A stretch of 64,000 nt of DNA. Origin: Candidatus Margulisiibacteriota bacterium (GTDB lineage Bacteria > Margulisbacteria > WOR-1 > O2-12-FULL-45-9 > XYB2-FULL-48-7). The position numbers were made by a program, and so were the translations under genes. Shown in pieces: positions 1-64,000 of this stretch (positions are counted from its first letter, which is position 1; the number at the start of each line of letters is the position of its first letter). The stretch lies in contig JBAZZV010000002.1 in the NCBI GenBank assembly GCA_041658645.1, positions 107,907 through 171,906 of the forward strand, in the 5' to 3' direction. The notes below the pieces were generated by a model. That model made no database searches. It worked only from the letters and a program-made list of their open reading frames with translations, and was not told where the DNA came from.

Positions 1-211
1 CGGCCACGCTGATGATGCTCGGGATATTGAGGTAGCTCTGGCCGGGAGCGGCCGGGCCGATGCAGTAGGACTCATCGGCGATCTTAACGTGGAGGGCGTC
101 CTTGTCCGCTTCGGAATAGACCGCGACGGCGGTGATCCCCAGCTCTTTGGCGGCCCGGATTATCCGGACGGCGATCTCCCCGCGGTTGGCGATCAGTATC
201 TTCTTGAACAT
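1..211 (-). CDS. Biotin carboxylase-like (acetyl-CoA/pyruvate carboxylase ATP-grasp subunit) N-terminal fragment; gene continues beyond window start
   Basis: Reverse-strand translation from ATG at 211 reads [54 protein letters not shown], the classic biotin carboxylase N-terminus. Confidence 0.55.
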
Positions 212-263
212 GGGAGGAGATTTTATCATGTTAACTCCAAAGCCGCAAGGCCGGGGCCAGCGC

Positions 264-1508
264 TCACCTGAAGAAAGTGAAGTAAAGCATCAAGAAAGAA
301 ATGACGGTAAAACAAATTATCGTCAACCAGGAAATAGCGTTGAAGATCGGCCCATTAGCGTCGGCGCCCATCAGTTTTTTATCATTGATCAGTTTCAAAA
401 TAACATAAAAAAGGATCGGCAAGATCAAAGTGTTCAAAGCTTGGGAAGCGGTCAAAACAAAAATGATCGGGAAGTTGGGGATAAAGACCAATAAGGTGCT
501 GACCAAAAGACAAAACCCGATGATCGAATAGAACAAAGGAGCTTCCCGGAAGGTTGCGTTAACCTTCCGTTCGGTGCCTAGCACCTCGGTCAAGGCATAA
601 GCCGTACCCATCGAGATCACGCAAACCCCCAGCAAAGAAGCGTTCAACAACCCCCAGGCAAAAAGGTGCTTGGCAAAGTCGCCCAACAAGGGACCGAGCG
701 CCAACGCCGCATCGACCGCGCTATTGACCGGGGTCCCCTTCACGTGCAAGGTGGCCGCCGCTGAAACAATAATGAAGAAGGCCACTACCCCGCACCACAG
801 CGAGCCGAAAAAAATATCCAAGCGGGCGCTTTTTATATATTTTTTACCCACGCCCTTATCGACAAAATAGGATTGAACAAAAAATTGCCCCCAAACAGTG
901 AGGGTCGTGCCGATCGAGGCCGTGGCCAGGAAAAGAAAATCACGATTAAGCGGCAAGGTGGGGACAAAAACGCCGTGCAGCATCGCCGGTATATCCGGCC
1001 GGGCGACAAAACCGTTAACAATATAACAAAAGAACAAGATACAAGAGGTCATAAAAATGTTTTGCACAAAGTTAAAACTTCCCTTAAGAATAATGTACCA
1101 GATCAAACCGATAAAGATCGGCACAAAGATCAAGCGGGGAATGCTGTAAATATCGGCCACGGAAGCGATCCCGGCCACGTCAGCCAGAATGTTGGAGAAA
1201 TTAGCCACAAAGACCAGGCCGATGATGATCAAAGAAAAACGCAAGCCTAACCTTTCCCGGATCAGATCGGCTAGCCCTTTCCCCGTAACCACCCCCAATC
1301 TCATCCCCATTTCCTGGGTGACATAAAGCATAAAGATCACCAGGATGAGGATCCAAAGCATCTGGTAGCCGAAGTGAGCACCGGCGATCGAATAGGTCGC
1401 CACCCCGCCGGCGTCGTTGTCTGCCGTGCCGGTGATGATCCCCGGACCGACCACCGACAGGAAGATCAGCCAGCGGAGCTTCCAGTAATTCCAGTTCTTA
1501 AACTTCAT
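264..1508 (-). CDS. mntH: NRAMP-family divalent metal (Mn2+/Fe2+) transporter
   Basis: 414 aa polytopic membrane protein; [15 protein letters not shown] resembles the NRAMP DPGN signature region; about 11 TM segments. Confidence 0.75.
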
Positions 1509-2803
1509 CCGAGCGTCTGCCTCTTGCGCCGCGAGATCGGCGGCAGGATCAGGTCCATGACGTCATCAACGGTCACGATGCCGAGGATCTTTCTTTCCGC
1601 GTCAACGACCGGCACGGCCAGCAGGTTATATTTGGACATGAAGTCGGCCACTTCGCGCTGGTTCATCTCGGCTGAAATGGCAAAGGGCTCTCGGATCATG
1701 ATCTCGGTGATCGGCTTGTAGGGCGGTGAAATGATCAGCCGGCGCAGAGAGAGGGCCCCGACCAGCCTCATCCCCTCGTCGACCACGTAAAGATAGTAGA
1801 TGGTCTCGGCATCCGGGGCAAGTTCGCGCAGTTTGGCGATCACCTGCTCGACGGTCAGGCCATGGTCAAGGGTAATGAACTCGGTCGTCATCAGGCCGCC
1901 GGCCGTCTCATCGCGATGTTTGAGGAGTTTGCGGATCTCGCCTGCTTTCCTGACCCGCATCAGGCGGAGCAGTTCTTCGGCTTTCTCCGCCGGCAGGTCG
2001 CCGATGATATCGGCCGCTTCATCGACCGGCATTTTTTCCAGGACGCCGAGGGCTTTTTTGGTATCAAGGGTGGCGATCAGGACCGCTCCCAGCATCGGCT
2101 CCAGCTCGTGGAGCGCTTCGGCCGCCGTCTTTTCGGTCAGAGCGGAGAAGATCTCGGTCCGCTTGTCGGTCTGGACCTGGGAAATGATCTGGGCAACGTC
2201 CGCCGGGTGGAGATCGGTGATCGTCTTGGTCGGCACGGCGATCTTGCCGCCGGAGAGGTTTTCGACATGGTCCCAGCCGATCAGCTGTTCCGGAACGTTT
2301 TTCTTTAATAGGCCGTAAAACCAACTGACGATCCCCAGTAAACCGAGCCGCCGCAGCATCCCGCTCAGGCCGACATCGGCCGCGATCAAACGGATATCTT
2401 CGTTGACCTTGGCCAGCTTCAAGTCGTTAACCCGGATGACCCGGGCGCCGTCGAGGTCGACGATCTGCTGGTCGATGACGTCGCGGAGGAGAAGTACCTC
2501 ACCTTCACGGAGTGAAGTTAACGGGACGCGCTCCTTGGTCGTGCGGGTGGAGCAGAACTGTTTGCCGATCAGGTCGATCTCGCCGATCAGCAAGACCTTC
2601 TCGCCACTCTGTTCGCCGGCCAGGGCGATCAGCAAAGCTGTGACCCGGGGGAAAGACTCGCCCAAGGTGATGATAATATCTTTGACCCGTCCGACGCTCT
2701 CCTGGACGCGGTCAACGACCGGGTCGCCGATCAATTCGGAAACGAACATTTCTGAGAAGAGGACCATGATCGTTATTGTAACCCGATATTGGCTATCTGG
2801 CAA
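1505..2803 (-). CDS. mgtE: Magnesium transporter MgtE (N-domain, tandem CBS, C-terminal TM domain)
   Basis: 432 aa; MgtE-like architecture with CBS pair and C-terminal membrane domain; 4 nt overlap with upstream ATPase and downstream mntH. Confidence 0.8.
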   Translation of the reverse strand: MPDSQYRVTITIMVLFSEMFVSELIGDPVVDRVQESVGRVKDIIITLGESFPRVTALLIALAGEQSGEKVLLIGEIDLIGKQFCSTRTTKERVPLTSLREGEVLLLRDVIDQQIVDLDGARVIRVNDLKLAKVNEDIRLIAADVGLSGMLRRLGLLGIVSWFYGLLKKNVPEQLIGWDHVENLSGGKIAVPTKTITDLHPADVAQIISQVQTDKRTEIFSALTEKTAAEALHELEPMLGAVLIATLDTKKALGVLEKMPVDEAADIIGDLPAEKAEELLRLMRVRKAGEIRKLLKHRDETAGGLMTTEFITLDHGLTVEQVIAKLRELAPDAETIYYLYVVDEGMRLVGALSLRRLIISPPYKPITEIMIREPFAISAEMNQREVADFMSKYNLLAVPVVDAERKILGIVTVDDVMDLILPPISRRKRQTLG

Positions 2804-2820
2804 CCAAAATGAATGGTGGT

Positions 2821-5367
2821 CTAGCGGCGCGCGGGAAAGCTCTTCCCCACAAGTTTTAGACCTTCGAACCAGGCTAAACTGGCCGCCCCGCCAAACAAGG
2901 CAACCAACAGATCGTTCACATGCAGGACCTCAAAGTGAAAAAGGTCCCGCAGAACAGGGGTATAGAGGACGATCGCCAGCGCCGCCAGGGTCCCCCCCAT
3001 TACCCACCAGAGAGCGGTATTCCTATGCCGGACGATCGTGACGATGTTCTGCGTCCAGGAGAGGTTGGTCAGGATCAGCATCAGGTTGGCAAAGACCATT
3101 GTGGCAAAGGTCAGGCTCCGCGCCTCCGCTTCGCTCTTACCAAGATAAAGGGCCAGCAGGAAGATCACCATCACGACCGCCAGTACGCTCAAACCCTGTA
3201 ATAAGCTGATCAATAATGAAGCGCGGTCGAATAACCGGTCGTTCAGCGGGCGCGGCGGCCGCCGCATGGTCCCGCCCTCCTCCGGTTCGGCCTCAAAAAC
3301 GGTCGAACAGGCCGGATCAATGACCAGTTCGAGGAAAGCGATGTGGGCCGGCAGGAGGACGATCGGCAGGTGGAAAAGTATCGGGAAAAGGGAGAGCCCG
3401 GCGATCGGCACGTGGACAGCAAAGATATAGGCGACCGCTTTTTTCAGATTGTCATAGATCCGCCGCCCCATCCTGACCGCGGCCACGATCGAGAAAAAAT
3501 CATCATTGAGCAGGACGAGATCGGCCGACTCCCTGGCGACATCGGTCCCCCGCGCCCCCATGGCCACGCCGATCTGGGCCGATTTCAGGGCCGGGGCGTC
3601 GTTGACCCCGTCACCGGTCATCGCCACCACTTCATTATTCGCCTTCAAGGCGTTGATGATATTTAATTTCTGTTCCGGCACGACCCGGGCAAAGACATTG
3701 ACGGAATTGATGCGCGCCTGCAGTTCCAGCCGGTCCATCGCCATCAATTCCGGTCCGGTGATCACTTCATCAGAGTTTTTCAGTCCGATCTGCCGGGCGA
3801 TATATTTGGCGGTACCGGGATAGTCACCCGTGATCATGATCACCCGCAGGCCGGCCTCGTAACATTCCTTGACCGCCGGCGGCACCGTCTTCCTGATCGG
3901 GTCGGTAAAACCGATCAGGCCGATGAATTTAAAAGGAAAATCATGTTGCTGGGCCGGCAATTCCGTCCGTTCGAAAGCTCCCTCGGCCACCCCCAGCAAG
4001 CGCAGTCCTTTATCTGCCAATTCGGCAATGGTCCTGGCCAACGACTCTTTCTCCGCCGCGCTTAAATGGCAGAGGTCGGCGATCGCTTCCGGCGCTCCTT
4101 TGGCGGCGATGACATAATGCTGTTTGTCCGGCGACGCCCAAACATGCGACAGCGCCAACAGCTCCTTGGAGAGCGGGTATTCCCTGACCAGTTGCCAGGT
4201 CTGGTTAAGATGTTCGGTCCCGGTCAGCCAGTTCTCCGCGCAAGCCTTGATCTCTTTTTCGATCGGGTCAAAAGGGTCGCGCTGGCTGGCCAGGAGAGAG
4301 TATTCCATCAGGTTGTGAAATTGGTCCGGCAGTCGTTGCCCGGCGGCCGCCGAAAACAACTCGTTCCCGACGTAGAGCGTCCCCAGGGTCATCGTGTTCT
4401 GGGTCAAGGTCCCCGTCTTGTCGACGCAGAGGACGGTCGCCGCCCCCAGGGTCTCGATCGCCGGCATGCGGCGGGTCAGGACTTGATGTTTGGAAAGGCG
4501 CCACGCCCCCAGGGTCAGAAAGATCAGCAGGACGACGGAAAACTCTTCCGGCAGCATCGCCATGCTCAAGGTCAGACCGGCCAGGAAGCCATTGATCCAG
4601 CTCCCCCGGGTCAAGCCATAGACCACAATGACCAGGGCGCACAGGACCAGGCCGGCCAGGGCAAAAGACTTGATGATCTGGCCGGTCTCTTTTTGGAGCA
4701 GGGTTGATTCTTCCTGGATAGATTCGAGCGCCCGGCCGATCTTGCCGATCTCGGTCCCGGCGCTGGTGGAAAAAACCTGGCCGACCCCCCGCCCCTGCAC
4801 GACCATCGTCCCGGAATAAACAAAGGGGAGGCCCTCCCCGCCCGGTTGCTGCGAGCTGCTCCGGCCATCCCACTCGCTCTTGCCGACCGCCAGCGATTCA
4901 CCGGTCAGCAACGATTCGTCGAGCATCAAGTTACTATTAAATAGCAGCCGGGCATCGGCCGGAACGCGGTCCCCTTCGCGCAGCATGATAATGTCGCCGA
5001 CCACGACCTCGCGGCCCGGGATCCGGAGCTGTTCCCCATTGCGGATGACCAGCGCTCGGGGTGACGAAAGGTTACGCAACGCCTCCAGAGCCCGTTCAGT
5101 TTTTCTCTCCTGGTAAAAAGTTATCCCGATGACGACCACCACGAAGGAGAGGAGCATCAGGGCGTCCTTTAATTCGCCGAGGACGACATAGATCAAGCCG
5201 CTGCCGAGCAGCAGCAAGAGCATCGGTTCGCGGACGACATGCCAAAGGAGTTGCAGCGGATTGCGGCGTTTCTGCGAAGGGAGCTCGTTGTAGCCGTTTT
5301 TCTTCAGCCGGGCGTCAACTTCCGCCTTGGTCAGCCCGGTCAGAGCGTTCACTTCAGTTTCGTTCAT
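2821..5367 (-). CDS. P-type cation-transporting ATPase (type II, Ca2+/Mg2+-like)
   Basis: 848 aa; DKTGTLT phosphorylation motif, TGES, MTGDGVNDAPALK hinge motif. Confidence 0.85.
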   Translation of the reverse strand: MNETEVNALTGLTKAEVDARLKKNGYNELPSQKRRNPLQLLWHVVREPMLLLLLGSGLIYVVLGELKDALMLLSFVVVVIGITFYQERKTERALEALRNLSSPRALVIRNGEQLRIPGREVVVGDIIMLREGDRVPADARLLFNSNLMLDESLLTGESLAVGKSEWDGRSSSQQPGGEGLPFVYSGTMVVQGRGVGQVFSTSAGTEIGKIGRALESIQEESTLLQKETGQIIKSFALAGLVLCALVIVVYGLTRGSWINGFLAGLTLSMAMLPEEFSVVLLIFLTLGAWRLSKHQVLTRRMPAIETLGAATVLCVDKTGTLTQNTMTLGTLYVGNELFSAAAGQRLPDQFHNLMEYSLLASQRDPFDPIEKEIKACAENWLTGTEHLNQTWQLVREYPLSKELLALSHVWASPDKQHYVIAAKGAPEAIADLCHLSAAEKESLARTIAELADKGLRLLGVAEGAFERTELPAQQHDFPFKFIGLIGFTDPIRKTVPPAVKECYEAGLRVIMITGDYPGTAKYIARQIGLKNSDEVITGPELMAMDRLELQARINSVNVFARVVPEQKLNIINALKANNEVVAMTGDGVNDAPALKSAQIGVAMGARGTDVARESADLVLLNDDFFSIVAAVRMGRRIYDNLKKAVAYIFAVHVPIAGLSLFPILFHLPIVLLPAHIAFLELVIDPACSTVFEAEPEEGGTMRRPPRPLNDRLFDRASLLISLLQGLSVLAVVMVIFLLALYLGKSEAEARSLTFATMVFANLMLILTNLSWTQNIVTIVRHRNTALWWVMGGTLAALAIVLYTPVLRDLFHFEVLHVNDLLVALFGGAASLAWFEGLKLVGKSFPARR

Positions 5368-6476
5368 TCCGCCCCCACGCCAATGAACATCTTCCCCGGC
5401 AATTGCCGGACGATCTTCTTGAGCTCGAGCATCATCAAGATACTGGCCGCCTGCGGCGAGGAGACACCGACCTCAACGGCGATCGCGTCAATATGCTTCG
5501 GCTCATGAGATATAACCGCAAAGATCTTCTCTTCTTCCGGGCTTAAATTTTCCGGCTTGGATATTGTTGTTTGGGTTTTGGTATTTGTTTTGAGGTTGGA
5601 TGTTTGAAGTTGGAGGTTTAACTCATCCAAAACGTCCTCAACCGTTTCCACAAGTTTTGCCCCTTGCTTGATCAGCCAGTGCGGCCCTCTGGACCCCTCA
5701 AGGCCGACGTTCCCGGGGACGGCAAAGACTTCCCGTCCCTGCTCCAGCGCTTCCTTGGCCGTGATCATCGCCCCGCTCTTGTAATCACCTTCGACCACGA
5801 TGACCCCGAGCGAGAGGCCGGAGATGATCCGGTTCCGTCGGGGAAAATTACTCCGATCGCCCCGCTCACCCAACGGGAATTCCGAGACCAGGGCGCCGGA
5901 CATTTCTATCTGTTCAGCCAGGGACTTATTGTCCGCCGGAAAAACGACGTCAACCCCGGTCCCGAAAACAGCAATCGTCCTCCCGCCCGCCGCCACGACC
6001 GCTTGATGAGCGGCGGCATCGATCCCCTGGGCTAAACCGGAGACGACGACGATCCCGAGCGCCGCTAGTTCACTCGCCAGTTTCCTGGCCGTGGCCAGGC
6101 CGTAACGGGAGGCTCGCCTTGTCCCGACAATGGCAATAGATCTTTCGCTTGGTTGTAACATCTCGCCGCGATAATAAATGACTGGCGGCGGATCGTAGAT
6201 ATGCTTGAGGAGTTCAGGATAATCGTCGTCAGCCAGGGTCAGCACTTTAACTTGCGCCGCCTCGACTTTAGCCAATTCCGCGTCAAGATCGACTTTGTCC
6301 CGGTTAGCCAGAAAAGAACTGATCGCTCTGGGCCGGAGCCCCTCGATCCCGCTAAAGTCGGTCGCCTGCCAAACCTGCTCGATCGAGCCAAAATGTTTCC
6401 AGAGCCGCTTGATCGTCACCGGCCCAAGTTCGGGGATATTATTGAGGCCTAACCAGTATTTGAGTTCTCTAAGCAA
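5364..6476 (-). CDS. dprA: DNA processing protein DprA (contains in-frame heptamer-repeat insertion in C-terminal linker)
   Basis: Rossmann-like GIDAAAHQAVVAAGGRTIAVFGTG core typical of DprA/Smf; C-terminal winged-helix region. Confidence 0.8.
   Translation of the reverse strand: MLRELKYWLGLNNIPELGPVTIKRLWKHFGSIEQVWQATDFSGIEGLRPRAISSFLANRDKVDLDAELAKVEAAQVKVLTLADDDYPELLKHIYDPPPVIYYRGEMLQPSERSIAIVGTRRASRYGLATARKLASELAALGIVVVSGLAQGIDAAAHQAVVAAGGRTIAVFGTGVDVVFPADNKSLAEQIEMSGALVSEFPLGERGDRSNFPRRNRIISGLSLGVIVVEGDYKSGAMITAKEALEQGREVFAVPGNVGLEGSRGPHWLIKQGAKLVETVEDVLDELNLQLQTSNLKTNTKTQTTISKPENLSPEEEKIFAVISHEPKHIDAIAVEVGVSSPQAASILMMLELKKIVRQLPGKMFIGVGAE
5558..5620. repeat. G/T-rich heptanucleotide tandem array (STRR-like), in frame inside dprA
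   Basis: About 9 units with 7 nt periodicity (gttgttt gggtttt ggtattt gttttga ggttgga tgtttga agttgga ggttt); encodes LQLQTSNLKTNTKTQTTISKP. Confidence 0.5.
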
Positions 6477-7034
6477 TTAGTTCTCTTGCAAGGCCGATTT
6501 AAAGAGGTTTTCCTGGTCCGTTTCCGAAGCCGGCAGGGCCGGCAGGTCGGTCAGGGTCTGCAGGCCAAAATGACGGAGAAAATCTTCCGAGGTCGCGTAC
6601 AGGTAGGGCCGTCCCACCGCCTCGCTCCGCCCCGCTTCTTTGACCAGTTTTTTGGCGATCAACGATTCGAGGATGTAACCGGAATCGACCCCGCGCAGCC
6701 GCTCCACTTCCACCCGCGTGACCGGCTGTTTGTAAGAAATGATCGCCAATGTTTCGAGCGCCTGGTGGGAAAGACGGGTCTCTTCCCGCGGATGGAGGAT
6801 CAGGTTGACGAACTCGGCATTGTCCGGATTGGTCCCCATCAGATAACCGCCGGCGACTTTGACGATCTGGATCCCTTTGGCCGAGTAGTCGGCGATCAGC
6901 TCTTCCAGCATTCCGGCCAGGAACTCGCGCGGCGCGGCCATGACCTCTTCCAACTGCGCCAGCGAGAGCGGCTCGCGGGCAACGAATAATAAAGACTCAA
7001 TTACCTGTTTCGCTTGGTTCGGTTCCACTTGCAC
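6477..7034 (-). CDS. scpB: Segregation and condensation protein B
   Basis: 185 aa; ScpB-like winged-helix tandem; immediately downstream of scpA. Confidence 0.8.
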   Translation of the reverse strand: MQVEPNQAKQVIESLLFVAREPLSLAQLEEVMAAPREFLAGMLEELIADYSAKGIQIVKVAGGYLMGTNPDNAEFVNLILHPREETRLSHQALETLAIISYKQPVTRVEVERLRGVDSGYILESLIAKKLVKEAGRSEAVGRPYLYATSEDFLRHFGLQTLTDLPALPASETDQENLFKSALQEN

Positions 7035-7779
7035 TAACCTCCATAACTGTTTCTACGTCCAGTCGGGCAAAAACCAAAATGGTGCCGAAGCGCCTGTCCT
7101 GCGTGATCCGGATAAAGCGCTGTTTGGCCAGTTCCAGGATCCCCAGGAAGGTGACAACTACTTCCAACCTGGTCTGGCGGATGAAGAGTTCAATAAAGGG
7201 CAAGCCGTCCGCTCTGTCCGCCACCAGCCGTTTGATCTCGGCGATCCGCTCCTCGAGCGAGACCTCCTCGGCCACGATCTCGACGATCTTTTCGCGCTGG
7301 GCCGCCTCGCGGTAGACTTTTTGGAAAGCGACCACCAGGTCGCGCAGGGAAATATCGACCAGATCGATCTCACGGTCGACCGGCTCACCCTCATGCCGGC
7401 TGTAAATGCGGGCAAAAACGTCTTTCCGTTCCTTGAGGCCCAGGGCGACCTGCTTGAAGAGCTGGTACTCCTGAATATGGGCGAGCAGCGAGTCCTCCAG
7501 GACGGCCGTTTCTTCCGCCTCCGCGGTCAGTTCTTCGCGCGCCGGCAAGAGCCCCCGCGTCTTTTGCTCGATCAGGTAAGCGGCCAGGTAAAGAAAATCA
7601 CCGGCCGTGACCAGGCTCGGCGCCTGTTGGCGCCAGTAATCGATATAGGCCGCGGTGATCTGGGCCAGCGAGACGCGGAAAATATCAACTTGCCCGTCGT
7701 CGATCGCCTTGAGGAGGAGATCGAACGGGCCTTCGAAAACCTCGGTCTTGACCCGGTAGCTGACCTCGGCCGTGATCAT
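6997..7779 (-). CDS. scpA: Segregation and condensation protein A
   Basis: 260 aa; FEGPFDLLLKAI N-terminal motif typical of ScpA kleisin. Confidence 0.8.
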   Translation of the reverse strand: MITAEVSYRVKTEVFEGPFDLLLKAIDDGQVDIFRVSLAQITAAYIDYWRQQAPSLVTAGDFLYLAAYLIEQKTRGLLPAREELTAEAEETAVLEDSLLAHIQEYQLFKQVALGLKERKDVFARIYSRHEGEPVDREIDLVDISLRDLVVAFQKVYREAAQREKIVEIVAEEVSLEERIAEIKRLVADRADGLPFIELFIRQTRLEVVVTFLGILELAKQRFIRITQDRRFGTILVFARLDVETVMEVSASGTEPSETGN

Positions 7780-8756
7780 AAACCGATCGCCTCCTTGGCT
7801 TCGCGCAGGGTGGCGGCGGCAACCGCTCTCGCCTTCTCTCCACCGGCAAGCAAAACCTTAGCCAGCAAGTCCGGTTGTTGTTCAAAAGCTTTACGGCGCT
7901 CATGGAGCGGCGCCAGATAATCGACCAGCAACTGGGCTAATTCTTTCTTGCAGTCGACACAGCCCCGTTTGGCTGAACGGCACTCCACGGCCACCTGGTC
8001 GGCGCGCTCTTTGGCGAAAACCTGATAATAAGCATAAACCGGGCAGACCTCGGGATGGCCCAGGTCGTCACGCTTGATCCTGGCCGGGTCGGTCACCATG
8101 ATGCCGATCTTTTTCCTGATCGTCTCCGGCAGGTCGGAGATGGCGATCGTGTTCCGGTAAGACTTGCTCATCTTGCGGCCGTCCAGACCGGGGAGGACGG
8201 GAAAAGCGGTCAGGGCCCCTTGCGGTTCGGGAAAGACTTCCTTGTAAAGATAATTGAAACGGCGGGCGATCTCCCGGGTCAGCTCGAGATGCGGGAGCTG
8301 GTCTTCGCCGACCGGGACCAGATCGGCCTTATATATTAAGATGTCGGCCGCCTGCAGGACCGGATAACCGAGAAAACCGTAGGTGCCGAGGTCTTTCTCC
8401 TTCAGCTCGTCGATCTTGCTCTTGTAGGTCGGCACCCGCTCCAGCCAGGGAAGCGGCGTGATCATCGAGAAGAGGAGATGGAGTTCAGCATGTTCCGGTA
8501 TGTCCGATTGCTTGAAAATGACACACTGTTCCGGGTCCAGACCGGCCGAGAGGAGGTCGATCGCCACCTGCTTGATATCTTCGCGCAAATTGGCCGTTTC
8601 AGCGTAAGCGGTCGTCAGGGCATGAAGGTCGGCAATAAAAAAATAACAATTGTATTTGGCCTGAAGCTTGACCCAGTTCTCAACGGCGCCGATCAGGTTG
8701 CCGAGATGCAACCTACCCGTCGGTTGGATACCCGATAGAACTCTTTTTTTGCTCAT
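7776..8756 (-). CDS. trpS: Tryptophan--tRNA ligase
   Basis: 326 aa; class I aaRS HIGH-like (TGRLHLGN) and KMSKS motifs. Confidence 0.9.
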   Translation of the reverse strand: MSKKRVLSGIQPTGRLHLGNLIGAVENWVKLQAKYNCYFFIADLHALTTAYAETANLREDIKQVAIDLLSAGLDPEQCVIFKQSDIPEHAELHLLFSMITPLPWLERVPTYKSKIDELKEKDLGTYGFLGYPVLQAADILIYKADLVPVGEDQLPHLELTREIARRFNYLYKEVFPEPQGALTAFPVLPGLDGRKMSKSYRNTIAISDLPETIRKKIGIMVTDPARIKRDDLGHPEVCPVYAYYQVFAKERADQVAVECRSAKRGCVDCKKELAQLLVDYLAPLHERRKAFEQQPDLLAKVLLAGGEKARAVAAATLREAKEAIGL

Positions 8757-10365
8757 TGCTTTCCGAAGGTATTATAGCATTGTCGGGTTTGACGTTCAAA
8801 TAGCGGAGCGCGTAGCTGACCACCGACTTGAAGAGCGGCCCGGCAGCGCTTTCTCCCCAGATCGTCGTTTGCGGATCATCGAGGATGACCAGGGCGATCA
8901 GGTTCGGATCGGTCAGCGGCGCGACGCCGATGAACGAGGCGATAAAATGGCCTTTCAGATAACCGCGCCCGCCGGGGGCCGCTTTTTGCGCCGTCCCGGT
9001 CTTGCCGCCGGCCTTGAAATCGGCCAGCTGGGCCCGCCGGCCGGAACCGTTCATAACGACGCAGAACATCAACTTCAGCATCTCCTTGGCCGTCGCTTCC
9101 GAAACCGGCCTCCCCCGCTCTTCCCGGGAAAAGACCTTGATAAATTGGCCGTCATTGCTGGCGATCCGCTTGATAACAAATGGTTTGACTACCCGGCCGT
9201 GGTTAGCAAAAGCAGCTACGGCGGAAAGAAGCTGCAAGGGAGTGACGGCAATGCTCTGGCCAAAGGAGATCATCGCCACGTCGGGCTTGTACCAGTTATC
9301 CCAGCGGCGGACGATCCCGCGCGACTCGCCGTCCAGGCCAAAATCTGTCACCCGGCCGAAGCCGAACTGCTTGAGCCGGTTATAGAACTTTTCCGGCCCC
9401 ATTTTTATGCCGATCTGGGCCGCGCCGGTGTTGATCGATTGCTCGAGCATCATGGCCAGCGACATGTCCGGGCCGGTCCATTTGATCTGGTGTGAATTTT
9501 CTATCACTTTGCCGCCGATCTCCAGCCGGTTGAGCGCCTTGAGCCTGGATGCAGGGGAGATCACCCGCTCTTCCAGCCCAGCGGCCGCCGTGATCAGCTT
9601 GAAGGTCGAACCCGGCTCATATGGATCGAGGAAGCGCGGATGCCAGAGCCGGCGATCGGCTTTCTTATATTCGTTCGGGTCAAAATCCGGTTTGGAAGCG
9701 AGGGCCAGGATCTCGCCGCTTTTGACGTCCATGACAATGAGCATTCCGGACTGCGCCCGCATCAACCGGACCTGTTCGGTTAGATCGCGTTCGGCCGCGT
9801 ACTGGAGATTCTCATCGATCGTCAGGGTCACGTTCATCCCGTCTTCGCCGGGGTCGATCGTGCGCAGGGCGCCGTAGAGCTCGCGCCCTTCCGGATCACC
9901 TTCCGTCACGACCCGGCCTTCTTTCCCTTTGAGGTATTTGTCCCAGGCCAGCTCGACCCCGGACAAACCCTGGTTCTCCGAACCGACAAAACCGATCAGC
10001 TGGGCCGCCAGCCGGTTCTTCGGATAGATCCGTTTCTTTTCTTTGACAACAATGTAGTCGTCCGGCGCGCTAGCCTTGACCTTTTCGGCTTCAGCCAAGG
10101 GGAGACGCCGGGCGATCCAGGCAAAGCCGTGTTTCTGTTTGAAAATGGAAAAGGTATCGATCGAGGTCGCCAGGATCTGCCCGCGGCTGTCCAGGATATC
10201 TCCCCGATTGGCCGCCAGGTTGATGATCCTGGTCCGCTGTTCCTGTGATCTTTCGAGGAAGAAACGGTGCTGGATGATCTGCAGCCAGACCAGCCGTAAC
10301 AAGATCACGCCGAGGATCACCAGGAAGAGGCCGAAGAGGAGCCGGAAGCGCTTGCCCTCTTTCAT
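8713..10365 (-). CDS. Penicillin-binding protein, peptidoglycan D,D-transpeptidase (FtsI/PBP3-like)
   Basis: 550 aa; N-terminal TM anchor, STFK active-site motif, KTGT motif. Confidence 0.8.
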   Translation of the reverse strand: MKEGKRFRLLFGLFLVILGVILLRLVWLQIIQHRFFLERSQEQRTRIINLAANRGDILDSRGQILATSIDTFSIFKQKHGFAWIARRLPLAEAEKVKASAPDDYIVVKEKKRIYPKNRLAAQLIGFVGSENQGLSGVELAWDKYLKGKEGRVVTEGDPEGRELYGALRTIDPGEDGMNVTLTIDENLQYAAERDLTEQVRLMRAQSGMLIVMDVKSGEILALASKPDFDPNEYKKADRRLWHPRFLDPYEPGSTFKLITAAAGLEERVISPASRLKALNRLEIGGKVIENSHQIKWTGPDMSLAMMLEQSINTGAAQIGIKMGPEKFYNRLKQFGFGRVTDFGLDGESRGIVRRWDNWYKPDVAMISFGQSIAVTPLQLLSAVAAFANHGRVVKPFVIKRIASNDGQFIKVFSREERGRPVSEATAKEMLKLMFCVVMNGSGRRAQLADFKAGGKTGTAQKAAPGGRGYLKGHFIASFIGVAPLTDPNLIALVILDDPQTTIWGESAAGPLFKSVVSYALRYLNVKPDNAIIPSESNEQKKSSIGYPTDG

Positions 10366-10366
10366 C

Positions 10367-11305
10367 TTAGCTCCCGCACAGTTCCAGGAGCATTATTTCA
10401 AAAAGCATCGCCTGGTGTTCGCCGCTCTTCAGCTTGAGGTTGGTGGCCAGCAACTTAGACATGATCCCCTTTAACTCTTCCAGATTAAAACGGCCCAAAT
10501 TCTCGAGGCAGCGCTTGACGAAAAACGGACTGGCCGCGATCCCCTGGCCCGGCGCCCCGCCCGCCGGCTGGGCCTTAAGCTGGAGCATGATCCGGTACTG
10601 CCAGGCCAGCAAGCCGAGCAGTTGGAAGAGGTCTTCGCGATTGCGGAGCAGGAGTTGGAAGATATCCAGCGCCCGCCGGGCATTTTTCGCCCGCAGCGCG
10701 TCGAGCAGGGCAAAAGCATTGACCTCACCAGGCGAGGCGAGCTTTTCAACATCGTCCTCATTGATCTCCGTCCGCTCGCCAACGTAGGTCACGATCTTTT
10801 CGATCTCGTTATCCAGAGACCGGAGGCTGGAACCGGAGATTTCTTGTAATATCCGCGCCGCCCCGTCCGACATCACCTTGCCGCGCCCTTGCGTCCGCTC
10901 CTTGAGCCAAGCGATCAGCTCCCGCCCCTGCCAAGGGGCAAAAGAGCGGAACTCGCGGCACTCGGCATGTTCAGCCAGCCATTTAAAAAGTTTCGTCCGC
11001 TTATCGCTCTCCGGCCGGCGGAAAACGACCGTCACTCCAAGCGGGAGCCCCTGCAGGGCGGCGATGTATTGAGCCTGCTGTTCGGCCGGGACCTTGAAAC
11101 GGTCGATGATGACCAGGCGGTCGCCGCCCAGCAAGGTCTGGGTGCAAAGGGCGGCCGAAAAATTTTCGAGGGATAAATTGGCGCCATCCAGATGCTCGAG
11201 GTTGAAATCCGGCATGGTAACCTGTTTTTTCAGCAGAGCGACCTGCTCATCGATGAGCCAGTCCTCTTCGCCGTAGAAACAGTAGATCGCCACCTGCTTT
11301 TTCAT
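10367..11305 (-). CDS. holA: DNA polymerase III delta subunit
   Basis: 312 aa; size, position and N-terminal clamp-loader delta-like region; weaker than other calls. Confidence 0.65.
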   Translation of the reverse strand: MKKQVAIYCFYGEEDWLIDEQVALLKKQVTMPDFNLEHLDGANLSLENFSAALCTQTLLGGDRLVIIDRFKVPAEQQAQYIAALQGLPLGVTVVFRRPESDKRTKLFKWLAEHAECREFRSFAPWQGRELIAWLKERTQGRGKVMSDGAARILQEISGSSLRSLDNEIEKIVTYVGERTEINEDDVEKLASPGEVNAFALLDALRAKNARRALDIFQLLLRNREDLFQLLGLLAWQYRIMLQLKAQPAGGAPGQGIAASPFFVKRCLENLGRFNLEELKGIMSKLLATNLKLKSGEHQAMLFEIMLLELCGS

Positions 11306-11458
11306 GTTATAGGTTAACTGAACTCTCCCAGCTTGAATTTAATTTAAATTATATAGCAATTTGAATGGATTGTCATTTATCCCTAAAGGCAAGGATTTTG
11401 CTCCCATAGTTTTAATGCTAAAGTTGAAATTCAAGCGAGTTTGTATCGATAATAAATC

Positions 11459-12505
11459 ATGGTGACGTCCGCGATAAATAACAATATCTCCCTTTCCATC
11501 GGACCCTTGCCTGTTGCTCGCTTTTCTGCAGCAACAAAGAAAAAATTAGACACCGCTTTTTGGAATATGCGGTTGGAACAAGTACGCTCTTTTTTAAAAG
11601 AGGGAGGCTGGTCCGCTCTCTGTGAAAGACCACCTATTCTACTTGGTGAAGCGATCTCACGCATGAAAAAATCACCAACTGTTGGCAGAGTGGATCAAAT
11701 TGCAGACAGTAATGTTCTTGAAGCAATTCAGGAGGAACGGCATCAGATTTTGCGTTTGGGAAGGGAAATCAGTGTTTTTCGTTTTTTTGGAACTCAAACA
11801 TGGTTGCTGGTTGAGGGGGATGATGAAGGGGTTGATTTACCTGGACAGGGAGAATACAGTGATGTCGAAATACATAGCCATCCTTTTTCAGGCTATTGCT
11901 TGCCATCCATAGAAGATCTGACCAGTTGCGCCAACCTTTTTTTGCAGGGTCTGGGAATTAGCAGAAACTATATTCTTTCGCATGAAGGGATCGTTCAATA
12001 TGATATTAAAAATGCTATTCCTCATTTTGTTTGGCACTCTCCTTTTATTTTTTTCAATGACTGTTTGTTTGGGACAGATGATCCGCCACCCGAGCAAAAT
12101 GACTTCCGCTTGAAAACTTATCTCCAACACGGGATATCGATCCAGAGAATTGACTGGGACAGTTTTTGCCTGGAAGATTTAACCGACCAGAAAGAGGCGC
12201 ATTCTATTACAACGCTGCTTGCATCTTCCGGCCCGGCGGAGCGAGTAGCCGGAGTTAATCTTGTTGATGTTGTAAGCAATTATAATCATTATGGCGATTT
12301 TCAATTAGCGGTCAATATTTTGCTTGAATTCTCTTCTGACCCATCACATTTAGTGCAGCTAATAGCCTTGAGCAAAGTTAGCGATGCAGTCTATGCCATT
12401 GGAAGCAAAAGTGATATGGGACGCGTTATCAGTGCTTTTAAAGATTCCGAATTCGAAATTGTTAGAAAAAAAATAAAAGTATTAAAGTTAGAGTTGGGCC
12501 TTTAA
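11459..12505 (+). CDS. Hypothetical protein with JAMM/MPN-like HSHP(x8)SxxD motif; low-GC accessory gene
   Basis: 348 aa; VEIHSHPFSGYCLPSIEDL resembles JAB/RadC metal site with one extra spacer residue; AT-rich codon usage differs from neighbours. Confidence 0.4.
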   Translation: MVTSAINNNISLSIGPLPVARFSAATKKKLDTAFWNMRLEQVRSFLKEGGWSALCERPPILLGEAISRMKKSPTVGRVDQIADSNVLEAIQEERHQILRLGREISVFRFFGTQTWLLVEGDDEGVDLPGQGEYSDVEIHSHPFSGYCLPSIEDLTSCANLFLQGLGISRNYILSHEGIVQYDIKNAIPHFVWHSPFIFFNDCLFGTDDPPPEQNDFRLKTYLQHGISIQRIDWDSFCLEDLTDQKEAHSITTLLASSGPAERVAGVNLVDVVSNYNHYGDFQLAVNILLEFSSDPSHLVQLIALSKVSDAVYAIGSKSDMGRVISAFKDSEFEIVRKKIKVLKLELGL

Positions 12506-12566
12506 AACAAGAATGAACTCCTCAACACTGAAGACACCCAACCAAAAAAAGCCGACGGCCAGAATC

Positions 12567-12644
12567 TCCCGATGGACATTATAAATATAATAATAATGAA
12601 ATCATCGGGATCCCGGCATTCCATATTATATATTGTCGTCGGGA
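12567..12644. repeat. Double-hairpin repeat element, copy A, embedded in a T-loop of a tRNA-Thr-like remnant
   Basis: TCCCGATG...CATCGGGA and TCCCGGC...GTCGGGA inverted repeats with AT-rich loops; flanked by tcgccagTTC and GATtctggccgtcggcttttttt, matching the tRNA-Thr T-arm and acceptor 3' end. Confidence 0.6.
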
Positions 12645-12672
12645 GAACTGGCGATCAGTTGCCCCAATAAAA

Positions 12673-12745
12673 AGCCGACGGCCAGGATCGAACTGGCGAC
12701 CTGCTGTTTACGAAACAGCTGCTCTACCAACTGAGCTACGTCGGC
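12673..12745 (-). tRNA. tRNA-Thr (anticodon CGT)
   Basis: Cloverleaf read by eye: GCCGACG acceptor, GCTC/GAGC D-stem, anticodon loop TTCGTAA, T-loop TTCGATC. Confidence 0.85.
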
Positions 12746-12768
12746 CCAAACTGAGTCCCGATGCAAAA

Positions 12769-12841
12769 AGCCGGCGGAGGGGATCGAACCCACGACCTGT
12801 GGTTTACAAAACCACTGCTCTACCAACTGAGCTACACCGGC
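12769..12841 (-). tRNA. tRNA-Thr (anticodon TGT)
   Basis: Cloverleaf read by eye: GCCGGTG acceptor, anticodon loop TTTGTAA, T-loop TTCGATC. Confidence 0.85.
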
Positions 12842-12844
12842 GAC

Positions 12845-14344
12845 CTACCAACGGCTCATCAGTAAACGGGCGTTATCGTTGCCGGGCAAAACCTGGCGGG
12901 TATCAACATCGACCAGCCAGTCAAAGGTCTCGAGCGCGCCGCCGCTCTGTTCACAAACATATTTGACGACAGACTTTTCACCCTTTTTACGGATCTGCCA
13001 ACCTTTGGCCACGACCGGCGTGCCGAGCGATTTGGTCAGAGCGACGACCGACTTGATGGCCGATTCGAGGCGGGTCCCCTTGCTGGTCTTCTGGCCCAGG
13101 ACAATCTTCAGCGAATCATCCGCGACCAGGGCCGAGACTGCTGTCCGGCCTTGTCCCCTGGCAACCGGCCCCGTGACGGCTGGCTTGACGGCCGTCCCCG
13201 CTATTCTCTCTCGCCCGAGGAAAGAGTGCAGAGCAACGCTCTCCGGATCGTTCTTCAGCCCTTCTTTCCAGGCGTCACGCGCTTCTTCCCTGAGACCAAG
13301 GGAGCGCAAACTTTCACCCAGCCTGACATAGGCCTGGGTCAGGTCCGGCCGCAGATCGACCGCCTGGCGGTAATTGGCCACCGCATCGTGGTAGCGGCGG
13401 AAGCGGAATGAATAGTTCCCCTGATCATAAAATTTCTGGGCAATGTCGTTAGCCGTTTTCCGGCTCTCCATATCCCGGTCATCGAGGCGGAGTGATTCTC
13501 CCAGCGCCTCGCCGGCAGCCGACAGGTTATTCTGGGCCAGGTAGGTCTTGGCCAGCCAGAGATGAGCTTTAGCCTGGCGGGCATCGACGTTAACCACGTT
13601 CTTGAAGTGTTTGACGGCGGCCGCGTAATTCTGGCCGTTGTAGGCCTGGCAGCCGAGCCGGAAAAGATCTTCGGTCGGCTCTTTGACGTTGGCCGAGGAG
13701 ACCCAGCCTTCCTTACCGTCGTCAAAGACGACCTTATACCACAGCATCTTGGAGAGCGCGGTCAGGACCTGTCCCTGGTAAAGGACCCGTCGTGAGTCGC
13801 TGGAGACCGCCGAGCAGGTGGCAACCACGGTCAGCGGCCAGCCAGCATTGTCAAAAGCTTCTCCCTGGGAAACATTACTTGCCTTTGATGCGGTCGCTGA
13901 CGGCCGTTCCACGAAAAACTCGACCGTCCGCTGGATGGCACCGCGTTCACCAGCGATCTGATAGCGCACCACGTGGACACCCGCGCCAACCCTGGCCGGC
14001 AGCTTATAGGCACTGCTCCAAGCGACGCCATCCTTGCTGGAAAGCTCGATCCGCTCCGAGCTAAAATCAAAGAGCGCCTTGACCGATTTGACCTGGTTGG
14101 CCGTCCTGACGCCGAGCGAAATGACCCGTTCTTCCCTAACCGTCTTGGGATAGACCAGCGCTTCGACCCAAACCAGCGAGAGCCCCTCACCCGGCTGGGT
14201 CGGACCCGCCTTGAGGCTCATGTTCTCCCGGTCAATTACCGCATCGGCCGCCCAGACCCTGCCTGCCGGCAGGCAGGCGAATCCGGCCAGCAACATGATA
14301 ACCGCCGGCAAAACTAAGCTTCTTTTCATTTTTTTCCTCCTCAT
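12845..14344 (-). CDS. Secreted TPR-repeat protein
   Basis: 499 aa; signal peptide; several TPR-like AxxYxxA/LG repeats in the C-terminal half. Confidence 0.5.
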   Translation of the reverse strand: MRRKKMKRSLVLPAVIMLLAGFACLPAGRVWAADAVIDRENMSLKAGPTQPGEGLSLVWVEALVYPKTVREERVISLGVRTANQVKSVKALFDFSSERIELSSKDGVAWSSAYKLPARVGAGVHVVRYQIAGERGAIQRTVEFFVERPSATASKASNVSQGEAFDNAGWPLTVVATCSAVSSDSRRVLYQGQVLTALSKMLWYKVVFDDGKEGWVSSANVKEPTEDLFRLGCQAYNGQNYAAAVKHFKNVVNVDARQAKAHLWLAKTYLAQNNLSAAGEALGESLRLDDRDMESRKTANDIAQKFYDQGNYSFRFRRYHDAVANYRQAVDLRPDLTQAYVRLGESLRSLGLREEARDAWKEGLKNDPESVALHSFLGRERIAGTAVKPAVTGPVARGQGRTAVSALVADDSLKIVLGQKTSKGTRLESAIKSVVALTKSLGTPVVAKGWQIRKKGEKSVVKYVCEQSGGALETFDWLVDVDTRQVLPGNDNARLLMSRW

Positions 14345-14985
14345 CAGTATGTCAGCAGCAGGTTGTCAAGCGCCACCTCGACCTCGCCCTGCGGTTTATC
14401 CGTTAATAAGGTCAACTGGATCTTGAGCAAGCCGCCCGAACCGTCCTTATGGTCGGGGTTCCAGACCCCATCCCCATGGCCGGGATTGTCCAGCCGAAAG
14501 GCCGAGAACGGAATGGAGATCCTGGTCCAACCCGGACCGAGGATTGGTACCTCGGCGACCCACTTATCATCACTCGTCGCCAGCCAATCGCGCGCCGGGT
14601 CCTGTTCCAGCACCAGGTTGCCGTTATCGTCATCAAAGAGCTCGATCTTGATCCTCCCGGCGTGGCCGTTACCGTAAGCGTCCATCTGCAGCCGGGTGAA
14701 CGGCGTCCCGTCAGCAAAGATATCGGTGCCAATGCCGCCGGCAAACCAGTTGGTCGCCCGCCCTTTCAGCTGGAGCGAGTAGTCGCCGCATGATTCGGCA
14801 ATGACGTCCCGGACCGTTCCTTCGAGCGAAGGGTTTTTGTCAACCAGTAATTTGACCTCGCCGAACTTATACCACTTGTCCGGTTTACCGGACTCGAAAT
14901 TGTCGATCAAATAAAAAGAGAACTCGGCCCGAGCCACCACCAGCAAGCCCAGACAGAATAAAGAGACTAAGAGAATTCGCTTCAT
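14344..14985 (-). CDS. Secreted hypothetical protein
   Basis: 213 aa with N-terminal signal peptide; no recognisable motif. Confidence 0.4.
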   Translation of the reverse strand: MKRILLVSLFCLGLLVVARAEFSFYLIDNFESGKPDKWYKFGEVKLLVDKNPSLEGTVRDVIAESCGDYSLQLKGRATNWFAGGIGTDIFADGTPFTRLQMDAYGNGHAGRIKIELFDDDNGNLVLEQDPARDWLATSDDKWVAEVPILGPGWTRISIPFSAFRLDNPGHGDGVWNPDHKDGSGGLLKIQLTLLTDKPQGEVEVALDNLLLTY

Positions 14986-15521
14986 TTTGTTTTGCGCGAA
15001 ACTCTGCCTGGTTTTCGGACTACCCCCTTTATGATTTTTCCGCCTGAGGCGGAATTTTTAGGCGCGGCCGGCTTGGCCCGCCCCTTCGCCTTGACCAACG
15101 GGACAGAAGCTTTCAAGACCAGCTCCTCTTTTTGCGCCCGGAGCTTTTCACATTCTTTGCTTAAGACCAGATTGCTTTTTTCCAGGACATCGCGGGTCTG
15201 TTTCAGGTCGTTCAGGCAGCCGTTGACCCCCTGGACTTGGCCGGAGAGTTCGGTATTCTGCAGTGAGAGCTGCTGGTTATCGATCTTGAGCTGGTCGACG
15301 ATGAAAGCCAGCTTCTCGAGCTTCTCTTCCTGGCCCCGGTCGGCCAAGACAGGGGCCGGGCCAATGACCGAAGACAAACCTCGGCTCCGCCGGCGCCAGG
15401 CCAGCGACATCGCGGCCGCCAGGCAAGCGACCAGGCCGACCGCCAGGAAAAACGGGTTAAGGTGTACGGCTGGCGCGGCGTTGGTCGTGCCGGCTAAAAC
15501 CTGGGTCAAGCTTGGGTTCAT
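14982..15521 (-). CDS. Membrane-anchored coiled-coil protein (start trimmed to MNPSLTQ; longer ORF is tRNA-Phe antisense)
   Basis: TM helix followed by a long coiled-coil (QLKIDNQQLSLQNTELSGQ...) and a basic tail. Confidence 0.4.
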   Translation of the reverse strand: MNPSLTQVLAGTTNAAPAVHLNPFFLAVGLVACLAAAMSLAWRRRSRGLSSVIGPAPVLADRGQEEKLEKLAFIVDQLKIDNQQLSLQNTELSGQVQGVNGCLNDLKQTRDVLEKSNLVLSKECEKLRAQKEELVLKASVPLVKAKGRAKPAAPKNSASGGKIIKGVVRKPGRVSRKTK

Positions 15522-15574
15522 CTTTTTCTCCTTCCCTCTGATCTCCAGTATAAGGTAAGCCAGCTGGCAAAAAA

Positions 15575-15647
15575 TGGCGCAGGCCGGAATTGAACCGGCG
15601 ACGCCTGCCTTTTCAGGGCAGCGCTCTACCAACTGAGCTACCGCGCC
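15575..15647 (-). tRNA. tRNA-Phe (anticodon GAA)
   Basis: GGCGCGG acceptor, anticodon loop CTGAAAA, T-loop TTCAATT. Confidence 0.85.
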
Positions 15648-15653
15648 ATTTTT

Positions 15654-15726
15654 TGACCCGCGTGCGACTCGAACGCACCACCACTTGCTTAAAAGGCAAG
15701 TGCTCTACCTGATGAGCTAGCGGGTC
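15654..15726 (-). tRNA. tRNA-Lys (anticodon TTT)
   Basis: GACCCGC acceptor, anticodon loop CTTTTAA, T-loop TTCGAGT. Confidence 0.85.
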
Positions 15727-15767
15727 GCGCTGACTTTATTATAACATAAACGGGCCCGGCCGGATTT

Positions 15768-15852
15768 TCCCGACGGACATTATTAATTTAAAATAATGGA
15801 AACGTCGGGATCCCGCCGCTCCGCTATATTAAATATAATAGTGAGGGCGGGA
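15768..15852. repeat. Double-hairpin repeat element, copy B; left boundary of AT-rich island
   Basis: TCCCGACG..CGTCGGGA | TCCCGCCG..GGCGGGA; flanked by tRNA-Asp-like fragments (cgtgacaggc anticodon segment; aaatccggccgggcccg T-loop/acceptor-like). Confidence 0.6.
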
Positions 15853-16025
15853 GAACACTCAGCATCTATCGTGACAGGCGACTCAAACCCCTCTTGAAAT
15901 AAGTGTATCACGAAGGATAACCCTGTTTCAAGGTGGTTTGAAATGGCTTTAAAGCAGTTTGATTGTGTTTGTTAAAAGATTGTTTGAAGGATATTAAGAA
16001 ATTAATAATTATGCTTGAATAGGGC

Positions 16026-16793
16026 CTAACGGCCCATCTCTCTTTCGAAGCAAGCATCGCAGGGCGAGTCTTGTTTTTCCGCTTTGTCTTCTTTCATAAT
16101 GGCATACTTTGTGCCACATCTAGGGCATTCCAAGACAGTTGCCTTCTGATGACAAAAATAACAATCAGCCTCATCTACCTTACTATCCAGATTAACTAAA
16201 ATTGTTTCATTCAAACAATATGGGCATTCAAGCTCTGTATAGGATGAGCCTTCTTTCCCATAGGGCGTATCGTCCCCCATTCTCGACTTAGCTTTTTTGT
16301 CTCTTTCCTCATAAGAAAACACTAACTCTTCGATTTTCTTCCAGTCCGCATCGCTAACCTGGTCTTCTATTTCCACGCCCAGTTTCTCGCTTGAAAACAC
16401 ACAGATATAATTCAACGCCTTCCCCAATATCCACTCGGCATCTTCCTTGCTTAGATGCACCTCATAATGTTGTATGTTATTTCTTTCGATTCTCAGGAAT
16501 TTCAATTGATCTGCTTTGTCGTCATCTGTTAAATCGCATTCCCTCAAACGATTAAGTAGCTCTTTATAATCTACTGTGTGCGAGCCCGTGTGCACCGGTT
16601 TCTTATCCGTATAAATTAATTCCGGACTTATTCTACGAAGAGATTCCTTAAGGAGGAGCTCGACCCCCTGATAAACACTAAGGATGGCTTGCTTATAGTC
16701 AGATTCCGCGAAATGCTTAACGCCATGATTAATTGAGTCAACGCCATTCTCAAACAAATTAAGTTTTAACATACTTAGCAACCTATCAGACAA
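16026..16793 (-). CDS. Hypothetical protein with two C-terminal Zn-ribbons (CPYC..CYFC, CPRC..CDAC) and a possible HEPN-like Rx4H (RNNIQH)
   Basis: 255 aa; four CxxC pairs; AT-rich island gene. Confidence 0.4.
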   Translation of the reverse strand: MSDRLLSMLKLNLFENGVDSINHGVKHFAESDYKQAILSVYQGVELLLKESLRRISPELIYTDKKPVHTGSHTVDYKELLNRLRECDLTDDDKADQLKFLRIERNNIQHYEVHLSKEDAEWILGKALNYICVFSSEKLGVEIEDQVSDADWKKIEELVFSYEERDKKAKSRMGDDTPYGKEGSSYTELECPYCLNETILVNLDSKVDEADCYFCHQKATVLECPRCGTKYAIMKEDKAEKQDSPCDACFEREMGR

Positions 16794-16821
16794 TATTTTT
16801 GAGCGCTAAACCATACCTATT

Positions 16822-17037
16822 TTAATAAATCCTTTTTGCACCTTTTTTACCTGTATATGGATTAACATTCCCCTTTGTTGGCCAATTATCAATCTTAGTT
16901 CTATTTGGGAATGTCTTATAATGAGGAGCAATATAAGTCCCGCTCTTTTTAATATGCCCGCTAACACGGACACTTTTTGCAAATGAAGTAAAAGCCAAAA
17001 GAGAACAAATCAAAGCCATTAATACAAGCTTTTTCAT
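16822..17037 (-). CDS. Small secreted protein
   Basis: 71 aa; signal peptide followed by a basic Gly/Lys-rich mature peptide (NPYTGKKG). Confidence 0.35.
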   Translation of the reverse strand: MKKLVLMALICSLLAFTSFAKSVRVSGHIKKSGTYIAPHYKTFPNRTKIDNWPTKGNVNPYTGKKGAKRIY

Positions 17038-17051
17038 TCTATGTCTTCCTC

Positions 17052-17357
17052 CTATTTATTCGGGGCTATGGGCTTTATTATAAACAGAGATACAAAGAAT
17101 ATGACCACTGATATGAAATCAATAATAACCCATAACTCTTTATCTAAATATATTGGAAATATAGGATTAAACAATATAGCGAGAAGAGCAAACATCCAAA
17201 CAAAAACCCTCTTTTGTTGTTCATAAGATAAATAAGTATTATAAGCCGATGCTCCACAAATAAACCACCTTAAAAGGATATAATATCCGTATGGCATGCC
17301 TACCGGGACTGCAACTAATAACATAATTATAGCTAATATTGGCACTAAATAGTTCAT
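17052..17357 (-). CDS. Small integral membrane protein
   Basis: 101 aa, 3 predicted TM helices. Confidence 0.35.
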   Translation of the reverse strand: MNYLVPILAIIMLLVAVPVGMPYGYYILLRWFICGASAYNTYLSYEQQKRVFVWMFALLAILFNPIFPIYLDKELWVIIDFISVVIFFVSLFIIKPIAPNK

Positions 17358-17372
17358 TGGTCCCCTCCTTAC

Positions 17373-18218
17373 CTACTTGTTCCCCTCATTGCGAGACCCG
17401 CTATTGTTGGAAACCTTATTTAAAAGATAAATAAATATTCCAGACATAGCTATTCCACCCCACAAAGCTATGTCTTGTCTGTAAGAATGATAGTTCTCAT
17501 CGCTATAATAACCCCAATCATTAGGAAGAAAGAATAGCACTCGCTCAAGTCCAAACATAAACAATATAGTTAAGCCAATCCCGCATCCAACGATCAAAGC
17601 ATACTCGTTTAGATATTTGATTCCAAATAAAGGAATGCTAACCAGATCCCTCCCAACTAATTTATAAAATATATAAAGAATTGTCGACAAAAACAAATAA
17701 GCAACGAGAAGGACTAAATAGGTTCCAAGACATAACGACCCAAATAAGGTCTCTTTCCATAACATTAATGTAATAATAGGAATAGCAAGCAATACGAGTA
17801 TGGCAACCACTTCAAGTCTTTCTGATGCATTTTTGCCCATAATATATTTATCCATGAACCAAAAACACCAAAGAACGACGAAGAAGATAATATAACTAAT
17901 AGATACGGCCAATAAACCAATCGAAATAGCTAAGTCAGGGATTACGAAGACAAGGACAAGAAATACAACTGAGAGCGTAGTTCCCAATAATTTAAATAAC
18001 GGTATTTTCCAGTTTTCCACCCTTCCGCCCCAGGGCCACTGCCACAGCAACATATTAAAATATGGGAGGAAAGAGATTGCAGCAAGATTCTTATAAAAGC
18101 TCCCTTCAGTATAAGCCGCGACAACGCTACCCCCAAGCCCACCAACAAAAAATACAATTACTACAACCGATCGAATCAGTTCTTCAATATGGGAGATTAA
18201 GCTATTTTTGCTATTCAC
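17373..18218 (-). CDS. Integral membrane protein
   Basis: 281 aa, 7-8 TM helices, low GC. Confidence 0.4.
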   Translation of the reverse strand: MNSKNSLISHIEELIRSVVVIVFFVGGLGGSVVAAYTEGSFYKNLAAISFLPYFNMLLWQWPWGGRVENWKIPLFKLLGTTLSVVFLVLVFVIPDLAISIGLLAVSISYIIFFVVLWCFWFMDKYIMGKNASERLEVVAILVLLAIPIITLMLWKETLFGSLCLGTYLVLLVAYLFLSTILYIFYKLVGRDLVSIPLFGIKYLNEYALIVGCGIGLTILFMFGLERVLFFLPNDWGYYSDENYHSYRQDIALWGGIAMSGIFIYLLNKVSNNSGSRNEGNK

Positions 18219-18363
18219 TTATGGTTCCCCCTTCATGCACAAAAATGGCCCTATGCTACATAAATTATATGCCACTCTTGATAGGATTATACTATTCTAG
18301 TAATTCATACGCTACCTACCGATCTCGATAGGCATACTATGCGGATGGGCCATTCAAAATAAA

Positions 18364-18378
18364 TTGTTAGAAAACAGA
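18364..18378. promoter_or_regulatory. 15 nt motif TTGTTAGAAAACAGA, copy 1 (second copy 19691-19705)
   Basis: Exact 15-mer repeated in two intergenic regions of the island. Confidence 0.3.
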
Positions 18379-18487
18379 AATAAAAGAAGAAATGCCTTGA
18401 ATTTTCATTGCTCCATATCTATAATTCCAACATACTTGTTTTTGAAGAATTGGGAAAATGAATATTTATACAAAGGGAGTCTGAGAA

Positions 18488-18751
18488 ATGTTTTACAGTC
18501 TACACATATCATTTGGCGATGGGCATAAAGGGACATCAATAATCCTGCCCGATAAAGAAGTAGAGAGGATAAATGAACTCAGGCGAATTGCTAAAGAGAT
18601 CGAAATCCTCAGCGAAACGGGCTGGAAACATACTGAACCAATCGAACAAATACATATAAACGAGAATCAAACTCGTTGGGAAGTCATTCCAATAAGCCCC
18701 AATGAACTATCAATACTTAAAAAGAAAGTCGGAATAATCCTGAGTTCCTAG
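18488..18751 (+). CDS. Hypothetical small protein
   Basis: 87 aa ORF; only plus-strand ORF in the island. Confidence 0.3.
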   Translation: MFYSLHISFGDGHKGTSIILPDKEVERINELRRIAKEIEILSETGWKHTEPIEQIHINENQTRWEVIPISPNELSILKKKVGIILSS

Positions 18752-18769
18752 CATTCCCCCGATTGAGTG

Positions 18770-19489
18770 CTACCAAGTTGTATTATATAGGGATATTTTT
18801 ATAGTGTTATCTTCAAGTTGATTAAATGATGATATGCCATATTTAATTTTCAATTTTTTATTCTGATCGTCCGCGTCTGCGTATGCATCATAAGTCCAAT
18901 AAAACCAATTGGCAATATAAACTAATGCCCAAGTTCCGCTCGAATTATTAGTGCTGGTGCCGTAATAATTATAGGATTTTGCAGTCATCCCACTGTATGA
19001 AGCAATAGCAATAACCCAAGATCCTATTGCTTTCGGCCAATTCCCATTGACAACTTGACCACCCCCAATAATCAGAAAAGAAAGTAGCGCGGATATCCCC
19101 GGGTCTTTCTTTTCTGAGCTATATAAACTTAAATTTGACAACATTCTGTCGGAACTGCCCGAATAATATTGATTAGTTGATGGGGAATAGTTCTCATCAT
19201 CAACCATTATTGTCGTTAGCTCTCCGGATTTAATTACGACTAGCTTTTCATATTTGGTCTTCAGTGATTTTGTTTCAACAGCCCTAATTGAATGGGACCC
19301 AGCAACAACTTCTTCGAGAAAAAGAGGGGTTTCTCCTGACTTTTCTTCATCTACAAACACGTAGCATGCTGGCCCCTTAGATAACACCTTTAATTGCCCA
19401 TATTGCATATCCAGTGCTAAAGCTGCGCCTGAAAAGATTATATTTAAAGCTAATATTATAAGGACAAAAAGACAAATTGTTTTTTTCAT
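18770..19489 (-). CDS. Secreted/membrane hypothetical protein (start set at MKKTICLF signal peptide)
   Basis: Signal peptide, beta-rich N-domain, two C-terminal TM segments. Confidence 0.4.
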   Translation of the reverse strand: MKKTICLFVLIILALNIIFSGAALALDMQYGQLKVLSKGPACYVFVDEEKSGETPLFLEEVVAGSHSIRAVETKSLKTKYEKLVVIKSGELTTIMVDDENYSPSTNQYYSGSSDRMLSNLSLYSSEKKDPGISALLSFLIIGGGQVVNGNWPKAIGSWVIAIASYSGMTAKSYNYYGTSTNNSSGTWALVYIANWFYWTYDAYADADDQNKKLKIKYGISSFNQLEDNTIKISLYNTTW

Positions 19490-19690
19490 ATTGGCACCTC
19501 CTAATAAATACCACCAACTCACTCAACTACATCCTGATTATACTTCAATAGAAAGCCTGGTCAAGTTTATTATTTATCCTCTTTCTCCCCATCCTTTGCC
19601 ACGCATTTTTGCCCTTACGTTTTCCCTGTCTCTGTTTAAACCAACAAGCTTTCCCCAGCAAACAACTATTCTAAATTAATTGTTAGAAGA

Positions 19691-19705
19691 TTGTTAGAAA
19701 ACAGA
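19691..19705. promoter_or_regulatory. 15 nt motif TTGTTAGAAAACAGA, copy 2, preceded by a partial repeat
   Basis: Identical to 18364-18378. Confidence 0.3.
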
Positions 19706-20208
19706 CAAGTGAGAGAATCAACGAAAAGACACAAGCCGTTAATTTTCCCTTGTTAATACGTTTAACACTCGATCCTTCGGGCATTAGTCAGAAGTGTGGC
19801 TTATCGCTGCAGAGGTCCTTGACAACTAAATATAGAGGTCAACTATTTTATCGAAATCTTTTTTGGAGAGGGATTTTTGCATATTTATTTTAACCTTTCG
19901 TTTCCCGCTCTCAAATATTAATGGAAAAACAAAAGGACAATTTTTGCTAACCATACGATACTCTATGTATAAATCAAAAAGGAATTTGATTATCTCTGCA
20001 ATATTGAACACAAACATTATGGTTTGCCATTCAGGGCAACCACCCATCCCCGGCATAATCCCCGCCCTGCCGTGAACGGCAACTATTCTTACTTTCTTTT
20101 TAGAAACAGGTTTTTCTTGAATGGCCTTCTTGTCAATGCTTTTTATTATTTTTTGACATCGAAGGGGTTATCCCCGGGAATAGTAAGTTTAATAACCTTC
20201 TTTTTCAT

Positions 20209-20412
20209 TTAAATGTTTTTATCACGAAAGGAATAGAAGAGAATACCCAAAATAATTGTAAATGGTAAAAATACAATAAATAAAAACATAAGGAGTTTTA
20301 TTAATAGGCCCTCTAACGAATAAACGTTTGAATTCCATAGTCCAAATAAAATAAAAAAGAATGAAGATGAAATACCTAATATCCACAATATAACCGTTTG
20401 CTTTTTATTCAT
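20209..20412 (-). CDS. Small membrane protein
   Basis: 67 aa, two TM helices. Confidence 0.3.
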   Translation of the reverse strand: MNKKQTVILWILGISSSFFFILFGLWNSNVYSLEGLLIKLLMFLFIVFLPFTIILGILFYSFRDKNI

Positions 20413-20547
20413 ATTATGCCATCCCTATTTCAAAAGTTCTTCAATCCGAACCCTAAGTACTTTAGCGATAATCTGAATGGTTGACAAATTGAATTATACA
20501 CCCAAACAATAGTAATGCATAATAAAAGAAACTGGCCCAAAGGGATT

Positions 20548-20632
20548 TCCCCGACGGACATTAATATATAAATAATAGAAACGTCGGGATCCCGCCGTTC
20601 CACTATATCAAAATATATTAATGAGGGCGGGA
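20548..20632. repeat. Double-hairpin repeat element, copy C; right boundary of island, inserted in the T-loop of a partial tRNA-Asp duplicate
   Basis: Flanks ctgtcCcgcaggagaccgagggGTTC | element | AATccctttgggcc match tRNA-Asp from anticodon loop to acceptor 3' strand. Confidence 0.65.
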
Positions 20633-20735
20633 GAACCCCTCGGTCTCCTGCGGGACAGAACATACGAGAAGAAACTAAACTTGTTCTCCGTAGCCACGAG
20701 TCCCGACGAATAGTCGGGACGAGGGCGAAGGAGAA

Positions 20736-20811
20736 CGGGCCCGAAGGGATTTGAACCCTCGGTCTCCTGCGTGACAGGCAGGCGCGTTAAACCAGACTAC
20801 GCTACGGGCCC
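20736..20811 (-). tRNA. tRNA-Asp (anticodon GTC)
   Basis: GGGCCCG acceptor, anticodon loop CTGTCAC, T-loop TTCAAAT. Confidence 0.85.
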
Positions 20812-20939
20812 GCGCGAACCTCAACTTATAACCGATAACCGATAACTAATAACTTAGAAACTGTCACTTTATCAATTATCATTCAAAAAATTATTATACC
20901 AGCTAAAGGGGATGTTGGAAAGGTGTATTATGTAACTTT

Positions 20940-21284
20940 TTAAATTGAATTGATCAGCCCCAGGAGCATCTTCGAGATCTCTTCAAACACGGCATACAAT
21001 TCCTTTTGTTGCAGTTCGTTGATCACTTTATCATCAGATAACAAGTCGATGATCGCGACTACCTCGTAGGTTGACCCGCGCGCGATAGTAAAGAAGTTTT
21101 TCTTATCGGCGCTTGACGATTTGCCGGTTCCTTCGGCTATATTGAGAACTATGCTTAGCGCTGCCCTTTTAAGCTGATCAAAAAGGGCTTTATCGACGTG
21201 GTGGCTGTTGGCCAAAAGAGCGAATAGAAGCTTCCGTGCTTCCTTGGCCTTCTGATAAACCTTCAGTTTTTCAAAATCAAACAT
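20940..21284 (-). CDS. Four-helix-bundle protein (23S rRNA intervening-sequence / TIGR02436-like family)
   Basis: 114 aa; VLNIAEGTGKSS...FFTIARGSTYE motifs characteristic of the IVS-encoded four-helix bundle family. Confidence 0.65.
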   Translation of the reverse strand: MFDFEKLKVYQKAKEARKLLFALLANSHHVDKALFDQLKRAALSIVLNIAEGTGKSSSADKKNFFTIARGSTYEVVAIIDLLSDDKVINELQQKELYAVFEEISKMLLGLINSI

Positions 21285-21377
21285 AATAAATAGTACTTAG
21301 TGTGAGTGTGCGTCTTGAGTCTTGAGCGTCGTCCGCTAACTACTAACTACTCACACTCACTCTCAAGACTTAATAAA

Positions 21378-21463
21378 CGGAGGGGGAGAGATTCGAACTC
21401 TCGCTACCTTACGGTACTAACGGTTTAGCAAACCGTCCCCTTGAACCACTTGGGTACCCCTCC
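21378..21463 (-). tRNA. tRNA-Ser (anticodon GCT)
   Basis: Long variable arm; GGAGGGG acceptor; anticodon loop TTGCTAA. Confidence 0.85.
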
Positions 21464-21524
21464 ATGCTCGCTATCGCTCGAAATCCTAAATCCTAAATTC
21501 TAAATCCGAAATATAAGGTCGAAA

Positions 21525-21611
21525 CGGAGGGAGGAGGATTTGAACCTCCGATACCCTTGCGGGCATACTAGTTTTCAAGACTAGCGCCATCAGCCGCTCG
21601 GCCATCCCTCC
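21525..21611 (-). tRNA. tRNA-Ser (anticodon TGA)
   Basis: Long variable arm; GGAGGGA acceptor; anticodon loop CTTGAAA. Confidence 0.85.
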
Positions 21612-21716
21612 TCGCTCAACGAACGCTCACATTAACAATTTAGTTTATTTTTTGCAAGCTTCACTTATTATAAGTTGTGTTAGCTTGCTTTTCAAGCCCG
21701 CCTTAGGAATAATCGC

Positions 21717-21746
21717 TTGACTGCCGCGCAAGGACGCAGGTATAAT
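21717..21746 (+). promoter_or_regulatory. Sigma70-like promoter upstream of the LexA-methyltransferase gene (TTGACT-N18-TATAAT)
   Basis: Near-consensus -35 and -10 hexamers about 50 nt upstream of the start. Confidence 0.45.
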
Positions 21747-21797
21747 TAGGTCAATCGAAAATGAATCGAAAGTCAAGCGAAGGTAAGTGAAGGTCAA

Positions 21798-23252
21798 ATG
21801 ATCACCAAGAGGCAAAAACAGACCCTGGACTTTATAAAAAACCATCAACTTAGGAGAGGGTATGCCCCTTCCCTTGAGGAGATCAAGGATCATCTTAAAC
21901 TTTCTTCCGTATCAACGGCACATCATCATGTTAAAGCATTGGAAGCGCTTGGATTGCTAAAAAAAAAGGAAAACCAGCCACGCGCAATTAGTCTTTATGA
22001 TAATGAACAGTTAATTAGTATGCCTTTGCTTGGAACCATTGCCGCCGGTGAACCCATTGAAGCTATTCAGGAAAAAGAAATAATTGCCATTCCCAAATCA
22101 AAATTAACTCAAAATGGTGAGTTTTACGCGCTACGTGTTTCTGGCAATAGCATGACAGATGAAAACATTAATGATGGCGATATCATTATAGTAAAAAGCC
22201 AGTCAACGGCCAATAATGGGGAAAAAGTTGTTGCCTTAATAGACAATCAAGCAGTAACCCTAAAAAAGCTGTACAAAGAAAACAAAAACATTCGACTTCA
22301 ACCAGCTAACTCAACTATGCCCCCAATGATATTCTCCCCACAAAGGGTAAATATTCAAGGAGTCGTTGTTGAGATCGTTAAGTCCGATAAACATTCGTCG
22401 CCAGGCATGAGATATTCACCTGAAAACAATTTAGCTGCTCCCCAACATCAAAGTATTAACAATTTCCTGAACAGAGTACTTCAAGGCGATTGCCTTGAAG
22501 TAATGAAAACCATGCCTCCGAAATCAATAAATATGGTTCTGTGTGATCTCCCTTATGGAAACACCCAAAACAAATGGGACAGCATTATCCCCCTTGATAA
22601 ACTATGGACTGAATATGAAAGAATAATTAAAGATAATGGTGTTATAGTTCTTACCTCACAAGGGTTGTTTACCGCCCAATTAATCCTATCCAATCCAAGG
22701 TTATTTAAGTATAAGATTATTTGGGTAAAATCTAAGCCAACTAATTTCCTTAATGCAAAGAAACAACCGCTTCGGAGGCACGAGGATATATGCATATTTT
22801 ACAAAAACCAACCCGATTATAATCCGCAAATGACTCCCGGAGAGCCTTATAACAAGGGGTTCAGGAAAAATCAGCTGACAGGCTGTTATGGGGATTTTAA
22901 GCCTGTTAAAGTTAAAAGTGATGGCCAGCGGTATCCCACAGATGTTGTTTATTTCAAAACGGCAGAGAGTGAAGGCGTTGTTCACCATCCTACTCAAAAA
23001 CCAGTCGAGCTAGGCAGATACCTAATTAAAACATTTACAAAACCAGGAGACATTATCCTCGACAATACTTGCGGCAGTGGGAGTTTTCTTGTTTCAGCCG
23101 TTCTTGAGGATCGATTGTTTATTGGTATCGAAAAAAATGAGGAAGTATTTTTGCACAAAAAGCATCATATTGACTATATTGAAATCTGCAACAAAAGAAT
23201 TAAAGAAGCAAAAAGGAAGGCCGCTGTCGAAAACAGCAGATTGTTCGCCTAA
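21798..23252 (+). CDS. Fusion protein: full-length LexA repressor (wHTH + S24 peptidase) fused to beta-class N6-adenine/N4-cytosine DNA methyltransferase
   Basis: N-terminus has the LexA cleavage site AAGEP, catalytic SGNSM and TLKKL; C-terminus has GDCLEVMKTMPPKSINMVLCDLPYG (CcrM-like DPPY region), HPTQKP and DNTCGSGS (FxGxG). Confidence 0.75.
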   Translation: MITKRQKQTLDFIKNHQLRRGYAPSLEEIKDHLKLSSVSTAHHHVKALEALGLLKKKENQPRAISLYDNEQLISMPLLGTIAAGEPIEAIQEKEIIAIPKSKLTQNGEFYALRVSGNSMTDENINDGDIIIVKSQSTANNGEKVVALIDNQAVTLKKLYKENKNIRLQPANSTMPPMIFSPQRVNIQGVVVEIVKSDKHSSPGMRYSPENNLAAPQHQSINNFLNRVLQGDCLEVMKTMPPKSINMVLCDLPYGNTQNKWDSIIPLDKLWTEYERIIKDNGVIVLTSQGLFTAQLILSNPRLFKYKIIWVKSKPTNFLNAKKQPLRRHEDICIFYKNQPDYNPQMTPGEPYNKGFRKNQLTGCYGDFKPVKVKSDGQRYPTDVVYFKTAESEGVVHHPTQKPVELGRYLIKTFTKPGDIILDNTCGSGSFLVSAVLEDRLFIGIEKNEEVFLHKKHHIDYIEICNKRIKEAKRKAAVENSRLFA

Positions 23253-24172
23253 ATACCCGTGTAAGGTTCTTTTTTCAGTATTTGGGCAGCCCTTTCTAAT
23301 TCTTTGTCTGTTATTAAACCTTCCTCTTTAAACCATTCTAAAAGATGAAAATATTGATTTGAGCTTAAAATCGGCTTAATTTCATTAGTTATATTTGCTT
23401 TTTTCTTAATATATTCCAAGTGTTTATTGTTCAATATGCCTCGACCAATCAAGTCGTAGGTAATACGTATCGCATCAACTGAAGTGAGATTCAAATCCCC
23501 TTTTCGAGCTATATCAGCATTGACATCAGATTGGTCTATTTTGAGCAACTCATCTAAGCTTTGTAAGCCATTCAAATTTTTATTATAAAATTCAATATCA
23601 TGCTTTTGATAAGTAAACCACGTCTTGCCTTGTTCGGTTAATGAGCCTCTAGGTAAATACACGCCTTCTCGTTTAACCCTTTCTTTCGAAACCCAACCAC
23701 ATATATATAATATCCATTTTTGTCTTTTTGTCCCAGGTAGTTTTCTTGTTTTTTTACTAGGGGTTTTAAGGTGTGTCATTAAGTATATATCTACATCTAA
23801 TCGATCATCGTTCATTTGCCTTGGCCAAAAATTATGTTTTGCTTCTCTTGGAATATCATCGTTGCTTAAATATTCCTCTTTAAATGGCAGCGTGCCGCCT
23901 CTGCATTTAACATCAACCTTGATTCCGGTTGGAAGCAGAAAATCATAACCTAAAGAAGGCCGATTGCTTGGATTAATTTCAGGCATTCCTAAATATTTCC
24001 GTACAACTATTTCCGCCAAAGCACCAAACCCCTGCTGTTCTTCACTCCCTCTTTCTGCTCCGGTTGTATTCGGATTAGCGGAAACGAACTGAAATGCCTT
24101 TTGGCGCAAATCAAACCCAGCAGAATCAATCAGTTTGATGGGGATTGGTTTTGGTTTGCTGTATTGATACAT
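23249..24172 (-). CDS. Putative restriction endonuclease-like PD-(D/E)xK nuclease, convergent with and overlapping the methyltransferase gene by 4 nt
   Basis: 307 aa; SLGYDFLLPTGIKVDVKC fits D-x(n)-D-x-K; low GC; no other similarity visible by eye. Confidence 0.35.
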   Translation of the reverse strand: MYQYSKPKPIPIKLIDSAGFDLRQKAFQFVSANPNTTGAERGSEEQQGFGALAEIVVRKYLGMPEINPSNRPSLGYDFLLPTGIKVDVKCRGGTLPFKEEYLSNDDIPREAKHNFWPRQMNDDRLDVDIYLMTHLKTPSKKTRKLPGTKRQKWILYICGWVSKERVKREGVYLPRGSLTEQGKTWFTYQKHDIEFYNKNLNGLQSLDELLKIDQSDVNADIARKGDLNLTSVDAIRITYDLIGRGILNNKHLEYIKKKANITNEIKPILSSNQYFHLLEWFKEEGLITDKELERAAQILKKEPYTGI

Positions 24173-24205
24173 ATCGCCCGCCTTTGAAGGGAAACTTAAT
24201 CCGCG

Positions 24206-25858
24206 CTATTCTTCCCCGCCCGAGATCAGCTTTTCGATCTGTTTTTTCGCAAAAGGGGCCTTAGAGATTATCTCAGCCGCTTCCGCCCGGGTCAAGTTGA
24301 GTTTCGGGCCGAACGATTGCCCGGACAAGTACTCGAATAGTCCGGCCGTTTTGGTCGCGGCTACGGCCGGCGAGGCCCAATGGTCGACAGGCATGTCCGG
24401 GAACGGCCGCGCCGCCAGCTTCGGTTTCTGATAAAGCCCCGCCCAACGGGCCAAAATCATCGCCCCTTCCGCCCGGGTAACGCGATTCTGCGGCCGGAAG
24501 GCCTTATCGGGATAACCGTTGATATATTTTCTCTCCACGGCAAAGCTGATGTAGGGGGCTTCAAAACTTTGCAGCGGCACGTCCTTGAACCTGACCCGGA
24601 CGTCAGTGCCGACGGTAAAGCCTTTTGCCTTGACCAGCAGGACCGCCAGCTCGCCCCGGGTCAGCTCCTGGGTCGGCCGGAAAGTGTTGTCGCCATAACC
24701 GCCCATGATCCCCAGGGTCGACAGATACTCAATCGGTTTTTTAGCCCAATAGCCATCAGGCACGTCGCTAAAGGACTTCAACTTCGGTTTGGCAACGATC
24801 TCCGGCTGGGGGATGGTCGAGCGCCGGTTCTTCTTCTCGGCAGCGGCCTTCTCCCGCAGTTTTTCCCGGTCGGTCCCGCGGTAGCCTAGCGAGAAGAAAT
24901 GCGTGGCGTTCTCTGACAGCTCGCCGAACTGGTGATAGGCGTAGTCAAAAGTAAAACCGCCAAAAGCGAAACCGACGCCGGCCGTCAGGTTATTATCGAC
25001 GCCGACGCCGCTCTCGGTCGCCCGCGGTTTCTGGTCAAGGCCAAGGCGGAGGGCTAGCGTCTCGATCGGCCAGAATTCGGAACCGAGATGAAAAACCCCG
25101 GGCCGGCCGACCGCCTGGCTCTTTTCATAATCACACATCAGATCTAGATTGCTCCAGAGGGCGTAATGCCCGCCGGCCCGCGTGATCAAGGGGATCCCTT
25201 CGATCACCCCGTTTTTCTGCCAGGTAAACTTCCCGCCAAAAGTGGCCGGCAGGAAATTTTGCAGAGTTAAACCAAGGCTTAATTTTGAATTAGTTTCCCA
25301 GAGGACCCCGAGATCGGCGTCCATCCCGCTCCCGTTCGCGTTCTGCATCGCCGAGCCGCCGCCGGAAAAACCTTGCGAGAGGAGCTTCAAGGTCGCTCCC
25401 AGAGAGACATTCTGCCCTGCCCCATTGCGCAGGAAGCGGCTTAACTTGGACCCATATGAAAAGAGGACCAGGCTGGAACCATAATCGGTTGAATCATATT
25501 GCTGCGCTTCCAGGCTCGGCCCGGAGCCAACCAGGCGCGTCAACGGAATGGCCGTCACCGCCGCGTTAATGTAGCCGACCCCGAACTTGCCGAGCGGTGA
25601 TTCGTTGGCCGCGCCGATCAGGACGTAATTGATGTCGCCCAGCAGCGCCCCGCTCATGCTGGTCAAGTTGAGGTTCTTGTTGCGGGCCAGCCCGGCTGGA
25701 TTGGTAAAAATAGCATTGGCGTCATCGGCCAAGCCAACATAAGCGCGCCCCAGGCCAAGCGGCCGGGCGCCGACACCGATCTCGCTCAAGTCAAGCGCGG
25801 CCATGGCTGTCGAACCGCATAAAACGACGGCTAACAGCGGGAAAAAAAGCTGTTTCAT
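24206..25858 (-). CDS. Outer-membrane beta-barrel-like protein with three C-terminal S-layer homology (SLH) domains
   Basis: Signal peptide; beta-rich N-domain (GFTFDYAYH); three SLH repeats (FSDVPDGYWA.., FKDVPLQSFEAPYI.., FPDMPVDHWASPAV..). Confidence 0.55.
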   Translation of the reverse strand: MKQLFFPLLAVVLCGSTAMAALDLSEIGVGARPLGLGRAYVGLADDANAIFTNPAGLARNKNLNLTSMSGALLGDINYVLIGAANESPLGKFGVGYINAAVTAIPLTRLVGSGPSLEAQQYDSTDYGSSLVLFSYGSKLSRFLRNGAGQNVSLGATLKLLSQGFSGGGSAMQNANGSGMDADLGVLWETNSKLSLGLTLQNFLPATFGGKFTWQKNGVIEGIPLITRAGGHYALWSNLDLMCDYEKSQAVGRPGVFHLGSEFWPIETLALRLGLDQKPRATESGVGVDNNLTAGVGFAFGGFTFDYAYHQFGELSENATHFFSLGYRGTDREKLREKAAAEKKNRRSTIPQPEIVAKPKLKSFSDVPDGYWAKKPIEYLSTLGIMGGYGDNTFRPTQELTRGELAVLLVKAKGFTVGTDVRVRFKDVPLQSFEAPYISFAVERKYINGYPDKAFRPQNRVTRAEGAMILARWAGLYQKPKLAARPFPDMPVDHWASPAVAATKTAGLFEYLSGQSFGPKLNLTRAEAAEIISKAPFAKKQIEKLISGGEE

Positions 25859-25928
25859 GCTTGCGTTTATTATCGCCGATAACATCAAACCTGTCAACTT
25901 CGATTAATTATGATAAAATGAAATAATA

Positions 25929-27710
25929 ATGCTTAACCGGATCAGGAACTTTTCCATCATCGCCCACATCGATCACGGTAAGTCGACGCTGGCCGACCGC
26001 CTGCTCGACTTCACCCACACGATCGCCAAACGCGATATGCGCGCCCAGGTCCTCGACACGATGGACCTGGAACGGGAACGCGGTATCACCATCAAGGCGC
26101 AGGCGATCAGGATGGAATACCAAAACTATATTCTTAACCTGATCGATACGCCGGGCCACGTTGATTTTTCTTACGAAGTCTCGCGCTCCCTGGCCGCCTG
26201 CGAAGGAGCCCTCCTCCTGGTCGACGCCACCCAGGGGATCGAGGCGCAGACCCTCGCCAACTACCACCTCGCCTTGAACAATAAACTGACCATCATCCCG
26301 ATCATCAACAAGATCGACCTCCCCGGCGCCGAGGTGGAAATGGCCCGGAACGAGCTGATCAACACCCTCGGCTTCAAGTCCGAGGATATCTTGCTCGCTT
26401 CGGCCAAGGAGGGGCGCGGCATCGGCGAGATCATTGACGCGGTGATCAAACGGGTCCCCGCTCCGCTGGGCGATCCCGACGCGCCGCTGCAAGCTTTGAT
26501 CTTTGATTCCCATTACGACCCCTACCGCGGCGTGATCATCTATATCCGGATCGTCAACGGCACGTTAAATAAGGGGGACAAGATCCTGTTAATGGGGACC
26601 GGCAAGGATTTTGAGGCCCTGGAGATCGGCACCCTCCGGCTCGACCTGATCCCGCGCGACACTCTCTCCGCCGGCGAGGTCGGCTATCTGATCGGCAATA
26701 TCAAAACCATCTCTGACGCGCACGTCGGCGACACCGTGACCAATATCAAGCGGCAGGCCACCACTGCCCTCCCCGGCTATAAGAAGATCAAGCCGATGGT
26801 CTTCTGCGGTTTTTATCCGATCAACGGCGAAGATTATAAGCTCCTCAAGGAATCGATCGAAAAGCTGCAGCTTAACGACGCCGCCCTTTTTTATGAACCG
26901 GAAACCTCGGCGGCACTCGGCTTTGGTTTCCGCTGCGGTTTTCTCGGCCTCCTCCATCTGGAAATAACCCAGCAGCGGCTGACCAGGGAATTTAATATTG
27001 GGCTGATCGCCACCACCCCGAACGTCGTCTATAAAGTAAATTTGCATAACAAAAAGACCCTGTTCATTGACAACCCGACCAAGCTTCCCGATGTGTCGGC
27101 GATCGAATCGATCGAGGAACCGTATTTGAAAGTGAGCATCTTCACCCCGGCCGAGTACGTCGGCTCGGTCATGACCCTGGCCACGGAAAAACGGGGGACC
27201 TTCATCAACCTGGAATATCTCGACCCGACCCGGGCCGTGGCCACTTATGAAATACCGCTGGCCGAAGTGATCATCGAGTTCCACGATCTGCTTAAATCGG
27301 TGACCAAAGGTTACGCCTCGATGGATTACGAGCAGATCGGTTTCCGGCCTTCTGACCTCGTCAAACTCGATATCCTGATCAACGGGGAGCTGGTCGACGC
27401 TCTCTCCTTCATCGTCCACCGCGACCGCGCCTACTACTACGGCAAGAAGCTGACCGAGCGGTTGGTCGAGGAGATCCCCCAGCATCAGTTCTCTGTCCCG
27501 ATCCAGGCGGCGATCGGCGGCAAAGTGATCGCCCGCGAGACGATCCGCGCCCGGCGCAAGGATGTGCTGGCCAAATGCTACGGCGGCGACATCACCCGCA
27601 AGCGGAAGCTCCTGGAAAAACAGAAAGAGGGGAAAAAGAAGATGAAGCTGATCGGCCGGGTCGAGATCCCCCAGGAAGCATTCCTCGCCGTCCTGCGCAT
27701 CGGGCAATGA
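25929..27710 (+). CDS. lepA: Elongation factor 4
   Basis: 593 aa; N-terminus [20 protein letters not shown] (G1 motif); LepA C-terminal domain. Confidence 0.9.
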
Positions 27711-29038
27711 CCGCCTCGCTCTACGTCCACATCCCCTTTTGCAAACAAAAGTGCAACTACTGTGATTTCGTTTCTTATGCCGGGAAGGAAAATTTCATTG
27801 ACGAGTATGTTGAGACGATGATCCGAGAATTCGAGTCCCGGTGTTCTGTGCTCTATGTTCCGTGTTCTACTGTCTTCTTCGGCGGCGGGACCCCGACCCT
27901 GCTCGAACCAAAGCATTTCGATAAAATATTATCCACATTCATTAGTCATTCGTCATTAGTCATTAGTCATTCAGAGATCTCCATCGAAGCTAATCCAGGA
28001 ACTGCCGGCAAAGCCAAGCTAAAAGCCCTTAGACAACTCGGTATCAACCGTCTCTCGATCGGCGTCCAGTCGTTCAACGACCGGCAGCTAAAGACCCTGG
28101 GGCGGATCCATGACTCCGCCACAGCTAAACGTTTTTATCAGGACGCGCGTGACGCCGGCTTCGACAATATTAATCTCGATCTGATCTTCGCCCTGCCCGG
28201 GCAGACCTTAGCTGAATGGAAACGCGATCTGGCCACGGCGATCGCGCTAAAACCAGAACATCTTTCAACTTATAATTTACAAATTGAAGAGGGAACACCT
28301 TTCTGGGAAAGGTTCAAAGAGCCCTCACCCGCTGCCGCAAACCGACGCACCCTCTCCCAGAGGGAGAGGGTAATGAGCCAAGCAGACTTGCAAAACACCT
28401 TCTCCCCCCCTCACCCGCTTACGCAAAGTGTCCCCCCTCTCCCAGAGGGAGAGGGTACTTCGCCTTTAATTCCCGTTTGCGCAACACCTTCTCCCTTTGG
28501 GAGAAGGTGCGCCTCCTTGGCGCATTGGATGAGGGGAGAGAAGGTGCATAGTTCTGGTAGAGCGGATGAGGGCCTCAGTCTCCCTTCCGAAGATGAAGAG
28601 CTGGCAATGTATGAATATGCCATCGAAGAACTGGCCGCTCACGGCTACAAACATTATGAGATCTCTAATTTTGCTAAACCGGGTTATGAATGTCAGCACA
28701 ATTTGGTTTACTGGCGGAACGAGAATTATCTCGGCATTGGCGCCGGCGCGCACTCCCATGTAAACGGCCAGCGCTGGTCTAATCCAAACTGTATCGAAAA
28801 ATACCTGGAAACCGCGACGTTTAGTCGCAGGTTTCCAGGTTCGACTGCCGACCAACGCGAAACGATCTTCCTCGGCCTCCGCCTCCTGGACGGTTTGTCA
28901 ATTAAGAAATTTAAAGGCTTTGAGGCTCAAGTCGCTGAACTGATAAAAGACGGCTTGTTAACCGAGGAAAAGGGGAATTATAAACTAACCCGGCAAGGTC
29001 TATATCTGGGCAATCTGGTCTTCGAGAAGTTCGTATAA
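27707..29038 (+). CDS. hemW: Radical SAM heme chaperone HemW (HemN-like), carrying an approximately 84 aa in-frame insertion
   Basis: [10 protein letters not shown] (CxxxCxxC); GGGTPT; C-terminal HemN domain; start ATG overlaps lepA stop (ATGA). Confidence 0.8.
27936..27974. repeat. Heptanucleotide tandem repeat CATT(A/C)GT, about 5.5 copies, inside the hemW coding region
   Basis: cattcattagtcattcgtcattagtcattagtcattcag; encodes [13 protein letters not shown]. Confidence 0.5.
28321..28573. mobile_element. MITE-like hairpin repeat element (TIR GCCCTCACC/GGTGAGGGC-like), copy 1, inserted in frame within hemW
   Basis: Contains two CCCTCTCCC-AGA-GGGAGAGGG perfect hairpins plus CACCTTCTCCC-TTT-GGGAGAAGGTG; ends gccctcaccc ... 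tggtagagcggatgagggc; homologous to the 49391-49521 copy. Confidence 0.55.
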
Positions 29039-29041
29039 GCC

Positions 29042-29524
29042 TTAGGCCTTCAAATATCCCAAGAAATTGAAGAATCCTTTTCCTGGTATAACAAAATCCG
29101 CTCCCACCCCCATCATCTCTTTGTTCTTCTTACCGCTGGCTGAATTGGCTGCAATATAACCCTTATATTTCAAATCTCTTAATTCCTTTACTAATTCCGG
29201 GCCCGAGGTGTTGAACATCTGCCCATCCATAACAACCAATTCCGGATTGTGTTCAGCAACGAGTTTAAGTCCCTGCTCTCTTATTGGGAGACCCGGATCA
29301 ACCGCTACAACTTTAACATTGTAATCTCTCAGCAGCTGTTGCGCACTTTTCAAATAATTGGGGTCATCATCAACCAGAAGGATCGTCTTGATGACTTGTG
29401 GCCTGCCCGGTTTAACAAATTCCGCCTTTAGCTGCACGCCGACTGCCGGCGAATGACCTGCCGCCATAAAACATCGGTAATCAAATAGTTTTCTGTAAGA
29501 AGACACGGGAAATTTAACGTCCAC
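29042..29524 (-). CDS. Response-regulator receiver-domain protein (stand-alone, CheY-like)
   Basis: LLVDDD acidic pocket, VVMDGQM phospho-acceptor region, conserved Lys near the C-terminus. Confidence 0.45.
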   Translation of the reverse strand: MDVKFPVSSYRKLFDYRCFMAAGHSPAVGVQLKAEFVKPGRPQVIKTILLVDDDPNYLKSAQQLLRDYNVKVVAVDPGLPIREQGLKLVAEHNPELVVMDGQMFNTSGPELVKELRDLKYKGYIAANSASGKKNKEMMGVGADFVIPGKGFFNFLGYLKA

Positions 29525-29590
29525 TTCATCAGCCTCCTGCTAATGAGATTATCATCATTTTCAATCTGGAATTTCATCAAATCCGCCCTC

Positions 29591-29646
29591 TTGACACTTA
29601 TACAATAAACTTGTTATAATTAGCACTCCAAAGGAGAGAGTGCTAA
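29591..29646 (+). promoter_or_regulatory. Sigma70 promoter (TTGACA-N18-TATAAT) followed by a perfect CIRCE operator, TTAGCACTC-N9-GAGTGCTAA
   Basis: CIRCE at 29620-29646 overlaps the hrcA RBS and start; textbook HrcA operator. Confidence 0.85.
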
Positions 29647-30395
29647 TGCCGGCTAAGTTAGAATTAGATGACCGTAAAAAACGTATTTTAGAGGCGATCG
29701 TCCGGGATTATCTGCACACAGCCGAACCGGTCGGCTCGCGCACTATCTGGCGCGCTTACATGCCCGATCTTTCCCCCGCCACCATCCGCAACGAAATGGC
29801 CGACCTGGAAGCGCTCGGGATGATCGTCCAGCCGCACACTTCGGCCGGGCGGGTCCCGACCGACCTCGGCTATCGCTTTTATGTCGATCACATGATGAAA
29901 TCTCGCCAGTTGACGGTCAAGGAAGAAGAGGTCATTCACGAAGGGTTGAAAGAGATCCACGATGACCTGGAAGATACCATGCACCAGACCCTCAAGGTAC
30001 TCTCCCACCTGCTCGACTATGCCTCGGTCATCGCCACCCTGCAGGACAAGCAGCGGGTCTATGCCGGTGGTTTCGCCCATATGCTCAAGCAACCGGAGTA
30101 TTCCGACGTCAAACTCTCCCGGCGCATTTTTGAAACACTGGAAGAAGAGGACCTGATGGCCAACATGGTCAAGGAATACACGACCGAAAAAGGGATCACC
30201 ATCAAGATCGGCGCGGAGAATACTTTTAAGGAAGTTAAGGACTGCAGCGTGGTCATGGCCTCGTATAAAGTCAACAAAGTGACCGGCGGGCTCGGCGTCA
30301 TCGGACCGACCCGGATGAGCTACGCCCGGACCGCCACTATTTTGGAAAGCATCTCCCGACGCCTGGAAGTTTTATTGGAGGGACATAATGACTGA
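29646..30395 (+). CDS. hrcA: Heat-inducible transcription repressor HrcA
   Basis: N-terminal wHTH (RKKRILEAIVRDYLHTAEPVGSR); operon context with CIRCE. Confidence 0.85.
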   Translation: MPAKLELDDRKKRILEAIVRDYLHTAEPVGSRTIWRAYMPDLSPATIRNEMADLEALGMIVQPHTSAGRVPTDLGYRFYVDHMMKSRQLTVKEEEVIHEGLKEIHDDLEDTMHQTLKVLSHLLDYASVIATLQDKQRVYAGGFAHMLKQPEYSDVKLSRRIFETLEEEDLMANMVKEYTTEKGITIKIGAENTFKEVKDCSVVMASYKVNKVTGGLGVIGPTRMSYARTATILESISRRLEVLLEGHND

Positions 30396-30882
30396 AGAGT
30401 TGGAAGAAATTAAGCCGGAACTGCCGCCAGAAAAAAGCGAGCTCGAGCTGATGAAGGAGCAGGTAGCCGAGGGGAAGAATAGGATGCTCCGGGCAATGGC
30501 CGATCTTGATAACTTCAAGAAGCGCTCTTTGCTCGAGCGGGAACAGTTCGTTCAGTTCGCCAACGAAACGCTGATCAGCGACACCCTCCCCGTCCTCGAC
30601 GGCTTTAGCCGGGCGCTCGACGCGGCCGCCAAGATGAAGGCCGGGGAAGAGCTGACCAAAGGGCTTGCCCTGATCAAACGCCAGCTCGAGGACGTCTTAA
30701 CCAAACACGGGGTCAAAGTGATCGAAGCGGTCGGCAAAGTTTACGACCCAAATTTACACGAAGCAATTTTACAGAAAGAGCACCACGGCCCGGAGAATGT
30801 TATCATTGAAGAGATGCAAAAAGGTTACACCTTGCACGGGCGGGTTATCCGGCCGTCTATGGTGATCGTCAGCAAGAAATGA
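30388..30882 (+). CDS. grpE: Nucleotide exchange factor GrpE
   Basis: 164 aa; coiled-coil N-terminus; RAMADLDNFKKR...GYTLHGRVIRPSMV. Confidence 0.85.
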   Translation: MTEELEEIKPELPPEKSELELMKEQVAEGKNRMLRAMADLDNFKKRSLLEREQFVQFANETLISDTLPVLDGFSRALDAAAKMKAGEELTKGLALIKRQLEDVLTKHGVKVIEAVGKVYDPNLHEAILQKEHHGPENVIIEEMQKGYTLHGRVIRPSMVIVSKK

Positions 30883-30986
30883 CAAATGTCCAATGTCGCG
30901 TTGAATGTCAAATGTCCAATGACAAATGTCAAATGAAGGTGTCGCCTGCGGCGACATTATTCTAATCGGAAATCAACAACAAGCTT

Positions 30987-31298
30987 ATGTTAAATGAAGA
31001 ATCAAAAATAAAAATAGATTCATTGACAATAAAAGAATTGGGGGAAAACCTTGCGTTCAGCTATTACGGGGCAATGGATTCAGAGAAGTCGAGATATGCT
31101 CAACATGTTCTTGAGATGAAAAAACGAGAAGAAAACGATGACAGAATCTTGGCTTTGATAGGTTCAATAGGCAATTTAGCTAATTCAAACGAGAAAACAG
31201 CTAAATCTCAAGGTCAACTTACGTTTTGGCAGGTTGTTTTGGCGGGAGCACTCACACTAGCCACATTTGGGTTGATTTATGTTACGTGGATTAAATAA
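30987..31298 (+). CDS. Small hypothetical protein with a C-terminal TM helix (cassette cargo)
   Basis: 103 aa, AT-rich. Confidence 0.35.
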   Translation: MLNEESKIKIDSLTIKELGENLAFSYYGAMDSEKSRYAQHVLEMKKREENDDRILALIGSIGNLANSNEKTAKSQGQLTFWQVVLAGALTLATFGLIYVTWIK

Positions 31299-31654
31299 TG
31301 CAAATTCAGGATAGAGCACTGGAATTTGCGGTCAGGATAATAAAGTTTGCTGATAAGTTACCGAAATCGGCAGCGGGGGCGGTTTTGGTTAAGCAATTGA
31401 TCCGTTCCGGGACATCGATTGGGGCGAATATGGAAGAAGCGGATGGCGCTTCGTCGAAAGCCGATTTTATTAATAAAGTAACGATTGCTAGGAAAGAAGC
31501 AAGGGAAACGCATTATTGGCTACAGCTAATTAAGAAGGCGGAATTGATACATAAAGATAATATTGTTGAATTGGATAGTTTAATTAATGAGGCGGAAGAA
31601 TTGAAGCGTGTTCTTAGCGCAATCATTAACAAAGCAAGAGAAAAGAAACAATGA
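31298..31654 (+). CDS. Four-helix-bundle protein (23S rRNA IVS-encoded protein family)
   Basis: 118 aa; GTSIGANMEEADGASSKADFINKVTIARKEARETHYWLQL matches the family signature. Confidence 0.7.
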   Translation: MQIQDRALEFAVRIIKFADKLPKSAAGAVLVKQLIRSGTSIGANMEEADGASSKADFINKVTIARKEARETHYWLQLIKKAELIHKDNIVELDSLINEAEELKRVLSAIINKAREKKQ

Positions 31655-31789
31655 CAAATGACCAATTAAAAATGACAAATGAAGGTATGCCTTCGGCATA
31701 TCATTTTAATAACGTCGCGCAGCGACACATCAATTTGACATTTGTCATTGGACATTTGACATTAATAAAGGATAAGGGGGAGTAAAGAA

Positions 31790-33676
31790 ATGGCACAGGA
31801 AAAGATCATTGGGATAGATCTGGGGACAACTAACAGTTGCGTGGCGGTAATGATGGGGGGAGAAGCGACCGTCATCCCGAACTCGGAGGGAGGCCGGACC
31901 ACCCCATCGATCGTCGCTTTCCTCAAGGACGGGGCCCGGGTCGTCGGCCAAGTGGCAAAAAGACAGTCGATCACTAATCCGGAGCATACTATCTCCTCAA
32001 TCAAAAGATTTATGGGGCGGCGGTTCGACGAGGTCGGCGGCGAGCTAAAGTATGTCCCCTATCGGGTGGTTAAAGGGAGCAAAGACGAAGTTAAGATCAA
32101 GATTGACGAGAAAGATCACACCCCGCCGGAGATCTCGGCCATGATCCTGCAAAAGATGAAACAGTCGGCCGAGGATTTTCTCGGCGAGCAGGTCAAGAAA
32201 GCGGTCATCACCGTCCCGGCATATTTTAACGACAGCCAGCGCCAGGCGACCAAGGACGCCGGCACCATCGCCGGCCTCGAGGTCGTCCGGATCATTAACG
32301 AACCGACCGCCGCTTCCCTGGCTTACGGCATTGAAAAAAAGAAAGAGGAAAAGGTCGCGGTGTTCGATCTTGGCGGCGGAACTTTTGACGTCTCGGTCCT
32401 TGATATCATGGAAGGCTCGATCGAAGTCCTGGCGACCAACGGCGACACCCATCTCGGCGGCGATGATTTTGACCAGCACATCATGAAGTGGCTGCTCGAC
32501 GAGTTCAAGAAAGACCAGGGGATCGACCTGGGTAAAGACCGGCTGGCAATGCAGCGGCTCAAGGAATCGGCCGAAAAAGCCAAATGCGAGCTCTCCACCG
32601 CCGTGGAAACCGAGATCAACCTCCCCTTCCTGACCGCTGATGCTTCCGGCCCCAAGCACCTGGTCATCAAGCTGACCCGGTCCAAGCTGGAACAGCTGGT
32701 CGGCGACCTGATCGAGCGGTCGATCGCTCCGTGCAAACAAGCGCTCGCCGACGCTGGCCTCAAGGCCAACCAGATCAACGAGGTCATCCTGGTCGGCGGC
32801 ATGACCAGAATGCCTAAAGTTCAGGAAACGGTTAAAGCCTTCTTCGGCAAAGAACCGCACAAAGGGGTCAATCCGGATGAAGTGGTCGCGCTCGGCGCGG
32901 CCATCCAGGGCGGGATCATGTCCGGCGAGACTTCGAAGGAAATGGTCCTGCTTGATGTCACCCCCTTGACCCTCGGGATCGAGACCCTGGGGAGCGTCAT
33001 GACCCCATTGGTCGAGCGGAATACCACCATCCCTTATGAAAAAAGCCAGGTCTTTTCGACCGCGGCTGACGGGCAAACCTCGGTCGAAGTCCATATTCTC
33101 CAAGGGGAACGGCCGATGGCCGCAGATAACCGGACGCTCGGCCGCTTCCATCTCGACGGGATCCCGCCGGCGCCGCGCGGCATCCCCCAAGTCGAAGTAA
33201 CCTTTGATATTGACGCCAACGGGATCCTCAATGTCCGGGCCAAGGATAAAGGGACCGGCAAAGAGCAGAAGATCACCATCACCGCCTCATCCGGCCTGTC
33301 CAAGGACGAGATCGAGAAGATGAAGAAGACCGCCGAGGCGCACGAAGCCGAGGATAAGAAAAAACGGGAAGAAGTCGACACCCGCAACCAGGCCGATGCC
33401 ATGGCCTACTCCGCGGAAAAGACCTTAAAAGAGGCCGGTGACAAGGTCGACGCACCGACCAAAGAGAAGGTCGAGAAGGCGATCGCCGAAACCCGCCAGA
33501 CGCTGGCTGGAACTGACGCCGAAGCGATCAAGAAGTCCCTCGAGAACCTCCAGAAAGAGGTCTACGAGATGTCGGCCAAGATTTATAAAGAAGCCGAACC
33601 GGCCCCCGGCCCGAAAGACGAAACACGAACCACGAACGATGACGAAAAAACGATCGACGCTGAAACGGCGCCATGA
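31790..33676 (+). CDS. dnaK: Molecular chaperone DnaK
   Basis: [24 protein letters not shown], and more. Confidence 0.95.
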
Positions 33677-34734
33677 AGCGTGACCCCTACGAAATACTCG
33701 GTGTAGGCAAAACAGCCTCGCAAGAGGAGATCAAACGGGCTTACCGCAACCTGGCCCGCAAATACCATCCCGACGTCAATAAGGAAGCGGGCTCGGCCGA
33801 CAAGTTCAAAGAGATCAACGGCGCCTATCAGCTCCTCTCCGACCCGCAGAAACGGTCGCAGTATGATTACTACGGCCAGGCCGGACCGGCCGGGGCCGGC
33901 GGCGGCGGTTTCGAAGGTTTTGATTTTGGCGGAGCGGCAGGGTTTGGCGAGTTCGGCGACCTCTTTGACATGTTCTTCGGCGGCCAGCGGGGCGGCCAGC
34001 GCTCCGGCCCACAGCGCGGCGAAGATCTCCGTTACGATCTCAAGATCACCCTCGAACAGGCGGCCACCGGTTTCGACAAAGACCTCGATGTTCTCCACTA
34101 TACCGCCTGCTCGGCCTGCAAAGGGAGCGGCGCTAAACCGGGAACGGCGCCGGTCAAATGCACCGCCTGTAACGGGGCCGGCCAGGTCAGAAAGAACCAG
34201 CGAACATTCCTCGGCAACTTTACCCAGATCGTCCCCTGCCCGGCCTGCCGCGGAACCGGCCAGACGATCAAATCACCCTGTCCAACCTGCGGCGGATCAG
34301 GCCGCGAAAAGAAAAAACATGTCGTTAGGTTAAAGGTCCCCGCCGGGATCGATTCCGGTTACCGCCTGCGCGTCGCCGGCGCCGGCAACGCCGGTGACAC
34401 TGGCGGGCCACCCGGTGACCTCTACGCCTTTATCACGGTTGAACAGCATCCGCTGTTCAACCGCGACGGCGCCAACCTCTACCATCGCCAGGCGATCACC
34501 TTCCGCCAGGCGATCCTGGGCGACGAGATCGTTGTCCCGACCCTCTCCGGCAAGACGGTACTCAAGGTCCCGGCCGGGACCCAACCGAACTCCACTTTCA
34601 AGCTCAAGGAAAAAGGGGTCCCCCATCTCGGCCGGAACAGCCGCGGCGACCTCTACGTCCAGATCGAGGTCGTCATCCCGGCCAAGATCACCAGGCAACA
34701 GGAAGAGCTGTTGAGAAACTTCGATCATGCCTAG
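33673..34734 (+). CDS. dnaJ: Molecular chaperone DnaJ
   Basis: J-domain with HPD, G/F-rich region, four CxxCxGxG zinc-finger repeats. Confidence 0.9.
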
Positions 34735-35425
34735 GGTCTTTGTTTCACCGGAACACTTTCCCGACATCATTGGCTCCGATGTCCATTACCTGCGCGACGT
34801 CCTTCGCCTGAAACCGAATGACGAGCTCGAATTGCTGGATGGCTCCGGCCTGGTCCACGCGGCCAGGATCGAAACCCTCACCCCGGACAGGGTCACCTGC
34901 CAGGTGATCAGTTCGCACCCGGCCGAGAGCGAACCGCAAACCCTGATAACTCTCGCCCAAGCTTTGCCCAAAGCCTCTAAGATGGATTTTATCGTCGAGA
35001 AATGCACCGAGTTGGGGGTTAGCCGGATCATCCCGATGCTGACCTCGCGGACGATCGCCCAGGGAGTTAAGCTGGAGCGCTGGCGCAAGCTGGCTAAAGA
35101 AGCGGCCGAACAGTCCGGCCGCGCCGTTATCCCGGAAATATCTGACTCGACGAAGTTTGCCGAGGTACTTAAGCTGAAAGATCAATTTGATCTCGCCTTG
35201 ATCCCGTGGGAGAGCGAAAAAGAAAATAGCTTAAAATCAGTTCTTACCGTCCATCGTCCATCGTCTATCGTCTTTCTGATCGGGCCCGAGGGTGGTTTTA
35301 CGAAGGAAGAAGTCGAGTCTGCCAGGCAAGCAGGTTTTATCTCGGTCAGTTTGGGTAAACGGATCATGAGGACAGAAACCGCCGGACTAGCCACGATCGC
35401 CAATATTCTCTACGAATTAGGCTGA
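34727..35425 (+). CDS. rsmE: 16S rRNA (uracil1498-N3)-methyltransferase
   Basis: 232 aa; RsmE-like PUA plus SPOUT fold motifs. Confidence 0.75.
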   Translation: MPRVFVSPEHFPDIIGSDVHYLRDVLRLKPNDELELLDGSGLVHAARIETLTPDRVTCQVISSHPAESEPQTLITLAQALPKASKMDFIVEKCTELGVSRIIPMLTSRTIAQGVKLERWRKLAKEAAEQSGRAVIPEISDSTKFAEVLKLKDQFDLALIPWESEKENSLKSVLTVHRPSSIVFLIGPEGGFTKEEVESARQAGFISVSLGKRIMRTETAGLATIANILYELG

Positions 35426-35427
35426 TA

Positions 35428-35449
35428 AAAGAGAGGGACCCTCCCTTTA
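35428..35449. terminator. GC-rich near-palindrome AAAGAGAGGGACCCTCCCTTT flanked by A and T runs; likely bidirectional terminator
   Basis: Lies between convergent rsmE and the 35489-36265 gene; identical copy at 38626-38646. Confidence 0.4.
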
Positions 35450-35488
35450 AAGTATCCAAGTTATCTTTAAAGTTCGGGCCCCTGCTCT

Positions 35489-36265
35489 TTATAGAACGAT
35501 CGGCTGGCAAACTGAGAGACTGATACCCTTGGAAGTGACGGTGTTCGAGCGGACAACATTGTATCCGATCTCAAATCCGGTCTTCCCTAACCCGAGGCCG
35601 AGGTCAGCATTGATGCCAAAATAGACATCGCCGCCGAGCTTGCCGCTGGTCTGGCCGTTGCCATAAGCAACGTAGTTCAGCCCACCAGTGAGATAGCTGT
35701 CGAGACCACCCATCCACTCCGCCGGCAAACTAATGATGCCGCCGCCGTAGACTGGGACAGCCTTTAAGCCTCCTCCACCCATGACATAACCTGTACCAAC
35801 CTTGAACTTCACGGCATTGGCCGACAGGCCAACCATGGGCCCAAGACCGATAAAGTCATCCAACACCAGGTTGCCCATCGCCCCGATGGAACCGGAGAGC
35901 GATCCCTTTCCAGTGCTGATATACAGACCGGAGAGAGAAGTGTTGAGCCCCATTCCGAACAATCCAGCGGAAGCGGCCGGCTTAACGACGACCGAGGCTG
36001 GCGGAACAGGAGCGACTGGCGGTGGCGCGACTTCCAGCGAAGCTTTCAGCTTATTCCAGCGGGCCAGAGTCGCGGCTTTGTCAGCTTTCAAAATAGACAG
36101 CTTAACTGTCTGTTTAGCATTCCGAGCCTTGACTATCTTCACGTCGATCACCTTCAGGTAATCCCTGACCGCTTGTTTTTCCTCATCTATCGTCCGGCCA
36201 AAAGCAACGCTGGCCACTGAAGCCATGAAAGCCATGACCACAAAAAATATAATTACTTTCTTCAT
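35489..36265 (-). CDS. Secreted Gly-rich protein, paralog 1 (probable outer-membrane/beta-rich C-domain)
   Basis: Signal peptide; Pro-rich linker; C-domain nearly identical to the 38686-39429 product. Confidence 0.5.
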   Translation of the reverse strand: MKKVIIFFVVMAFMASVASVAFGRTIDEEKQAVRDYLKVIDVKIVKARNAKQTVKLSILKADKAATLARWNKLKASLEVAPPPVAPVPPASVVVKPAASAGLFGMGLNTSLSGLYISTGKGSLSGSIGAMGNLVLDDFIGLGPMVGLSANAVKFKVGTGYVMGGGGLKAVPVYGGGIISLPAEWMGGLDSYLTGGLNYVAYGNGQTSGKLGGDVYFGINADLGLGLGKTGFEIGYNVVRSNTVTSKGISLSVCQPIVL

Positions 36266-36328
36266 TATTTTTCACCTCCCTTTTGTTCAGGATTAAGGAT
36301 CGGGTCCCCGTTCTTACCGTCCCTCAGC

Positions 36329-37468
36329 CTATGGCTGAGTCACGGGATTGGCGTCTAGTGTAACCGCGGTCTGTGATAGCGCTCTACCGTTCAGTGTCGC
36401 GCCGGTCTGCAGCTCAATCAGCGTTTGGCACAATATATTTCCCTTGAAATTAGACGTCGTTCCAAGTGTCGCTTTGCCGGCAACCTGCCAAAAGATGTTC
36501 TTGGCCTGTGCGCCACCCGAGAGAGTAATAATGGCACCGTTGGCCACGGTGAGATTTTGTGCTATCTGGAAGATCCAGACATCGTTGGCGCCGCCAGAGA
36601 GAGTAACACCAGCAGCAGATATTAGTACCCCTGTCCCCCATTTATAGAGACCGGGAGCAAGTGTCATCGAAGTAATATCTCCGGCGCCCAGTTCAGTCTG
36701 ATCAGGCAATGCCCGTCCAGCTGCGTCGGTGTACGCGAGCTCCATGTCACTTACAGCCGTAGTCATTTTAGCTGGAGTTGGGGGAGTATAGTCGGCCGCA
36801 TAAACCTTATATCCGGGCGATAGAGATGATGTCGAAAATGTATTCGTGCTATCCATTGCTAATCCAAATCCAGTGATGTAACTTGCAGCGGCTGGACTAA
36901 CTCCAATATCTCCAACAATCGTAGTCGTCCCAGTCGTTGAGATCCCTGACTTTGATAAAATCACAAAACTGCCGGCTGTTCCAAGGTTTACCAGCTCTGG
37001 ACCGGTCGCTGTAGTTGCCCCTGTTGTAAAGGTCCATGTCTTAGCGACAGCCAATGCATTGCCTGCCAGATCCTTGGCACCCGTGGTGATCGTCGCTTCA
37101 TATGTGGTATTGACTGCGAGATCACTTGTTGGGTTCAAGATCGCAACGGTGCCCGCATACGTCACAGCGCAGGGAACAGTCGTTGTCCCATCCGTTAAGG
37201 TAAAGGTTGCGGTGGTGATCGTTGCCGGGTCCATCGCCTCACTGAAGGTGGCGGTGATGTTCCGGTTGATGGGCACACCGGTGGCAAGATCAGCCGGGTT
37301 TGTGGAACTCACGGTGGGCGCGGTAGTGTCCGGCAATGTTGTTGTGGTAGTTGACGTGGTGGCGGTCGCATCCGGCGGAACGAGAACGTCACACCCGCTC
37401 ATCACGATCCCCAGACCAAACGCAAAAACCAGAAGCAGGATCCCGAAGCCCATCTTAACTCTCTTCAT
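36329..37468 (-). CDS. Secreted protein with bacterial Ig-like domain and DUF3494 ice-binding-like beta-helix domain
   Basis: SbsA-type Ig-like segment (TTAPTVSSTNPADLATGVPIN...); LGTAGSFVILSKSGISTTG and NIFWQVAGKATLGT typical of DUF3494. Confidence 0.55.
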   Translation of the reverse strand: MKRVKMGFGILLLVFAFGLGIVMSGCDVLVPPDATATTSTTTTTLPDTTAPTVSSTNPADLATGVPINRNITATFSEAMDPATITTATFTLTDGTTTVPCAVTYAGTVAILNPTSDLAVNTTYEATITTGAKDLAGNALAVAKTWTFTTGATTATGPELVNLGTAGSFVILSKSGISTTGTTTIVGDIGVSPAAASYITGFGLAMDSTNTFSTSSLSPGYKVYAADYTPPTPAKMTTAVSDMELAYTDAAGRALPDQTELGAGDITSMTLAPGLYKWGTGVLISAAGVTLSGGANDVWIFQIAQNLTVANGAIITLSGGAQAKNIFWQVAGKATLGTTSNFKGNILCQTLIELQTGATLNGRALSQTAVTLDANPVTQP

Positions 37469-37575
37469 TTTTCCCCCTACAATGAGATTTACCGAAATTA
37501 TGGCATTCCATTATTTCTTGTCAAGCAGAAATTTTAGTGCGCCATCCACCGGATCGGCGGGATGCCTTTTGTCGT

Positions 37576-38040
37576 TCAATGCTTGCGGCCGCGGCCCTCA
37601 TTGCTCCGGCCCTGTTTTTGCGGCTGTCCGCCCTGCTTTTTCGACTGCCCGTAATTATTTTTCCACTGCTTGTAATTAATAGGGCTCTCATTCTTATAGA
37701 CCGCGCGGTAATTCTTTGGTACTTTGAACAAATACCCGGGAACATAGCTGCGTTGCACAATGCCCCACGGCCCCCGGTACTGGCTTGACCGATACCAGCG
37801 ATCGCCTCGCGGGGACCACCAGTAGCCGTTATAGAAGAAGACATCAAAACTGATCCCCGGCACAAAATAGATGCCGTACTGCGGCATCATGACCACAGCC
37901 GGAGGCTCCGACACGACGATGGGAGGGGGACCTATATTAATGTTAACATTGACCTCCGCCTGAGCCGTCCCCGCGAACCCGCCAACCACGAGCGCAAAAA
38001 TCAAAACAGATCCAAATAAACCATAAAGACATTTCTTCAT
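37576..38040 (-). CDS. Small secreted protein (start at MKKCLYGLF; AGGAGG RBS)
   Basis: Signal peptide; Tyr/Trp-rich mature region. Confidence 0.4.
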   Translation of the reverse strand: MKKCLYGLFGSVLIFALVVGGFAGTAQAEVNVNINIGPPPIVVSEPPAVVMMPQYGIYFVPGISFDVFFYNGYWWSPRGDRWYRSSQYRGPWGIVQRSYVPGYLFKVPKNYRAVYKNESPINYKQWKNNYGQSKKQGGQPQKQGRSNEGRGRKH

Positions 38041-38053
38041 GTTCATTTCCTCC

Positions 38054-38470
38054 TTAGAAATAATATCCCACCTGGAACTGCAGTCTGCCGGATTTAACCA
38101 CATCTATCCCAACTTCCAGGAACAAAGGTGTAACCTCAAAAAGCCGATCAAAAATAAGGGAAATATAAGGGCCGGCGGTGGAATGATCTCCCAGATAACC
38201 GACCAGGCCGCCGCTCATGGACATCGGGGATCCGCCCCTGATATTGGTCAGAAACCATTTTCCGCCGATAAAGAGAATACCCGGCGTATTGGACGTATTG
38301 GCTTCAAAACCATATCTTAACGTGGCACCGTTCGTGAGGCCGCTTTCCGCCATTAACCCCAACGCCAAACCGTCCCTTATCCCGCCAATAACGGCCGGTT
38401 GGAACGCCAGGCAACTCGATCCCAAAAGAAGCACCATAAACGCGACCAGGGAAATTGTCGTTTTTTTCAT
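38054..38470 (-). CDS. Small secreted beta-rich protein
   Basis: Signal peptide; C-terminal QFQVGYYF aromatic terminus reminiscent of OM beta-barrel signals. Confidence 0.4.
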   Translation of the reverse strand: MKKTTISLVAFMVLLLGSSCLAFQPAVIGGIRDGLALGLMAESGLTNGATLRYGFEANTSNTPGILFIGGKWFLTNIRGGSPMSMSGGLVGYLGDHSTAGPYISLIFDRLFEVTPLFLEVGIDVVKSGRLQFQVGYYF

Positions 38471-38685
38471 ATTCCCTCCTTGCAAAATATTAACGGGCGA
38501 AGATCAACGTTTGACTACAGTGAATTATATTTCACATCCCCTAGTTTTACTATATTAAGCATGCGCTTTATCCCTTGTATGTCAAGCCTTATTCTGTTTT
38601 TCGGTAAAATAATATAGCAGAAAAAAAGAGAGGGACCCTCCCTTTAAAGTATCCAAGTTATCTTTAAAGTTCGGGCCCCTGCTCT

Positions 38686-39429
38686 TTATAGAACGATCGG
38701 CTGGGAAACTGTTAGACTGATACCCTTGGAAGTGACGGTGTTCGAGCGGACAACACTGTATCCGATCTCAAATCCGGTCTTCCCGAGACCAAGGCCGAGG
38801 TCAGCCCTGATGCCATATTTGGCATCTCCACCGATCTTGCCGCTGGTCTGGCCGTTGCCATAGACAACGTAGTTCAATCCACCTGTCAGATAGCTATCAA
38901 GACCACCCATCCACTCCGCCGGCAAACTAATGATGCCGCCGCCGTAGACTGGGACAGCCTTTAAGCCTCCTCCACCCATGACATAACCTGTACCAACCTT
39001 GAACTTCACGGCATTGGCCGACAGGCCAACCATGGGCCCAAGACCGATAAAGTCATCCAACACCAGGTTGCCCATCGCCCCGATGGAACCGGAGAGCGAT
39101 CCCTTTCCAGTGCTGATATACAGACCGGAGAGAGAAGTGTTGAGCCCCATTCCGAACAATCCAGCGGAAGCGGCCGGCTTAACGACGACCGGGGCTGGCG
39201 GAACAGGAGCGACTGGCGGTGGCGGCGGTGCGATAGGAGCCGGCATGGCTTTGGCCGGAGAAGCCTTTTTCACGGCCTTCTTGACCACCTTCTTAACCAC
39301 TTTCTTCTTAACCACTTTCTTCTTGGCAACGACCTTCTTTTTAACAACGGCCGCAGCATCTGAAGAGTAGACTCCCGCAACACCGACAAAGAACGCCAAC
39401 AAAACAAATAAACCTACTAATCTTTTCAT
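38686..39429 (-). CDS. Secreted Gly-rich protein, paralog 2, with N-terminal KKKVV lysine-rich repeats
   Basis: C-domain and 3' flank about 95-100% identical at the DNA level to 35427-36020. Confidence 0.5.
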   Translation of the reverse strand: MKRLVGLFVLLAFFVGVAGVYSSDAAAVVKKKVVAKKKVVKKKVVKKVVKKAVKKASPAKAMPAPIAPPPPPVAPVPPAPVVVKPAASAGLFGMGLNTSLSGLYISTGKGSLSGSIGAMGNLVLDDFIGLGPMVGLSANAVKFKVGTGYVMGGGGLKAVPVYGGGIISLPAEWMGGLDSYLTGGLNYVVYGNGQTSGKIGGDAKYGIRADLGLGLGKTGFEIGYSVVRSNTVTSKGISLTVSQPIVL

Positions 39430-39497
39430 TGTAATTTTTCACCTCCTTATACTTAGAATTATAACAGTCGAGCCTTTTCTGTCAAGGATTGTTGCAA

Positions 39498-40319
39498 TTA
39501 ATTACCAAAGGTCAGGCGATACCCCAGCAGGACCGTCATCCCCTTATAGCTCGGGGAAAAACCGGTCTGGACGATCGCATAACCCAATTCGCCATAAACC
39601 GTCCCGCCAAAACCTTCGCTCTCCACTCCATAGTACACCTCACCGCCGACAGTCCCCTGCTTCATCCCGCTGGTCAGGGCGACATAATTAAGGCCGCAAC
39701 CGAGGTAATTCTCAACACCGGTAAACCAGCCGGGGGGGAAACTAAAGATCAGGTCAAGGTTGACCGGGACGAAGCGCCGGCCATCGACGCGGCCCTGGGC
39801 CAGCCCGGTCGCCAGCCGGAAATTGACCGTCGCTGGGCCGAAAACGATCCGCAAAGGGACCCTGACCTCACCCAGGACGCTGGTCAGCCCGGCAAAAAAA
39901 CCATAAGTCACGCCGACCTCATGGCGGAAACGGGAGCGCGGCTTGACCTCGGCCTCGGGCGAAGAGTGGACCTGTTCTTCCGGGCCGGCTTCGAGGCTGG
40001 CTAGCGCGTCGGTCGCCGCCCGGCGGGTGATCGGTTTCTGCAAGCTTTTTTTCTGGGGAGCGATCTTGGCCTTAAGTTTGGCCAGTTTGGCCTGGAGCAG
40101 ATCTATCTTATCCAGGATATCGGCCTTCAGTTGTTTTTTCTTGGCCTTGGCCAGGCGCGCTTTCAAGACCGAGATCTGTTTTTGCAGTTGTTTTATTCCA
40201 GCCTGGGCTTTAGTGAACGACGCTTTGACGGCCGGCTTGGCGACAGGTTTTTTCTGGGCCAGGCCCGGGCCGGCCAGCAATAACAGGAGAATAAGACCGA
40301 CGCATAATTGTCCGCGCAT
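39498..40319 (-). CDS. Secreted protein, paralog 3, with N-terminal coiled-coil and a related Gly-rich C-domain
   Basis: Signal peptide; LKARLAKAKKKQLKADILDKIDLLQAKLAKLKAK coiled-coil; C-domain pattern shared with paralogs 1 and 2. Confidence 0.45.
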   Translation of the reverse strand: MRGQLCVGLILLLLLAGPGLAQKKPVAKPAVKASFTKAQAGIKQLQKQISVLKARLAKAKKKQLKADILDKIDLLQAKLAKLKAKIAPQKKSLQKPITRRAATDALASLEAGPEEQVHSSPEAEVKPRSRFRHEVGVTYGFFAGLTSVLGEVRVPLRIVFGPATVNFRLATGLAQGRVDGRRFVPVNLDLIFSFPPGWFTGVENYLGCGLNYVALTSGMKQGTVGGEVYYGVESEGFGGTVYGELGYAIVQTGFSPSYKGMTVLLGYRLTFGN

Positions 40320-40406
40320 TTCTTCTCTTTAATTCTACCCTTTGCCGGCAGGTTGTCAAGCCGGTATCGCAATGCTATAATCGACGACCAATAGGGGGTA
40401 ATCGTC

Positions 40407-41102
40407 ATGAAAAAAATATTGGTGTTCGGGCTATTCTGCGCTCTGGCGGCCTCAACCGCTTCGGGCGCCCTGCTCCGAGCGGATAAAGTGCTGGTGGTCA
40501 CCGGGACCGGCCAGGTCCAGACCACGCCCGACACGGCCATAGTGCGGCTCGGGGTTGAGGTCAGCCGCAAGCTCGCCCAGGAAGCGCAAAGCGACAATGC
40601 CGCCGTCATGCAAAAAATCGCCGCGGCTATCGCCAAACTCGGGATCCCGGCCGAGAAGGTCCAAACCTCCGGCTACAATATTTGGGCGGAAACGAAGTAC
40701 GAACAGAACCAGCCCCCGAGGACCGTCGGTTATCGCTGCGCCAACCAGGTCAATGTCGTGATCGAGGACCTGGCCAAGATCTCCCGGGTGATCGACTTCG
40801 GGATTAACGCCGGCGCGAACAATGTCCAGGGAATATCTTTCTTCCGGAAAGACGACGCGGCCGCCAAACGGCTGGCGCTGGAAGGAGCGGTCAAAGACGC
40901 CGCGGCTAAAGCGCTGGCGATCGCCCAGGCCGCCAATCTCAAGCTTCGAGGGATCAAGAGCATAATTGAAAGCGGCGCGGCCGTTCTGCCGCCCAGCAAC
41001 CAGGTGGTCCGGGCGATGAGCGTGGCCGGCGAGAACACGCCGGTCTCCCCCGGCCTGGTGGAAGTGCGCGGCAATGTCAGCGTCACCTACGATGTCGACT
41101 AA
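40407..41102 (+). CDS. SIMPL/DUF541-family periplasmic protein
   Basis: Signal peptide; sequence pattern typical of the 26 kDa periplasmic immunogenic protein family. Confidence 0.6.
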   Translation: MKKILVFGLFCALAASTASGALLRADKVLVVTGTGQVQTTPDTAIVRLGVEVSRKLAQEAQSDNAAVMQKIAAAIAKLGIPAEKVQTSGYNIWAETKYEQNQPPRTVGYRCANQVNVVIEDLAKISRVIDFGINAGANNVQGISFFRKDDAAAKRLALEGAVKDAAAKALAIAQAANLKLRGIKSIIESGAAVLPPSNQVVRAMSVAGENTPVSPGLVEVRGNVSVTYDVD

Positions 41103-41143
41103 TAAGCAGGAATATACCCGTGGTCAGGCCGGTCGCGCTCTGG

Positions 41144-41524
41144 TCACGGCCGAAATTTCTCTTTTTCTTCTTCTTTCAGGCGGCTGACGACTTTTTCCCG
41201 CTTTTCCGCCATCCGGTCGAGCTTGTAAACGAAAAACAGGACCTCGGCAACCAGCGTGTACATTTCCGGTGGTATTTCCACGTCCAGCTCCAGTTTGGAC
41301 AGGAGCTTGGCCAGTTCCGGGTCTTCGTATAACGGGATCTTGTTCTCATCGGCTATCCGCAAGATCTCATCAGCGACCGGGCCGCGGCCGGAAGCGATCA
41401 CCAGCGGCGCCTTGTCCCGGTCAACATCGTATCTGATGGCGATCGCCGCCTTCCTGGCCGGCGCCGCCTTGTCTTTGTCGTCGGCCAATTCTTCACCCGG
41501 TCCGGGTATTCGCTGTTCTGCCAT
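41144..41524 (-). CDS. FlhB C-terminal domain-like protein (YlqH/EscU family fragment)
   Basis: 126 aa; KAPLVIASGRGPVADEILRIADENKIPLYEDPELAKLL matches the FlhB C-terminal domain. Confidence 0.6.
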   Translation of the reverse strand: MAEQRIPGPGEELADDKDKAAPARKAAIAIRYDVDRDKAPLVIASGRGPVADEILRIADENKIPLYEDPELAKLLSKLELDVEIPPEMYTLVAEVLFFVYKLDRMAEKREKVVSRLKEEEKEKFRP

Positions 41525-41527
41525 TAT

Positions 41528-42811
41528 TTATGCCTCAAGATCGATCTTTCTCATGACCTCATCAAGGTTGGCCAGTATCGGGATGAGGTACGGGCGGATC
41601 TTGCAGAGCGCCGGGTCGACCTTGACCTGATACCCCGTGATCAGAAAATTCTTATCGGCCAGCTTCTGCTGGAACTCGCCGTACTGCTTGGCGATCAGGC
41701 TCCGCCCCTCATCACCGTACTCCTTCTCATTAAAGACGAAGACCACATAGACCTTGTTGTCTTTAACGATCATGGTGATAACCATCTTACCCAACTGCGT
41801 GGTTTCCATGGCAATGACCACCTGCGTGTTGCGGGGATCGACCTGGGCCTCTTTCCCCTCACCCTGGCGTTTGACGACGATCTCGAAGGTCGTATGGGGC
41901 GTGGTCATGGCGTTGGGGATCTGCTGATAATGGTAATTGACCTCCTGGCGCCCTTTTTGGGACAGGATCGCCTGGGCGATAAGATTTTGCTGGAGGCTGT
42001 CCAGTTTCCCCGACACTTCCGCCATGGCGCTGGCCAAAGCCTGGGCTTCCGGAGAACCCTTGGCCGGCGCTTTTTCCTTTAAACCCTGGAGGAGCGCTTT
42101 GAGGGCGCGAACATCGTTCAAGGCGCCGATCTGCTTGAAGAGCTCCCCTTTACCGGAAAATTTATTGGAGACGTTTTGAAAAGATTCGTCGACCTGGGCG
42201 AGCAGCGCGGTCAATTGGGCCAGCAGGGACGGATCCATCAACGCCTTCCCAGCCCCCAGGGCCGACGACAGGTTGCCCAGCGCCGACTGCAGGGAAGAGA
42301 GCTGCGCCGCCAGCGCCGGGTTTTCCGACATCACCCCGCCGAGCATTTTGGCCGCGGCCGGGGAGTCGATCCCTTTCATCAGCAGGACGATGGCCGCTTC
42401 CTGCATCGTCTGTGATTTATCGCTCCCCTGGAGCATGGTCATGATCTTGACGAAATTCGAGCGGGATATTTCCAGCCCGTTGCGGACCATGAGAGAAGCC
42501 AGCTGCGTATTGGCGTCGCTTGGCTCGAGTTGTAAACTAAGAAGATGGGAACGGAGGTCTTCAACCGTTAAGGCGCGGGCAATGGTCGCGGCCGGCTTAC
42601 CAGCCACGGTGGCCTGGGCTCCGGCCTGGGCTTGCTGGGTCGGGGCGGCCTTGGACGCCGCGGAGGCCGGGGAGCTCTGGGCGGGGACATTTCTGGCCGA
42701 GCCGGTGGTTTCCGCCTGGGAAGAACTGGTCACGGAGGTCGGCTTGCTAGTCGGCCAAATGATAGGTTTTCCGGGGTGGATTCCACCCCCTTCCGCTTGA
42801 AACTCACCCAT
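41528..42811 (-). CDS. Hypothetical protein (possibly FliK-like partner of the FlhB-C-like protein)
   Basis: 427 aa; Ala/Gln-rich; translationally coupled to the downstream FlhB-like gene. Confidence 0.3.
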   Translation of the reverse strand: MGEFQAEGGGIHPGKPIIWPTSKPTSVTSSSQAETTGSARNVPAQSSPASAASKAAPTQQAQAGAQATVAGKPAATIARALTVEDLRSHLLSLQLEPSDANTQLASLMVRNGLEISRSNFVKIMTMLQGSDKSQTMQEAAIVLLMKGIDSPAAAKMLGGVMSENPALAAQLSSLQSALGNLSSALGAGKALMDPSLLAQLTALLAQVDESFQNVSNKFSGKGELFKQIGALNDVRALKALLQGLKEKAPAKGSPEAQALASAMAEVSGKLDSLQQNLIAQAILSQKGRQEVNYHYQQIPNAMTTPHTTFEIVVKRQGEGKEAQVDPRNTQVVIAMETTQLGKMVITMIVKDNKVYVVFVFNEKEYGDEGRSLIAKQYGEFQQKLADKNFLITGYQVKVDPALCKIRPYLIPILANLDEVMRKIDLEA

Positions 42812-42823
42812 AATAAAGTGCCG

Positions 42824-43543
42824 TTACTTTTTGGCCGGTTGGCCTTCAACCTTGGCTGGCGGAGCGCCTGGCGCCGATTTTTCCTTGACCTTCTCGTCCG
42901 CCACTGCCGCCGCCCCCTCGGTCGCCGCCGCGGCCACTTCGGCCGGCGTCGGGATCGGGGCCGCCACCACCTCTTCCTTGGTCGGCGGCGAACAATTGGC
43001 GATCATTTCGGTCGGGGTGGTAAGGACCTTGACCTTGGCCGTGATCGCCAGGTCGCTGACGTGGAGGGAATCGTTAATGTTCAAGGCCGAAACGTCGATC
43101 AGGAACTTATCAGGGATGTTACCCGGCAGACATTCCACTTCCACCTCGCGCAAACCGTGGACCAGGACACCGCCGGTCTCTTTGACGCCGAGCGGGATGC
43201 CGGTCAGCTCGATCCGGACCCGGGTCCGGATCGCCTCATCCATAACGATGTGGCGGAAATCAACATGGAGTATCTCGTCGGTCAACGGGTTCATCTGCAC
43301 TTCTTGGGTCAGGACGGAGATATCTTTGACCTTGCCGCCGGCGACCTTAAGGGTGACGATCGCGTTCCGCCCCGCCACGGACCTTAAAATTTGCTTGATA
43401 AAACTCTTGCCGTCAATGGCCAGCGCCAGTGCTTTGATCTTTTTACCATAGACGACCGCCGGGACCAGTCCCTGGCGGCGCAACCCTTTAAGTTTTTTCC
43501 CTATCTCTTCCCTTGGTTTGGCCTCAAGTATGATCTTTTCCAT
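42824..43543 (-). CDS. rplY: 50S ribosomal protein L25 / general stress protein Ctc
   Basis: 239 aa; L25 N-domain plus Ctc C-terminal extension. Confidence 0.85.
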   Translation of the reverse strand: MEKIILEAKPREEIGKKLKGLRRQGLVPAVVYGKKIKALALAIDGKSFIKQILRSVAGRNAIVTLKVAGGKVKDISVLTQEVQMNPLTDEILHVDFRHIVMDEAIRTRVRIELTGIPLGVKETGGVLVHGLREVEVECLPGNIPDKFLIDVSALNINDSLHVSDLAITAKVKVLTTPTEMIANCSPPTKEEVVAAPIPTPAEVAAAATEGAAAVADEKVKEKSAPGAPPAKVEGQPAKK

Positions 43544-43563
43544 AGTTCCTTATTTTACCAAAT

Positions 43564-45300
43564 CTATTGCCCCGTGTCAAAAGCTTCCTGGGTCGCCAGG
43601 CGGTTGTCCCGGTACCAGGTCAGGATGTCGCGGGCAACATAGGCGGCCGAGCGGTCGCCATGCTGGCCGTGTTCCACGAAAGAGGTAATGACGATCCGCG
43701 GCTTATCGGACGGCGCGTAACAGACGAACCAGGCGTGAGGCAAGCCCGGATTCTCGGCGGTGCCGGTCTTGCCGGCAGCCGGCAGGCCTTTGATCTTGGC
43801 CGCGATACCGGTCGCTCGCTCCACAACATCGCACAGCGCTTTTCTCAAGTAATTGATGATGATCTCATGGACCGGCGCGGCCGCCACCTGGACCTGTTTT
43901 CCCTCATAGAGCACTTCCCCGTGGCGGTCCTTGATCCGGCTGACGACATATGGCTTCATCCTTTTCCCGGTGGCGATCGTCCCGTAGACACAGGCCAGTT
44001 GAAGGGGGGTCAACTGCAAGAACCCCTGCCCGATGCCGTAGTTGATGGAGTCCCCTTCATACCACGGCTCTTTCCAAACCGCCCGCTTCCAAGCGGTATC
44101 CGGGACCAACCCTTTTTTCTCCTGCGGCAGGTCGATCCCGGTCCTCTCTCCCAGTCCGTATTGCCGGGCGTAGCTGGCCAGACGGTCGGGGCCGAGTCTC
44201 CGCCCCAGCTCATAAAAAACGACGTCGCACGACTGGGTCAAACCTTCCAGCACCGTGATCCGGCCGTGGCCACCCTCTTTCCAACATCTGGCTATCCGGC
44301 CGTTCAGGTTGTAATAACCGGGGCAATAGAGTGTCTCGGTCGTCTTGGCCAGTTGCTCCTTAAGCGCGGCCGAAAGGGTCACGACTTTAAAAGTCGACCC
44401 GGGAGGATAAATGCCGAGCGCCCGGTTCATGAAAGGGTGGCGCGGGTCGAGCAAGGCGGCCGCCCGGTGAGGATTTTTTTGGCCGATAAAGATGTTCGGA
44501 TCGTAATTAGGGTGGCTGACCAGCGCCAGGACCTCACCGCTCCAGGGGTCGAGCACCACCACCGCCCCCGGTTGGCTCCCCAGCGCTTTTTCGGCCGCCT
44601 CTTGCAGTTCGACGTCGATCGTTAATTTCACGTCGGCGCCGGGGACCGCTGCGGAAAATCCGAGCAGGCGGGTCGGCGTGCCGGCCACGTCAACCTCGAT
44701 CTTCTTGCCGCCGTCGATACCCCGGATCAGGCTATCATATTGTTTTTCCACTCCGTCCTTGCCGACCCAGTCGCCCAGCCGGTAGCCCTGCTCCTTCAAG
44801 CGTGAGAGGTCGTCCGGTTCGATCTCACCAACATAACCGAGCAGGTGCGAAGCGGTATTGTCGTGGGGATAGAAGCGGACCGGACGGACGCTGACCACGA
44901 CCCCTTCCAGCTTGTCCTTTTGCTCTTCGATCCTGACCGCGATCTCCGGCGCGAGATTATCCTTGATGATGATCGGCTTATCCGACGATGGTTTGAACTC
45001 CAGTTTTTCTCCGAGGATCGCCCCTAGCCGGGCTAGGACAACTGCTTTCTTTTTCCCCGCGCCGGCCGTCAGCAGCTGCGGCATGACCTGGACGGAAAAG
45101 ACCGGCCGGTTCTCGACCAATACCCTGTCATTCCGGTCATAGATAACGCCCCGCGCCGCCGGAGCGGGAACGGTGCGGGCGGCATTTTCGTCGGCTACCC
45201 GCCGGTACTTGTCCCCCTCGATCACCTGTAACTGCAGCAAGCGGAGGGCGAGCAGGACAAAGACCAGGCCGCAAAAAATTAGCAGGAGCCGCTTACTCAT
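43564..45300 (-). CDS. mrdA: Penicillin-binding protein 2 (elongasome transpeptidase)
   Basis: 578 aa; STFK, KTGT; immediately downstream of mreD. Confidence 0.85.
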   Translation of the reverse strand: MSKRLLLIFCGLVFVLLALRLLQLQVIEGDKYRRVADENAARTVPAPAARGVIYDRNDRVLVENRPVFSVQVMPQLLTAGAGKKKAVVLARLGAILGEKLEFKPSSDKPIIIKDNLAPEIAVRIEEQKDKLEGVVVSVRPVRFYPHDNTASHLLGYVGEIEPDDLSRLKEQGYRLGDWVGKDGVEKQYDSLIRGIDGGKKIEVDVAGTPTRLLGFSAAVPGADVKLTIDVELQEAAEKALGSQPGAVVVLDPWSGEVLALVSHPNYDPNIFIGQKNPHRAAALLDPRHPFMNRALGIYPPGSTFKVVTLSAALKEQLAKTTETLYCPGYYNLNGRIARCWKEGGHGRITVLEGLTQSCDVVFYELGRRLGPDRLASYARQYGLGERTGIDLPQEKKGLVPDTAWKRAVWKEPWYEGDSINYGIGQGFLQLTPLQLACVYGTIATGKRMKPYVVSRIKDRHGEVLYEGKQVQVAAAPVHEIIINYLRKALCDVVERATGIAAKIKGLPAAGKTGTAENPGLPHAWFVCYAPSDKPRIVITSFVEHGQHGDRSAAYVARDILTWYRDNRLATQEAFDTGQ

Positions 45301-45766
45301 CGAGCGTCACCCTGACCAGCGGATACAGCAGCGGCACCAGGATCAGGTTATAGACCGTTTCCGCCACCAGGCGGAAAATAAAATACCAGAGCGAGAACTC
45401 CCGGTGGAAAATGAAATGCAGGGTCAACCCTTCCGCCAGCACGCTCAAGGGAGTAAAGAGCGCCACCAGGCCGGCGATCAGGGTGTATTCATCGCCCATG
45501 AACCGCTCCCGGAAAGTGTTGGCCGCAGCCCCCGTGATCGTCTTGATGATCGTGTTCAGGTAAAAGGGGCAGGCCAGAATGTCCTGAAGGAAACCGGCCA
45601 GGGCGGAGAGTAAAGTGGCCGGCGTCCTCTCCAGCAGTACCGCGTAAAACACCACTGTGACCAAGACCAGGTCGGGGACCACGCCAAGAAAGTTGAAACG
45701 GGGCAGGATGACCGTTTGCAGGAGAAGGACCGCGCTGAGGTATAAGCCGATCTTAAAAGCGCGCAT
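45293..45766 (-). CDS. mreD: Rod shape-determining protein MreD
   Basis: 157 aa polytopic membrane protein in the mreBCD position. Confidence 0.6.
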   Translation of the reverse strand: MRAFKIGLYLSAVLLLQTVILPRFNFLGVVPDLVLVTVVFYAVLLERTPATLLSALAGFLQDILACPFYLNTIIKTITGAAANTFRERFMGDEYTLIAGLVALFTPLSVLAEGLTLHFIFHREFSLWYFIFRLVAETVYNLILVPLLYPLVRVTLDE

Positions 45767-45767
45767 T

Positions 45768-46580
45768 TTATTGGACCAGGAAGACCTCTTCCAACCGGGA
45801 AAAATTGACCGCCGGCTTTATTTTTATCTCGTAGAAAAGATCGGCTTCCGCCTTGGTGGCCGCGCTGACCGTGCCGATCGGTATCCCGGGCGGGAAAAGG
45901 CTCGAGATCGCCGCGGTCACGATCTGGTCCCCAACCCCGACGTCAGCCCCGCTGCTGACATAGCGGAGAAAGAGAGTGTCGGGTGAGTAACCTTCAACTA
46001 TGCCAAAATCGCGGCTCCGTTGATCGGCACCGGCGACCGAGCTCTGCGCGTCGGTCAGCAACAAGACGCGGGCGCTGCTCGGCGCCACTTCCACTACCCG
46101 GCCGACCAAACCTTCGCGGACCACGACCGGACAATCGGGTTTAACGCCGCTCCCCGCCCCTTTATCTATCTCGATCGACGATAACCAGGGTGAGCCGCTC
46201 CGGGCAATGACCCGGGCCGCCACCAACCGCCCGCCATAGCGTGGACCGCCCCGGAAATCAAGCGCTTGCCGCAGCCGTTCGTTCTCTTTGGCCAATTCCA
46301 CGAGCGTGGCCGCTTTGGCCGCCAGCGCGTTGTTCTCGCTCTTGAGGGCGGCATTCTCGCTCGCCTGGCTCCCCAGGCTAAAAACAAAACCGGGCGCCCC
46401 CGTGACTCCGCGCCAGACTACCGTCGTGGCCAGCTGGAACGGGGTAATGACGGTCGTCAGGAGAGAACGCAATCCGGCGAGGTTAAGCCAGGAAAAATAA
46501 GAGACAGCCAGGGCCAGCAAGACCACCGTGATCGCCAGGGAATAAGAGTTCTTTCTTTTAAATGGCCGGTAGCTCGTCAC
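45768..46580 (-). CDS. mreC: Rod shape-determining protein MreC
   Basis: 270 aa; TM anchor, coiled-coil, beta-rich domains. Confidence 0.8.
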
Positions 46581-47620
46581 TGGCTGCTTTTAGGCATGAT
46601 CAGGACTTTCTTGAGGGTATCGATCTCTTCCAAGATCTTCCCCGTCCCGTAGGCGACGCACGAGACCGGATCGTCCACAACGTAGACCGACATGTCGGTT
46701 TCTTGGGCGAGATACTTGTCGAGCCCGCGGAGGAGGGAACCGCCGCCCGCCATGACAATACCGCGGTCCATGATATCGGCCGCCAGTTCCGGCGGCGTTT
46801 TCTCCAGCGTCATCCGGACAGCGTCGACGACCGTCGCCACCGGTTCGGCCAGCGCGTCGCGGATCTCCGACGAGGTCAGGGTCAGGGTCTTGGGGAGGCC
46901 GGTCACCAGGTCGCGGCCGCGCACTTCGATCGTCTTCTCTTCCGGCAGAGGATAGGCGGAGCCGATATCGATCTTGATCTGCTCGGCGGTCCGCTCCCCG
47001 ATCAATAGATTATAATTCTTGCGGCAATGGGAGACGATCGCCTCGTCCATTTCGTCGCCGGCCACCCGGATCGACTTGGAGACAACGATCCCGCCCAGGG
47101 CCAGGACAGCCACTTCGGTCGTCCCGCCGCCGATGTCAACGATCATGCTCCCCTGCGCTTCGGAAACCGGCAGGTTGGCTCCGATCGCCGCCGCCATCGG
47201 CTCTTCTACCAGGTAAGCTTCGCGGGCGCCGGCATGCATGGCCGCGTCAAGCACCGCTCGCTTCTCCACGCCGGTAATGCCGGACGGAACGCCGACCACG
47301 ATCCGCGGCCGGACAAAAGCCGAACGGTTGTGGCTCTTGTTGATGAAATGACGAAGCATCATCTCGGTTATCTCAAAGTCGGCAATCACACCGTCGCGCA
47401 TCGGGCGAACGGCCACGATGTTGGCCGGAGTGCGGCCCAGCATGCTTTTGGCCTCATTACCAAAGGCGAGCGCCCGGTTATTATCTTTATTGATCGCCAC
47501 GACCGACGGTTCGCAGAGAATGATCCCCTCACCCCGGGCAAAGACCAGCGTGGTCGCGGTCCCGAGGTCGATCCCCAGGTCGCGGGAAAATTGGCCGAAA
47601 ATATAGTCGTAAAGAGACAT
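46577..47620 (-). CDS. mreB: Rod shape-determining protein MreB
   Basis: 347 aa actin-like ATPase. Confidence 0.9.
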
Positions 47621-47631
47621 TGTTTATCCTC

Positions 47632-48228
47632 CTATTCGTAAATTAAGTGGGAACTGAAACCTTTGGCCGCCAGCTTGCCGCGCAGTTCCTCGGCGATCGC
47701 TTTCGTCCGGTAAGCGCCGACCTGGACCCGCCAGCCGCTCCCCGCTTTTCTGATAAAGACATCGAAGCCGCTGGTACTCAATTTGTCAGCCAGTTGTTTC
47801 GCGGCCTCTTTATCGGCAAATAGACCAGCCTGGACCTTGTAATAACCTTTGCCAACCGTAACCGCCTTTGCCGCCGCTGCCGCCTGTTTCCGGCAAAGGA
47901 CCTTTTTTTTCGGCGTTTGCTTGACGGCTTTTTTCGCTTCCGTGGACAACGCCGCCTGCAACCTTTGCAACGCCCGGATCGATTCGGGCGGCTCCGGGAT
48001 CGGCGCTGCGATCTTGGCCTCCGGCGTTTTCTTGACCGGGGAGAGGATCCGCGATCCCAACTGGAAGCTGACAAAGAAACTGGCCGCGACGATCAAGACC
48101 AGCACCAAGAAAACAAAAAGGTTCTTTAACCCGCCGCTTACCGGCCGCTCCTCGGGCAACGGATCGTCATCCGGCCGGGGAGGCGGGAAACCGCCCGGAG
48201 GATTGATGTTAAGAAATTCTTCGGCCAT
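47632..48228 (-). CDS. SPOR-domain membrane protein
   Basis: TM helix; Pro/Lys-rich linker; C-terminal SPOR-like fold motif (GYYKVQAGLFADKEAA...RVQVGAY). Confidence 0.55.
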   Translation of the reverse strand: MAEEFLNINPPGGFPPPRPDDDPLPEERPVSGGLKNLFVFLVLVLIVAASFFVSFQLGSRILSPVKKTPEAKIAAPIPEPPESIRALQRLQAALSTEAKKAVKQTPKKKVLCRKQAAAAAKAVTVGKGYYKVQAGLFADKEAAKQLADKLSTSGFDVFIRKAGSGWRVQVGAYRTKAIAEELRGKLAAKGFSSHLIYE

Positions 48229-48250
48229 CGCATTTGTATTCTACTATATA

Positions 48251-49402
48251 CTAAGCCCGAGGGTCAAGGAGTTTCAGCGCGTCGGCCGCTAAAAAGAGAG
48301 AACCGGCGATAACCCGCGCCTCGCCGGCTGTTTGTTTTAAAGCCGTCTTAAGCGGCAGCGGCTCGGTCCCACCCAGCTGGGTGGCGGCTTGCCGGTGGGA
48401 TGACCGGGTGATAATTATTTTTTTAGCCAGGGGGGCGATCAGCCGCAGCATCTCCGCCGCGTCCTTGTCCCCCTGCGCCCCGATGATAAAGGTGAATTTT
48501 GTGTCGGGATACTCCGCCTTCAGGGTCGCGACCAGCGTCGCCATCCCGGCCGGATTATGGGCGCCGTCCACGATGGTCAGCGGCCGGCGGGCAACGACCT
48601 GGAAACGGGCCGGCCAGTTGGTCCGGGCCAAGCCCCGCAAGATCGCCTCCTTGTCGGCCTTTATCCCGGCCAGCCGGACAGCCGCCAAGGCGCAGGCGGC
48701 ATTAATTTTCTGGTGTTCGCCGATCAGGCCACTGCTCAATCCAGCTCCCTGGCTGTTGACCTGGATCAGCACGCTCCCATTTTTCTCCGCCTGGTACTGC
48801 AGGACCTTCAAGGCCGCCGGTTTTTGTTCGCCGGTGATCACCGGCACTCGCGGCTTGATGATCCCCCCCTTTTCAATGGCGATCTTGGCCAGCGTATTAC
48901 CCAGCACCGCCTTATGTTCGAGATCAATATTGGTGATCACCGAAACCAGCGGCGTCAGGACATTGGTCGCATCAAGACGCCCCCCCAGGCCGACTTCTAC
49001 CACCGCGTAATCGATCTTCTTCTCCGCGAAATACCAAAAAGCAACCGCCGTCAGGACCTCAAAGACGGTCGGCTGTTCTGGCCAGGAACGGCTTAGCGCC
49101 TCGACCTTGGCTAAACCCCGCTTAAAGTCCGAGCGTGAAATATCACGACCATTGATTTTAATTCTTTCCCTAAAATCGAAAAGATGAGGAGAAGTATACA
49201 GCCCGACTTTATAGCCGGACTCTTTCAGGATCGAGGCGATCATCACGCAAGTCGAACCTTTGCCGTTCGTCCCGGCAACGTGGAGCGACTGGAACCGGAG
49301 CTGCGGGTTACCGAGCTCTTTCAGGAGCCGCTCGATCCGCTCTAACCCCAGGTTGATACCGAATTTATCCAGGGAAAGAAGATATTTATTCCCCTCACCC
49401 AT
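48251..49402 (-). CDS. folC: Folylpolyglutamate synthase / dihydrofolate synthase
   Basis: HVAGTNGKGST P-loop; Mur-ligase fold; start set at the ATG giving MGEGNKYL (an upstream in-frame GTG is also possible). Confidence 0.8.
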   Translation of the reverse strand: MGEGNKYLLSLDKFGINLGLERIERLLKELGNPQLRFQSLHVAGTNGKGSTCVMIASILKESGYKVGLYTSPHLFDFRERIKINGRDISRSDFKRGLAKVEALSRSWPEQPTVFEVLTAVAFWYFAEKKIDYAVVEVGLGGRLDATNVLTPLVSVITNIDLEHKAVLGNTLAKIAIEKGGIIKPRVPVITGEQKPAALKVLQYQAEKNGSVLIQVNSQGAGLSSGLIGEHQKINAACALAAVRLAGIKADKEAILRGLARTNWPARFQVVARRPLTIVDGAHNPAGMATLVATLKAEYPDTKFTFIIGAQGDKDAAEMLRLIAPLAKKIIITRSSHRQAATQLGGTEPLPLKTALKQTAGEARVIAGSLFLAADALKLLDPRA

Positions 49403-49521
49403 CTGCGCAAACACTCACACCCTCTCCCAAAGGGAGAGGGTGACTCGCACTTTTTTCCAGGCATTTTCCCCCTCTCCCTCAGGGAGAGGGGTCTTCGTTT
49501 TGGTAGAGCGGAGGTGAGGGC
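49391..49521. mobile_element. MITE-like hairpin repeat element, copy 2, intergenic; left TIR overlaps the folC start codon
   Basis: cccctcaccc...CACCCTCTCCC-AAA-GGGAGAGGGTG...CCCCCTCTCCC-TCA-GGGAGAGGGG...tggtagagcggaggtgagggc; TIRs CCCTCACC/GGTGAGGG. Confidence 0.55.
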
Positions 49522-49538
49522 TGTTAAATTTCATTCCA

Positions 49539-50159
49539 TTAAAAGAACTTCATCATCATCAGGTTATAGATCAGGTCAACAATGGACCAGAGCAAAGTCT
49601 GGGTCAGTGGGAAAGTCAGGATAAAGAACAGAATGATCATGCCATACGGCTCCAGCCGCTCGATCGCCGCCGCCTGCTCATAAGGGAGGAACATGGCGGC
49701 TAGCTTGGAGCCGTCTAAAGGCGGGATCGGGATCAGGTTAAAGATAGCCAGAACAATGTTGATATGTACGCCATAATTCAAGACTTCCTTTAGCAGATAA
49801 ACCAAGGAACTACCGTTATCCGGCATTACTTTCAGGACCGTCGCCAGGATCCAGGCAAGGAACAAATTGGTCAAGATGCCGGCTGCGCTAACCCAAATCA
49901 TCCCCCTGCGATAATTACTAAAATTGTATGGATTGATCGGTACCGGTTTGGCCCAACCGAATATAATCGGCGAACCTATCACCACCAGAATGATCGGCAA
50001 GATCGTCCCGAACGGATCAATATGTGGTATAGGATTCAAAGTCAATCGGCCACCCAACCGAGCGGTCGGGTCCCCCATCAGTTCGGCCGCTTTGCCATGC
50101 GCGATCTCATGCAGGATGATAGAATAAAGCAAGATCAAAGCAATTAATAAGAATCCCAT
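49539..50159 (-). CDS. Site-2 protease family (peptidase M50) membrane metalloprotease
   Basis: HEIAH motif within a TM helix; polytopic membrane protein. Confidence 0.55.
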   Translation of the reverse strand: MGFLLIALILLYSIILHEIAHGKAAELMGDPTARLGGRLTLNPIPHIDPFGTILPIILVVIGSPIIFGWAKPVPINPYNFSNYRRGMIWVSAAGILTNLFLAWILATVLKVMPDNGSSLVYLLKEVLNYGVHINIVLAIFNLIPIPPLDGSKLAAMFLPYEQAAAIERLEPYGMIILFFILTFPLTQTLLWSIVDLIYNLMMMKFF

Positions 50160-50160
50160 T

Positions 50161-51042
50161 TTATGCCCTCGGGTGCGCCTTTAAGTACATTTTCTTCAAC
50201 CGCTCGCGCGAGACGGAAGTATAGATCTGCGTCGTCGCAATATCAGCGTGCCCCAGCATTTCCTGGACCGAGCGGAGGTCCGCCCCTTTCTCCAACAGAT
50301 GGGTGGCAAAAGAATGGCGGAGGGTGTGGGGAGAAGTCTTCGACTTGACCCCGCTCCGTTTGACATATTTTTTCAGGACCAACCACAACCCCTGCCGGCT
50401 CAACCGCTCGCCGTTCTTGTCAAGGAAGAGGGCAACTTTATCTTTGATCGGGAACTGCGGCCGCCCGGCTTCCAGATAATGTTTGAGGGCGTCGAGCGCT
50501 ATCTGGCCGATCGGCACCACCCGCTCCTTCGACCCTTTGCCAAAACAGCGGACAAAAGAGACCTCCAGATTGATGTCGTCCAGGTTCAGGCCGATGATCT
50601 CCGAAGCGCGCATCCCGCTGGCGTACAGCAATTCCAAAAGGGCCGCGTCACGCAAGGCCCAAGGATCGTTGCCGCGCGGGGAAGAAACTAGCCGGGCCGC
50701 TTCGTTGATCGTCAAGGCCTTAGGAAGGCGTTTGGCTTTCTTTGGTAAATGAAAATCACCGGTCGGGTCGGTTGCCACCTTCCCCTCGCCAATCAAATAA
50801 TGGAAAAAAGATTTGAGACAGGCCATTTTCCGCTCCAGCGAGGCGGCGGAAAAACCGTGGTTGCTTAAGTAATCGATATATTTTTTAATGACCTCGCGGT
50901 CGATCTCCAACAATTCTTTCGGCCGGGTAAAACGGACAAAGTGATCAAGGTCGCGGTAGTACGCCTTGATCGTGTTGACGGCGTACCCGCGCTCGATCTG
51001 GATATAAGAGATAAAATCTTTAACGGTCGCTCTCACTCCCAT
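50161..51042 (-). CDS. Tyrosine recombinase XerC/XerD-like
   Basis: R..HxxR..Y catalytic pattern (HTLRHSFATHLL ... IYT); N-terminal SAM-like domain. Confidence 0.8.
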   Translation of the reverse strand: MGVRATVKDFISYIQIERGYAVNTIKAYYRDLDHFVRFTRPKELLEIDREVIKKYIDYLSNHGFSAASLERKMACLKSFFHYLIGEGKVATDPTGDFHLPKKAKRLPKALTINEAARLVSSPRGNDPWALRDAALLELLYASGMRASEIIGLNLDDINLEVSFVRCFGKGSKERVVPIGQIALDALKHYLEAGRPQFPIKDKVALFLDKNGERLSRQGLWLVLKKYVKRSGVKSKTSPHTLRHSFATHLLEKGADLRSVQEMLGHADIATTQIYTSVSRERLKKMYLKAHPRA

Positions 51043-51572
51043 TCCCCCCGCTGCCAGAGTCCGGCCAGCTGAATCCCGATCAGTGTCTTGCTATCTTTGA
51101 TCGTCCCGGACCGGGCCAATTCCAGGCAGGCGGCCATATCGACCAACTCGACCTCGATCCGCTCGTCTTCATCGGGCCTTTGGGCCGCCCGGGTCAACCC
51201 GCTGGCCATGAAAAAGGCTATTTTCTCGTCAGAATAACCGGGCGAAGAATAACCTTCCCACAATTTTTGGATATGCGCCGCAAGGTAACCTGTCTCTTCC
51301 GTCAGCTCGCGCCGGGCGGCTTCTTCCCCGCTCTCCCCTTTGGCCGGCACGCCGGCCGGCAGTTCGAGCAAAGTTTCGCCGGTAGCGTAACGGAACTGGC
51401 TAACCAAGACCAGCTCATCTTCAGCGGTAATAGCCATGATCGCCACCGCCCCCGGATGATGGACCACTTCGCGCGTCGCTTCAACGCCGTCAGACAACTT
51501 GACCCGGTCAGACTCGACTTTTATCAAGCGTCCGGAAAAAACGACCTCGCCGCTTATTTTCTTTTCTTCCAT
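51033..51572 (-). CDS. NUDIX hydrolase
   Basis: Nudix box GESGEEAARRELTEETG. Confidence 0.7.
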   Translation of the reverse strand: MEEKKISGEVVFSGRLIKVESDRVKLSDGVEATREVVHHPGAVAIMAITAEDELVLVSQFRYATGETLLELPAGVPAKGESGEEAARRELTEETGYLAAHIQKLWEGYSSPGYSDEKIAFFMASGLTRAAQRPDEDERIEVELVDMAACLELARSGTIKDSKTLIGIQLAGLWQRGEWE

Positions 51573-52678
51573 TCTGCCGCTCCTGTAATGATCTTCAAGA
51601 CCATCTCCGTCCCCCGGACAAGGTCAGAAATTTTGATCTGTTCGCGCGTCGTATGCACGTTATGGGCACCGACCCCGAGGATCACGGTCGGCAAGCCGCG
51701 CTCGTTAAAGACATTGGCATCCGACCCGCCGCCAGTCGGCTTGATGATCGGCAGAACACCGGCCGCGCGCATCCCCGCCAGGACAACGCGCATCACTTGG
51801 CTCGAAGGGCTAAGCTCGAAAGAACGGTATATCCGCTCTACTTTCAGCTTGAGCCGCGCCCGGTACTTGCGGGCCGCTTTGAAAAGTAACCGCTCCATAT
51901 GCTCGACCTGGCGCTGCAGTTTGCGCCGGCTATGACTGCGCGCTTCGCCGCGCAGTTCCACTTCATCCGGGATGATATTGGTCGCCTTACCACCCTTTAT
52001 CACGCCAATATTAGCGGTCGTTTCCGGGTCGATCCGGCCGAGCTTCATCCCGGCGATCGCCTCGCTGGCCACCTTGATGGCATTGACCCCGTCTTCCGGG
52101 TGGATCCCGGCGTGGGCCGCCCGGCCGATGATCGTCGCCGTCAAGTTATATTGCGTCGGCGCTTGATTGACGACCTTCTCGACCACCCCGCCGTCGAGTG
52201 TCAGGCCAAAGTCAGCCTGCAGCGCCTTATCCGGCAGGACCTTCGCCCCCAGCAAGCCGATCTCCTCTGCGACGGTAAAAATCACGACCAGTGGCGGATG
52301 TTTAAGCTTCCGCTCTTTTAAGACGCGGAGGATCTCGACGATCGCGACTACTCCGGCCTTATTATCCGCGCCCAGGATCGTGCCGCCATCCGGGCGGATA
52401 ACACCGTGCCGCTCGACCGGCTTGATCTTTTTTCCCGGAGAGACCGTGTCCAGATGGGCATTGATCATCACGCGGGGACTTTTCACTCCCTGACCCGGGA
52501 CAAAGGCGATCAGATTGCCGATCTCGCCCCCGGTTAAATGGCCACTCTGCCGGGTACGGATCCCGAGCGCCCTAAGTTCACGCTGGACCCATTTGGCCGC
52601 TCCGGCTTCACGCAAAGACAAACTGTCGATGCGGACCAGCTGTTTGAAACTATTAACCAGTCGGCGTTTATTGATCAT
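51554..52678 (-). CDS. M20-family metallopeptidase / deacylase (ArgE/DapE-like)
   Basis: 374 aa with M20 metal-binding His/Asp/Glu pattern. Confidence 0.6.
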   Translation of the reverse strand: MINKRRLVNSFKQLVRIDSLSLREAGAAKWVQRELRALGIRTRQSGHLTGGEIGNLIAFVPGQGVKSPRVMINAHLDTVSPGKKIKPVERHGVIRPDGGTILGADNKAGVVAIVEILRVLKERKLKHPPLVVIFTVAEEIGLLGAKVLPDKALQADFGLTLDGGVVEKVVNQAPTQYNLTATIIGRAAHAGIHPEDGVNAIKVASEAIAGMKLGRIDPETTANIGVIKGGKATNIIPDEVELRGEARSHSRRKLQRQVEHMERLLFKAARKYRARLKLKVERIYRSFELSPSSQVMRVVLAGMRAAGVLPIIKPTGGGSDANVFNERGLPTVILGVGAHNVHTTREQIKISDLVRGTEMVLKIITGAAEWKKRK

Positions 52679-53643
52679 TTAAAATGCTCGTACCCTTTGG
52701 CGTTAGCTGGAGTGATCCCGGCGCTTTTTGGGGCGATCGCTCCAACCACCGTCACCTTGGTGCCGGTCCGGCGCCGCACCAGTTCCATCAACTTGATCGC
52801 CTTGTTCTTTGGCGCGGTCAAGACCAGCTCGTACTCTTCCCCGCCGTTCAGCGCCTGGTCCGGGGTCGCTCCGGCGGCCCGCGGCACCAGCTCTGTCCAA
52901 ATCTTAGCACCTGTCCGGCTCTGCCGGCAAATCTCCCGGACCGAACGCATCAGCCCGTCGCTCGAGTCGATCATGGCGGTAGCTAAACGGGAGCGGGCAA
53001 TAGTTTGCGCTTCAGTAACGCGTAACGCGTAACACGCCGTGCCTGCCGGCAGGCAGATAACGCGATATTTTTGAGCGGCTGGGCCGCCGAACTCGCCGGT
53101 CACCAGGACCAGATCACCCGGCTTCGCCCCACCGCGGGTCATTAGTTGCCGTTGTTCAACTTCTCCCAGCAAAGTAACACTAATGATAAGTTCTTTAGGG
53201 GAAGAGATGGTATCGCCGCCGATTATATCTATCTGGTATTTTCTGGCCAGCTGTTTGAGCCCGCTGTAGAGGAGCTCGATATTTTCCGCCTGGAAGTTTT
53301 TACTCGCCCCGATCGTCACCAAAGCGTAAGTTGGCACCCCGCCCATCGCCGCAATGTCGGAAATATTGGCCGCCAGCACTTTTTCACCCAAAGCTTTATA
53401 AGAAATACCCTTGGTCTTAAAATGAACATTCTCCACAAACGTGTCAGTGGTAATTAACAATAACTTTTGTAGTTTTTGTTTTGTGATTTTGGATTTGTTT
53501 TGATGTTTGAAGTTGGATGTTTGAAGTTTGATCGCTGCGGCATCATCCCCGATCCCAATCAGCACGTTCTTCGAGGCTGGTTTGCCGATCTGCTTGGCCA
53601 GCAGTTCGATCAGACCGAATTCTCCGAGTTGCGCTAGCTTCAC
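52675..53643 (-). CDS. thiL: Thiamine-monophosphate kinase (contains in-frame heptamer-array insertion)
   Basis: GEFGLIELL...IGIGDDAA N-terminus; AIR synthase-related fold. Confidence 0.8.
   Translation of the reverse strand: MKLAQLGEFGLIELLAKQIGKPASKNVLIGIGDDAAAIKLQTSNFKHQNKSKITKQKLQKLLLITTDTFVENVHFKTKGISYKALGEKVLAANISDIAAMGGVPTYALVTIGASKNFQAENIELLYSGLKQLARKYQIDIIGGDTISSPKELIISVTLLGEVEQRQLMTRGGAKPGDLVLVTGEFGGPAAQKYRVICLPAGTACYALRVTEAQTIARSRLATAMIDSSDGLMRSVREICRQSRTGAKIWTELVPRAAGATPDQALNGGEEYELVLTAPKNKAIKLMELVRRRTGTKVTVVGAIAPKSAGITPANAKGYEHFK
53466..53530. repeat. G/T-rich heptanucleotide tandem array (STRR-like), in frame inside thiL
   Basis: gatgttt gaagttg gatgttt gaagttt units shared with the dprA array; encodes KLQTSNFKHQNKSKITKQ, inserted between conserved ThiL blocks. 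Confidence 0.5.
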
Positions 53644-53717
53644 AATTTGTAAATTATATCACGAAAATACGACTTTTTTAGCGCATTTTTTGACCTAATT
53701 ATTACGATAATACATAT

Positions 53718-54137
53718 ATGAAGAGAACATCAAAAAGGGCTGTCGACTATGCGTTCATTATAGCGTCATTTTTGTTGATTTTATGCTTTATTCCTTTGGG
53801 TTACCTGCTCACACCGCGGGGGGTCCCGCGCGGCTATAAGGTCATGCACGGAGGGACGATCCTCGCCTCGGCCTATAATTCCCTACCCGGCCAGACCGAC
53901 AGCTCCCCCTGGATCACCGCCTCCGGGACCCGCTGTCGCGAAGGGGTCATCGCTTCCAACCACTTCCCGATCGGGACCAAGATCATGATCGAAGGATATA
54001 AGGGAAAAGTCTTTGTGGTTGAGGACCGGATGAACAGGAGATACAAGAAGAAGATCGATATCTGGTTCAGAGACTACGATGACGCGATCAAGTTCGGCGT
54101 GCGCAAGGTCAAATATTACGTTTTAGCTTCAGTTTAA
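53718..54137 (+). CDS. 3D-domain (MltA-like) secreted protein
   Basis: TM/signal; 3D-domain-like acidic residues in GKVFVVEDRMN...DIWF. Confidence 0.5.
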   Translation: MKRTSKRAVDYAFIIASFLLILCFIPLGYLLTPRGVPRGYKVMHGGTILASAYNSLPGQTDSSPWITASGTRCREGVIASNHFPIGTKIMIEGYKGKVFVVEDRMNRRYKKKIDIWFRDYDDAIKFGVRKVKYYVLASV

Positions 54138-54155
54138 TACTTAATAGGTTTGAAT

Positions 54156-54521
54156 TTATTTCTCGTAGCTTTTCAATTGATTGATCAGTTTCCCGTCGCA
54201 AGATTCGACAATAAACAGGTCACCTCTATCGTCCCGCCAAAATATGCCGATCTCGTACGATTTATTCCTGGGCAATGAGTTCCGCACCGATTTCATGGCC
54301 GCTTCCAGGCTCAGGTTTGAGGCCGATAAAGCTGTTTGTAATTGCTCACAATATCCGGGATCAAACAACTCATTAACATTGGTGTGGATTGTAGCTATCC
54401 CGGACCGGCCAACCCCAATGGGCTTTGTTTTAAAGCGCAACATGACCTGGACCGCAATATCAACCCGCGGCAAATTGATTTTGTCCCTGTATAGATTATA
54501 GACCCTCGTCCCGCTTATCAT
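54156..54521 (-). CDS. Hypothetical protein
   Basis: 121 aa ORF, low GC. Confidence 0.3.
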   Translation of the reverse strand: MISGTRVYNLYRDKINLPRVDIAVQVMLRFKTKPIGVGRSGIATIHTNVNELFDPGYCEQLQTALSASNLSLEAAMKSVRNSLPRNKSYEIGIFWRDDRGDLFIVESCDGKLINQLKSYEK

Positions 54522-54613
54522 AAGTCCTCCTCATCTCTTGGCTAATATGTTTCGAACATATTTCCTGGATATTTCAGTCGAACTTACCTGATCTTTGAAA
54601 TTCTGGGCTGGTT

Positions 54614-55510
54614 TTGACGATATATTATGTAGAGAAACCTATGAGAGTCCCAAGTGTTGAATACAATCGAACCAGACAAATAATGCTTAGCGCAGGCCTC
54701 TCCAAAAGCATACCTTTCGAAGTAAGTATTTCGCGGAATGCCCCCATTCCTATTCAGCAGGCGGAAAGGATCATTGCAGCTGTGACCCAACGGCTGTCAC
54801 GCTCTCCATTTAATTCATTTATCGGCGCAAAACCAATTAACATCAAATTTGTTACCAGCGAAGAAATGGATAAGCTTGGCTATACTGATCTTTTCCGTCG
54901 CGGGGCCAACAATAATTACTCCGCCCCCGAACTTGCCAATAAAATGTCGCCGAGCGGAGCCTACGATCCCCTGAAAGATACAGTTTTTGTTAACTGCAGA
55001 TCGCTTGACCGGCCGAAAAAGTACCTGGAAGTTTTAACTCATGAATTTCTGCATGCTTACAGCACTGAAATAACTGAGATCGAGCCGGGGATCATTTCTT
55101 TAAGAAGTGGGTTAAGAACCAGCATCATTGACAAAGCAAACAAACGGGAATTAAGAAAAAGCGGAGAATATTTAAATGAGGGCCTTACGGAATATCTGCG
55201 TATCCTGGCCGGCGACGGGCCGACCTTCGGTGTCTACGTTCCGTTGGTTGAGGCGATCGGGATCGTGGCCCAACAGGTGGGGATCGATCTTTTAATGAAA
55301 GCATATTTCAAGGAAGGGCCAACACTATTAGAAAGAGCTTTTGACGGCATTCACGGTGCTAAAGCCTATTTGGAATTATCTTCACTGGCACATACGGTCG
55401 GGACCAGGAATAGCATTAGAGCCGAAGCTCGGAATGGCGAAGACCTAGCGGGTTTCGTTAGATACGGATTTGAATACTACATCATGAAAGAATGGAATAC
55501 GCAAAGATAA
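54614..55510 (+). CDS. Hypothetical protein with HExxH (HEFLH) zinc-metalloprotease-like motif
   Basis: 298 aa; VLTHEFLHAY. Confidence 0.35.
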   Translation: MTIYYVEKPMRVPSVEYNRTRQIMLSAGLSKSIPFEVSISRNAPIPIQQAERIIAAVTQRLSRSPFNSFIGAKPINIKFVTSEEMDKLGYTDLFRRGANNNYSAPELANKMSPSGAYDPLKDTVFVNCRSLDRPKKYLEVLTHEFLHAYSTEITEIEPGIISLRSGLRTSIIDKANKRELRKSGEYLNEGLTEYLRILAGDGPTFGVYVPLVEAIGIVAQQVGIDLLMKAYFKEGPTLLERAFDGIHGAKAYLELSSLAHTVGTRNSIRAEARNGEDLAGFVRYGFEYYIMKEWNTQR

Positions 55511-55690
55511 TTTACACAAAGATCGAACCCCGGCATCTTCAATCGCCAAACTTTCTGGGGAGAGGAGGCGGCGGGTCGGGATGGATGTCTAGCATCAGAT
55601 TATAAATTAGCGAGCTGGTGGAGACTCGGCTAGAATGTATTTTCGAGAAGAAATTCAAACTATTGAAAAGCAAAAACACAGGCTCAACAT

Positions 55691-57289
55691 CTACAAGGGC
55701 CTCATAACAAGCCCCCGCGCGCTATCTCGCTCCGATTCAAATACATCGATCATTTTATTAAAAAGACCATTAATATCCCGCTCTAATCTTCGTGTCTCCC
55801 AAAAACCTAATTTTGAGCATAGTGATTTTTTAGTTGTCGAATAATTATTTTTCTTACTGAATGTTTCGGTCGCCTGATCAAGATCAAGCTTTTCCGTTGG
55901 CACGGCCTTCAACCGATCGATCACTCCCAAGTAAAAAGCGAGAAAATGTTTTTCCAGCAGCCTACTTTCTGCCTGTGAATAAACAAAGGGAAGCCGTTCG
56001 CGGCGTTCCATCATCAGGGCTACCAGCAAGAGCAGTCGCGGGTCTCGCTTGAAACGAAGGTAATCAACCGGGGCCATCGATTTGGAAAATTGGCTTCCAG
56101 GGTCGTAAATAATGTGCGAGCCGATCGAATTGGTTCTAATTTCAACGTTATCGGGATATTCCGCCAAATAAGCTTGCGCCCTTTCAGCTTCTGCTTGTGC
56201 CTCCGCCAGATCCATTTTCCAATCCAGGTTCATGAGACTGAATGAAATAGTTGTTGCTGTGCCCTTGAATAATTCCAGAATATATTTCAATCTTTCTTCC
56301 TGTTTCATTGCCTGCCGCTTGTTTTTATATTTACCGATCCCTACCAGATGGTCGGAAGTAAAGCGTTCAATCCCCAGGCCGATAGTATTGCCGAACCTGG
56401 CGAATCTTTTCCAGGCCTCCGGATGCCTTTTTAACGAAGCGTCAAGTGAATCGACCCGTGACAGAAAGTAGTAACCATGAGGCATATAAGATAGGACCGA
56501 CACAATTGCGGAAGCCCGGTCTGGATTCGCCGTAAAATTGGCTGAAGCAATTCCGATCCCCTTTACTCCTTTTTCTTTCAACTCACGAAGTTCTTGCCCG
56601 ACCAGTTCTGGCGAACGATAATCTATACTTTTAGGGTCATTGCCGCAGTAGAAACAACTTCCCCAGCAGCCGCTTTCCCATTTGACCTGGGCGGTTTCAA
56701 ATCCACCGACATTATAATCCCGGGTAAAATCAAGATCGTCCAATTTCTTTACCGGCAGTGGACTTAAAATATAGGCATTCTTCGTGCACAACATTCCAAA
56801 ACCAAGCCTGTCACCAGAGTCTCGATAGGACATATCGCTAAGTGCTCTTGCAGCTAGTTCGAAATTAAAACCATTGCCTGCATAAGCTTCTATAAATGCT
56901 TCGCCTTCGTTGCTGACCAGTATTAGTTCAGGCCCGCTATCGGACAAACGTGAGAAATAAGGCCCGAATTGTTCTGCATAATAATCAGCATGATATTTAA
57001 TATCCGTCCCGCCGATAACCGTGATCGGTCTTGGCTTTAACGATTTTATTAATTGCTGAGCATCGCTGATCGCATCCTTAGAAGAACCGATAAAGGAGAG
57101 GCCAAGTATTTCCGGCCTAAATTCAGCGATTTCGCGACGTGGATCCAACCCATTTTGAAATATTTTCGTCTGATTGCCATTTTTCTTGCAGATGTTAGCC
57201 ATGGGGACAAGATGAACCGGGTCGCAAAAGCGACTGCCACCATTTGGTTCCTTATAGGGGTTCATATCAACGAAAGCGACTCGTGTCAT
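55691..57289 (-). CDS. B12-binding-domain radical SAM protein
   Basis: CWGSCFYC (CxxxCxxC); N-terminal B12-binding-like Rossmann segment; low GC. Confidence 0.6.
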   Translation of the reverse strand: MTRVAFVDMNPYKEPNGGSRFCDPVHLVPMANICKKNGNQTKIFQNGLDPRREIAEFRPEILGLSFIGSSKDAISDAQQLIKSLKPRPITVIGGTDIKYHADYYAEQFGPYFSRLSDSGPELILVSNEGEAFIEAYAGNGFNFELAARALSDMSYRDSGDRLGFGMLCTKNAYILSPLPVKKLDDLDFTRDYNVGGFETAQVKWESGCWGSCFYCGNDPKSIDYRSPELVGQELRELKEKGVKGIGIASANFTANPDRASAIVSVLSYMPHGYYFLSRVDSLDASLKRHPEAWKRFARFGNTIGLGIERFTSDHLVGIGKYKNKRQAMKQEERLKYILELFKGTATTISFSLMNLDWKMDLAEAQAEAERAQAYLAEYPDNVEIRTNSIGSHIIYDPGSQFSKSMAPVDYLRFKRDPRLLLLVALMMERRERLPFVYSQAESRLLEKHFLAFYLGVIDRLKAVPTEKLDLDQATETFSKKNNYSTTKKSLCSKLGFWETRRLERDINGLFNKMIDVFESERDSARGLVMRPL

Positions 57290-57354
57290 GAATTATTATC
57301 CGAGGATCAGAGGAAATATTTCAGTTTTTCTTCAAGGCTTCCGAGGAGACTTTC

Positions 57355-57639
57355 ATGGCCCGCCGCATCCCGTTTGACAATTCAGCTCAAAACCTGTTAA
57401 ACTTTTCATTAAAGGACGGTGATTCCATTATGACGCCCGCAAAAGCAATGACTGAAGTGTTTGTTGCCGCCTTCAAGGCATTACCTCATTCCGAACAGGA
57501 GTCCTTTTTATCTAAATTAATTAAAGATAAACATTTTAGGGATGATCTCATTGATCTGGCAATTGCTGAAACCAGGAAGCATGAAAAAACCAGGCCTTTT
57601 CACAAGGTCATCGCAGAAATACACGCTGCAAGAAACTAG
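57355..57639 (+). CDS. Putative antitoxin of a type II toxin-antitoxin pair
   Basis: 94 aa; stop/start overlap (ATGA) with the downstream RelE-like gene. Confidence 0.45.
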   Translation: MARRIPFDNSAQNLLNFSLKDGDSIMTPAKAMTEVFVAAFKALPHSEQESFLSKLIKDKHFRDDLIDLAIAETRKHEKTRPFHKVIAEIHAARN

Positions 57640-57896
57640 TGTTTAAGTACCACCTCGAAATAACATCCGGCGCTGAAAAAGAACTCAAAAAATACCCCTC
57701 CAAACTTCAGGACCGGATCATTAAGAAAATATTAAACCTGGAAGAAAACCCTCGGCCTTATGGGTTTAAGAAATTGTTCGGCTCAAATAATTTTCGCGTA
57801 AGAATGGGCGATTACAGGATCATTTATGCTATTGATGACGCAAGAAGAACAGCAAAGATCATTGACCTAGGGCATCGGAAAGATATTTATCGCTGA
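57639..57896 (+). CDS. RelE/ParE-family toxin
   Basis: 85 aa; KKILNLEENPRPYGFKKL...FRVRMGDYRIIYAIDD..AKIIDLGHRKDIY typical RelE/StbE. Confidence 0.7.
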   Translation: MFKYHLEITSGAEKELKKYPSKLQDRIIKKILNLEENPRPYGFKKLFGSNNFRVRMGDYRIIYAIDDARRTAKIIDLGHRKDIYR

Positions 57897-59194
57897 AACC
57901 AGGCTTTACTTCCCCCTAAGGCTTCCGAGGAAATCTTCATCGCGCAGAACTCACCGCACATGGAGCACGTGTCCTGCCCTGTGTTCCGTGCTCCGTGTTC
58001 CATTTTCCGTGCTCTTTTCTCATGGATCTTCTTGGCTTTCACCGGATCGATCGCTAACTGGATCTGTTTTCCCCAATTCAAACTTTTCCGCGCCTTGGAC
58101 ATCGCCCTATCCCACTCGATCGCTCCGGGTATCCCATTGGCTATATCGGCGCAGTGAGCGGCGATCCGGGAAGCGATCACCCCTTCTTTGACATCGGCCG
58201 GTTCCGGTAAACCGAGATGTTCGGTCGGAGTAACGTAACAAAGGAAATGAGCGCCGGAGACCGCCGCCAACGTCCCGCCAATCGCGGCGGTAATATGGTC
58301 ATAACCGGGGGCGACATCGGTCGGCAGAGGACCGAGAACGTAGAAGGGCGCGCCAGAGCAATATTTCTTTTGCATTTTCATCTGGGCGACGATCTGGTTA
58401 TAAGGAACATGTCCCGGCCCTTCGATGATCACCTGCACTCCGGCCCGCCAGGCCAGTTTAGTCAGTTGGCCGAGGATCTTGAGCTCTTTGATCTGGGCGG
58501 CATCACCGGCGTCAACGACCGAACCCGGACGCATCCCGTCACCCAGAGAAAGAGTGACATCGTACTGCGCGGCGATCTCGAGCAGGCGGTCATAGTGTTC
58601 ATAAAACGGGTTTTCCTGGTCATTGTCAATTATCCACTTCATCAGCAACGCCCCGCCCCGGGAAACAACTTCCATCAAACGAGGATGTTTCTTCAACTCG
58701 GCAACCGAAGCCCGGGTCACCCCACAATGGACCGTCATAAAATCGACCCCTTCTTTGGCCTGGGCCTCCACGACCGAGAACATCCCATCGACGGTCATTT
58801 TCTTTTCGACCACCGCCTGGTAGATCGGCACCGTGCCGACCGGGACCGGACAAGCCGCCATGATCGCCTTTCTCGTCGCGTTGATATTCCCGCCGGTCGA
58901 CAGGTCCATGATCGCGTCGGTCTTGGCCGCCAGGGCCGCTTTGAGCTTTTTGAGCTCTGTCTTTAAATGAGGATAATCGGCGGAGGTCCCGATATTGGCG
59001 TTAACCTTGGTCCGCAAACCTTGGCCGATCCCGGTCGGGCGGCAATTTTTGTGCCGTGGATTATAGGGAATAGAGAGTGTCCCTTGGGCTAAACCTTTGA
59101 GGATCTCCGCGGGGGAACAGCTTTCATCTTTAGCGACCGCTTTCATCTGCGGCGTGACCACCCCCTTCAGCGCGGCCTGGCGTTGGGTAGCCAT
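57887..59194 (-). CDS. thiC: Phosphomethylpyrimidine synthase
   Basis: 435 aa ThiC; C-terminal CSMCGEFCA cluster motif. Confidence 0.9.
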   Translation of the reverse strand: MATQRQAALKGVVTPQMKAVAKDESCSPAEILKGLAQGTLSIPYNPRHKNCRPTGIGQGLRTKVNANIGTSADYPHLKTELKKLKAALAAKTDAIMDLSTGGNINATRKAIMAACPVPVGTVPIYQAVVEKKMTVDGMFSVVEAQAKEGVDFMTVHCGVTRASVAELKKHPRLMEVVSRGGALLMKWIIDNDQENPFYEHYDRLLEIAAQYDVTLSLGDGMRPGSVVDAGDAAQIKELKILGQLTKLAWRAGVQVIIEGPGHVPYNQIVAQMKMQKKYCSGAPFYVLGPLPTDVAPGYDHITAAIGGTLAAVSGAHFLCYVTPTEHLGLPEPADVKEGVIASRIAAHCADIANGIPGAIEWDRAMSKARKSLNWGKQIQLAIDPVKAKKIHEKRARKMEHGARNTGQDTCSMCGEFCAMKISSEALGGSKAWFQR

Positions 59195-59715
59195 TATTTC
59201 CTGAATTCGACCGGTTCTTCCGGAGGTCTCGCCTCTCGGGCCAATTTCATCGCTAGGACCACGGCTTCGGCAGCAGTGTTCGCCCGCCGGACCTCTTTGT
59301 CCATTTGGCCGTTATGGTGGATGAACTGCCAGGTGTTGAGCCCAACGACCGGTATCTTGTAACCAAGGGCAAAAGCGATCTCTGAAAGTGTCCCGTAAAA
59401 GCCTCCGACAGCTATCACCACGTGGCCCGTTTTAATGACCAGTTTATTCCTCGCATAACCGATCCCAGTGATGATCGGGTAATCTATGTAAGGATTGGCG
59501 TCTTCCCGGCGGCTGCCGGGTAAAATACCGATAGTCGTGCCGCCAGCCGACTTGGCCCCTTTGGCGGCCGACTCCATAACACCTTTTAATCCGCCGCAAA
59601 CGAGCACCGCGCCGGCCCTGGCAATTTCGGCCCCCACCTCTTCGGCCAGTTTGGCGATCTCCGGGGACGCGTGGCTTTCGCCCACAACCGAGATAAAGAT
59701 CTTCTTGTTGTTCAT
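59194..59715 (-). CDS. TIGR00725/LOG-family Rossmann protein (start trimmed to MNNKKIF)
   Basis: GGxGxMEAxxxGA-like nucleotide-binding pattern (VCGGLKGVMESAAKGAKSAGGTTIGILP); the longer ORF extension lacks an RBS. Confidence 0.6.
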   Translation of the reverse strand: MNNKKIFISVVGESHASPEIAKLAEEVGAEIARAGAVLVCGGLKGVMESAAKGAKSAGGTTIGILPGSRREDANPYIDYPIITGIGYARNKLVIKTGHVVIAVGGFYGTLSEIAFALGYKIPVVGLNTWQFIHHNGQMDKEVRRANTAAEAVVLAMKLAREARPPEEPVEFRK

Positions 59716-59739
59716 TCCCTGTTCCTCGGGAAAGATTAT

Positions 59740-59758
59740 AACATATTCCCGATATGTT
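59740..59758. promoter_or_regulatory. Palindrome AACATAT-N5-ATATGTT in a 58 nt divergent intergenic region
   Basis: Perfect 7 bp inverted repeat overlapping the candidate -10 of the LOG-like/thiC transcription unit. Confidence 0.3.
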
Positions 59759-59773
59759 AAGATATCAGCTAAT

Positions 59774-60709
59774 ATGGAAAATTTGTCCGAGCTGGCCCTG
59801 CCGGAGCTCACCGCCGCGACCGGGCTTAAGCCGGCGGCGGCCAAGAAACTTTTCCGCTCTTTCCACCAAGGCTTCGCCGCTACTTCGCCGCTGGCCGTTG
59901 ACCGGGAAGAAAAGTCCGGCGGCGTGATTAAAACCCGCTTCCGCCTGACGGACGGAGCGCGCATCGAATCGGTCTTCATGGACTGGGGAAAAGATAAAAA
60001 GTTTGTCTGCGTCTCCGCCCAGGCCGGCTGTCCGATCGGCTGTCGTTTTTGCGCGACCGGCCAGATGGGCTTCAAGCGAAATCTAACGGTTGGCGAGATC
60101 ATCACCCAGGTCTACTACTTTGCCAAAACCGAGAAAGTAACCAACCTGGTCTTTATGGGGATGGGTGAACCGTTCCTCAATTATGACCGGGTGATGAATG
60201 CGGTCAAGCTGTTAAACAGCGAGCTCGGCCAAAATATCGCCGCCCGCAAGATGGTCGTTTCAACCATCGGGATCGTCCCCGGGATCAGGCAGTTCGCGGC
60301 CGAACTGCAAACTTTAAAATTAGCCTGGTCGCTCGCCGCCCCAAATGACCAGCTGCGCCACGAACTGATCCCCTATCCCGGCTTGCCGTCAATTGACGAA
60401 ACAATTGCCGCGATCAAAGATTATCAAAAAATCACCAAGCAGAGAATAACGATCGAATATGTCCTGCTCAAAGGGATAAATGACGGCGCAAACGACCTGA
60501 ATGAACTATATCGAATTTCGCAAACGCTCGACAGCCACATCAACCTGATCCAGTATAATCCTTCGCCGGGGCTACCCTTGGCGGCCGGGGACGTCGAGCT
60601 CGCCCGCGCCCGCCTGAAGGGTCTGCGGGCCAACGTCACTATCCGCCGGAGCCTGGGCAGGGAAATATCAGCCGCCTGTGGCCAGCTTGCCACTGTTATG
60701 ATAAAATAA
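59774..60709 (+). CDS. rlmN: 23S rRNA/tRNA A2503 C2 methyltransferase RlmN/Cfr-family radical SAM
   Basis: [27 protein letters not shown] terminal Cys. Confidence 0.8.
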
Positions 60710-60714
60710 ACCAT

Positions 60715-62010
60715 ATGAGCCAGACGATCTCTCAAAAAATCCTCGCCAAGCACGCCGGCAAGAAAACCGTTCAACCCGGCGAATTGATCAATTGCAAAGT
60801 CGACCTGGTCCTCGGCAACGACATTACCGCCCCGACGGCGATCAAGGAATTCGAAAAGATCGGCGTCAGCAAAGTATTCGACAAAAAAAAGATCTATCTG
60901 GTCCCGGACCATTTCACTCCGGCGAAAGATATCAAATCAGCCGAGCAGGTCAAGATGATGCGCAAGTTCGCCCACAAATACGGCATCGTCAATTTCTTTG
61001 AGATCGGCTGTATGGGGATCGAGCATGCCCTTCTCCCCGAAATGGGCGCGATCAGACCCGGCGACCTGATCATCGGCGCCGATTCCCACACCTGCACTTA
61101 TGGCGCGTTAGGAGCCTTCTCGACCGGCGTCGGCTCAACCGATATGGCGGCCGCCATGGCTACCGGCGAGGTCTGGTTCAAAGTGCCGGAGCAATTAAAG
61201 TTTATCTATCGCGGCAAATTGAACAAGTGGGTCGAAGCCAAAGACCTGATCCTCTACACTATCGGCCAGATCGGGGTCGACGGCGCGCGCTATATGTCGA
61301 TGGAGTTCACCGGCCCGGTCATTAAAGCTCTCTCGGTTGAGGGCCGCCTGACTATGGCTAACATGGCGATCGAAGCCGGCGGGAAAAATGGTATATTTGA
61401 GGTTGATGGAAAAACAATAGAATATCTAAAAAGTCATGGAGGTCTAAAGATCTCCGCTACATCAAAAAAAGTAGCGGCGACCTTTAGGTCGCCATACAAA
61501 TCCGACCCGGACGCTGAATACAAACAAGTTTATGAGTGGGACATTTCCAAGATCGAACCGCAAGTCTCCTTCCCTCATCTACCGTCAAACACCAAGCCAG
61601 TCAGCAAATGCGGCCACGTTAAGATCGACCAGTCAGTCATCGGCTCCTGCACCAACGGCCGGATCGAAGATATGCGGGTCGCGGCTAAAGTCCTCAAAGG
61701 GAAAAAAGTCCACCCCAATGTCCGCCTGATCATCCTCCCAGCCACGCAAAAGATCGAGCTCCAGATGATCAAGGAAGGCTTGACGGAACTATTCATCAAA
61801 GCCGGCGCCGCGGTCTCGACCCCGACCTGTGGCCCCTGCCTCGGCGGGCATATGGGCATTCTGGCTGAAGGCGAAAGATCGATCGCGACTACTAATAGAA
61901 ATTTTGTCGGGCGAATGGGCCATCCGAAATCAGAAGTTTATCTTTCTAACGTGGCGGTGGCGGCGGCCAGCGCGGTCTTAGGCTTTATCGGCAGTCCCGA
62001 AAACCTCTAA
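60715..62010 (+). CDS. Aconitase-family large subunit (3-isopropylmalate/homoaconitate dehydratase LeuC-like)
   Basis: 431 aa; GSCTNGR, CGPCLG cluster ligands. Confidence 0.75.
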
Positions 62011-62778
62011 TTGCTTCACGAGGTTGATCTCCGGATTTTTCATCCGCTGAAAGGCATACGCGATCTGTTTGTCCAATCCGCTAATGAATTTATCGTAAGC
62101 TATTCGATCTGAACTGCCGGCAAATCCCGCAATATTATCGATCAGGTAATTGGTTAATCCGATGACCATTTCCCTCTGGTATAAATAGGAAAAAGCATCC
62201 CGCCCCTCCTGGCTGATCGGCAAACCTTTGGCTATAGCCAATTGCCCGACCTTGACCCGGCCGATAAGTTGGGCCAGCGGCCAGTGCAGAAGCTGTCCAG
62301 GCAGAGGTTGTCCCAATTCGGCCAAAGGATGCAAAAAGATAGTCGTCTGAAATTTGGTTTTGAGATACTCCGGCGCGCTGGCGAGAAAAGTTTTAATTTC
62401 CTCCGAAGCACAGCCAGCCATGGAAAGCTCGAAACCGGCGGCCCAGCCCTCTTTTGCCAAGAACGGCAGGAAAACCAACGACGAACAATAACGATTAAAA
62501 TCCTGCTCGAACTTTTCGCCCGCCACGGAAAAAGGGGCGCAGACCGCTTCGGGGACCAGTGAGTTATAGGTCAGCACGGCCGAATTATGGTATCTCATTA
62601 ATAAGTGGATGTCGTTCATATCCGGCCGGCAGGCGAAGTCGTCCTGTGTTTTAATCGCCTTTGGGTCGCGAATAACCTGTGAAAGCGTTACCGGTTGACC
62701 CTGCGGATGCAATTGATAAGGCCCGATCCTGGGACCCAGGCTACCGGCCCGTATTGGTTTTAATAGCGCGTCTGCCAC
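61978..62778 (-). CDS. Hypothetical protein, paralog of the 62864-63769 product
   Basis: Shared blocks [13 protein letters not shown] / SLPARLGNLHLYP and PFSVAGEKF / PFKVAGDEY. Confidence 0.35.
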
Positions 62779-62863
62779 ACAGTTTCATCGGCCGCAGACA
62801 AGAAGAATTTCAATTGAATATTAAATATGCAGATTATCGAGGTCGTTGATGATATCCCGGCAG

Positions 62864-63769
62864 CTAATTACTCCCGCCGGTTTGCCTGCCCGCCATGAGC
62901 ACCGGGAAGATGATTTGTTGATTCTTCCACAAAGATTCTTTCACTTCATTCATGGTCAGTTGCAAAAACATTATTTCCGCCCCTTTTATTTGACCCGTCG
63001 CACCTTCGATTAAATGATTAGTAAAGTTAAGACGTTGCAGCTGGTCTTTAAAAGGCTCCGTTTCGCAAATTGAGGGGTCTCTTTCCATCAGATTCAACAT
63101 TAGTTTTTGGGTCATATCGACTTGATACATCCACGCCGCGCAATTTCTGGCCACTTGGCCGAAATGAGCCGTGGTGAAACCGAGCTCCTCGACCTGCCGA
63201 TTGATCTTCAGCCGTCCCAGCAACCAACTTAAATCCCAGTAAAGCTCATCTCCAGGAATGGGAAGATCCGGGGAATCAAAACAATTGAGGAGAATAGTGT
63301 GGTTAGGGTCACGGATCTCCGCTTGGCTGGCAAAATCATTTATTTGGCTTTGATCGCAATTCAGCATTAAAGGCTCAAAGCCCGGCAACCGGAATTCCTG
63401 TCCCTCCCCGGTTATAATGATTGACCTAAGAAAAACGACTGCCGCCGCAAATTTTTTCAAGTCGTCTAAATACTCGTCTCCCGCCACTTTAAAAGGCGCG
63501 GTTACGGTCGCCGGCAGCGCCACGCCTTCAACGATGACCCCGACAGCGCGTTGAACGATCAGGGCTTGAATTCCTTCCATCGGCGGCCGAACATCGATCG
63601 CTTCGCGGAGAACTTTCGGCCGACCGGGAGCCACTTGAGCCAACTCGACTCGGCCGTTCTGCGCCGGATACAAATGGAGATTGCCTAAACGAGCGGGCAG
63701 ACTGCCGGCCGAACAAGGCCTGAAAAATACTTTAACATCAGAACTCAAATTGATACCCCCAACGATCAA
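62864..63769 (-). CDS. Hypothetical protein, paralog of the 61978-62778 product
   Basis: See above. Confidence 0.35.
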   Translation of the reverse strand: MIVGGINLSSDVKVFFRPCSAGSLPARLGNLHLYPAQNGRVELAQVAPGRPKVLREAIDVRPPMEGIQALIVQRAVGVIVEGVALPATVTAPFKVAGDEYLDDLKKFAAAVVFLRSIIITGEGQEFRLPGFEPLMLNCDQSQINDFASQAEIRDPNHTILLNCFDSPDLPIPGDELYWDLSWLLGRLKINRQVEELGFTTAHFGQVARNCAAWMYQVDMTQKLMLNLMERDPSICETEPFKDQLQRLNFTNHLIEGATGQIKGAEIMFLQLTMNEVKESLWKNQQIIFPVLMAGRQTGGSN

Positions 63770-63841
63770 AGTACGGAAGAACCTATTTAGTTGTCGGGGG
63801 ATAAGCCGGAGAATTTCAGCCTTTTAGGCGGATTTAAGAAG

Positions 63842-64000
63842 TTAGCTCGGGTCGAAGCCTGAATCGACCAGGGCATCGGTCAAATCAAGATTTAGTTCCC
63901 AGCAATTCTGATAACGGCGGGCGGGATCGCGGTCTATCATCTTACCGATGATCGGTCGTAGTTTTTCCGGCAGTTTGGCCAGATCGGGAATCATCGTGCC
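63842..64000 (-). CDS. C-terminal fragment of a Hanks-type Ser/Thr protein kinase (gene begins beyond window end)
   Basis: Reverse translation IPDLAKLPEKLRPIIGKMIDRDPARRYQNCWELNLDL resembles kinase subdomain XI. Confidence 0.4.
   Translation of the reverse strand, partial: GTMIPDLAKLPEKLRPIIGKMIDRDPARRYQNCWELNLDLTDALVDSGFDPS

Follow-up and report, generated by a model that had tools for sequence, protein, structure and literature searches.

A DNA methyltransferase with an N-terminal LexA in a possible SOS-coupled restriction-modification module of Margulisbacteria

A gene in a Margulisbacteria chromosome encodes a complete LexA followed by a DNA methyltransferase (MTase), which raises the question of why a modification enzyme would carry the sensor of DNA damage. 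A Type II restriction-modification (R-M) system endangers its own host whenever repair or recombination yields unmethylated sites, and an MTase equipped with the sensor by which the cell detects damage would offer a simple answer to this risk of self-restriction. The explanation that we favor, to which we give slightly better than an even chance, is that the locus is a two-gene Type II R-M module of CPR/Patescibacteria origin that was acquired horizontally, and that its LexA-bearing MTase shifts the system toward modification upon DNA damage. The analysis covered a stretch of 64 kb, which we refer to as the window. The fusion ORF (21798..23252, + strand) encodes 484 aa and the partner ORF (23249..24172, - strand) encodes 307 aa, which confirmed the convergent gene pair with a 4 nt overlap reported in the preliminary description.

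The fusion protein and its conservation

The fusion comprises the following features.

21801..21986, + strand: LexA_DNA_bind winged helix-turn-helix (wHTH), aa 2-63 (Pfam PF01726, E 2e-15)
22023..22370, + strand: Peptidase_S24 catalytic and dimerisation domain, aa 76-191 (Pfam PF00717, E 2e-30)
22044..22049, + strand: apparent self-cleavage site Ala83-Gly84, aligned to E. coli LexA Ala84-Gly85
22149-22151 and 22263-22265, + strand: S24 dyad Ser118 and Lys156, aligned to E. coli LexA S119 and K156
22383..22472, + strand: flexible linker, about aa 196-225, free of Pfam coverage
22473..23249, + strand: beta-class N6_N4 DNA methyltransferase domain (Pfam PF01555, E 1e-24, residues 244-450)

The preliminary description had recognized a complete LexA at the N-terminus and had pointed to the motifs AAGEP, SGNSM and TLKKL, and both claims held. 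Profile HMM searches of the single ORF found LexA_DNA_bind, Peptidase_S24 and N6_N4_Mtase, with the PF00717 match spanning model positions 1-116 of 116, and the whole protein exceeded the curated cut-off of the NCBIfam lexA equivalog TIGR00498 (183.8 bits, cut-off 110.95), with a match to model positions 4-200 of 203. Solved LexA structures (E. coli LexA and 3k2z, the latter with E 3e-32) align over the full length of the N-terminal 196 aa, and the wHTH also aligns with the PDB sequences of the LexA structures 1jhh and 1lea. On proper alignment, the Ala-Gly pair, the serine and the lysine of the three motifs match those of E. coli LexA, and the LexA part of the fusion is apparently self-cleaving. 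In an AF2 model, the wHTH helices H4-20, H26-33 and H38-50 have pLDDT values of 78-88, and the region of the scissile bond lies in a low-pLDDT loop (residues 84-93). The fused LexA is 57-64% identical to ordinary standalone LexA proteins of Patescibacteria. The idea that LexA proteins of this clade occur almost only as fusions was rejected: the initial sample had been biased towards fusions by the 8-mer peptide patterns used, and a search with LexA only returned mostly standalone Patescibacteria LexA proteins among the close relatives.

The linker of about 30 aa and the beta-class MTase with DLPYG ahead of DNTCGSGS were likewise found as initially described. Linker residues 198-215 have pLDDT values <50 (AF2), and the linker columns are unconserved in the family consensus. 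The MTase is circularly permuted, with motif IV (D250-L-P-Y253) before motif I (D422-N-T-C-G-S-G428); the fusion also matches the PADLOC model MTase_II PDLC03251 (E 4e-63), and the best solved relatives of its C-terminal part in the PDB are CcrM, M.RsrI and M.MboIIA.

A frameshift or chimera in assembly or sequencing could have joined separate lexA and MTase genes, and the complete genome AP024682.1 (locus L067) has a LexA-MTase frame that is split between the wHTH and S24 parts. In the module studied here, nothing was found that favors such an artefact. The identical 484 aa protein is encoded in four assemblies (two from ENA and one each from JGI and Logan), and a database search for the same domain order returned about 90 clusters of 58-89% identity with all three domains and a length of about 480 aa, along with dozens more fusions of this architecture from many projects. 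The identical protein in four assemblies and the 90 or so clusters refute the artefact, which we consider extremely improbable.

We also examined which parts of the fusion are conserved. All 44 of 44 family members share the cleavage site, the serine and lysine, and motifs IV and I of the MTase without change, and the LexA residues are also conserved in 53-54 of the 54 other LexA-type ORFs and in all 46 fusions that were sampled by the operator alone. Identity is lower in the LexA part (52-60%) than in the MTase part (75-79%), which marks faster evolution of the former, and the pattern of conservation indicates that the fusion is under selection. These data bear on a simpler reading, in which LexA serves as a ready-made dimeric DNA-binding module for a plain autoregulator and cleavage in the SOS response is irrelevant or vestigial. 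MTases that regulate themselves through an N-terminal helix-turn-helix (HTH), such as SsoII, EcoRII and ScrFI, are well known (references in PMC3874152). Furthermore, the same MTase family includes members with only the wHTH and no S24 domain (P0095, P0100, P0104), members with an unrelated N-domain (P0112, P0116) and others that have no N-domain, which indicates that regulation without cleavage evidently works and that some systems can dispense with cleavage. However, the Ala-Gly pair, the serine and the lysine are invariant in about 140 fusions of 48-89% identity, and the faster-evolving LexA part never loses these catalytic residues, whereas dimerisation alone would not preserve a nucleophile, a general base and a scissile bond. 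We therefore regard plain autoregulation as unlikely for the fusions, and favor a LexA part that responds to damage.

The promoter region and the predicted operator

Three candidate regulatory sites flank the gene pair.

21717..21746, + strand: sigma-70-type promoter of the LexA-MTase gene (TTGACT, 18 nt spacer, TATAAT)
21750..21776, - strand: predicted LexA operator, a tandem direct repeat (TTGAC-TTTCGAT-TCAT-TTTCGAT-TGAC)
24267..24295, - strand: weak promoter-like site 5' of the partner gene (TTGACC, 17 nt spacer, GATAAT with TG)

The promoter of the MTase gene (M) has 11/12 consensus matches, which makes it the best + strand site within 21500-24700, and three relatives (L229, L230, L011) have TTGAC and a TATAAT-like hexamer at the equivalent upstream position. 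The predicted operator covers the predicted transcription start and lies 21 nt 5' of the ATG. It is the sole zero-mismatch match to TTTCKRTN4TTTCKRT in the 64 kb and the only strong match to a position weight matrix (PWM) in the window (31.6 bits). A match with one mismatch (28782-28799) falls within an ORF and probably arose by chance, and neither the pattern nor the PWM found a second LexA box on the partner side or elsewhere in the window. The promoter-like site of the partner gene has only 10/12 consensus matches and contains no LexA box.

Among relatives, the same box occurs 6-60 nt upstream of about 50/54 LexA-type ORFs, and in 521 kb of scanned loci 65/66 strong box matches lie at promoters of LexA-type genes. 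When exact copies of the box were sought in metagenomes, a LexA-type gene followed in 63/80 contigs. When the upstream region is aligned with those of relatives whose proteins are 89%, 83% and 66% identical, the box is the only conserved block, and it is also present upstream of standalone LexA genes (L048, L050). The co-occurrence of box and gene points to binding of 21750-21776 by the fusion, which we infer from this association. LexA boxes also stand before a small number of other, defence-like genes, such as those for an OLD-like ATPase/TOPRIM protein and a DUF4238 protein.

The convergent partner and the gene arrangement

The partner gene and the surroundings of the module are as follows.

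23249..24172, - strand: partner gene (R), candidate PD-(D/E)xK restriction endonuclease of 307 aa with a nuclease-like motif
about 15750..24200, strand not applicable: low-GC island holding the module (GC 0.31-0.45 vs about 0.58 in the flanks)

The low-GC island is context for the module and lies outside its mechanism. Horizontal transfer of the module is proposed because its GC3 is 0.31-0.36 vs 0.70-0.79 in neighbouring host genes. Stable inheritance at a single chromosomal site in Margulisbacteria is unsupported, since the module of a relative (L012) occupies another genomic context than in the window. Two tRNA-Ser genes adjoin the module at 21377-21464 and 21525-21611, as had been noted at the outset, and the start codon of the partner gene is just 33 nt away from the next host gene.

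The D...DVK motif that had first suggested a nuclease is present as YD77...D87-V-K89, and the invariant residues of the partner are E54, D77 (23942-23944) and D87-V-K89 (23906-23914); its C-terminal domain is helical. The sequence has no match in Pfam, NCBIfam, PADLOC or PDB sequences, and a Foldseek search of the PDB returned nothing below E 0.8, with EcoRV only within noise. An exhaustive search of 50% representatives identified 56 relatives only, mostly fragments. A module of another kind would have an orphan SOS-linked MTase, with for example an epigenetic or repair-related role, and a convergent gene for a non-nuclease accessory protein. We find this quite improbable. The partner is strictly co-inherited with the fusion, convergent with it and nuclease-like.

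We also considered the convergent genes of other LexA-MTases, which belong to at least 14 unrelated families and include HindIII, BglII, MvaI/BcnI and His-Me restriction enzymes. The MTases to which the cassette of LexA and operator is joined likewise vary and represent five or more classes (beta, permuted, Dam-like, C5 and gamma). The arrangement is convergent in 43/43 related loci, and R is never within the LexA-controlled unit. Direct neighbours of LexA-MTase genes that are not MTases are convergent in 32/32 cases, co-directional neighbours are second MTases in 12/13, and a convergent gene comes next in 11/11 loci that have a second MTase. The larger convergent genes of these two-MTase systems have no Pfam identification. 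Because the same design recurs across many unrelated CPR restriction systems, it suggests a built-in link between damage and self-protection. In viral contigs, matches were to the MTase part only, and no LexA fusions were found. A terminator-like hairpin directly after the R stop (23221-23239, - strand) was dropped as support for one-way antisense transcription because L012, the nearest relative, is the only one that shares it.

Proposed function and known systems

The initial interpretation of the locus as a possible SOS-coupled R-M module is supported. In the mechanism that we propose, the fusion would dimerise through its S24 domain, bind the operator and repress its own promoter, which would hold M at a set level with no regulator supplied by the host. 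Upon DNA damage, RecA-ssDNA filaments would stimulate self-cleavage at Ala83-Gly84, which would release the wHTH and derepress the M promoter, such that MTase output rises both as full fusion and as S24-MTase fragment. Because R faces the LexA-controlled unit and never lies inside it, we infer that induced M transcription may also continue into R as antisense. Overall, damage would tilt the balance toward modification, in a Type II analogue of restriction alleviation that protects unmethylated products of repair and recombination from self-restriction.

In E. coli, the fragments of LexA are rapidly degraded by ClpXP and Lon, and similar degradation of the S24-MTase fragment would reverse the predicted effect. 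Alternatively, the module could be a suicide system triggered by damage or infection, in which RecA-stimulated cleavage exposes degrons, the S24-MTase is degraded, methylation lapses and a stable nuclease kills the cell by cutting its chromosome. The MTase would then act as an antitoxin, with an outcome like abortive infection or post-segregational killing. The turnover of the E. coli fragments is consistent with such a system, as are the strict conservation of the catalytic residues, the location of close relatives in defence islands beside abortive-infection genes and the LexA boxes before defence-like genes; R-M systems also act like toxin-antitoxin (TA) modules, and the SOS response controls some of the latter (review PMC3874152). 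However, cleavage also removes the repressor and would thereby speed the synthesis of new fusion, and cell death at each episode of damage seems costly for such widespread chromosomal systems. The position of R outside the LexA unit and facing it at all 43 loci suits the avoidance of a rise in R during damage, which is an orientation rule that a suicide switch would not require. We consider suicide improbable and retain the damage-induced shift toward modification.

Known systems share parts of this design. Like the fusion, M.SsoII/M.Ecl18kI, M.EcoRII and M.ScrFIA combine an N-terminal DNA-binding domain on the MTase with an operator (here predicted) at their own promoter, by which the MTase sets its own level and a separate regulator gene is unneeded. 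In contrast to the SsoII type, which has an HTH of about 70 aa, the fusion here begins with a whole LexA (about 200 aa) that contains S24, the operator is a LexA-type tandem repeat and the LexA module is interchangeable among MTase classes. In the SsoII type, the genes are divergent with one control region, from which M represses itself and stimulates R, whereas the genes here are convergent and so provide no shared control region for M to activate R.

The fusion shares with LexA (TIGR00498) the full set of domains, the Ala-Gly site, the Ser/Lys dyad and a predicted box at its own promoter. It differs in adding a C-terminal MTase of about 260 aa, which yields 484 aa rather than a standalone protein of about 200 aa, and in sitting on a mobile R-M module of foreign base composition; unlike the LexA of an SOS regulon, its only detectable box in the window is its own. 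The S24-family repressors lambda CI and SXT SetR of mobile elements, and the LexA-controlled toxin-antitoxin genes tisB, symE and yafNO, similarly let a selfish or defensive element sense the host's RecA-dependent damage signal via an S24 repressor or a LexA box. In those cases a free-standing repressor controls prophage or ICE induction or toxin expression, whereas here the damage sensor is covalently joined to the protective enzyme of the R-M pair.

Type I restriction alleviation, in which ClpXP degrades HsdR, has the same proposed function, which is less self-restriction at unmodified sites after damage, repair or recombination. It relies on degradation of the R subunit, which translocates DNA, and is independent of LexA cleavage (PMC11109961), whereas the present proposal places control at transcription, where it would increase M. 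No Type II equivalent was described in the literature searched, and that literature, whose coverage of work on Patescibacteria LexA motifs was incomplete, held no description of LexA-MTase fusions. As a tentative generalization, in which we have less than even confidence, the LexA-MTase fusion may be a regulatory principle for Type II R-M, in which a host-type LexA and its operator were captured as a portable cis-acting damage sensor, with RecA-triggered cleavage raising modification and convergent transcription lowering restriction. If so, Type II systems would hold a built-in, SOS-coupled restriction alleviation that functions in any RecA host, mobile defence genes would be able to domesticate LexA as a plug-in module, CPR bacteria, with their heavy reliance on R-M, would wire their defence to the SOS signal, and the cassette would be self-contained enough for transfer into an unrelated phylum. 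Like the 307 aa partner, several convergent partners at other loci are candidate restriction enzymes that lack annotation, and the operator-repressor pair is a possible compact damage-responsive switch.

R-M systems with C proteins (C.PvuII, C.BamHI, C.AhdI, C.Esp1396I) also use a dedicated HTH regulator to balance or time R and M. However, C proteins are separate and small, mainly activate and then repress a C-R operon, and are without a protease domain or damage sensing. The window contains no gene for a C-like controller, and such a gene was found among relatives only in L229, where a 73 aa XRE-type HTH gene precedes the nuclease gene.

Domain architecture and conservation of the fusion

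The preliminary description placed a complete LexA at the N-terminus of a 484 aa product, followed by a beta-class DNA methyltransferase (MTase) and a gene convergent with a 4 nt overlap. These elements and every motif it quoted were found, and Pfam places all three domains in one ORF.

Features of the module (gene pair) in the window
21717-21746, promoter of the fusion gene, TTGACT-18-TATAAT, with the box directly after
21750-21776, LexA box
21798..23252 (+), fusion ORF, 484 aa, 4 nt overlap with the partner ORF
fusion residues 2-63, LexA_DNA_bind (Pfam)
fusion residues 76-191, Peptidase_S24, full-length match (Pfam)
fusion residues 244-450, N6_N4_Mtase (Pfam)
23249..24172 (-), partner ORF, 307 aa, convergent with the fusion ORF

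The fusion scored 183.8 bits against the NCBI lexA equivalog model (cut-off 110.95), and residues 1-196 aligned end to end with the solved structures of Thermotoga and E. coli LexA, with Ala83-Gly84, Ser118 and Lys156 corresponding to E. coli A84-G85, S119 and K156. The C-terminal part aligned to CcrM, M.RsrI and M.MboIIA, and MTase motif IV (DLPY, 250-253) lies N-terminal to motif I (DNTCGSG, 422-428), which indicates the beta-class order. An AlphaFold model predicts three separately folded modules, a flexible cleavage loop (84-93) and a disordered linker (198-215). The identical 484 aa protein occurs in four assemblies (ENA, JGI, Logan), and the three-domain set recurs, at a length of ~480 aa, in approximately 90 protein clusters with 58-89% identity, which rules out an artefact such as a junction frameshift. 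Among 44 of these clusters, no variation occurs at the cleavage site, at the catalytic Ser and Lys, or in either MTase motif; this strict conservation of the catalytic residues speaks against S24 being purely structural in the fusion.

A predicted operator of LexA-type genes

A tandem direct repeat (consensus TTGAC-TTTCGAT-TTAT-TTTCGAT-TATA) is common to the upstream regions of 54 non-redundant LexA-type ORFs. It lies 6-60 nt ahead of the start codon, in some cases between the two promoter hexamers (-35 and -10) and in others right after -10. The window's box is the sole zero-mismatch pattern match and the sole strong PWM match (31.6 bits) in 64 kb, and neither scan found a box on the partner side. 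Of 66 strong PWM matches in related loci totalling 521 kb, 65 lie at LexA-type gene promoters, and AATCGAAAATRAATCGAAAG was the sole conserved block when the upstream region was aligned with those of relatives whose proteins are 89%, 83% and 66% identical. Because standalone LexA genes (loci L048 and L050) have the box in front of them as well, it probably represents the LexA box of CPR or something very close to it.

We also read 80 of at least 120 metagenome contigs picked solely for containing one exact operator sequence of 20 nt. A LexA-type gene followed the box in 63 of them (46 complete fusions, 16 end-cut ORFs and one standalone LexA), and all 46 complete fusions kept the AG, GxSM and TLK signatures.

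A third, degenerate repeat, CTTCGCT (21761-21787 (-), PWM 14.5 bits), lies toward the start codon, in 11 nt phase with the two TTTCGAT repeats. The TTGAC flank seen in the consensus box may act as a spacer within a longer array of repeats. Exact boxes also precede four non-LexA, non-MTase genes (L119:163-1515, L168:208-1296, L128:166-1557 and L159:84-1511), which encode an OLD-like AAA_21/AAA_15 plus TOPRIM protein, a DUF4238 protein and two proteins without annotation (464 and 476 aa); LexA-type control of this kind may thus extend to other defence-like genes of CPR.

The convergent partner, gene order and proposed regulation

Partner homologues at 63-67% identity are convergent and overlapping across three unrelated genomic contexts, as is the partner in the two closest relatives. 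At least 509 proteins of ~305 aa belong to its family; every one is annotated as hypothetical, and none has a Pfam domain. The partner itself matched nothing in Pfam, NCBIfam, PADLOC or PDB sequences; E54, D77 and D87-x-K89 are invariant. Convergent genes beside other fusions give matches to RE_HindIII (E 2e-76), MvaI_BcnI (1e-41), Endonuc-BglII (4e-18) and a nuclease of the His-Me/EndoVII type that carries a restriction-enzyme SH3 domain. Judged by sequence, the fusion loci are probable R-M systems, and the facing genes are presumed nucleases.

Downstream genes tightly coupled to the fusions numbered 45; the 32 convergent ones represent at least 11 unrelated families and include none with an MTase motif. 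Twelve of the 13 co-directional genes encode a second MTase, and the next gene was convergent and abutting in all 11 two-MTase loci checked. Therefore, the LexA-controlled unit consists of MTase genes only, facing a presumed nuclease gene, in 43 of 43 loci.

Beyond the observed architecture, conservation, operator placement, partner linkage and gene order, we infer that an S24-mediated dimer of the fusion would repress its own promoter. Self-cleavage at Ala83-Gly84, stimulated by RecA, would free the wHTH and derepress the fusion gene, MTase output would rise with antisense transcription into the partner gene, and the balance would move toward protection during DNA repair. The module could instead act as a suicide switch, a less favoured alternative because the gene-order rule speaks for the protective shift, although the effect could have the opposite sign, depending on what becomes of the MTase fragment after cleavage. 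The SOS-coupled R-M interpretation of the preliminary description is supported, and the finding is wider than it reported.

MTases whose N-terminal HTH represses their own promoter are established (SsoII, EcoRII, ScrFI; PMC3874152), as are C-protein control, S24 repressors of mobile elements and LexA-controlled toxin genes (PMC3874152; PMC11109961), and Type I restriction alleviation (PMC11109961). Full-text literature searches, which covered a 2013 R-M regulation review and a 2026 CPR methyltransferase preprint but not a 2017 Patescibacteria SOS network paper, turned up no account of a LexA-MTase fusion. The window's module belongs to a widespread and apparently so far undescribed variant of R-M regulation.

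In L229, the locus of the closest relative, whose fusion is 89% identical, a 73 aa XRE-type HTH gene (5220-5441 (-); HTH_3/HTH_19/HTH_31) lies 4 nt upstream of the putative nuclease gene, preceded by AT-rich repeats catattggcatattacataatggaatatatcatataggctataat. It resembles a controller (C) protein gene in placement and is absent from the window and the other family loci. The product of the abutting host gene (24206-25897 (-)) is 563 aa long, has three SLH domains and weakly matches a TraF_2-like beta-barrel. Only 33 nt separate the stop codon of this gene from the start of the partner gene, and its transcripts could therefore read through into the putative nuclease gene.

Spread and genomic setting

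Beyond the fusion's own family, a locus scan (one genome per species, peptide patterns as query) recovered dozens of ORFs of 460-620 aa with the same order, a LexA 48-68% identical to the window's and then a DNA MTase; all 20 examined with Pfam contain a full LexA and an MTase. The MTases include several unrelated beta-class N6_N4 families, a permuted type (~620 aa), and Dam-like D12, C5-cytosine and gamma-class N6_Mtase/Eco57I types. The window's LexA is 66-68% identical to that of unrelated-MTase fusions versus 52-60% within its own MTase family, which indicates, from these identities, that the LexA module swaps among MTases. That MTase family also includes wHTH-only, unrelated-N-domain and bare forms. 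In members P0112 and P0116, LexA is replaced by an unrelated ~100 aa N-terminal domain (FKSIYFPDY...GFVLAFGERNKD...NTYCLWYLRKNL) without a Pfam match, which may be another regulatory or DNA-binding module.

When only the LexA part was searched, most of the closest relatives (57-64% identity) were standalone Patescibacteria LexA proteins of 200-215 aa, and the fusions make up a large derived minority among LexA relatives rather than the rule. We therefore dropped the impression of a mostly fused LexA clade, which was due to the peptide patterns of the locus scan.

Two genomes each carry two different LexA-MTase genes a few kb apart (L031:943-2805 and 4001-5524; L058:4001-5704 and 8291-8656). 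Every one of these genes has a separate box, and those in L031 also have separate convergent partners. One genome can therefore host several systems of this kind, presumably with cross-talk among their operators. In a complete Parcubacteria genome (AP024682.1; L067:3989-5840), a LexA-gamma-MTase (N6_Mtase/Eco57I) reading frame is split into a 68 aa wHTH ORF and a 567 aa S24-MTase ORF behind a perfect box (37.1 bits), which could reflect a frameshift, pseudogene or sequencing error.

NCBI assigns the window's partner protein to a Candidatus Margulisiibacteriota MAG. Relatives are mostly from Patescibacteria, and a second Margulisbacteria MAG carries the module at another genomic place. The module's closest relatives sit inside defence islands, and viral contigs matched the MTase part alone. 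GC3 is 0.31-0.36 in the two module genes and 0.70-0.79 in host genes beside them (SLH-domain protein, LepA, HemN, HrcA-GrpE-DnaK). Neither a further LexA nor a RecA is encoded in the 64-kb window.

Two genes for 23S_rRNA_IVP/four-helix-bundle proteins (TIGR02436) lie within separate low-GC patches, at 20940-21284 (-), adjoining the module between tRNA-Asp and two tRNA-Ser genes, and at 31298-31654 (+). The remainder of the low-GC island (15750-20700, GC 0.31-0.41), whose left edge is tRNA-Phe and tRNA-Lys (15574-15726), encodes small hypothetical proteins, several apparently membrane-associated, including one DUF6804 protein and one with a weak PEGA-domain match. Isolated low-GC genes (GC3 0.34-0.37) also lie amid high-GC host genes at 11459-12505 (+) and 30987-31298 (+), and the genome thus appears to hold several small foreign inserts.

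Follow-up and report, generated by a model that had tools for sequence, protein, structure and literature searches.

The hemW gene in the 64,000-nt stretch of DNA analysed here (the window) contains 84 extra codons (nt 28322-28573) where the radical-SAM core of its product joins the C-terminal domain, just before LSLPSEDEE. Most probably (with a probability of roughly 0.7), this segment did not evolve as a protein domain but is structured repeat DNA, either selfish or neutral. Among 120 orthologues, empty versions of the linker measure 1-10 aa. The claim of an earlier note on this DNA that HemW carries approximately 84 additional residues is confirmed (residues 206-289). The interval that the note assigned to the segment, 28321-28573, is right in position, but its 253 nt include one flanking base and the net addition is 252 nt. 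The insert consists of two nested elements, an outer copy of 124 nt whose hairpin 2 holds, in its loop, an inner copy of 129 nt (Table 1).

Table 1. Coordinates of hemW, its insert and other repeats, in positions of the window
Feature	Position	Strand	Description
hemW (radical-SAM heme chaperone)	27707-29038	+	443 aa; ORF and translation, TIGR00539, Pfam; hosts the insert
Heptamer tandem repeat TCATTAG x4.7 in hemW	27939-27971	+	coding; another repeat-derived segment of hemW
Whole nested repeat insert	28321-28573	+	net 252 nt; residues 206-289
Outer element, left part	28321-28406	+	terminus GCCCTCACCC; hairpin 1 28350-28370; spacer; hairpin 2 left arm CACCTTCTCCC 28396-28406
Inner element	28407-28535	+	129 nt, 43 codons; occupies the outer element's hairpin 2 loop
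Inner element termini	CCCTCACCC 28408-28416; GGATGAGGG 28527-28535	+	
Inner element hairpins	28435-28455; 28485-28509	+	also mini-hairpin GCGCC-TCCTT-GGCGC 28509-28523
Outer element, right part	28536-28573	+	hairpin 2 right arm GAGAGAAGGTG 28536-28546; spacer; terminus GGATGAGGGC 28564-28573
Perfect palindrome TGGAAACC-GCGAC-GTTTA-GTCGC-AGGTTTCCA in hemW	28806-28837	+	coding; further repeat family; 1 match vs 0.01 expected
Third copy	49391-49521	+	core 129 nt; hairpins 49420-49440, 49470-49490; between M50 peptidase gene and folC-like gene (minus strand)

Both termini and all three hairpins that had been described in the hemW insert were found at their positions, namely GCCCTCACCC at 28321-28330 and GGATGAGGGC at 28564-28573, two perfect CCCTCTCCC-AGA-GGGAGAGGG hairpins at 28350-28370 and 28435-28455, and a CACCTTCTCCC-TTT-GGGAGAAGGTG hairpin at 28485-28509. 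The hairpin pattern, with its 3-nt loops, has five matches in the window compared with 0.01 expected. Without the inner copy the outer copy measures 124 nt, within the range of single copies in orthologues (115-136 nt), and each copy has a stand-alone relative (L147, 82% identical to the outer copy; L142, 81% identical to the inner copy and from the sister lineage's sample). When folded with a nearest-neighbour model that allows Watson-Crick pairs only, the insert forms a nested cruciform far better than shuffled sequences do (z = -6.9 as DNA, -7.65 as RNA). In the predicted fold GCCCTCACCCGC pairs with GCGGATGAGGGC as terminal inverted repeats, and most copies have a C.A or T.G mismatch between their termini at the subtype position. 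Searching positions 27000-32500 against Rfam at E <= 1 returned no family, and a sub-threshold miRNA match (33.6 bits, gathering threshold 137) is attributed to chance. The third copy in the window is real and homologous, as the earlier note had said, but it is not purely intergenic because its left terminus overlaps the probable start of folC (ATG 49402 or GTG 49414); four of its six frames, the one read in hemW among them, contain stops. Matches to CCCTCACCC at 14184, 34875, 41856 and 47526 occur without hairpins and were dismissed as chance.

Two half-units in inverted orientation make up each element, and each half-unit is composed of a 9-nt block (CCCTCAYCC / GGRTGAGGG), a 17-28-nt spacer, and a 9-bp hairpin CCYTCTCCC-NNN-GGGAGARGG with a pyrimidine arm and a purine arm. 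Judged by these blocks, the element is a long-second-loop form of the known BoxC / PIT / TM "intrastrand triplex" motif, which is present in E. coli and >260 other genomes (Hoyne & Maher 2000; Holder et al. 2015, PMC4666352; Cozzuto et al. 2008, PMC2267715), and by the same comparison the terminal blocks are the third block of that motif. TMECO sequences of E. coli (Table 1 of PMC4666352) match both the hairpin and the third block exactly. All five intact half-units have 9/9 Watson-Crick hairpin pairs and 8-9 of 9 allowed purine-motif triads. The genome-collection scan listed at least 120 cross-phylum matches, the source genome not being among them, and a more specific pattern was found at 18 metagenomic loci. 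The variable Y of the terminus and the Y and R of the hairpin covary in 142 of 145 genome matches among those listed (from many phyla), in 79 of 81 viral-contig matches, and in 13/13 Margulis half-units, and the covarying bases are exactly the triad positions. This three-way covariation could reflect two ancient subfamilies copied as units, not a structural constraint that was repeatedly enforced. The spacer between hairpin and third block, 17-28 nt in Margulis copies and 11-23 nt in cross-phylum matches, forms a mini-hairpin of its own in 63 of the 81 viral-contig matches.

The left and right termini of one element usually differ in type, and the termini of most elements mismatch each other because the variable base of each matches its own hairpin and not the opposite terminus. 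This arrangement argues against the earlier description of the insert as a single MITE bounded by terminal inverted repeats: there are two nested copies, and the supposed inverted repeats are BoxC/PIT/TM third blocks that covary with the adjacent hairpin. A classical MITE, cut and pasted by a transposase at GCCCTCACC / GGTGAGGGC terminal inverted repeats and landing in frame by chance, would account for the inverted termini (12-13 nt), the small size and the several dispersed copies, and nested insertion is typical of mobile DNA. Bacterial MITEs such as Correia/NEMIS, Nezha and Chunjie (PMC10969869) share this size, the inverted termini, the dispersed copies, and an occasional fusion to an ORF. 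However, a direct repeat was sought in the flanks of ~12 copies and none was found, so that a target-site duplication could be read at none of them; half-units with a single terminus are common across phyla; and E. coli members of the motif show no association with transposons, phages or plasmids (PMC4666352). Together with the termini that covary with an internal hairpin, these observations make transposase-driven insertion an unlikely origin.

The gene that hosts the insert overlaps the lepA stop with its start (ATGA). HemW scores 315 bits against TIGR00539 (cutoff 205), with the match broken into two stretches that flank the insert; both Pfam Radical_SAM and HemN_C are matched, and the exact protein is named HemW in a Candidatus Margulisiibacteriota MAG. 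The catalytic motifs CxxxCxxC (C12/C16/C19) and HNxxYW (H331-N332-Y335-W336) are intact and conserved in the orthologue alignment, and hemW is under purifying selection, since dN/dS outside the insert is 0.07-0.2. Repeats are a classic cause of local assembly errors, and the segment could in principle be a misassembled repeat collapse or part of a hemW pseudogene that has stayed open by chance. Such an origin is scarcely credible given that the identical hemW sequence is present in two other assemblies, that the nested insert also occurs in the lineage from another sample, that the catalytic motifs and the low dN/dS are retained along with a confidently predicted fold, and that the frame is open in all six independent hemW copies.

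None of the six copies resident in hemW has a stop in the frame used, and all have a coding length of 3n, while every one of the five non-coding copies has at least one stop in the hemW frame. The confinement of stop-free, 3n copies to hemW implies that the hemW copies are read, and for the same reason RNA-level removal and ribosomal bypass were rejected. Translation of the insert apparently yields a floppy loop of 84 residues. An AlphaFold2 model built from a 120-sequence alignment has pLDDT >90 in the core and <50 at residues 213-216 and 228-284, with 10-residue block means of 25-54 across residues 211-290, and places the insert loop between strand 185-190 / helix 198-203 on one side and helix 295-311 on the other. 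By this prediction the insert is a disordered loop that an otherwise intact enzyme tolerates, which agrees with the surface-loop insertion that the earlier note had proposed. Its view of the segment as a structured repeat in frame in hemW, like a Rickettsia palindromic element (RPE), likewise held, with 84 codons and 0 stops.

That the frame stays open across lineages with dS >1, and that the segment lies exactly between two domains, would also be expected if the Pro/Ser/Arg-rich loop were a selected protein feature, an adaptive disordered linker or interaction segment in which the palindromes are incidental. This is very improbable, as non-coding sites hold nearly identical DNA that has stops in the hemW frame, and the conserved residues of the insert coincide with the conserved structural blocks of the DNA. 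In some orthologues the element is flipped and encodes a different peptide, and many others have a linker of 1-10 aa. A word-indexed protein search with the 84-aa insert gave no match, and an exhaustive HMMER search of 1.8 billion proteins with the insert peptide returned three unrelated tandem-repeat proteins and no protein family. To the extent that these searches tell, the insert peptide is not a protein family.

Orthologues with 55-66% identity have one copy each at this same codon, and it may lie in either direction. The earlier note had asked whether relatives might carry the segment with no repeat signature; relatives do hold it at the same codon, but with the full signature present. 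Since divergent orthologues are filled at this one codon, the insertion is either old or recurrent at a hot spot, and is not private to the source genome. Carriers are scattered on the HemW neighbor-joining tree, which is star-like and poorly resolved, so that one ancient gain with many losses and repeated gains are inseparable. Several repeat families occupy the HemW linker in the 120 orthologues, and, read from these sequences, the linker is a dump for at least four of them across Margulis/Saganbacteria.

The same nested insert is present in a related lineage from another sample (L001), where it differs from that in the window at 1 of 253 nt (0.4%), compared with 5.6% and 13.4% in the two flanks (p = 1e-7). 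These lineages resemble each other in the 5' part of the gene as well, and the near-identity might for that reason seem unremarkable, but region-by-region counts place the divergence of the insert below that of both flanks. Such near-identity between two lineages is not expected for a purely neutral passenger, and, set against the diverged flanks, it suggests spread by recombination. Outside a stretch of ~400 nt at the linker, P0044 and P0031 share 97-100% identity. In the closest filled/empty pair the difference is an allelic replacement of ~400 nt with no clean junctions to read.

These patterns resemble homing, in which structure-induced breaks or stalling would drive gene conversion from filled to empty alleles at one hemW codon among lineages that co-occur, as for inteins and homing introns but with no endonuclease. 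The same codon is used in all carriers and in both orientations, the distribution on the HemW tree is sporadic, the element is much better conserved than its flanks, the recombination tracts are centred on the linker, and TM loci are unstable in E. coli (PMC4666352). Site-specific homing is nonetheless quite doubtful as the explanation of the insert: copies occur at unrelated loci (upstream of folC, in the GltD-like gene, and at intergenic sites), the unrelated repeats in the same linker fit a merely permissive site, and the recombination evidence comes from only two strain pairs.

If the segment is selfish or neutral repeat DNA, as favored here, one element would have entered the DNA of the HemW inter-domain linker in a Margulis/Saganbacteria ancestor, or repeatedly at a hot spot. 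Only versions that are stop-free in the hemW frame and 3n long survive, and their translation would give a disordered loop at the protein surface. A second element, from another subfamily, may then have entered the first at its single-stranded hairpin 2 loop and lengthened the gene by exactly 43 codons; this second insertion would date to the common ancestor of the source genome and its closest relative. The mosaic identity suggests that homologous recombination carries the allele with the insert from one related lineage to another. A broader and more tentative proposal is that BoxC/PIT-type palindromes are live, structure-targeted mobile DNA that enters single-stranded hairpin loops and permissive linkers between the domains of essential genes and spreads among co-occurring lineages by break-stimulated gene conversion, homing-like but without an endonuclease, and that, together with heptamer and other palindromic repeats, they keep creating and swapping peptides of housekeeping proteins in Margulis/Saganbacteria. 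This is possible, but it should be regarded as doubtful.

Comparison with the described BoxC/PIT/TM motif reveals shared 9-nt blocks (CCCTCTCCC-loop-GGGAGAGGG and GGGTGAGGG), the mirror symmetry that permits G.G:C, A.A:T and T.A:T triads, and the frequent inverted, heterotypic pairs; in both cases a mobilising enzyme is not known, and there is a tie to locally variable DNA. The differences lie in dimensions and context. Motif definitions allow a second loop of 1-6 nt (Holder et al., PMC4666352) or 0-10 nt (Hoyne et al.), and the compact E. coli motif, for which Holder et al. (PMC4666352) found no stable triplex in vivo, has a second loop of 3-4 nt and a total length of 34-56 nt, whereas the elements described here have a second loop of 17-28 nt and a length of 111-134 nt. 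A T/A subtype (CCTTCTCCC / GGATGAGGG) occurs here, one copy is nested in another, and the host phylum is new for the motif. E. coli copies are "always intergenic" (PMC4666352), whereas the two hemW copies reported here lie within an ORF and in frame, as does one half-unit in a GltD-like gene, at the linker that joins Fer4_20 to Pyr_redox_2.

The hemW insert is RPE-like, but made of BoxC-type units. RPEs are palindromic repeats of ~100-150 nt (Ogata et al. 2000, reviewed in PMC3184786) that lie in frame within conserved protein-coding genes, keep the ORF, and occupy a structurally permissive place (here a predicted one), with copies in non-coding DNA as well; the similar in-frame BRE of Bordetella are grouped with them. 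In contrast to RPEs, the elements here are built from triplex-type half-units of seemingly unrelated sequence (judged without RPE consensus sequences), include a nested double copy, and fill the same codon in both orientations in orthologues, where other repeat families also fill it. The host is a free-living candidate phylum, while RPE hosts are obligate intracellular. REPIN/BIME are paired REP sequences that are mobilised by RAYT and extragenic (PMC3116915, PMC3733652), whereas the element described here is in a gene and its termini read GCCCTCA, without the GTAG/CGTC tag.

BoxC/PIT/TM motifs have been known for 30 years and are conserved across hundreds of genomes, with E. coli copies strictly intergenic. 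What is new for a BoxC-type unit is its self-nesting, its preservation as an open, 3n segment inside an essential-type gene, its occurrence, pointing either way, at one codon in orthologues that have diverged deeply, and a conservation between two sympatric lineages that far exceeds that of the flanks. The hemW locus offers a concrete system for the study of element movement, the stimulation of recombination, and the conversion of repeat DNA into protein sequence, for which the hairpin-loop target, the recombination tracts, and the comparison of coding with non-coding copies are useful features. For annotators, the warning is that translated repeats account for many of the differences in length among Margulis/Saganbacteria proteins. 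Within hemW itself, the place of the heptamer tandem repeat is occupied in orthologues by CHLSLDIGHSE-type heptamer-coded segments, and in L001 by a different palindromic repeat. Segments of the form EPATERRGS..EETAKFIRRFP, related to the palindrome in the 3' part of the gene, fill the main linker in other orthologues, and L001 has a 108-nt expansion at the site of that palindrome.

Judged from its sequence, the gene that houses the insert encodes a bona fide HemW: the product matches TIGR00539 at 315 bits (cutoff 205), in two pieces around the insert, contains the Pfam domains Radical_SAM and HemN_C, and has intact CxxxCxxC and HNxxYW motifs. The database record with the exact protein is a HemW of a Candidatus Margulisiibacteriota MAG, and the hemW DNA is identical in two further assemblies. 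Outside the insert, dN/dS versus relatives is 0.07-0.2; dS runs from about 0.3 to more than 1.8 and is saturated at the larger distances. The HemW family profile has nothing corresponding to residues 206-289 (nt 28322-28573), and the insert starts directly after the portion alignable to solved HemN-family structures. Alignment of 120 orthologues fixes the insertion point in the linker from EEGTP[FL] to LP[ST]E[DE], which is 1-10 aa when unoccupied. The extra in-frame segment with hairpins and termini described in the earlier note is indeed present, as is its homologous shorter copy elsewhere in the window.

The insert is composed of half-units (a 9-nt terminus block, a spacer, and a 9-bp hairpin), an inverted pair of which makes one element; the window contains five such hairpins versus 0.01 expected. 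Folding z-scores of the insert are -6.9 (DNA) and -7.65 (RNA), with the outer termini paired with each other. In both folds, pairs also form between CACCTTCTCCC (28396-28406) and GAGAGAAGGTG (28536-28546) and between the termini at 28408-28416 and 28527-28535, and therefore a complete inner element lies within the hairpin-2 loop of an outer one. Minus the inner copy, the outer element is 124 nt, a size matching single copies at the same hemW site in orthologues (115, 127, 115, and 136 nt). Stand-alone relatives are found for the outer copy (L147, a locus on a related metagenome contig, 82% identical) and the inner copy (L142, 81% identical, from the sample that also yielded the closest relative, L001). 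L001 itself, which represents a different sample within the same study, shares this nested insert. The label "TIR-bounded MITE" proposed earlier finds only partial support: the in-frame repeat insert stands, and the single element gives way to two nested copies. No target duplication was found at the flanks of the copies, and the loci analysed yielded no transposase evidence.

Features of the hemW insert and other repeats in the window
Feature	Positions	Strand	Details
hemW	27707-29038	+	443 aa; ATG overlaps lepA stop
Insert	28321-28573		outer element with inner element nested inside
Terminus GCCCTCACCC	28321-28330		
Hairpins CCCTCTCCC-AGA-GGGAGAGGG	28350-28370, 28435-28455		perfect
Inner element	28407-28535		129 nt, 43 codons; complete; in loop of outer element's hairpin 2
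Hairpin CACCTTCTCCC-TTT-GGGAGAAGGTG	28485-28509		perfect
Terminus GGATGAGGGC	28564-28573		
Second locus, 129-nt copy	49392-49520		holds other two of the five hairpins
Further repeat-derived stretches in hemW (at least three)	27842-27869, 27939-27971, 28806-28837		GTGTTCY-like; TCATTAG x4.7; palindrome
Cassette between grpE and dnaK	30904-31763		two genes
~95-nt conserved element	12537-12633, 15738-15833, 20519-20612		internal inverted repeats
Low-GC island	16000-24000		34-44% GC vs 55-60% elsewhere
300-nt direct repeat	35427-35726, 38624-38923		92% identical, 3.2 kb apart

The termini, previously read as MITE TIRs, instead belong to a known motif: CCCTCTCCC-loop-GGGAGAGGG-loop-GGGTGAGGG is the BoxC/PIT/TM-ECO "intrastrand triplex" motif, which is present in >260 genomes, has no reported association with known mobile elements, is associated with locally unstable DNA, and forms a triplex in vitro as an isolated strand that is not demonstrable in vivo; the 23 TM-ECO copies of E. 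coli K-12 are all intergenic and frequently form inverted heterotypic pairs (Holder et al. 2015, PMC4666352). The second loop of the Margulis copies (17-28 nt) lies beyond the published definitions. When the terminus-spacer-hairpin pattern was scanned over one genome per species, the matches listed included Proteobacteria, Acidobacteria, Planctomycetes, Verrucomicrobia, Thermodesulfobacteriota, Saganbacteria, and others. The unit also occurs in 94 IMG/VR viral contigs (L148-L227 onward; viral or prophage), and its spacer forms a 4-6-bp mini-hairpin of its own in 63 of 81 distinct viral hits. Phages could be carriers of the motif between phyla.

The scan pattern did not constrain three bases: the Y in CCCTCAYCC, the Y in the 5' arm of the hairpin, and the R in its 3' arm. 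Only two combinations, C,C,G and T,T,A, are seen in 142 of 145 genome hits among the matches listed, in 79 of 81 distinct viral hits, and in 13 of 13 Margulis half-units. The covarying bases are exactly those that would form one triad of a purine-motif triplex, and 8-9 of 9 triads are allowed in each of the window's five intact half-units that were tested; the covariation could also reflect inheritance from two old subfamilies rather than repeated enforcement. The two termini of one element mostly differ in subtype, resulting in mutual mismatch, and because subtype tracks a half-unit's own hairpin and not the opposite terminus, the "TIRs" are better described as the half-units' third block. 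In a longer family on JAABUN01 contigs (L138, L143, L145, and L146; 139-190 nt), the same half-unit forms perfect inverted ends, ~65 nt long, that enclose a variable centre of 40-90 nt, and the palindromy extends into the flanks.

Orthologues 55-66% identical carry one full element in exactly the same place (P0003, P0005, P0006, P0039, P0041, and P0044), starting six residues past TP[FL] and stopping two residues before LP, and remnants occur in further orthologues; the segment is therefore present at the same site beyond this HemW, yet with repeat elements there. In P0005 and P0041 the element has the opposite orientation; being quasi-palindromic, it leaves the corresponding antisense frame open as well. 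Other orthologues have unrelated repeats at the linker (the EPATERRGS..EETAKFIRRFP palindrome, CLPAG-type hairpins, and heptamer tandem repeats), and "empty" 10-aa linkers are coded by ACAACTT/AACTTCC heptamers (KAQLITNNLQ, from ACAACTT, in L128/P0031; YAELPTSNLK in L129/P0004). The ancestral linker was probably the 1-5 aa form. A GltD-like gene also contains an in-frame half-unit in the linker between its domains; in this phylum, repeat DNA accumulates in housekeeping genes at permissive linkers.

Element carriers are scattered on the poorly resolved HemW tree, often beside non-carriers. The closest filled/empty pair (P0044/P0031) is 97-100% identical over the gene except for ~400 nt around the linker, where identity falls sharply; the difference is an allelic replacement and not a clean insertion. 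Between the window and L001, the insert differs at 1/253 nt (0.4%), with no synonymous differences in its 84 codons, versus 5.6% in the left flank (250 nt), 13.4% in the right flank, and 26% at the hemW 3' end (Fisher test, insert vs both flanks, p = 1e-7). Insert-bearing alleles would appear to pass between related, co-occurring lineages via homologous recombination.

The hemW-resident copies (outer, inner, L002, L004, L005, and L127) contain no stops in the hemW frame, and the additions are all multiples of three (114, 126, 114, 135, 129, and 252 nt); each of the five non-coding copies is interrupted by one or more stops in the hemW-used frame. One frame of the G-rich terminus contains TGA, and hemW copies avoid that frame. 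Core lengths (CCCTCA..TGAGGG) are 3n in the non-coding copies (129 at the second locus, 117 in L136, 111 in L142, and 126 in L147 and L033) and 3n+2 in all hemW-resident copies, a contrast that may be chance. Residues conserved across insert-bearing orthologues are translations of conserved DNA blocks, and protein searches found no protein-family relatives of the insert peptide. The AlphaFold2 model (120 homologues; pTM 0.81) has core pLDDT >90 and mostly low values in the insert (<50 at residues 213-216 and at residues 228-284; means per block of 25-54), in keeping with the tolerated loop suggested previously. The open frames, dN/dS, AlphaFold2 model, DNA-block residues, and lack of a protein family support a reading of the insert as a passenger that is read through, presumably translated, and predicted to form a disordered loop.

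In-frame palindromic repeats (for a review of in-frame repeat insertions, see PMC3184786) and BoxC-type triplex motifs are known kinds, and the hemW insert is a variation on both. The likeness to Rickettsia palindromic elements (RPE) noted earlier is apt; like them, the insert is an in-frame palindromic repeat in a gene, and unlike the always intergenic copies of E. coli K-12, the hemW copies are coding. Unusual are the coding location, the nesting in a hairpin loop, an insert better conserved than its host gene, and the filling of one codon in both orientations across deep divergence.

Elsewhere in hemW, the two heptamer repeats are translated, and many orthologues (alignment A1) carry heptamer-coded segments of the CHLSLDIGHSE type in that position. 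Many further 7-nt tandem arrays, resembling cyanobacterial STRR repeats, lie in the window. The perfect palindrome TGGAAACC-GCGAC-GTTTA-GTCGC-AGGTTTCCA is protein-coding and related to the EPATERRGS..EETAKFIRRFP palindrome that fills the main linker elsewhere; L001 (1660-1770) has a 108-nt expansion at its site. The grpE-dnaK cassette encodes a 103-aa protein that matches nothing in Pfam, plus a 23S_rRNA_IVP four-helix-bundle protein of 118 aa, and is flanked by 42-nt inverted AATGACA/AATGTCA heptamer blocks (93% complementary); a similar, non-identical cassette is present in L001 and absent in other relatives. The ~95-nt element (CCCGACGGACATTAT..ATAATGGAAACGTCGGGATCCCG), which has no Rfam match, adjoins each of three tRNA gene clusters on the minus strand. 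Several tRNA genes lie in the low-GC island, together with many short tandem repeats, and the window also contains a long direct repeat.

Follow-up and report, generated by a model that had tools for sequence, protein, structure and literature searches.

A four-helix-bundle gene cassette between inverted heptamer arrays in the grpE-dnaK junction of a Margulisiibacteriota heat-shock operon resembles the intervening sequences of 23S rRNA genes

Introduction

Two old puzzles form the background of this work, namely the intervening sequences (IVSs) of 23S rRNA genes and the tandem heptamer repeats of cyanobacteria, or STRRs, which were reportedly described by Mazel et al. in 1990. ORF-bearing rRNA IVSs have been known since about 1990; how they arose, how they spread and what the S23p protein they encode does remain unexplained (PMC4990558), and the S23p/PF05635 family has been termed functionally uncharacterized (bioRxiv 10.1101/2024.02.27.582315). 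The 23S IVS of Coxiella comprises an S23p ORF and terminal inverted repeats forming a 28-bp stem, which RNase III cuts in the middle; the 5' part of the stem contains tandem heptamers GACAGAT (three copies), whose number varies among strains, and the ORF is apparently not translated (PMC4990558). S23p forms a pentamer (PMC4990558), as does the basic Avd protein (PMC10053308). Tandem heptamer repeats of the type TAACTGA have also been treated (PMC4679880), in a text from which the terms 23S, S23, "four helix" and "intervening" are absent.

Here we analyze a cassette residing in the heat-shock operon of a Candidatus Margulisiibacteriota bacterium. The window is the whole 64-kb stretch of DNA that was analyzed, and it contains no rRNA; coordinates refer to it, features lie on the + strand unless stated otherwise, and the loci compared with it carry L numbers. 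Our search of the literature found no paper describing cassettes of four-helix-bundle (4HB) genes and inverted heptamers in mRNA operons, and the build appears to be new outside 23S rRNA genes, so far its one described home.

Results

Host operon and insertion point

The operon consists of hrcA (29640-30395), grpE (30388-30882; Pfam GrpE, E=9e-46), dnaK (31790-33676; HSP70, E=4e-261) and, as its last gene, dnaJ (33673-34734). It is preceded by a sigma-70-like promoter (TTGACA-18-TATAAT, 29591-29620; 12/12 in the promoter scan) and a perfect CIRCE operator with 0 mismatches (29620-29646), and this region (29591-29646) is the only transcription source across the cassette that the scan predicts. 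The cassette itself, delimited by comparison with the empty junction of the relative L253, spans 887 nt (30880-31766) and has a GC content of 38.4%, against 54-59% in its flanks. An earlier note on this DNA had described an AT-rich insertion between grpE and dnaK of a CIRCE-regulated operon, enclosed by exact 29-bp inverted repeats and encoding a small membrane protein and a 4HB protein of the 23S rRNA IVS family, with a second family member beside a tRNA-Ser pair, and all of these elements are borne out by the data given below.

The cassette is an insertion, since in the closest relative outside the carrier group (L253/L254, GrpE 91% identical) grpE and dnaK are separated by 1 nt. Uninterrupted junctions are likewise found in L258 (13 nt) and L256 (53 nt, heptamers absent), and the same position is occupied in L004, L255 and L273 as in the window. 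Where the empty site of L253 reads AAGAAA/GGAGCAAAGTAAAATG, the window reads AAGAAA/TGACAAATG...GACATTAAT/AAAGGA... The junction comparison also indicates that the grpE stop codon TGA (30880-30882) comes from the first heptamer of the cassette, and GrpE ends in SKK in the window versus SKKGAK, SKKK or SKKGVPL in the empty-site relatives. The element landed in the last grpE codons, where it supplies a new stop, and the ribosome-binding site of dnaK was left immediately beyond the right arm; dnaK together with this region (AAAGGATAAGGGGGAG; 31767-33676) begins 4 nt past the arm. No target-site duplication was found beyond a possible 3-nt AAA at the grpE site, none being evident at the car or pur sites discussed below, and no Rfam family was detected within 29500-31900 at E<=1.

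Arms, heptamers and hairpins

The inverted repeats are exactly complementary over 29 nt (30904-30932 versus 31735-31763) and extend to 42 nt at 93% (30904-30945 versus 31722-31763). The arms are tandem arrays of the heptamer AATG[A/T]C[A/C], about 4.5 units each, with AATGAAGG and a small GC hairpin on the inner side of each array. The left arm L1 (30904-30945, perfect core 30904-30932) reads AATGTCA AATGTCC AATGACA AATGTCA and continues into AATGAAGG (30932-30939), a left-end consensus kept in L004, L007, L008, L129, L131 and L132. It is followed by the inner hairpin hp1 (TGTCGCC-TGC-GGCGACA, 30940-30956) and ATTATT; a hairpin stands directly 3' of AATGAAGG at 28 of 135 left-end sites, compared with 2% of shuffles, and its stem varies in a compensatory manner. 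The right arm R (31722-31763, perfect core 31735-31763) consists of inverted heptamers ...TTGACATTTGTCATTGGACATTTGACATT, and its own inner hairpin hp2 (GTCGC-GCA-GCGAC, 31714-31726) has equivalents in L129, L132 and L273. Upstream of L1, an outer heptamer segment, AATGACAAATGTCCAATGTC followed by GCGTTG (30878-30903), pairs with 31746-31763 (18 nt, 94%), and its initial 20 nt match the start of the left end of L004.

A second copy of the left end, L2 (31650-31700), lies inside the cassette and reads AATGACA AATGACC AATTAAA AATGACA AATGAAGG, followed by the hairpin TATGCC-TTC-GGCATA and a U-rich tail; the stop codon TGA of ORF2 sits within its first heptamer. L2 and the right end together make up a complete "empty" mini element nested after ORF2 (31650-31763), whose 114 nt are predicted to adopt a Y-shaped fold (-35 kcal/mol, z=-6.1). 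Three arms also occur in L129 and L132, and L273 has no L2 copy. This anatomy corrects the earlier note, in which a direct repeat followed by a GC hairpin marked both ends. The repeat is indeed present twice, although its left copy is AATGTCAAATGAAGG and not AATGACAAATGAAGG, one base off the right copy. The combination of repeat and hairpin stands at the left end, whereas the other copy of the repeat (31671-31685), together with its hairpin TATGCCTTCGGCATA (31686-31700), lies within the cassette immediately behind ORF2, and the true right end bears a hairpin of its own, GTCGCGCAGCGAC (31714-31726).

Where 0.47 occurrences of the heptamer motif would be expected in the window, 14 were counted, and the 64 kb contain 13 period-7 arrays, those at 30904, 31650 and 31733 having 4.4-4.7 units. 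The flank inverted-repeat score of the cassette is 34.5, compared with a maximum of 11.5 among the 59 other gene calls of the window. The idea that the left array acts as a "universal stop" in every reading frame was considered and rejected, the window array having a stop in two of three.

The 4HB gene and its exchangeable passenger

ORF2 (31298-31654) encodes a 4HB protein of 118 aa with a pI of 9.4. It belongs to the 23S rRNA IVS protein (S23p) family by its matches to PF05635 (E=2e-24, 86.1 bits, cut-off 33.8) and TIGR02436 (E=4e-30, 104.2 bits, cut-off 24), and its sequence is similar to that of the solved structure PDB 2RLD, which contains 5 chains (E=8e-25). By analogy with the apparently untranslated Coxiella ORF, its translation is uncertain. 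The second 4HB gene, from another subfamily, lies on the - strand (20940-21284; PF05635, E=1.5e-25) within a co-oriented tRNA cluster (Ser, Ser, 4HB, Asp). Period-7 arrays are found on both sides of it, yet it has no flanking inverted repeat (flank score 7); in L243 its homologue is preceded by an AATGNCN left end.

ORF1 (30987-31298, 103 aa) is an orphan passenger gene, its product carrying a C-terminal hydrophobic helix (mean Kyte-Doolittle value of the terminal 19-mer 1.88), and its stop codon overlaps the ORF2 start in ATAATG. Neither ORF matches a PADLOC model, and ORF1 has no Pfam or NCBIfam match either; just 5 relatives of it were found among 5.8 billion clusters, and it is 61% identical to ORF1 of the carA-carB element in L131. 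In L004 an unrelated ORF of 191 aa takes its place, with breakpoints (30961/31298) falling exactly after hp1 and at the ORF2 ATG in strains whose DnaK proteins are 98% identical. The same position holds a ThsB-like TIR protein in L129, the only passenger with a PADLOC match; in the window and L131 it is occupied by small membrane proteins, and L004 and L007 have unrelated proteins there. The cassette is modular: exchangeable passenger genes occupy a slot that runs from the left hairpin to the start codon of the 4HB gene.

Copies elsewhere in Margulisbacteria

Elements with the conserved left and right ends occur at carA-carB (L007, L008, L129, L131) and at purQ-purL (L132, L168, L245). Others precede nuoH (L164) or separate a circularly permuted ATP-grasp gene from an alpha-E gene (L134). 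L131 carries the module of an ORF1 homologue and a 4HB gene at carA-carB, and the grpE-dnaK junction of the same contig (L258) is empty. No gene other than the 4HB gene is common to all gene-carrying copies of the close subfamily, and it is the lone cargo in L008, L132, L168, L245 and most of the plasmid copies described below. Inverted arrays surround the 4HB gene at all nine Margulisbacteria-type 4HB loci that also carry hp1. Empty mini elements of the same build (110-130 nt) were found in L141, L193, L197 and L177, that of L141 lying upstream of a 16S gene in a related assembly, and other cargo without a 4HB gene in L226, L251, L248 and L196. Solo left-type arrays also exist, in frame inside carA of L129/L131 and hemW of the window, and many left-end matches in metagenomes are solo arrays merging into the Shine-Dalgarno sequence of the next gene. 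Neither a transposase or recombinase gene, in or beside any copy, nor an autonomous partner element was found among the approximately 30 copies examined. A phage origin was rejected, as IMG/VR yielded no left-end match and no close 4HB relative.

The wider 4HB family

On plasmids of Cyanobacteriota, Spirochaetota, Bacteroidota and Chloroflexota, inverted period-7 arrays enclose 13 of the 14 PF05635 genes examined (z = 5-23 versus shuffles), the remaining one having no flanking inverted repeat. These genes are often found within restriction-modification, helicase-methylase or CRISPR operons; 4HB cassettes are also present in the housekeeping operons car, pur and nuo and in an RND efflux operon. 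The earlier note had regarded an IVS-type element in an mRNA operon as unusual, whereas 4HB cassettes with inverted heptamer arrays lie inside many operons, and the surprise lies in the class of element rather than in this grpE-dnaK copy. Relative to co-oriented neighbours, the 4HB gene is in sense orientation at 15 sites and antisense at 2, for which a null of 0.5 is lenient because co-orientation is in any case the usual state of neighbouring bacterial genes. Antisense cassettes are found at cas2-cas1 in Nostoc and Anabaena and in Euhalothece, and sense transcription is therefore not obligatory.

The repeat unit varies from element to element, and the end sequences differ entirely between lineages, while both arms of each element match: on average 16.25 of 18 positions agree with the element's own other arm versus 10.5 of 18 with arms of different elements (permutation p<1e-5), the stem columns of distant elements holding 3.5 Watson-Crick pair types on average. 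L263 and L265, from different genera, have 4HB proteins 85% identical and the common unit TAATTCG, and L263 and L264, from one strain, have 4HB proteins 55% identical and different units. In such comparisons, it is the 4HB protein tree and not the host that the repeat unit follows. The wide-family covariation of the arms would fit an inverted repeat that is required, or arose, at the DNA level just as well as a stem in RNA. In the close subfamily, own and cross matching (21.9 versus 19.3) differ with weak significance (p about 0.02), since one heptamer dialect is common to all its members, and the comparison became decisive only with distant elements. The window copy is exceptional in its perfect 29 bp, since the arms of most Margulisbacteria copies are just 75-90% complementary (83% in L004). 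Among the arm mismatches of 13 Margulisbacteria-type elements, 3 are G.U, 6 A.C and 61 other (mainly A.A, T.T, C.T and G.A), and the strand-specific G.U test for an RNA stem gave no RNA signal in these elements. A generic heptamer scan of reference genomes (3.5 units), used for identifying the type of repeat and not for collecting elements, returned mostly STRR-like arrays of cyanobacteria, mainly Nostocales, with no 4HB gene nearby.

Predicted fate of the transcript

The right arm holds TTGACA twice with no acceptable -10 box following, and the promoter scan reports no internal promoter for dnaK. With none detected, we infer that the cassette is co-transcribed with its neighbours, solely within the CIRCE/HrcA-controlled hrcA-grpE-dnaK-dnaJ transcript. 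The L1:R duplex has a predicted energy of -60.9 kcal/mol (z=-15), and the stem also appears when the whole 926-nt RNA is folded to minimum free energy (z=-7.4). In the transcript, the arms would pair into a duplex of 29-42 bp (-61 kcal/mol), looping out the cassette and bringing the stop codon of grpE close to the start of dnaK. As in rRNA IVSs, the duplex would be a target of RNase III, whose cut would part hrcA-grpE from dnaK-dnaJ and free an ORF1-4HB RNA, and the operon would therefore tolerate the insert as ribosomes tolerate fragmented 23S rRNA. A terminator-like hairpin with a U-rich tail after ORF2 (31684-31702) could end some transcripts before dnaK.

Discussion

The grpE-dnaK cassette is an insertion of the S23p family, modular in anatomy and belonging to a widely distributed group in which the 4HB gene is inherited together with the repeat unit. 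We consider it likely that this cassette, inserted secondarily, is a selfish element of the type represented by the ORF-bearing 23S rRNA IVSs and rides an mRNA operon. The 4HB protein may have a role in the spread or maintenance of such elements.

Several other explanations have to be weighed against this reading. It is conceivable, if on the whole doubtful, that the cassette is a DNA-level transposon, whose arrays and subterminal hairpins serve as ends for a recombinase or transposase encoded elsewhere, or whose 4HB protein acts on DNA; the RNA stem would then be a by-product, and the operon would be read through or partly terminated. The palindromic hairpins hp1 and hp2 resemble those found subterminally in elements that move as single-stranded DNA. 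The empty mini elements, the nested one of the window included, the elements with non-4HB cargo, the solo arrays in frame in carA and hemW and the lack of a G.U excess among arm mismatches all point the same way. Nevertheless, the sole co-inherited gene is the 4HB gene, the copies examined contain or adjoin no transposase or recombinase gene, and target-site duplication amounts at most to the AAA at the grpE site. The ends of the lineages are, moreover, completely different, so that each would need a co-evolving enzyme of its own. A transposon would in any case bear on movement, and it is compatible with the RNA-level consequences of an IVS-type element. Far less credible, and largely refuted, is the view that ordinary horizontally acquired genes lie among host slippage repeats of the STRR type and that the inverted repeat is incidental. 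Many unrelated period-7 arrays do occur in the window, the arrays of the heptamer scan mostly come from cyanobacteria and have no 4HB gene, and solo arrays abound among metagenome matches; but inverted arrays recur around the 4HB genes of both the plasmids and the hp1-bearing Margulisbacteria-type loci, none of the 59 control genes of the window reaches a comparable flank score, the units are specific to the element and not to the host, and the entire unit, ends included, is missing from the empty sites.

Two further possibilities concern function. That the cassette is a two-gene defence or toxin-antitoxin module, in which the upstream gene is the effector, the 4HB protein its regulator or antitoxin and the repeats the mark of a hotspot, is improbable. 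It would agree with the TIR protein in the L129 slot, with the small membrane proteins and unrelated proteins found there in other copies, with the possible translational coupling suggested by the ATAATG overlap and with the frequent residence of plasmid 4HB genes in restriction-modification, helicase-methylase and CRISPR operons. Many copies, however, have the 4HB gene alone, PADLOC recognizes neither gene of the window, cassettes reside in housekeeping operons and RND efflux as well, and the inverted heptamer arrays are left unexplained. Quite improbable, in our view, is a host regulatory insert that sets the grpE:dnaK ratio through the stem, the terminator or switching between L1:R and L2:R pairing and is kept by selection. 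The right arm can indeed pair either with L1 (-61 kcal/mol) or with the nearby L2 (-35 kcal/mol), L129 and L132 are three-armed too, and a terminator-like hairpin follows ORF2. Against such a function, the closest relatives manage with junctions of 1-13 nt, the same element resides in unrelated operons, L273 does without L2, and its low GC content, like its swappable cargo, speaks for a foreign and selfish origin.

As the grpE-dnaK locus and its relatives show, the IVS build of a 4HB gene flanked by inverted heptamer arrays also exists apart from rRNA, as a widespread cassette that enters operons between their genes; the operons concerned serve chaperones, nucleotide biosynthesis, respiration, efflux, restriction-modification and CRISPR adaptation. 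The two old puzzles, rRNA IVSs and cyanobacterial tandem heptamer repeats, become one, and empty sites, swappable cargo and protein-linked repeat units make both testable. It also becomes conceivable that selfish inserts routinely split essential operons at the level of RNA, and isolated genes annotated as "four helix bundle protein" between operon partners would gain an explanation. It is tempting to go further, in a speculation we consider rather unlikely, and to regard the 4HB protein and the heptamer arrays as one self-contained recognition module, in which a basic, ring-shaped homopentamer recognizes, in RNA or DNA, about five of the tandem 7-nt units that belong to its element. The rRNA IVSs, the 4HB genes dispersed over operons of several phyla and at least part of the cyanobacterial STRRs would then be copies and footprints of one undescribed class of mobile elements. 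A module of this sort would explain why the arrays often have 4.3-4.7 units, why the unit co-varies with the protein and why the 4HB gene is the lone constant cargo, and a single element class would spread into transcribed spacers and structured RNAs.

Comparison with known systems

Among the described systems, the Avd protein of diversity-generating retroelements has a homologous four-helix-bundle fold and is likewise basic, although the function of the 4HB protein need not be that of Avd; no reverse transcriptase and no template/variable repeat pair was found beside any copy examined. MITEs and REP/BIME elements share with the cassette group a non-autonomous character, inverted ends, empty copies (here 110-130 nt) and a location between co-transcribed operon genes. 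The elements studied here differ in that their ends are composed of tandem heptamers, many copies bear genes (two in the window), and neither a cognate transposase or RAYT nor a clear target-site duplication was found; we know of no such enzyme for heptamer-ended 4HB elements. STRRs and their kin in cyanobacteria, Beggiatoaceae and Bacteroidetes are also short tandem 7-nt arrays of intergenic spacers, in many cases directly preceding start codons or reaching into the ends of ORFs and occasionally in frame inside genes, and their units are of the same kind (TGACCAA/TTGGTCA). They have been described, however, as direct arrays with no assigned function and were originally defined in heterocystous cyanobacteria, whereas the arrays of the cassette are inverted, enclose a 4HB gene with which the unit is co-inherited, and belong to a Candidatus Margulisiibacteriota host.

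The closest counterparts are the rRNA IVSs of Coxiella burnetii (helix 45), Leptospira and Brucella. Those lie in a helix of 23S rRNA (9, 25 or 45), where the loop is replaced, and the cassette lies between grpE and dnaK; it adds a passenger gene, a nested empty element, inner GC hairpins and the AATGAAGG motif. Excision by RNase III has been demonstrated for rRNA IVSs and would apply to the cassette by extension. The likeness drawn in the earlier note extends beyond the protein family: in both, a sense ORF belonging to S23p/PF05635 is enclosed by terminal inverted repeats (about 28 bp of stem in Coxiella, 29 perfect nt in the cassette), and the stem contains heptamers (GACAGAT in Coxiella; GACAAAT, GTCAAAT and GTCCAAT in the window). 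It is because the Coxiella IVS presents these same three features, ORF, stem and heptamers (PMC4990558), that we read the cassette as an IVS-type selfish element. Both are also sporadically present among close relatives, the cassette being absent from L253, L254, L256 and L258, which implies mobility, and both, having no promoter of their own, would ride a highly expressed host transcript.

A mobile cassette at the grpE stop codon

We show that the segment separating grpE from dnaK in the window, DNA of a Candidatus Margulisiibacteriota host, is a foreign, modular cassette, centred on a gene for a four-helix-bundle (4HB) protein and inserted at the grpE stop. The operon comprises hrcA (29640-30395), grpE (30388-30882), dnaK (31790-33676) and dnaJ (33673-34734), preceded by a sigma-70-like promoter (29591-29620; scan score 12/12) and a perfect CIRCE operator (29620-29646), in agreement with the CIRCE control proposed in the earlier note. 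The insert (30880-31766) has a GC content of 38.4% versus 54-59% in the flanks and carries two genes. ORF1 (30987-31298, 103 aa) has no family match and is an orphan, 5.8 billion clusters containing 5 relatives; its C-terminus forms a hydrophobic helix. ORF2 (31298-31654, 118 aa), already attributed to the protein family of 23S rRNA intervening sequences (IVSs), clearly belongs to PF05635 (E=2e-24) and also matches TIGR02436 (E=4e-30) and the solved structure 2RLD (E=8e-25). The stop codons of grpE and ORF2 each lie within an AATGACA unit, a terminator-like hairpin is located 3' of ORF2, and the dnaK ribosome-binding region begins 4 nt past the right-arm end.

An uninterrupted grpE-dnaK junction, the comparison suggested in the earlier note, is found at several of the homologous loci compared (L-numbers). 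The junction is empty in L253/L254 (GrpE 91% identical to that of the window), with a 1-nt spacer (...AAGAAAGGAGCAAAGTAA-A-ATG; GrpE ending SKKGAK*), in L256 (77%; 53-nt spacer lacking heptamers) and in L258 (75%; 13-nt spacer), and occupied in L004 (96%), L255 (85%) and L273. Occupied loci have in common the junction AAGAAA-TGACAAATG, at which the last three grpE codons were lost and a new stop was supplied. In the empty L256 spacer (3000-3060), AT-rich sequence follows a GC hairpin, TCCCGC-TTTA-GCGGGA, an arrangement similar to the inner portion of an element end and perhaps a remnant of one.

4HB genes between ends of the same kind also occupy carA-carB (L007, L008, L129, L131) and purQ-purL (L132, L168, L245), their products being 67-87% identical to ORF2, and remoter copies, likewise ending in heptamers, are found upstream of nuoH (L164) and at the junction of a circularly permuted ATP-grasp gene with an alpha-E gene (L134). 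At the L131 carA-carB site the 4HB gene is accompanied by an ORF1 homologue (61% identity), DNA similarity to the window spans the entire module (30910-31542, 69%), and the grpE-dnaK junction of the same contig is empty. Judged from these junctions, the cassette is an insertion at the grpE stop and the element has moved.

The region upstream of the 4HB gene behaves as a swappable slot. Identity between window and L004 DNA is 96% up to 30961, the left-hairpin end, and returns to 95% from 31298, where ORF2 has its ATG (DnaK, 98%), while an unrelated 191-aa ORF replaces the ORF1 segment in L004. This slot holds a 186-aa ORF in L007, a ThsB-like TIR protein in L129 and nothing in L008 and L132; in L226, L251, L248 and L196 the same ends enclose other cargo, with the 4HB gene absent.

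Architecture of the cassette ends

The perfect inverted repeats reported to bound the AT-rich cassette are exact over 29 nt (30904-30932 versus 31735-31763) and extend to 42 nt at 93%. Each arm is an array of AATG[A/T]C[A/C] heptamers repeated in tandem about 4.5 times. Neither heptamers nor inverted repeat can be ascribed to chance, since the window has 14 occurrences of the motif versus 0.47 expected, and the flank inverted-repeat score of the cassette is 34.5 versus a maximum of 11.5 for 59 other gene calls in the window. A consensus drawn from seven related loci runs, at the left end, from heptamers through AATGAAGG and a small GC hairpin with a 3-nt loop to an AT-rich RTTATT, and the right end mirrors it (hairpin, ACATNCATT, inverted heptamers). 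A hairpin directly follows AATGAAGG at 28/135 sites, compared with 2% of shuffles. As noticed earlier for two copies, hairpin sequences differ and the palindrome is kept (GTCGCC/GGCGAC, GTCGC/GCGAC, GTCCGCC/GGCGGAC, TATGCC/GGCATA, GTGCC/GGCAC, GTTGC/GCAAC). Their placement at both cassette ends holds for the left one, but the second copy of the left end, which has a hairpin of its own (31650-31700), sits right after ORF2. That copy and the right end make up a complete empty mini element (31650-31763), folding into a Y shape at -35 kcal/mol; L273 lacks the extra copy. Free-standing mini elements of like build occur in metagenomes (L141, L193, L197, L177). The L141 copy (660-782), in which both ends, each with its hairpin, surround an AT-rich spacer, precedes a 16S rRNA gene (909-2394) by ~130 nt and is probably part of the rRNA leader transcript.

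The terminal duplex is predicted at -60.9 kcal/mol (z=-15) and persists when the full 926-nt RNA is folded to its minimum free energy (z=-7.4). Within the close subfamily arm complementarity is merely 75-90%, with no G.U excess among the arm mismatches, and in L004, whose right arm is identical to that of the window, pairing is only 83%. The perfect stem of the window looks as if its left arm had recently been homogenised to match the right one.

Plasmid relatives and solo arrays

Searching plasmids with ORF2 by tblastn gave 31 records (16 from Nostoc), of which 14 were examined; in 13/14 the 4HB gene lies between inverted period-7 arrays (z = 5-23 versus shuffled flanks). The unit varies: AAGTAAA in Nostoc and Anabaena, GGAGGTC in N. 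punctiforme, TAATTCG in N. flagelliforme and Dolichospermum (perfect over 31-32 nt), AATTCAA in N. flagelliforme (perfect over 30 nt), AATCGTA or AATCCCC in Planktothrix, ACCAGTG in Euhalothece, GAAAGNG in Treponema, CAGTGAT in Chondrinema, GATGAAG in Chlorohelix, GATTAGT in Bernardetia and ATTTTAG in Gloeocapsa. Across 12 elements, arms match their own partner at 16.25/18 positions versus 10.5/18 between elements (permutation p<1e-5), with cross-element pairs given the best of 49 registers and arms having been picked as best inverted repeats. Stem columns show on average 3.5 Watson-Crick pair types, a covariation that would fit an RNA requirement or a DNA requirement alike. L263 and L265, from different genera and 85% identical, have one common unit, while L263 and L264, from one strain and 55% identical, have differing units; by this comparison the unit tracks the 4HB protein, not the host.

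Plasmid insertion sites are likewise operons (among them helicase-methylase defence, RND efflux adaptor-permease, DUF1156-HEPN, CRISPR adaptation genes). 4HB genes run sense to their co-oriented neighbours at 15 sites, compared with 2 antisense sites; under a 0.5 null, which is lenient, the binomial value is 0.0012. On Nostoc and Anabaena plasmids (L259, L260) the gene, flanked by AAGTAAA arrays, is antisense between cas2 and cas1. Surveys of cas-associated genes reportedly include PF05635, which such insertions probably explain.

Arrays also occur alone. The carA linker of L129 (1593-1630) and L131 (2024-2061) contains an in-frame AATGACA-type array ending in AATGAAGG (RMTNDKLKMSNEG), which the L007 CarA lacks; coding sequence can thus receive and tolerate left-type arrays. 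The window hemW (27707-29035) has two in-frame insertions relative to L258: a 4.7-unit TCATTAG array (27939-27971, translated SLVISHS) and an ~83-aa block (~28320-28570) from three copies of a 21-nt palindrome, CCCTCTCCCAGAGGGAGAGGG. The solo arrays in carA and hemW point to a DNA-level spreading process. Two further arrays with mutually unrelated units, TTTGATG x4.9 (53499-53532) and GTGTTCC x4.4 (57981-58011), lie near the two edges of a low-GC stretch (~53-58 kb, 44-49% GC).

The second 4HB gene (20940-21284, minus strand), correctly placed beside a tRNA-Ser pair in the earlier note, lies inside a co-oriented Ser-Ser-4HB-Asp cluster (20735-21611). Flank scoring found no inverted repeat enclosing it; a 37-nt imperfect hairpin (21292-21370) lies upstream, and the cluster spacers hold unrelated period-7 arrays (ATAACCG, 20823-20854; two at 21312-21351; AAATCCT, 21481-21512). 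Cluster and gene belong to an AT-rich island (16000-24000; 34-44% GC versus ~57% around), together with a 484-aa ORF (21798-23252) whose sequence suggests a DNA methyltransferase with a fused LexA-like domain at its N-terminus.

Array length is often 4.3-4.9 units (30-34 nt), as in the window at 30904, 31650, 31733, 27939, 20823, 21481, 53499 and 57981 and in plasmid loci L259-L265, which gives five occurrences of the unit core; longer arrays of 11-15 units exist too (L266, L268, L271).

Possible mechanism and relation to rRNA intervening sequences

As a promoter scan found no internal promoter, the cassette would be transcribed from the operon promoter only. By analogy with rRNA IVSs, the terminal duplex may be cut by RNase III, which would split hrcA-grpE from dnaK-dnaJ and free the cassette RNA. 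A 4HB-protein relative is homopentameric (PMC4990558), and 2RLD has 5 chains. It is tempting, though doubtful, to imagine a pentameric 4HB protein reading its own array of about five units, with rRNA IVSs, operon cassettes and cyanobacterial heptamer repeats forming one mobile-element class.

The 4HB family is still termed functionally uncharacterized (bioRxiv 10.1101/2024.02.27.582315), its homology to Avd has been recognised (PMC10053308), and heptamer-repeat papers (PMC4679880) make no mention of 4HB or IVS. Full-text literature searches returned no description of 4HB cassettes in mRNA operons. Residence in such an operon, earlier considered unusual, is thus shared by copies in car, pur and plasmid operons. 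The class itself appears undescribed, and the window copy is an ordinary member. The suggested likeness to an IVS gains support from Coxiella burnetii, whose 428-nt 23S IVS in helix 45 carries an S23p ORF, with tandem GACAGAT heptamers of strain-variable number upstream of it and the 5' cut at the first repeat (PMC4990558). Its terminal inverted repeats pair into a 28-bp stem, in the middle of which RNase III cleaves. The window units are GACAAAT, GTCAAAT and GTCCAAT. S23p ORF, stem and heptamers, present in both, thus all correspond, the sole difference being the host transcript: 23S rRNA in Coxiella, the grpE-dnaK operon here.
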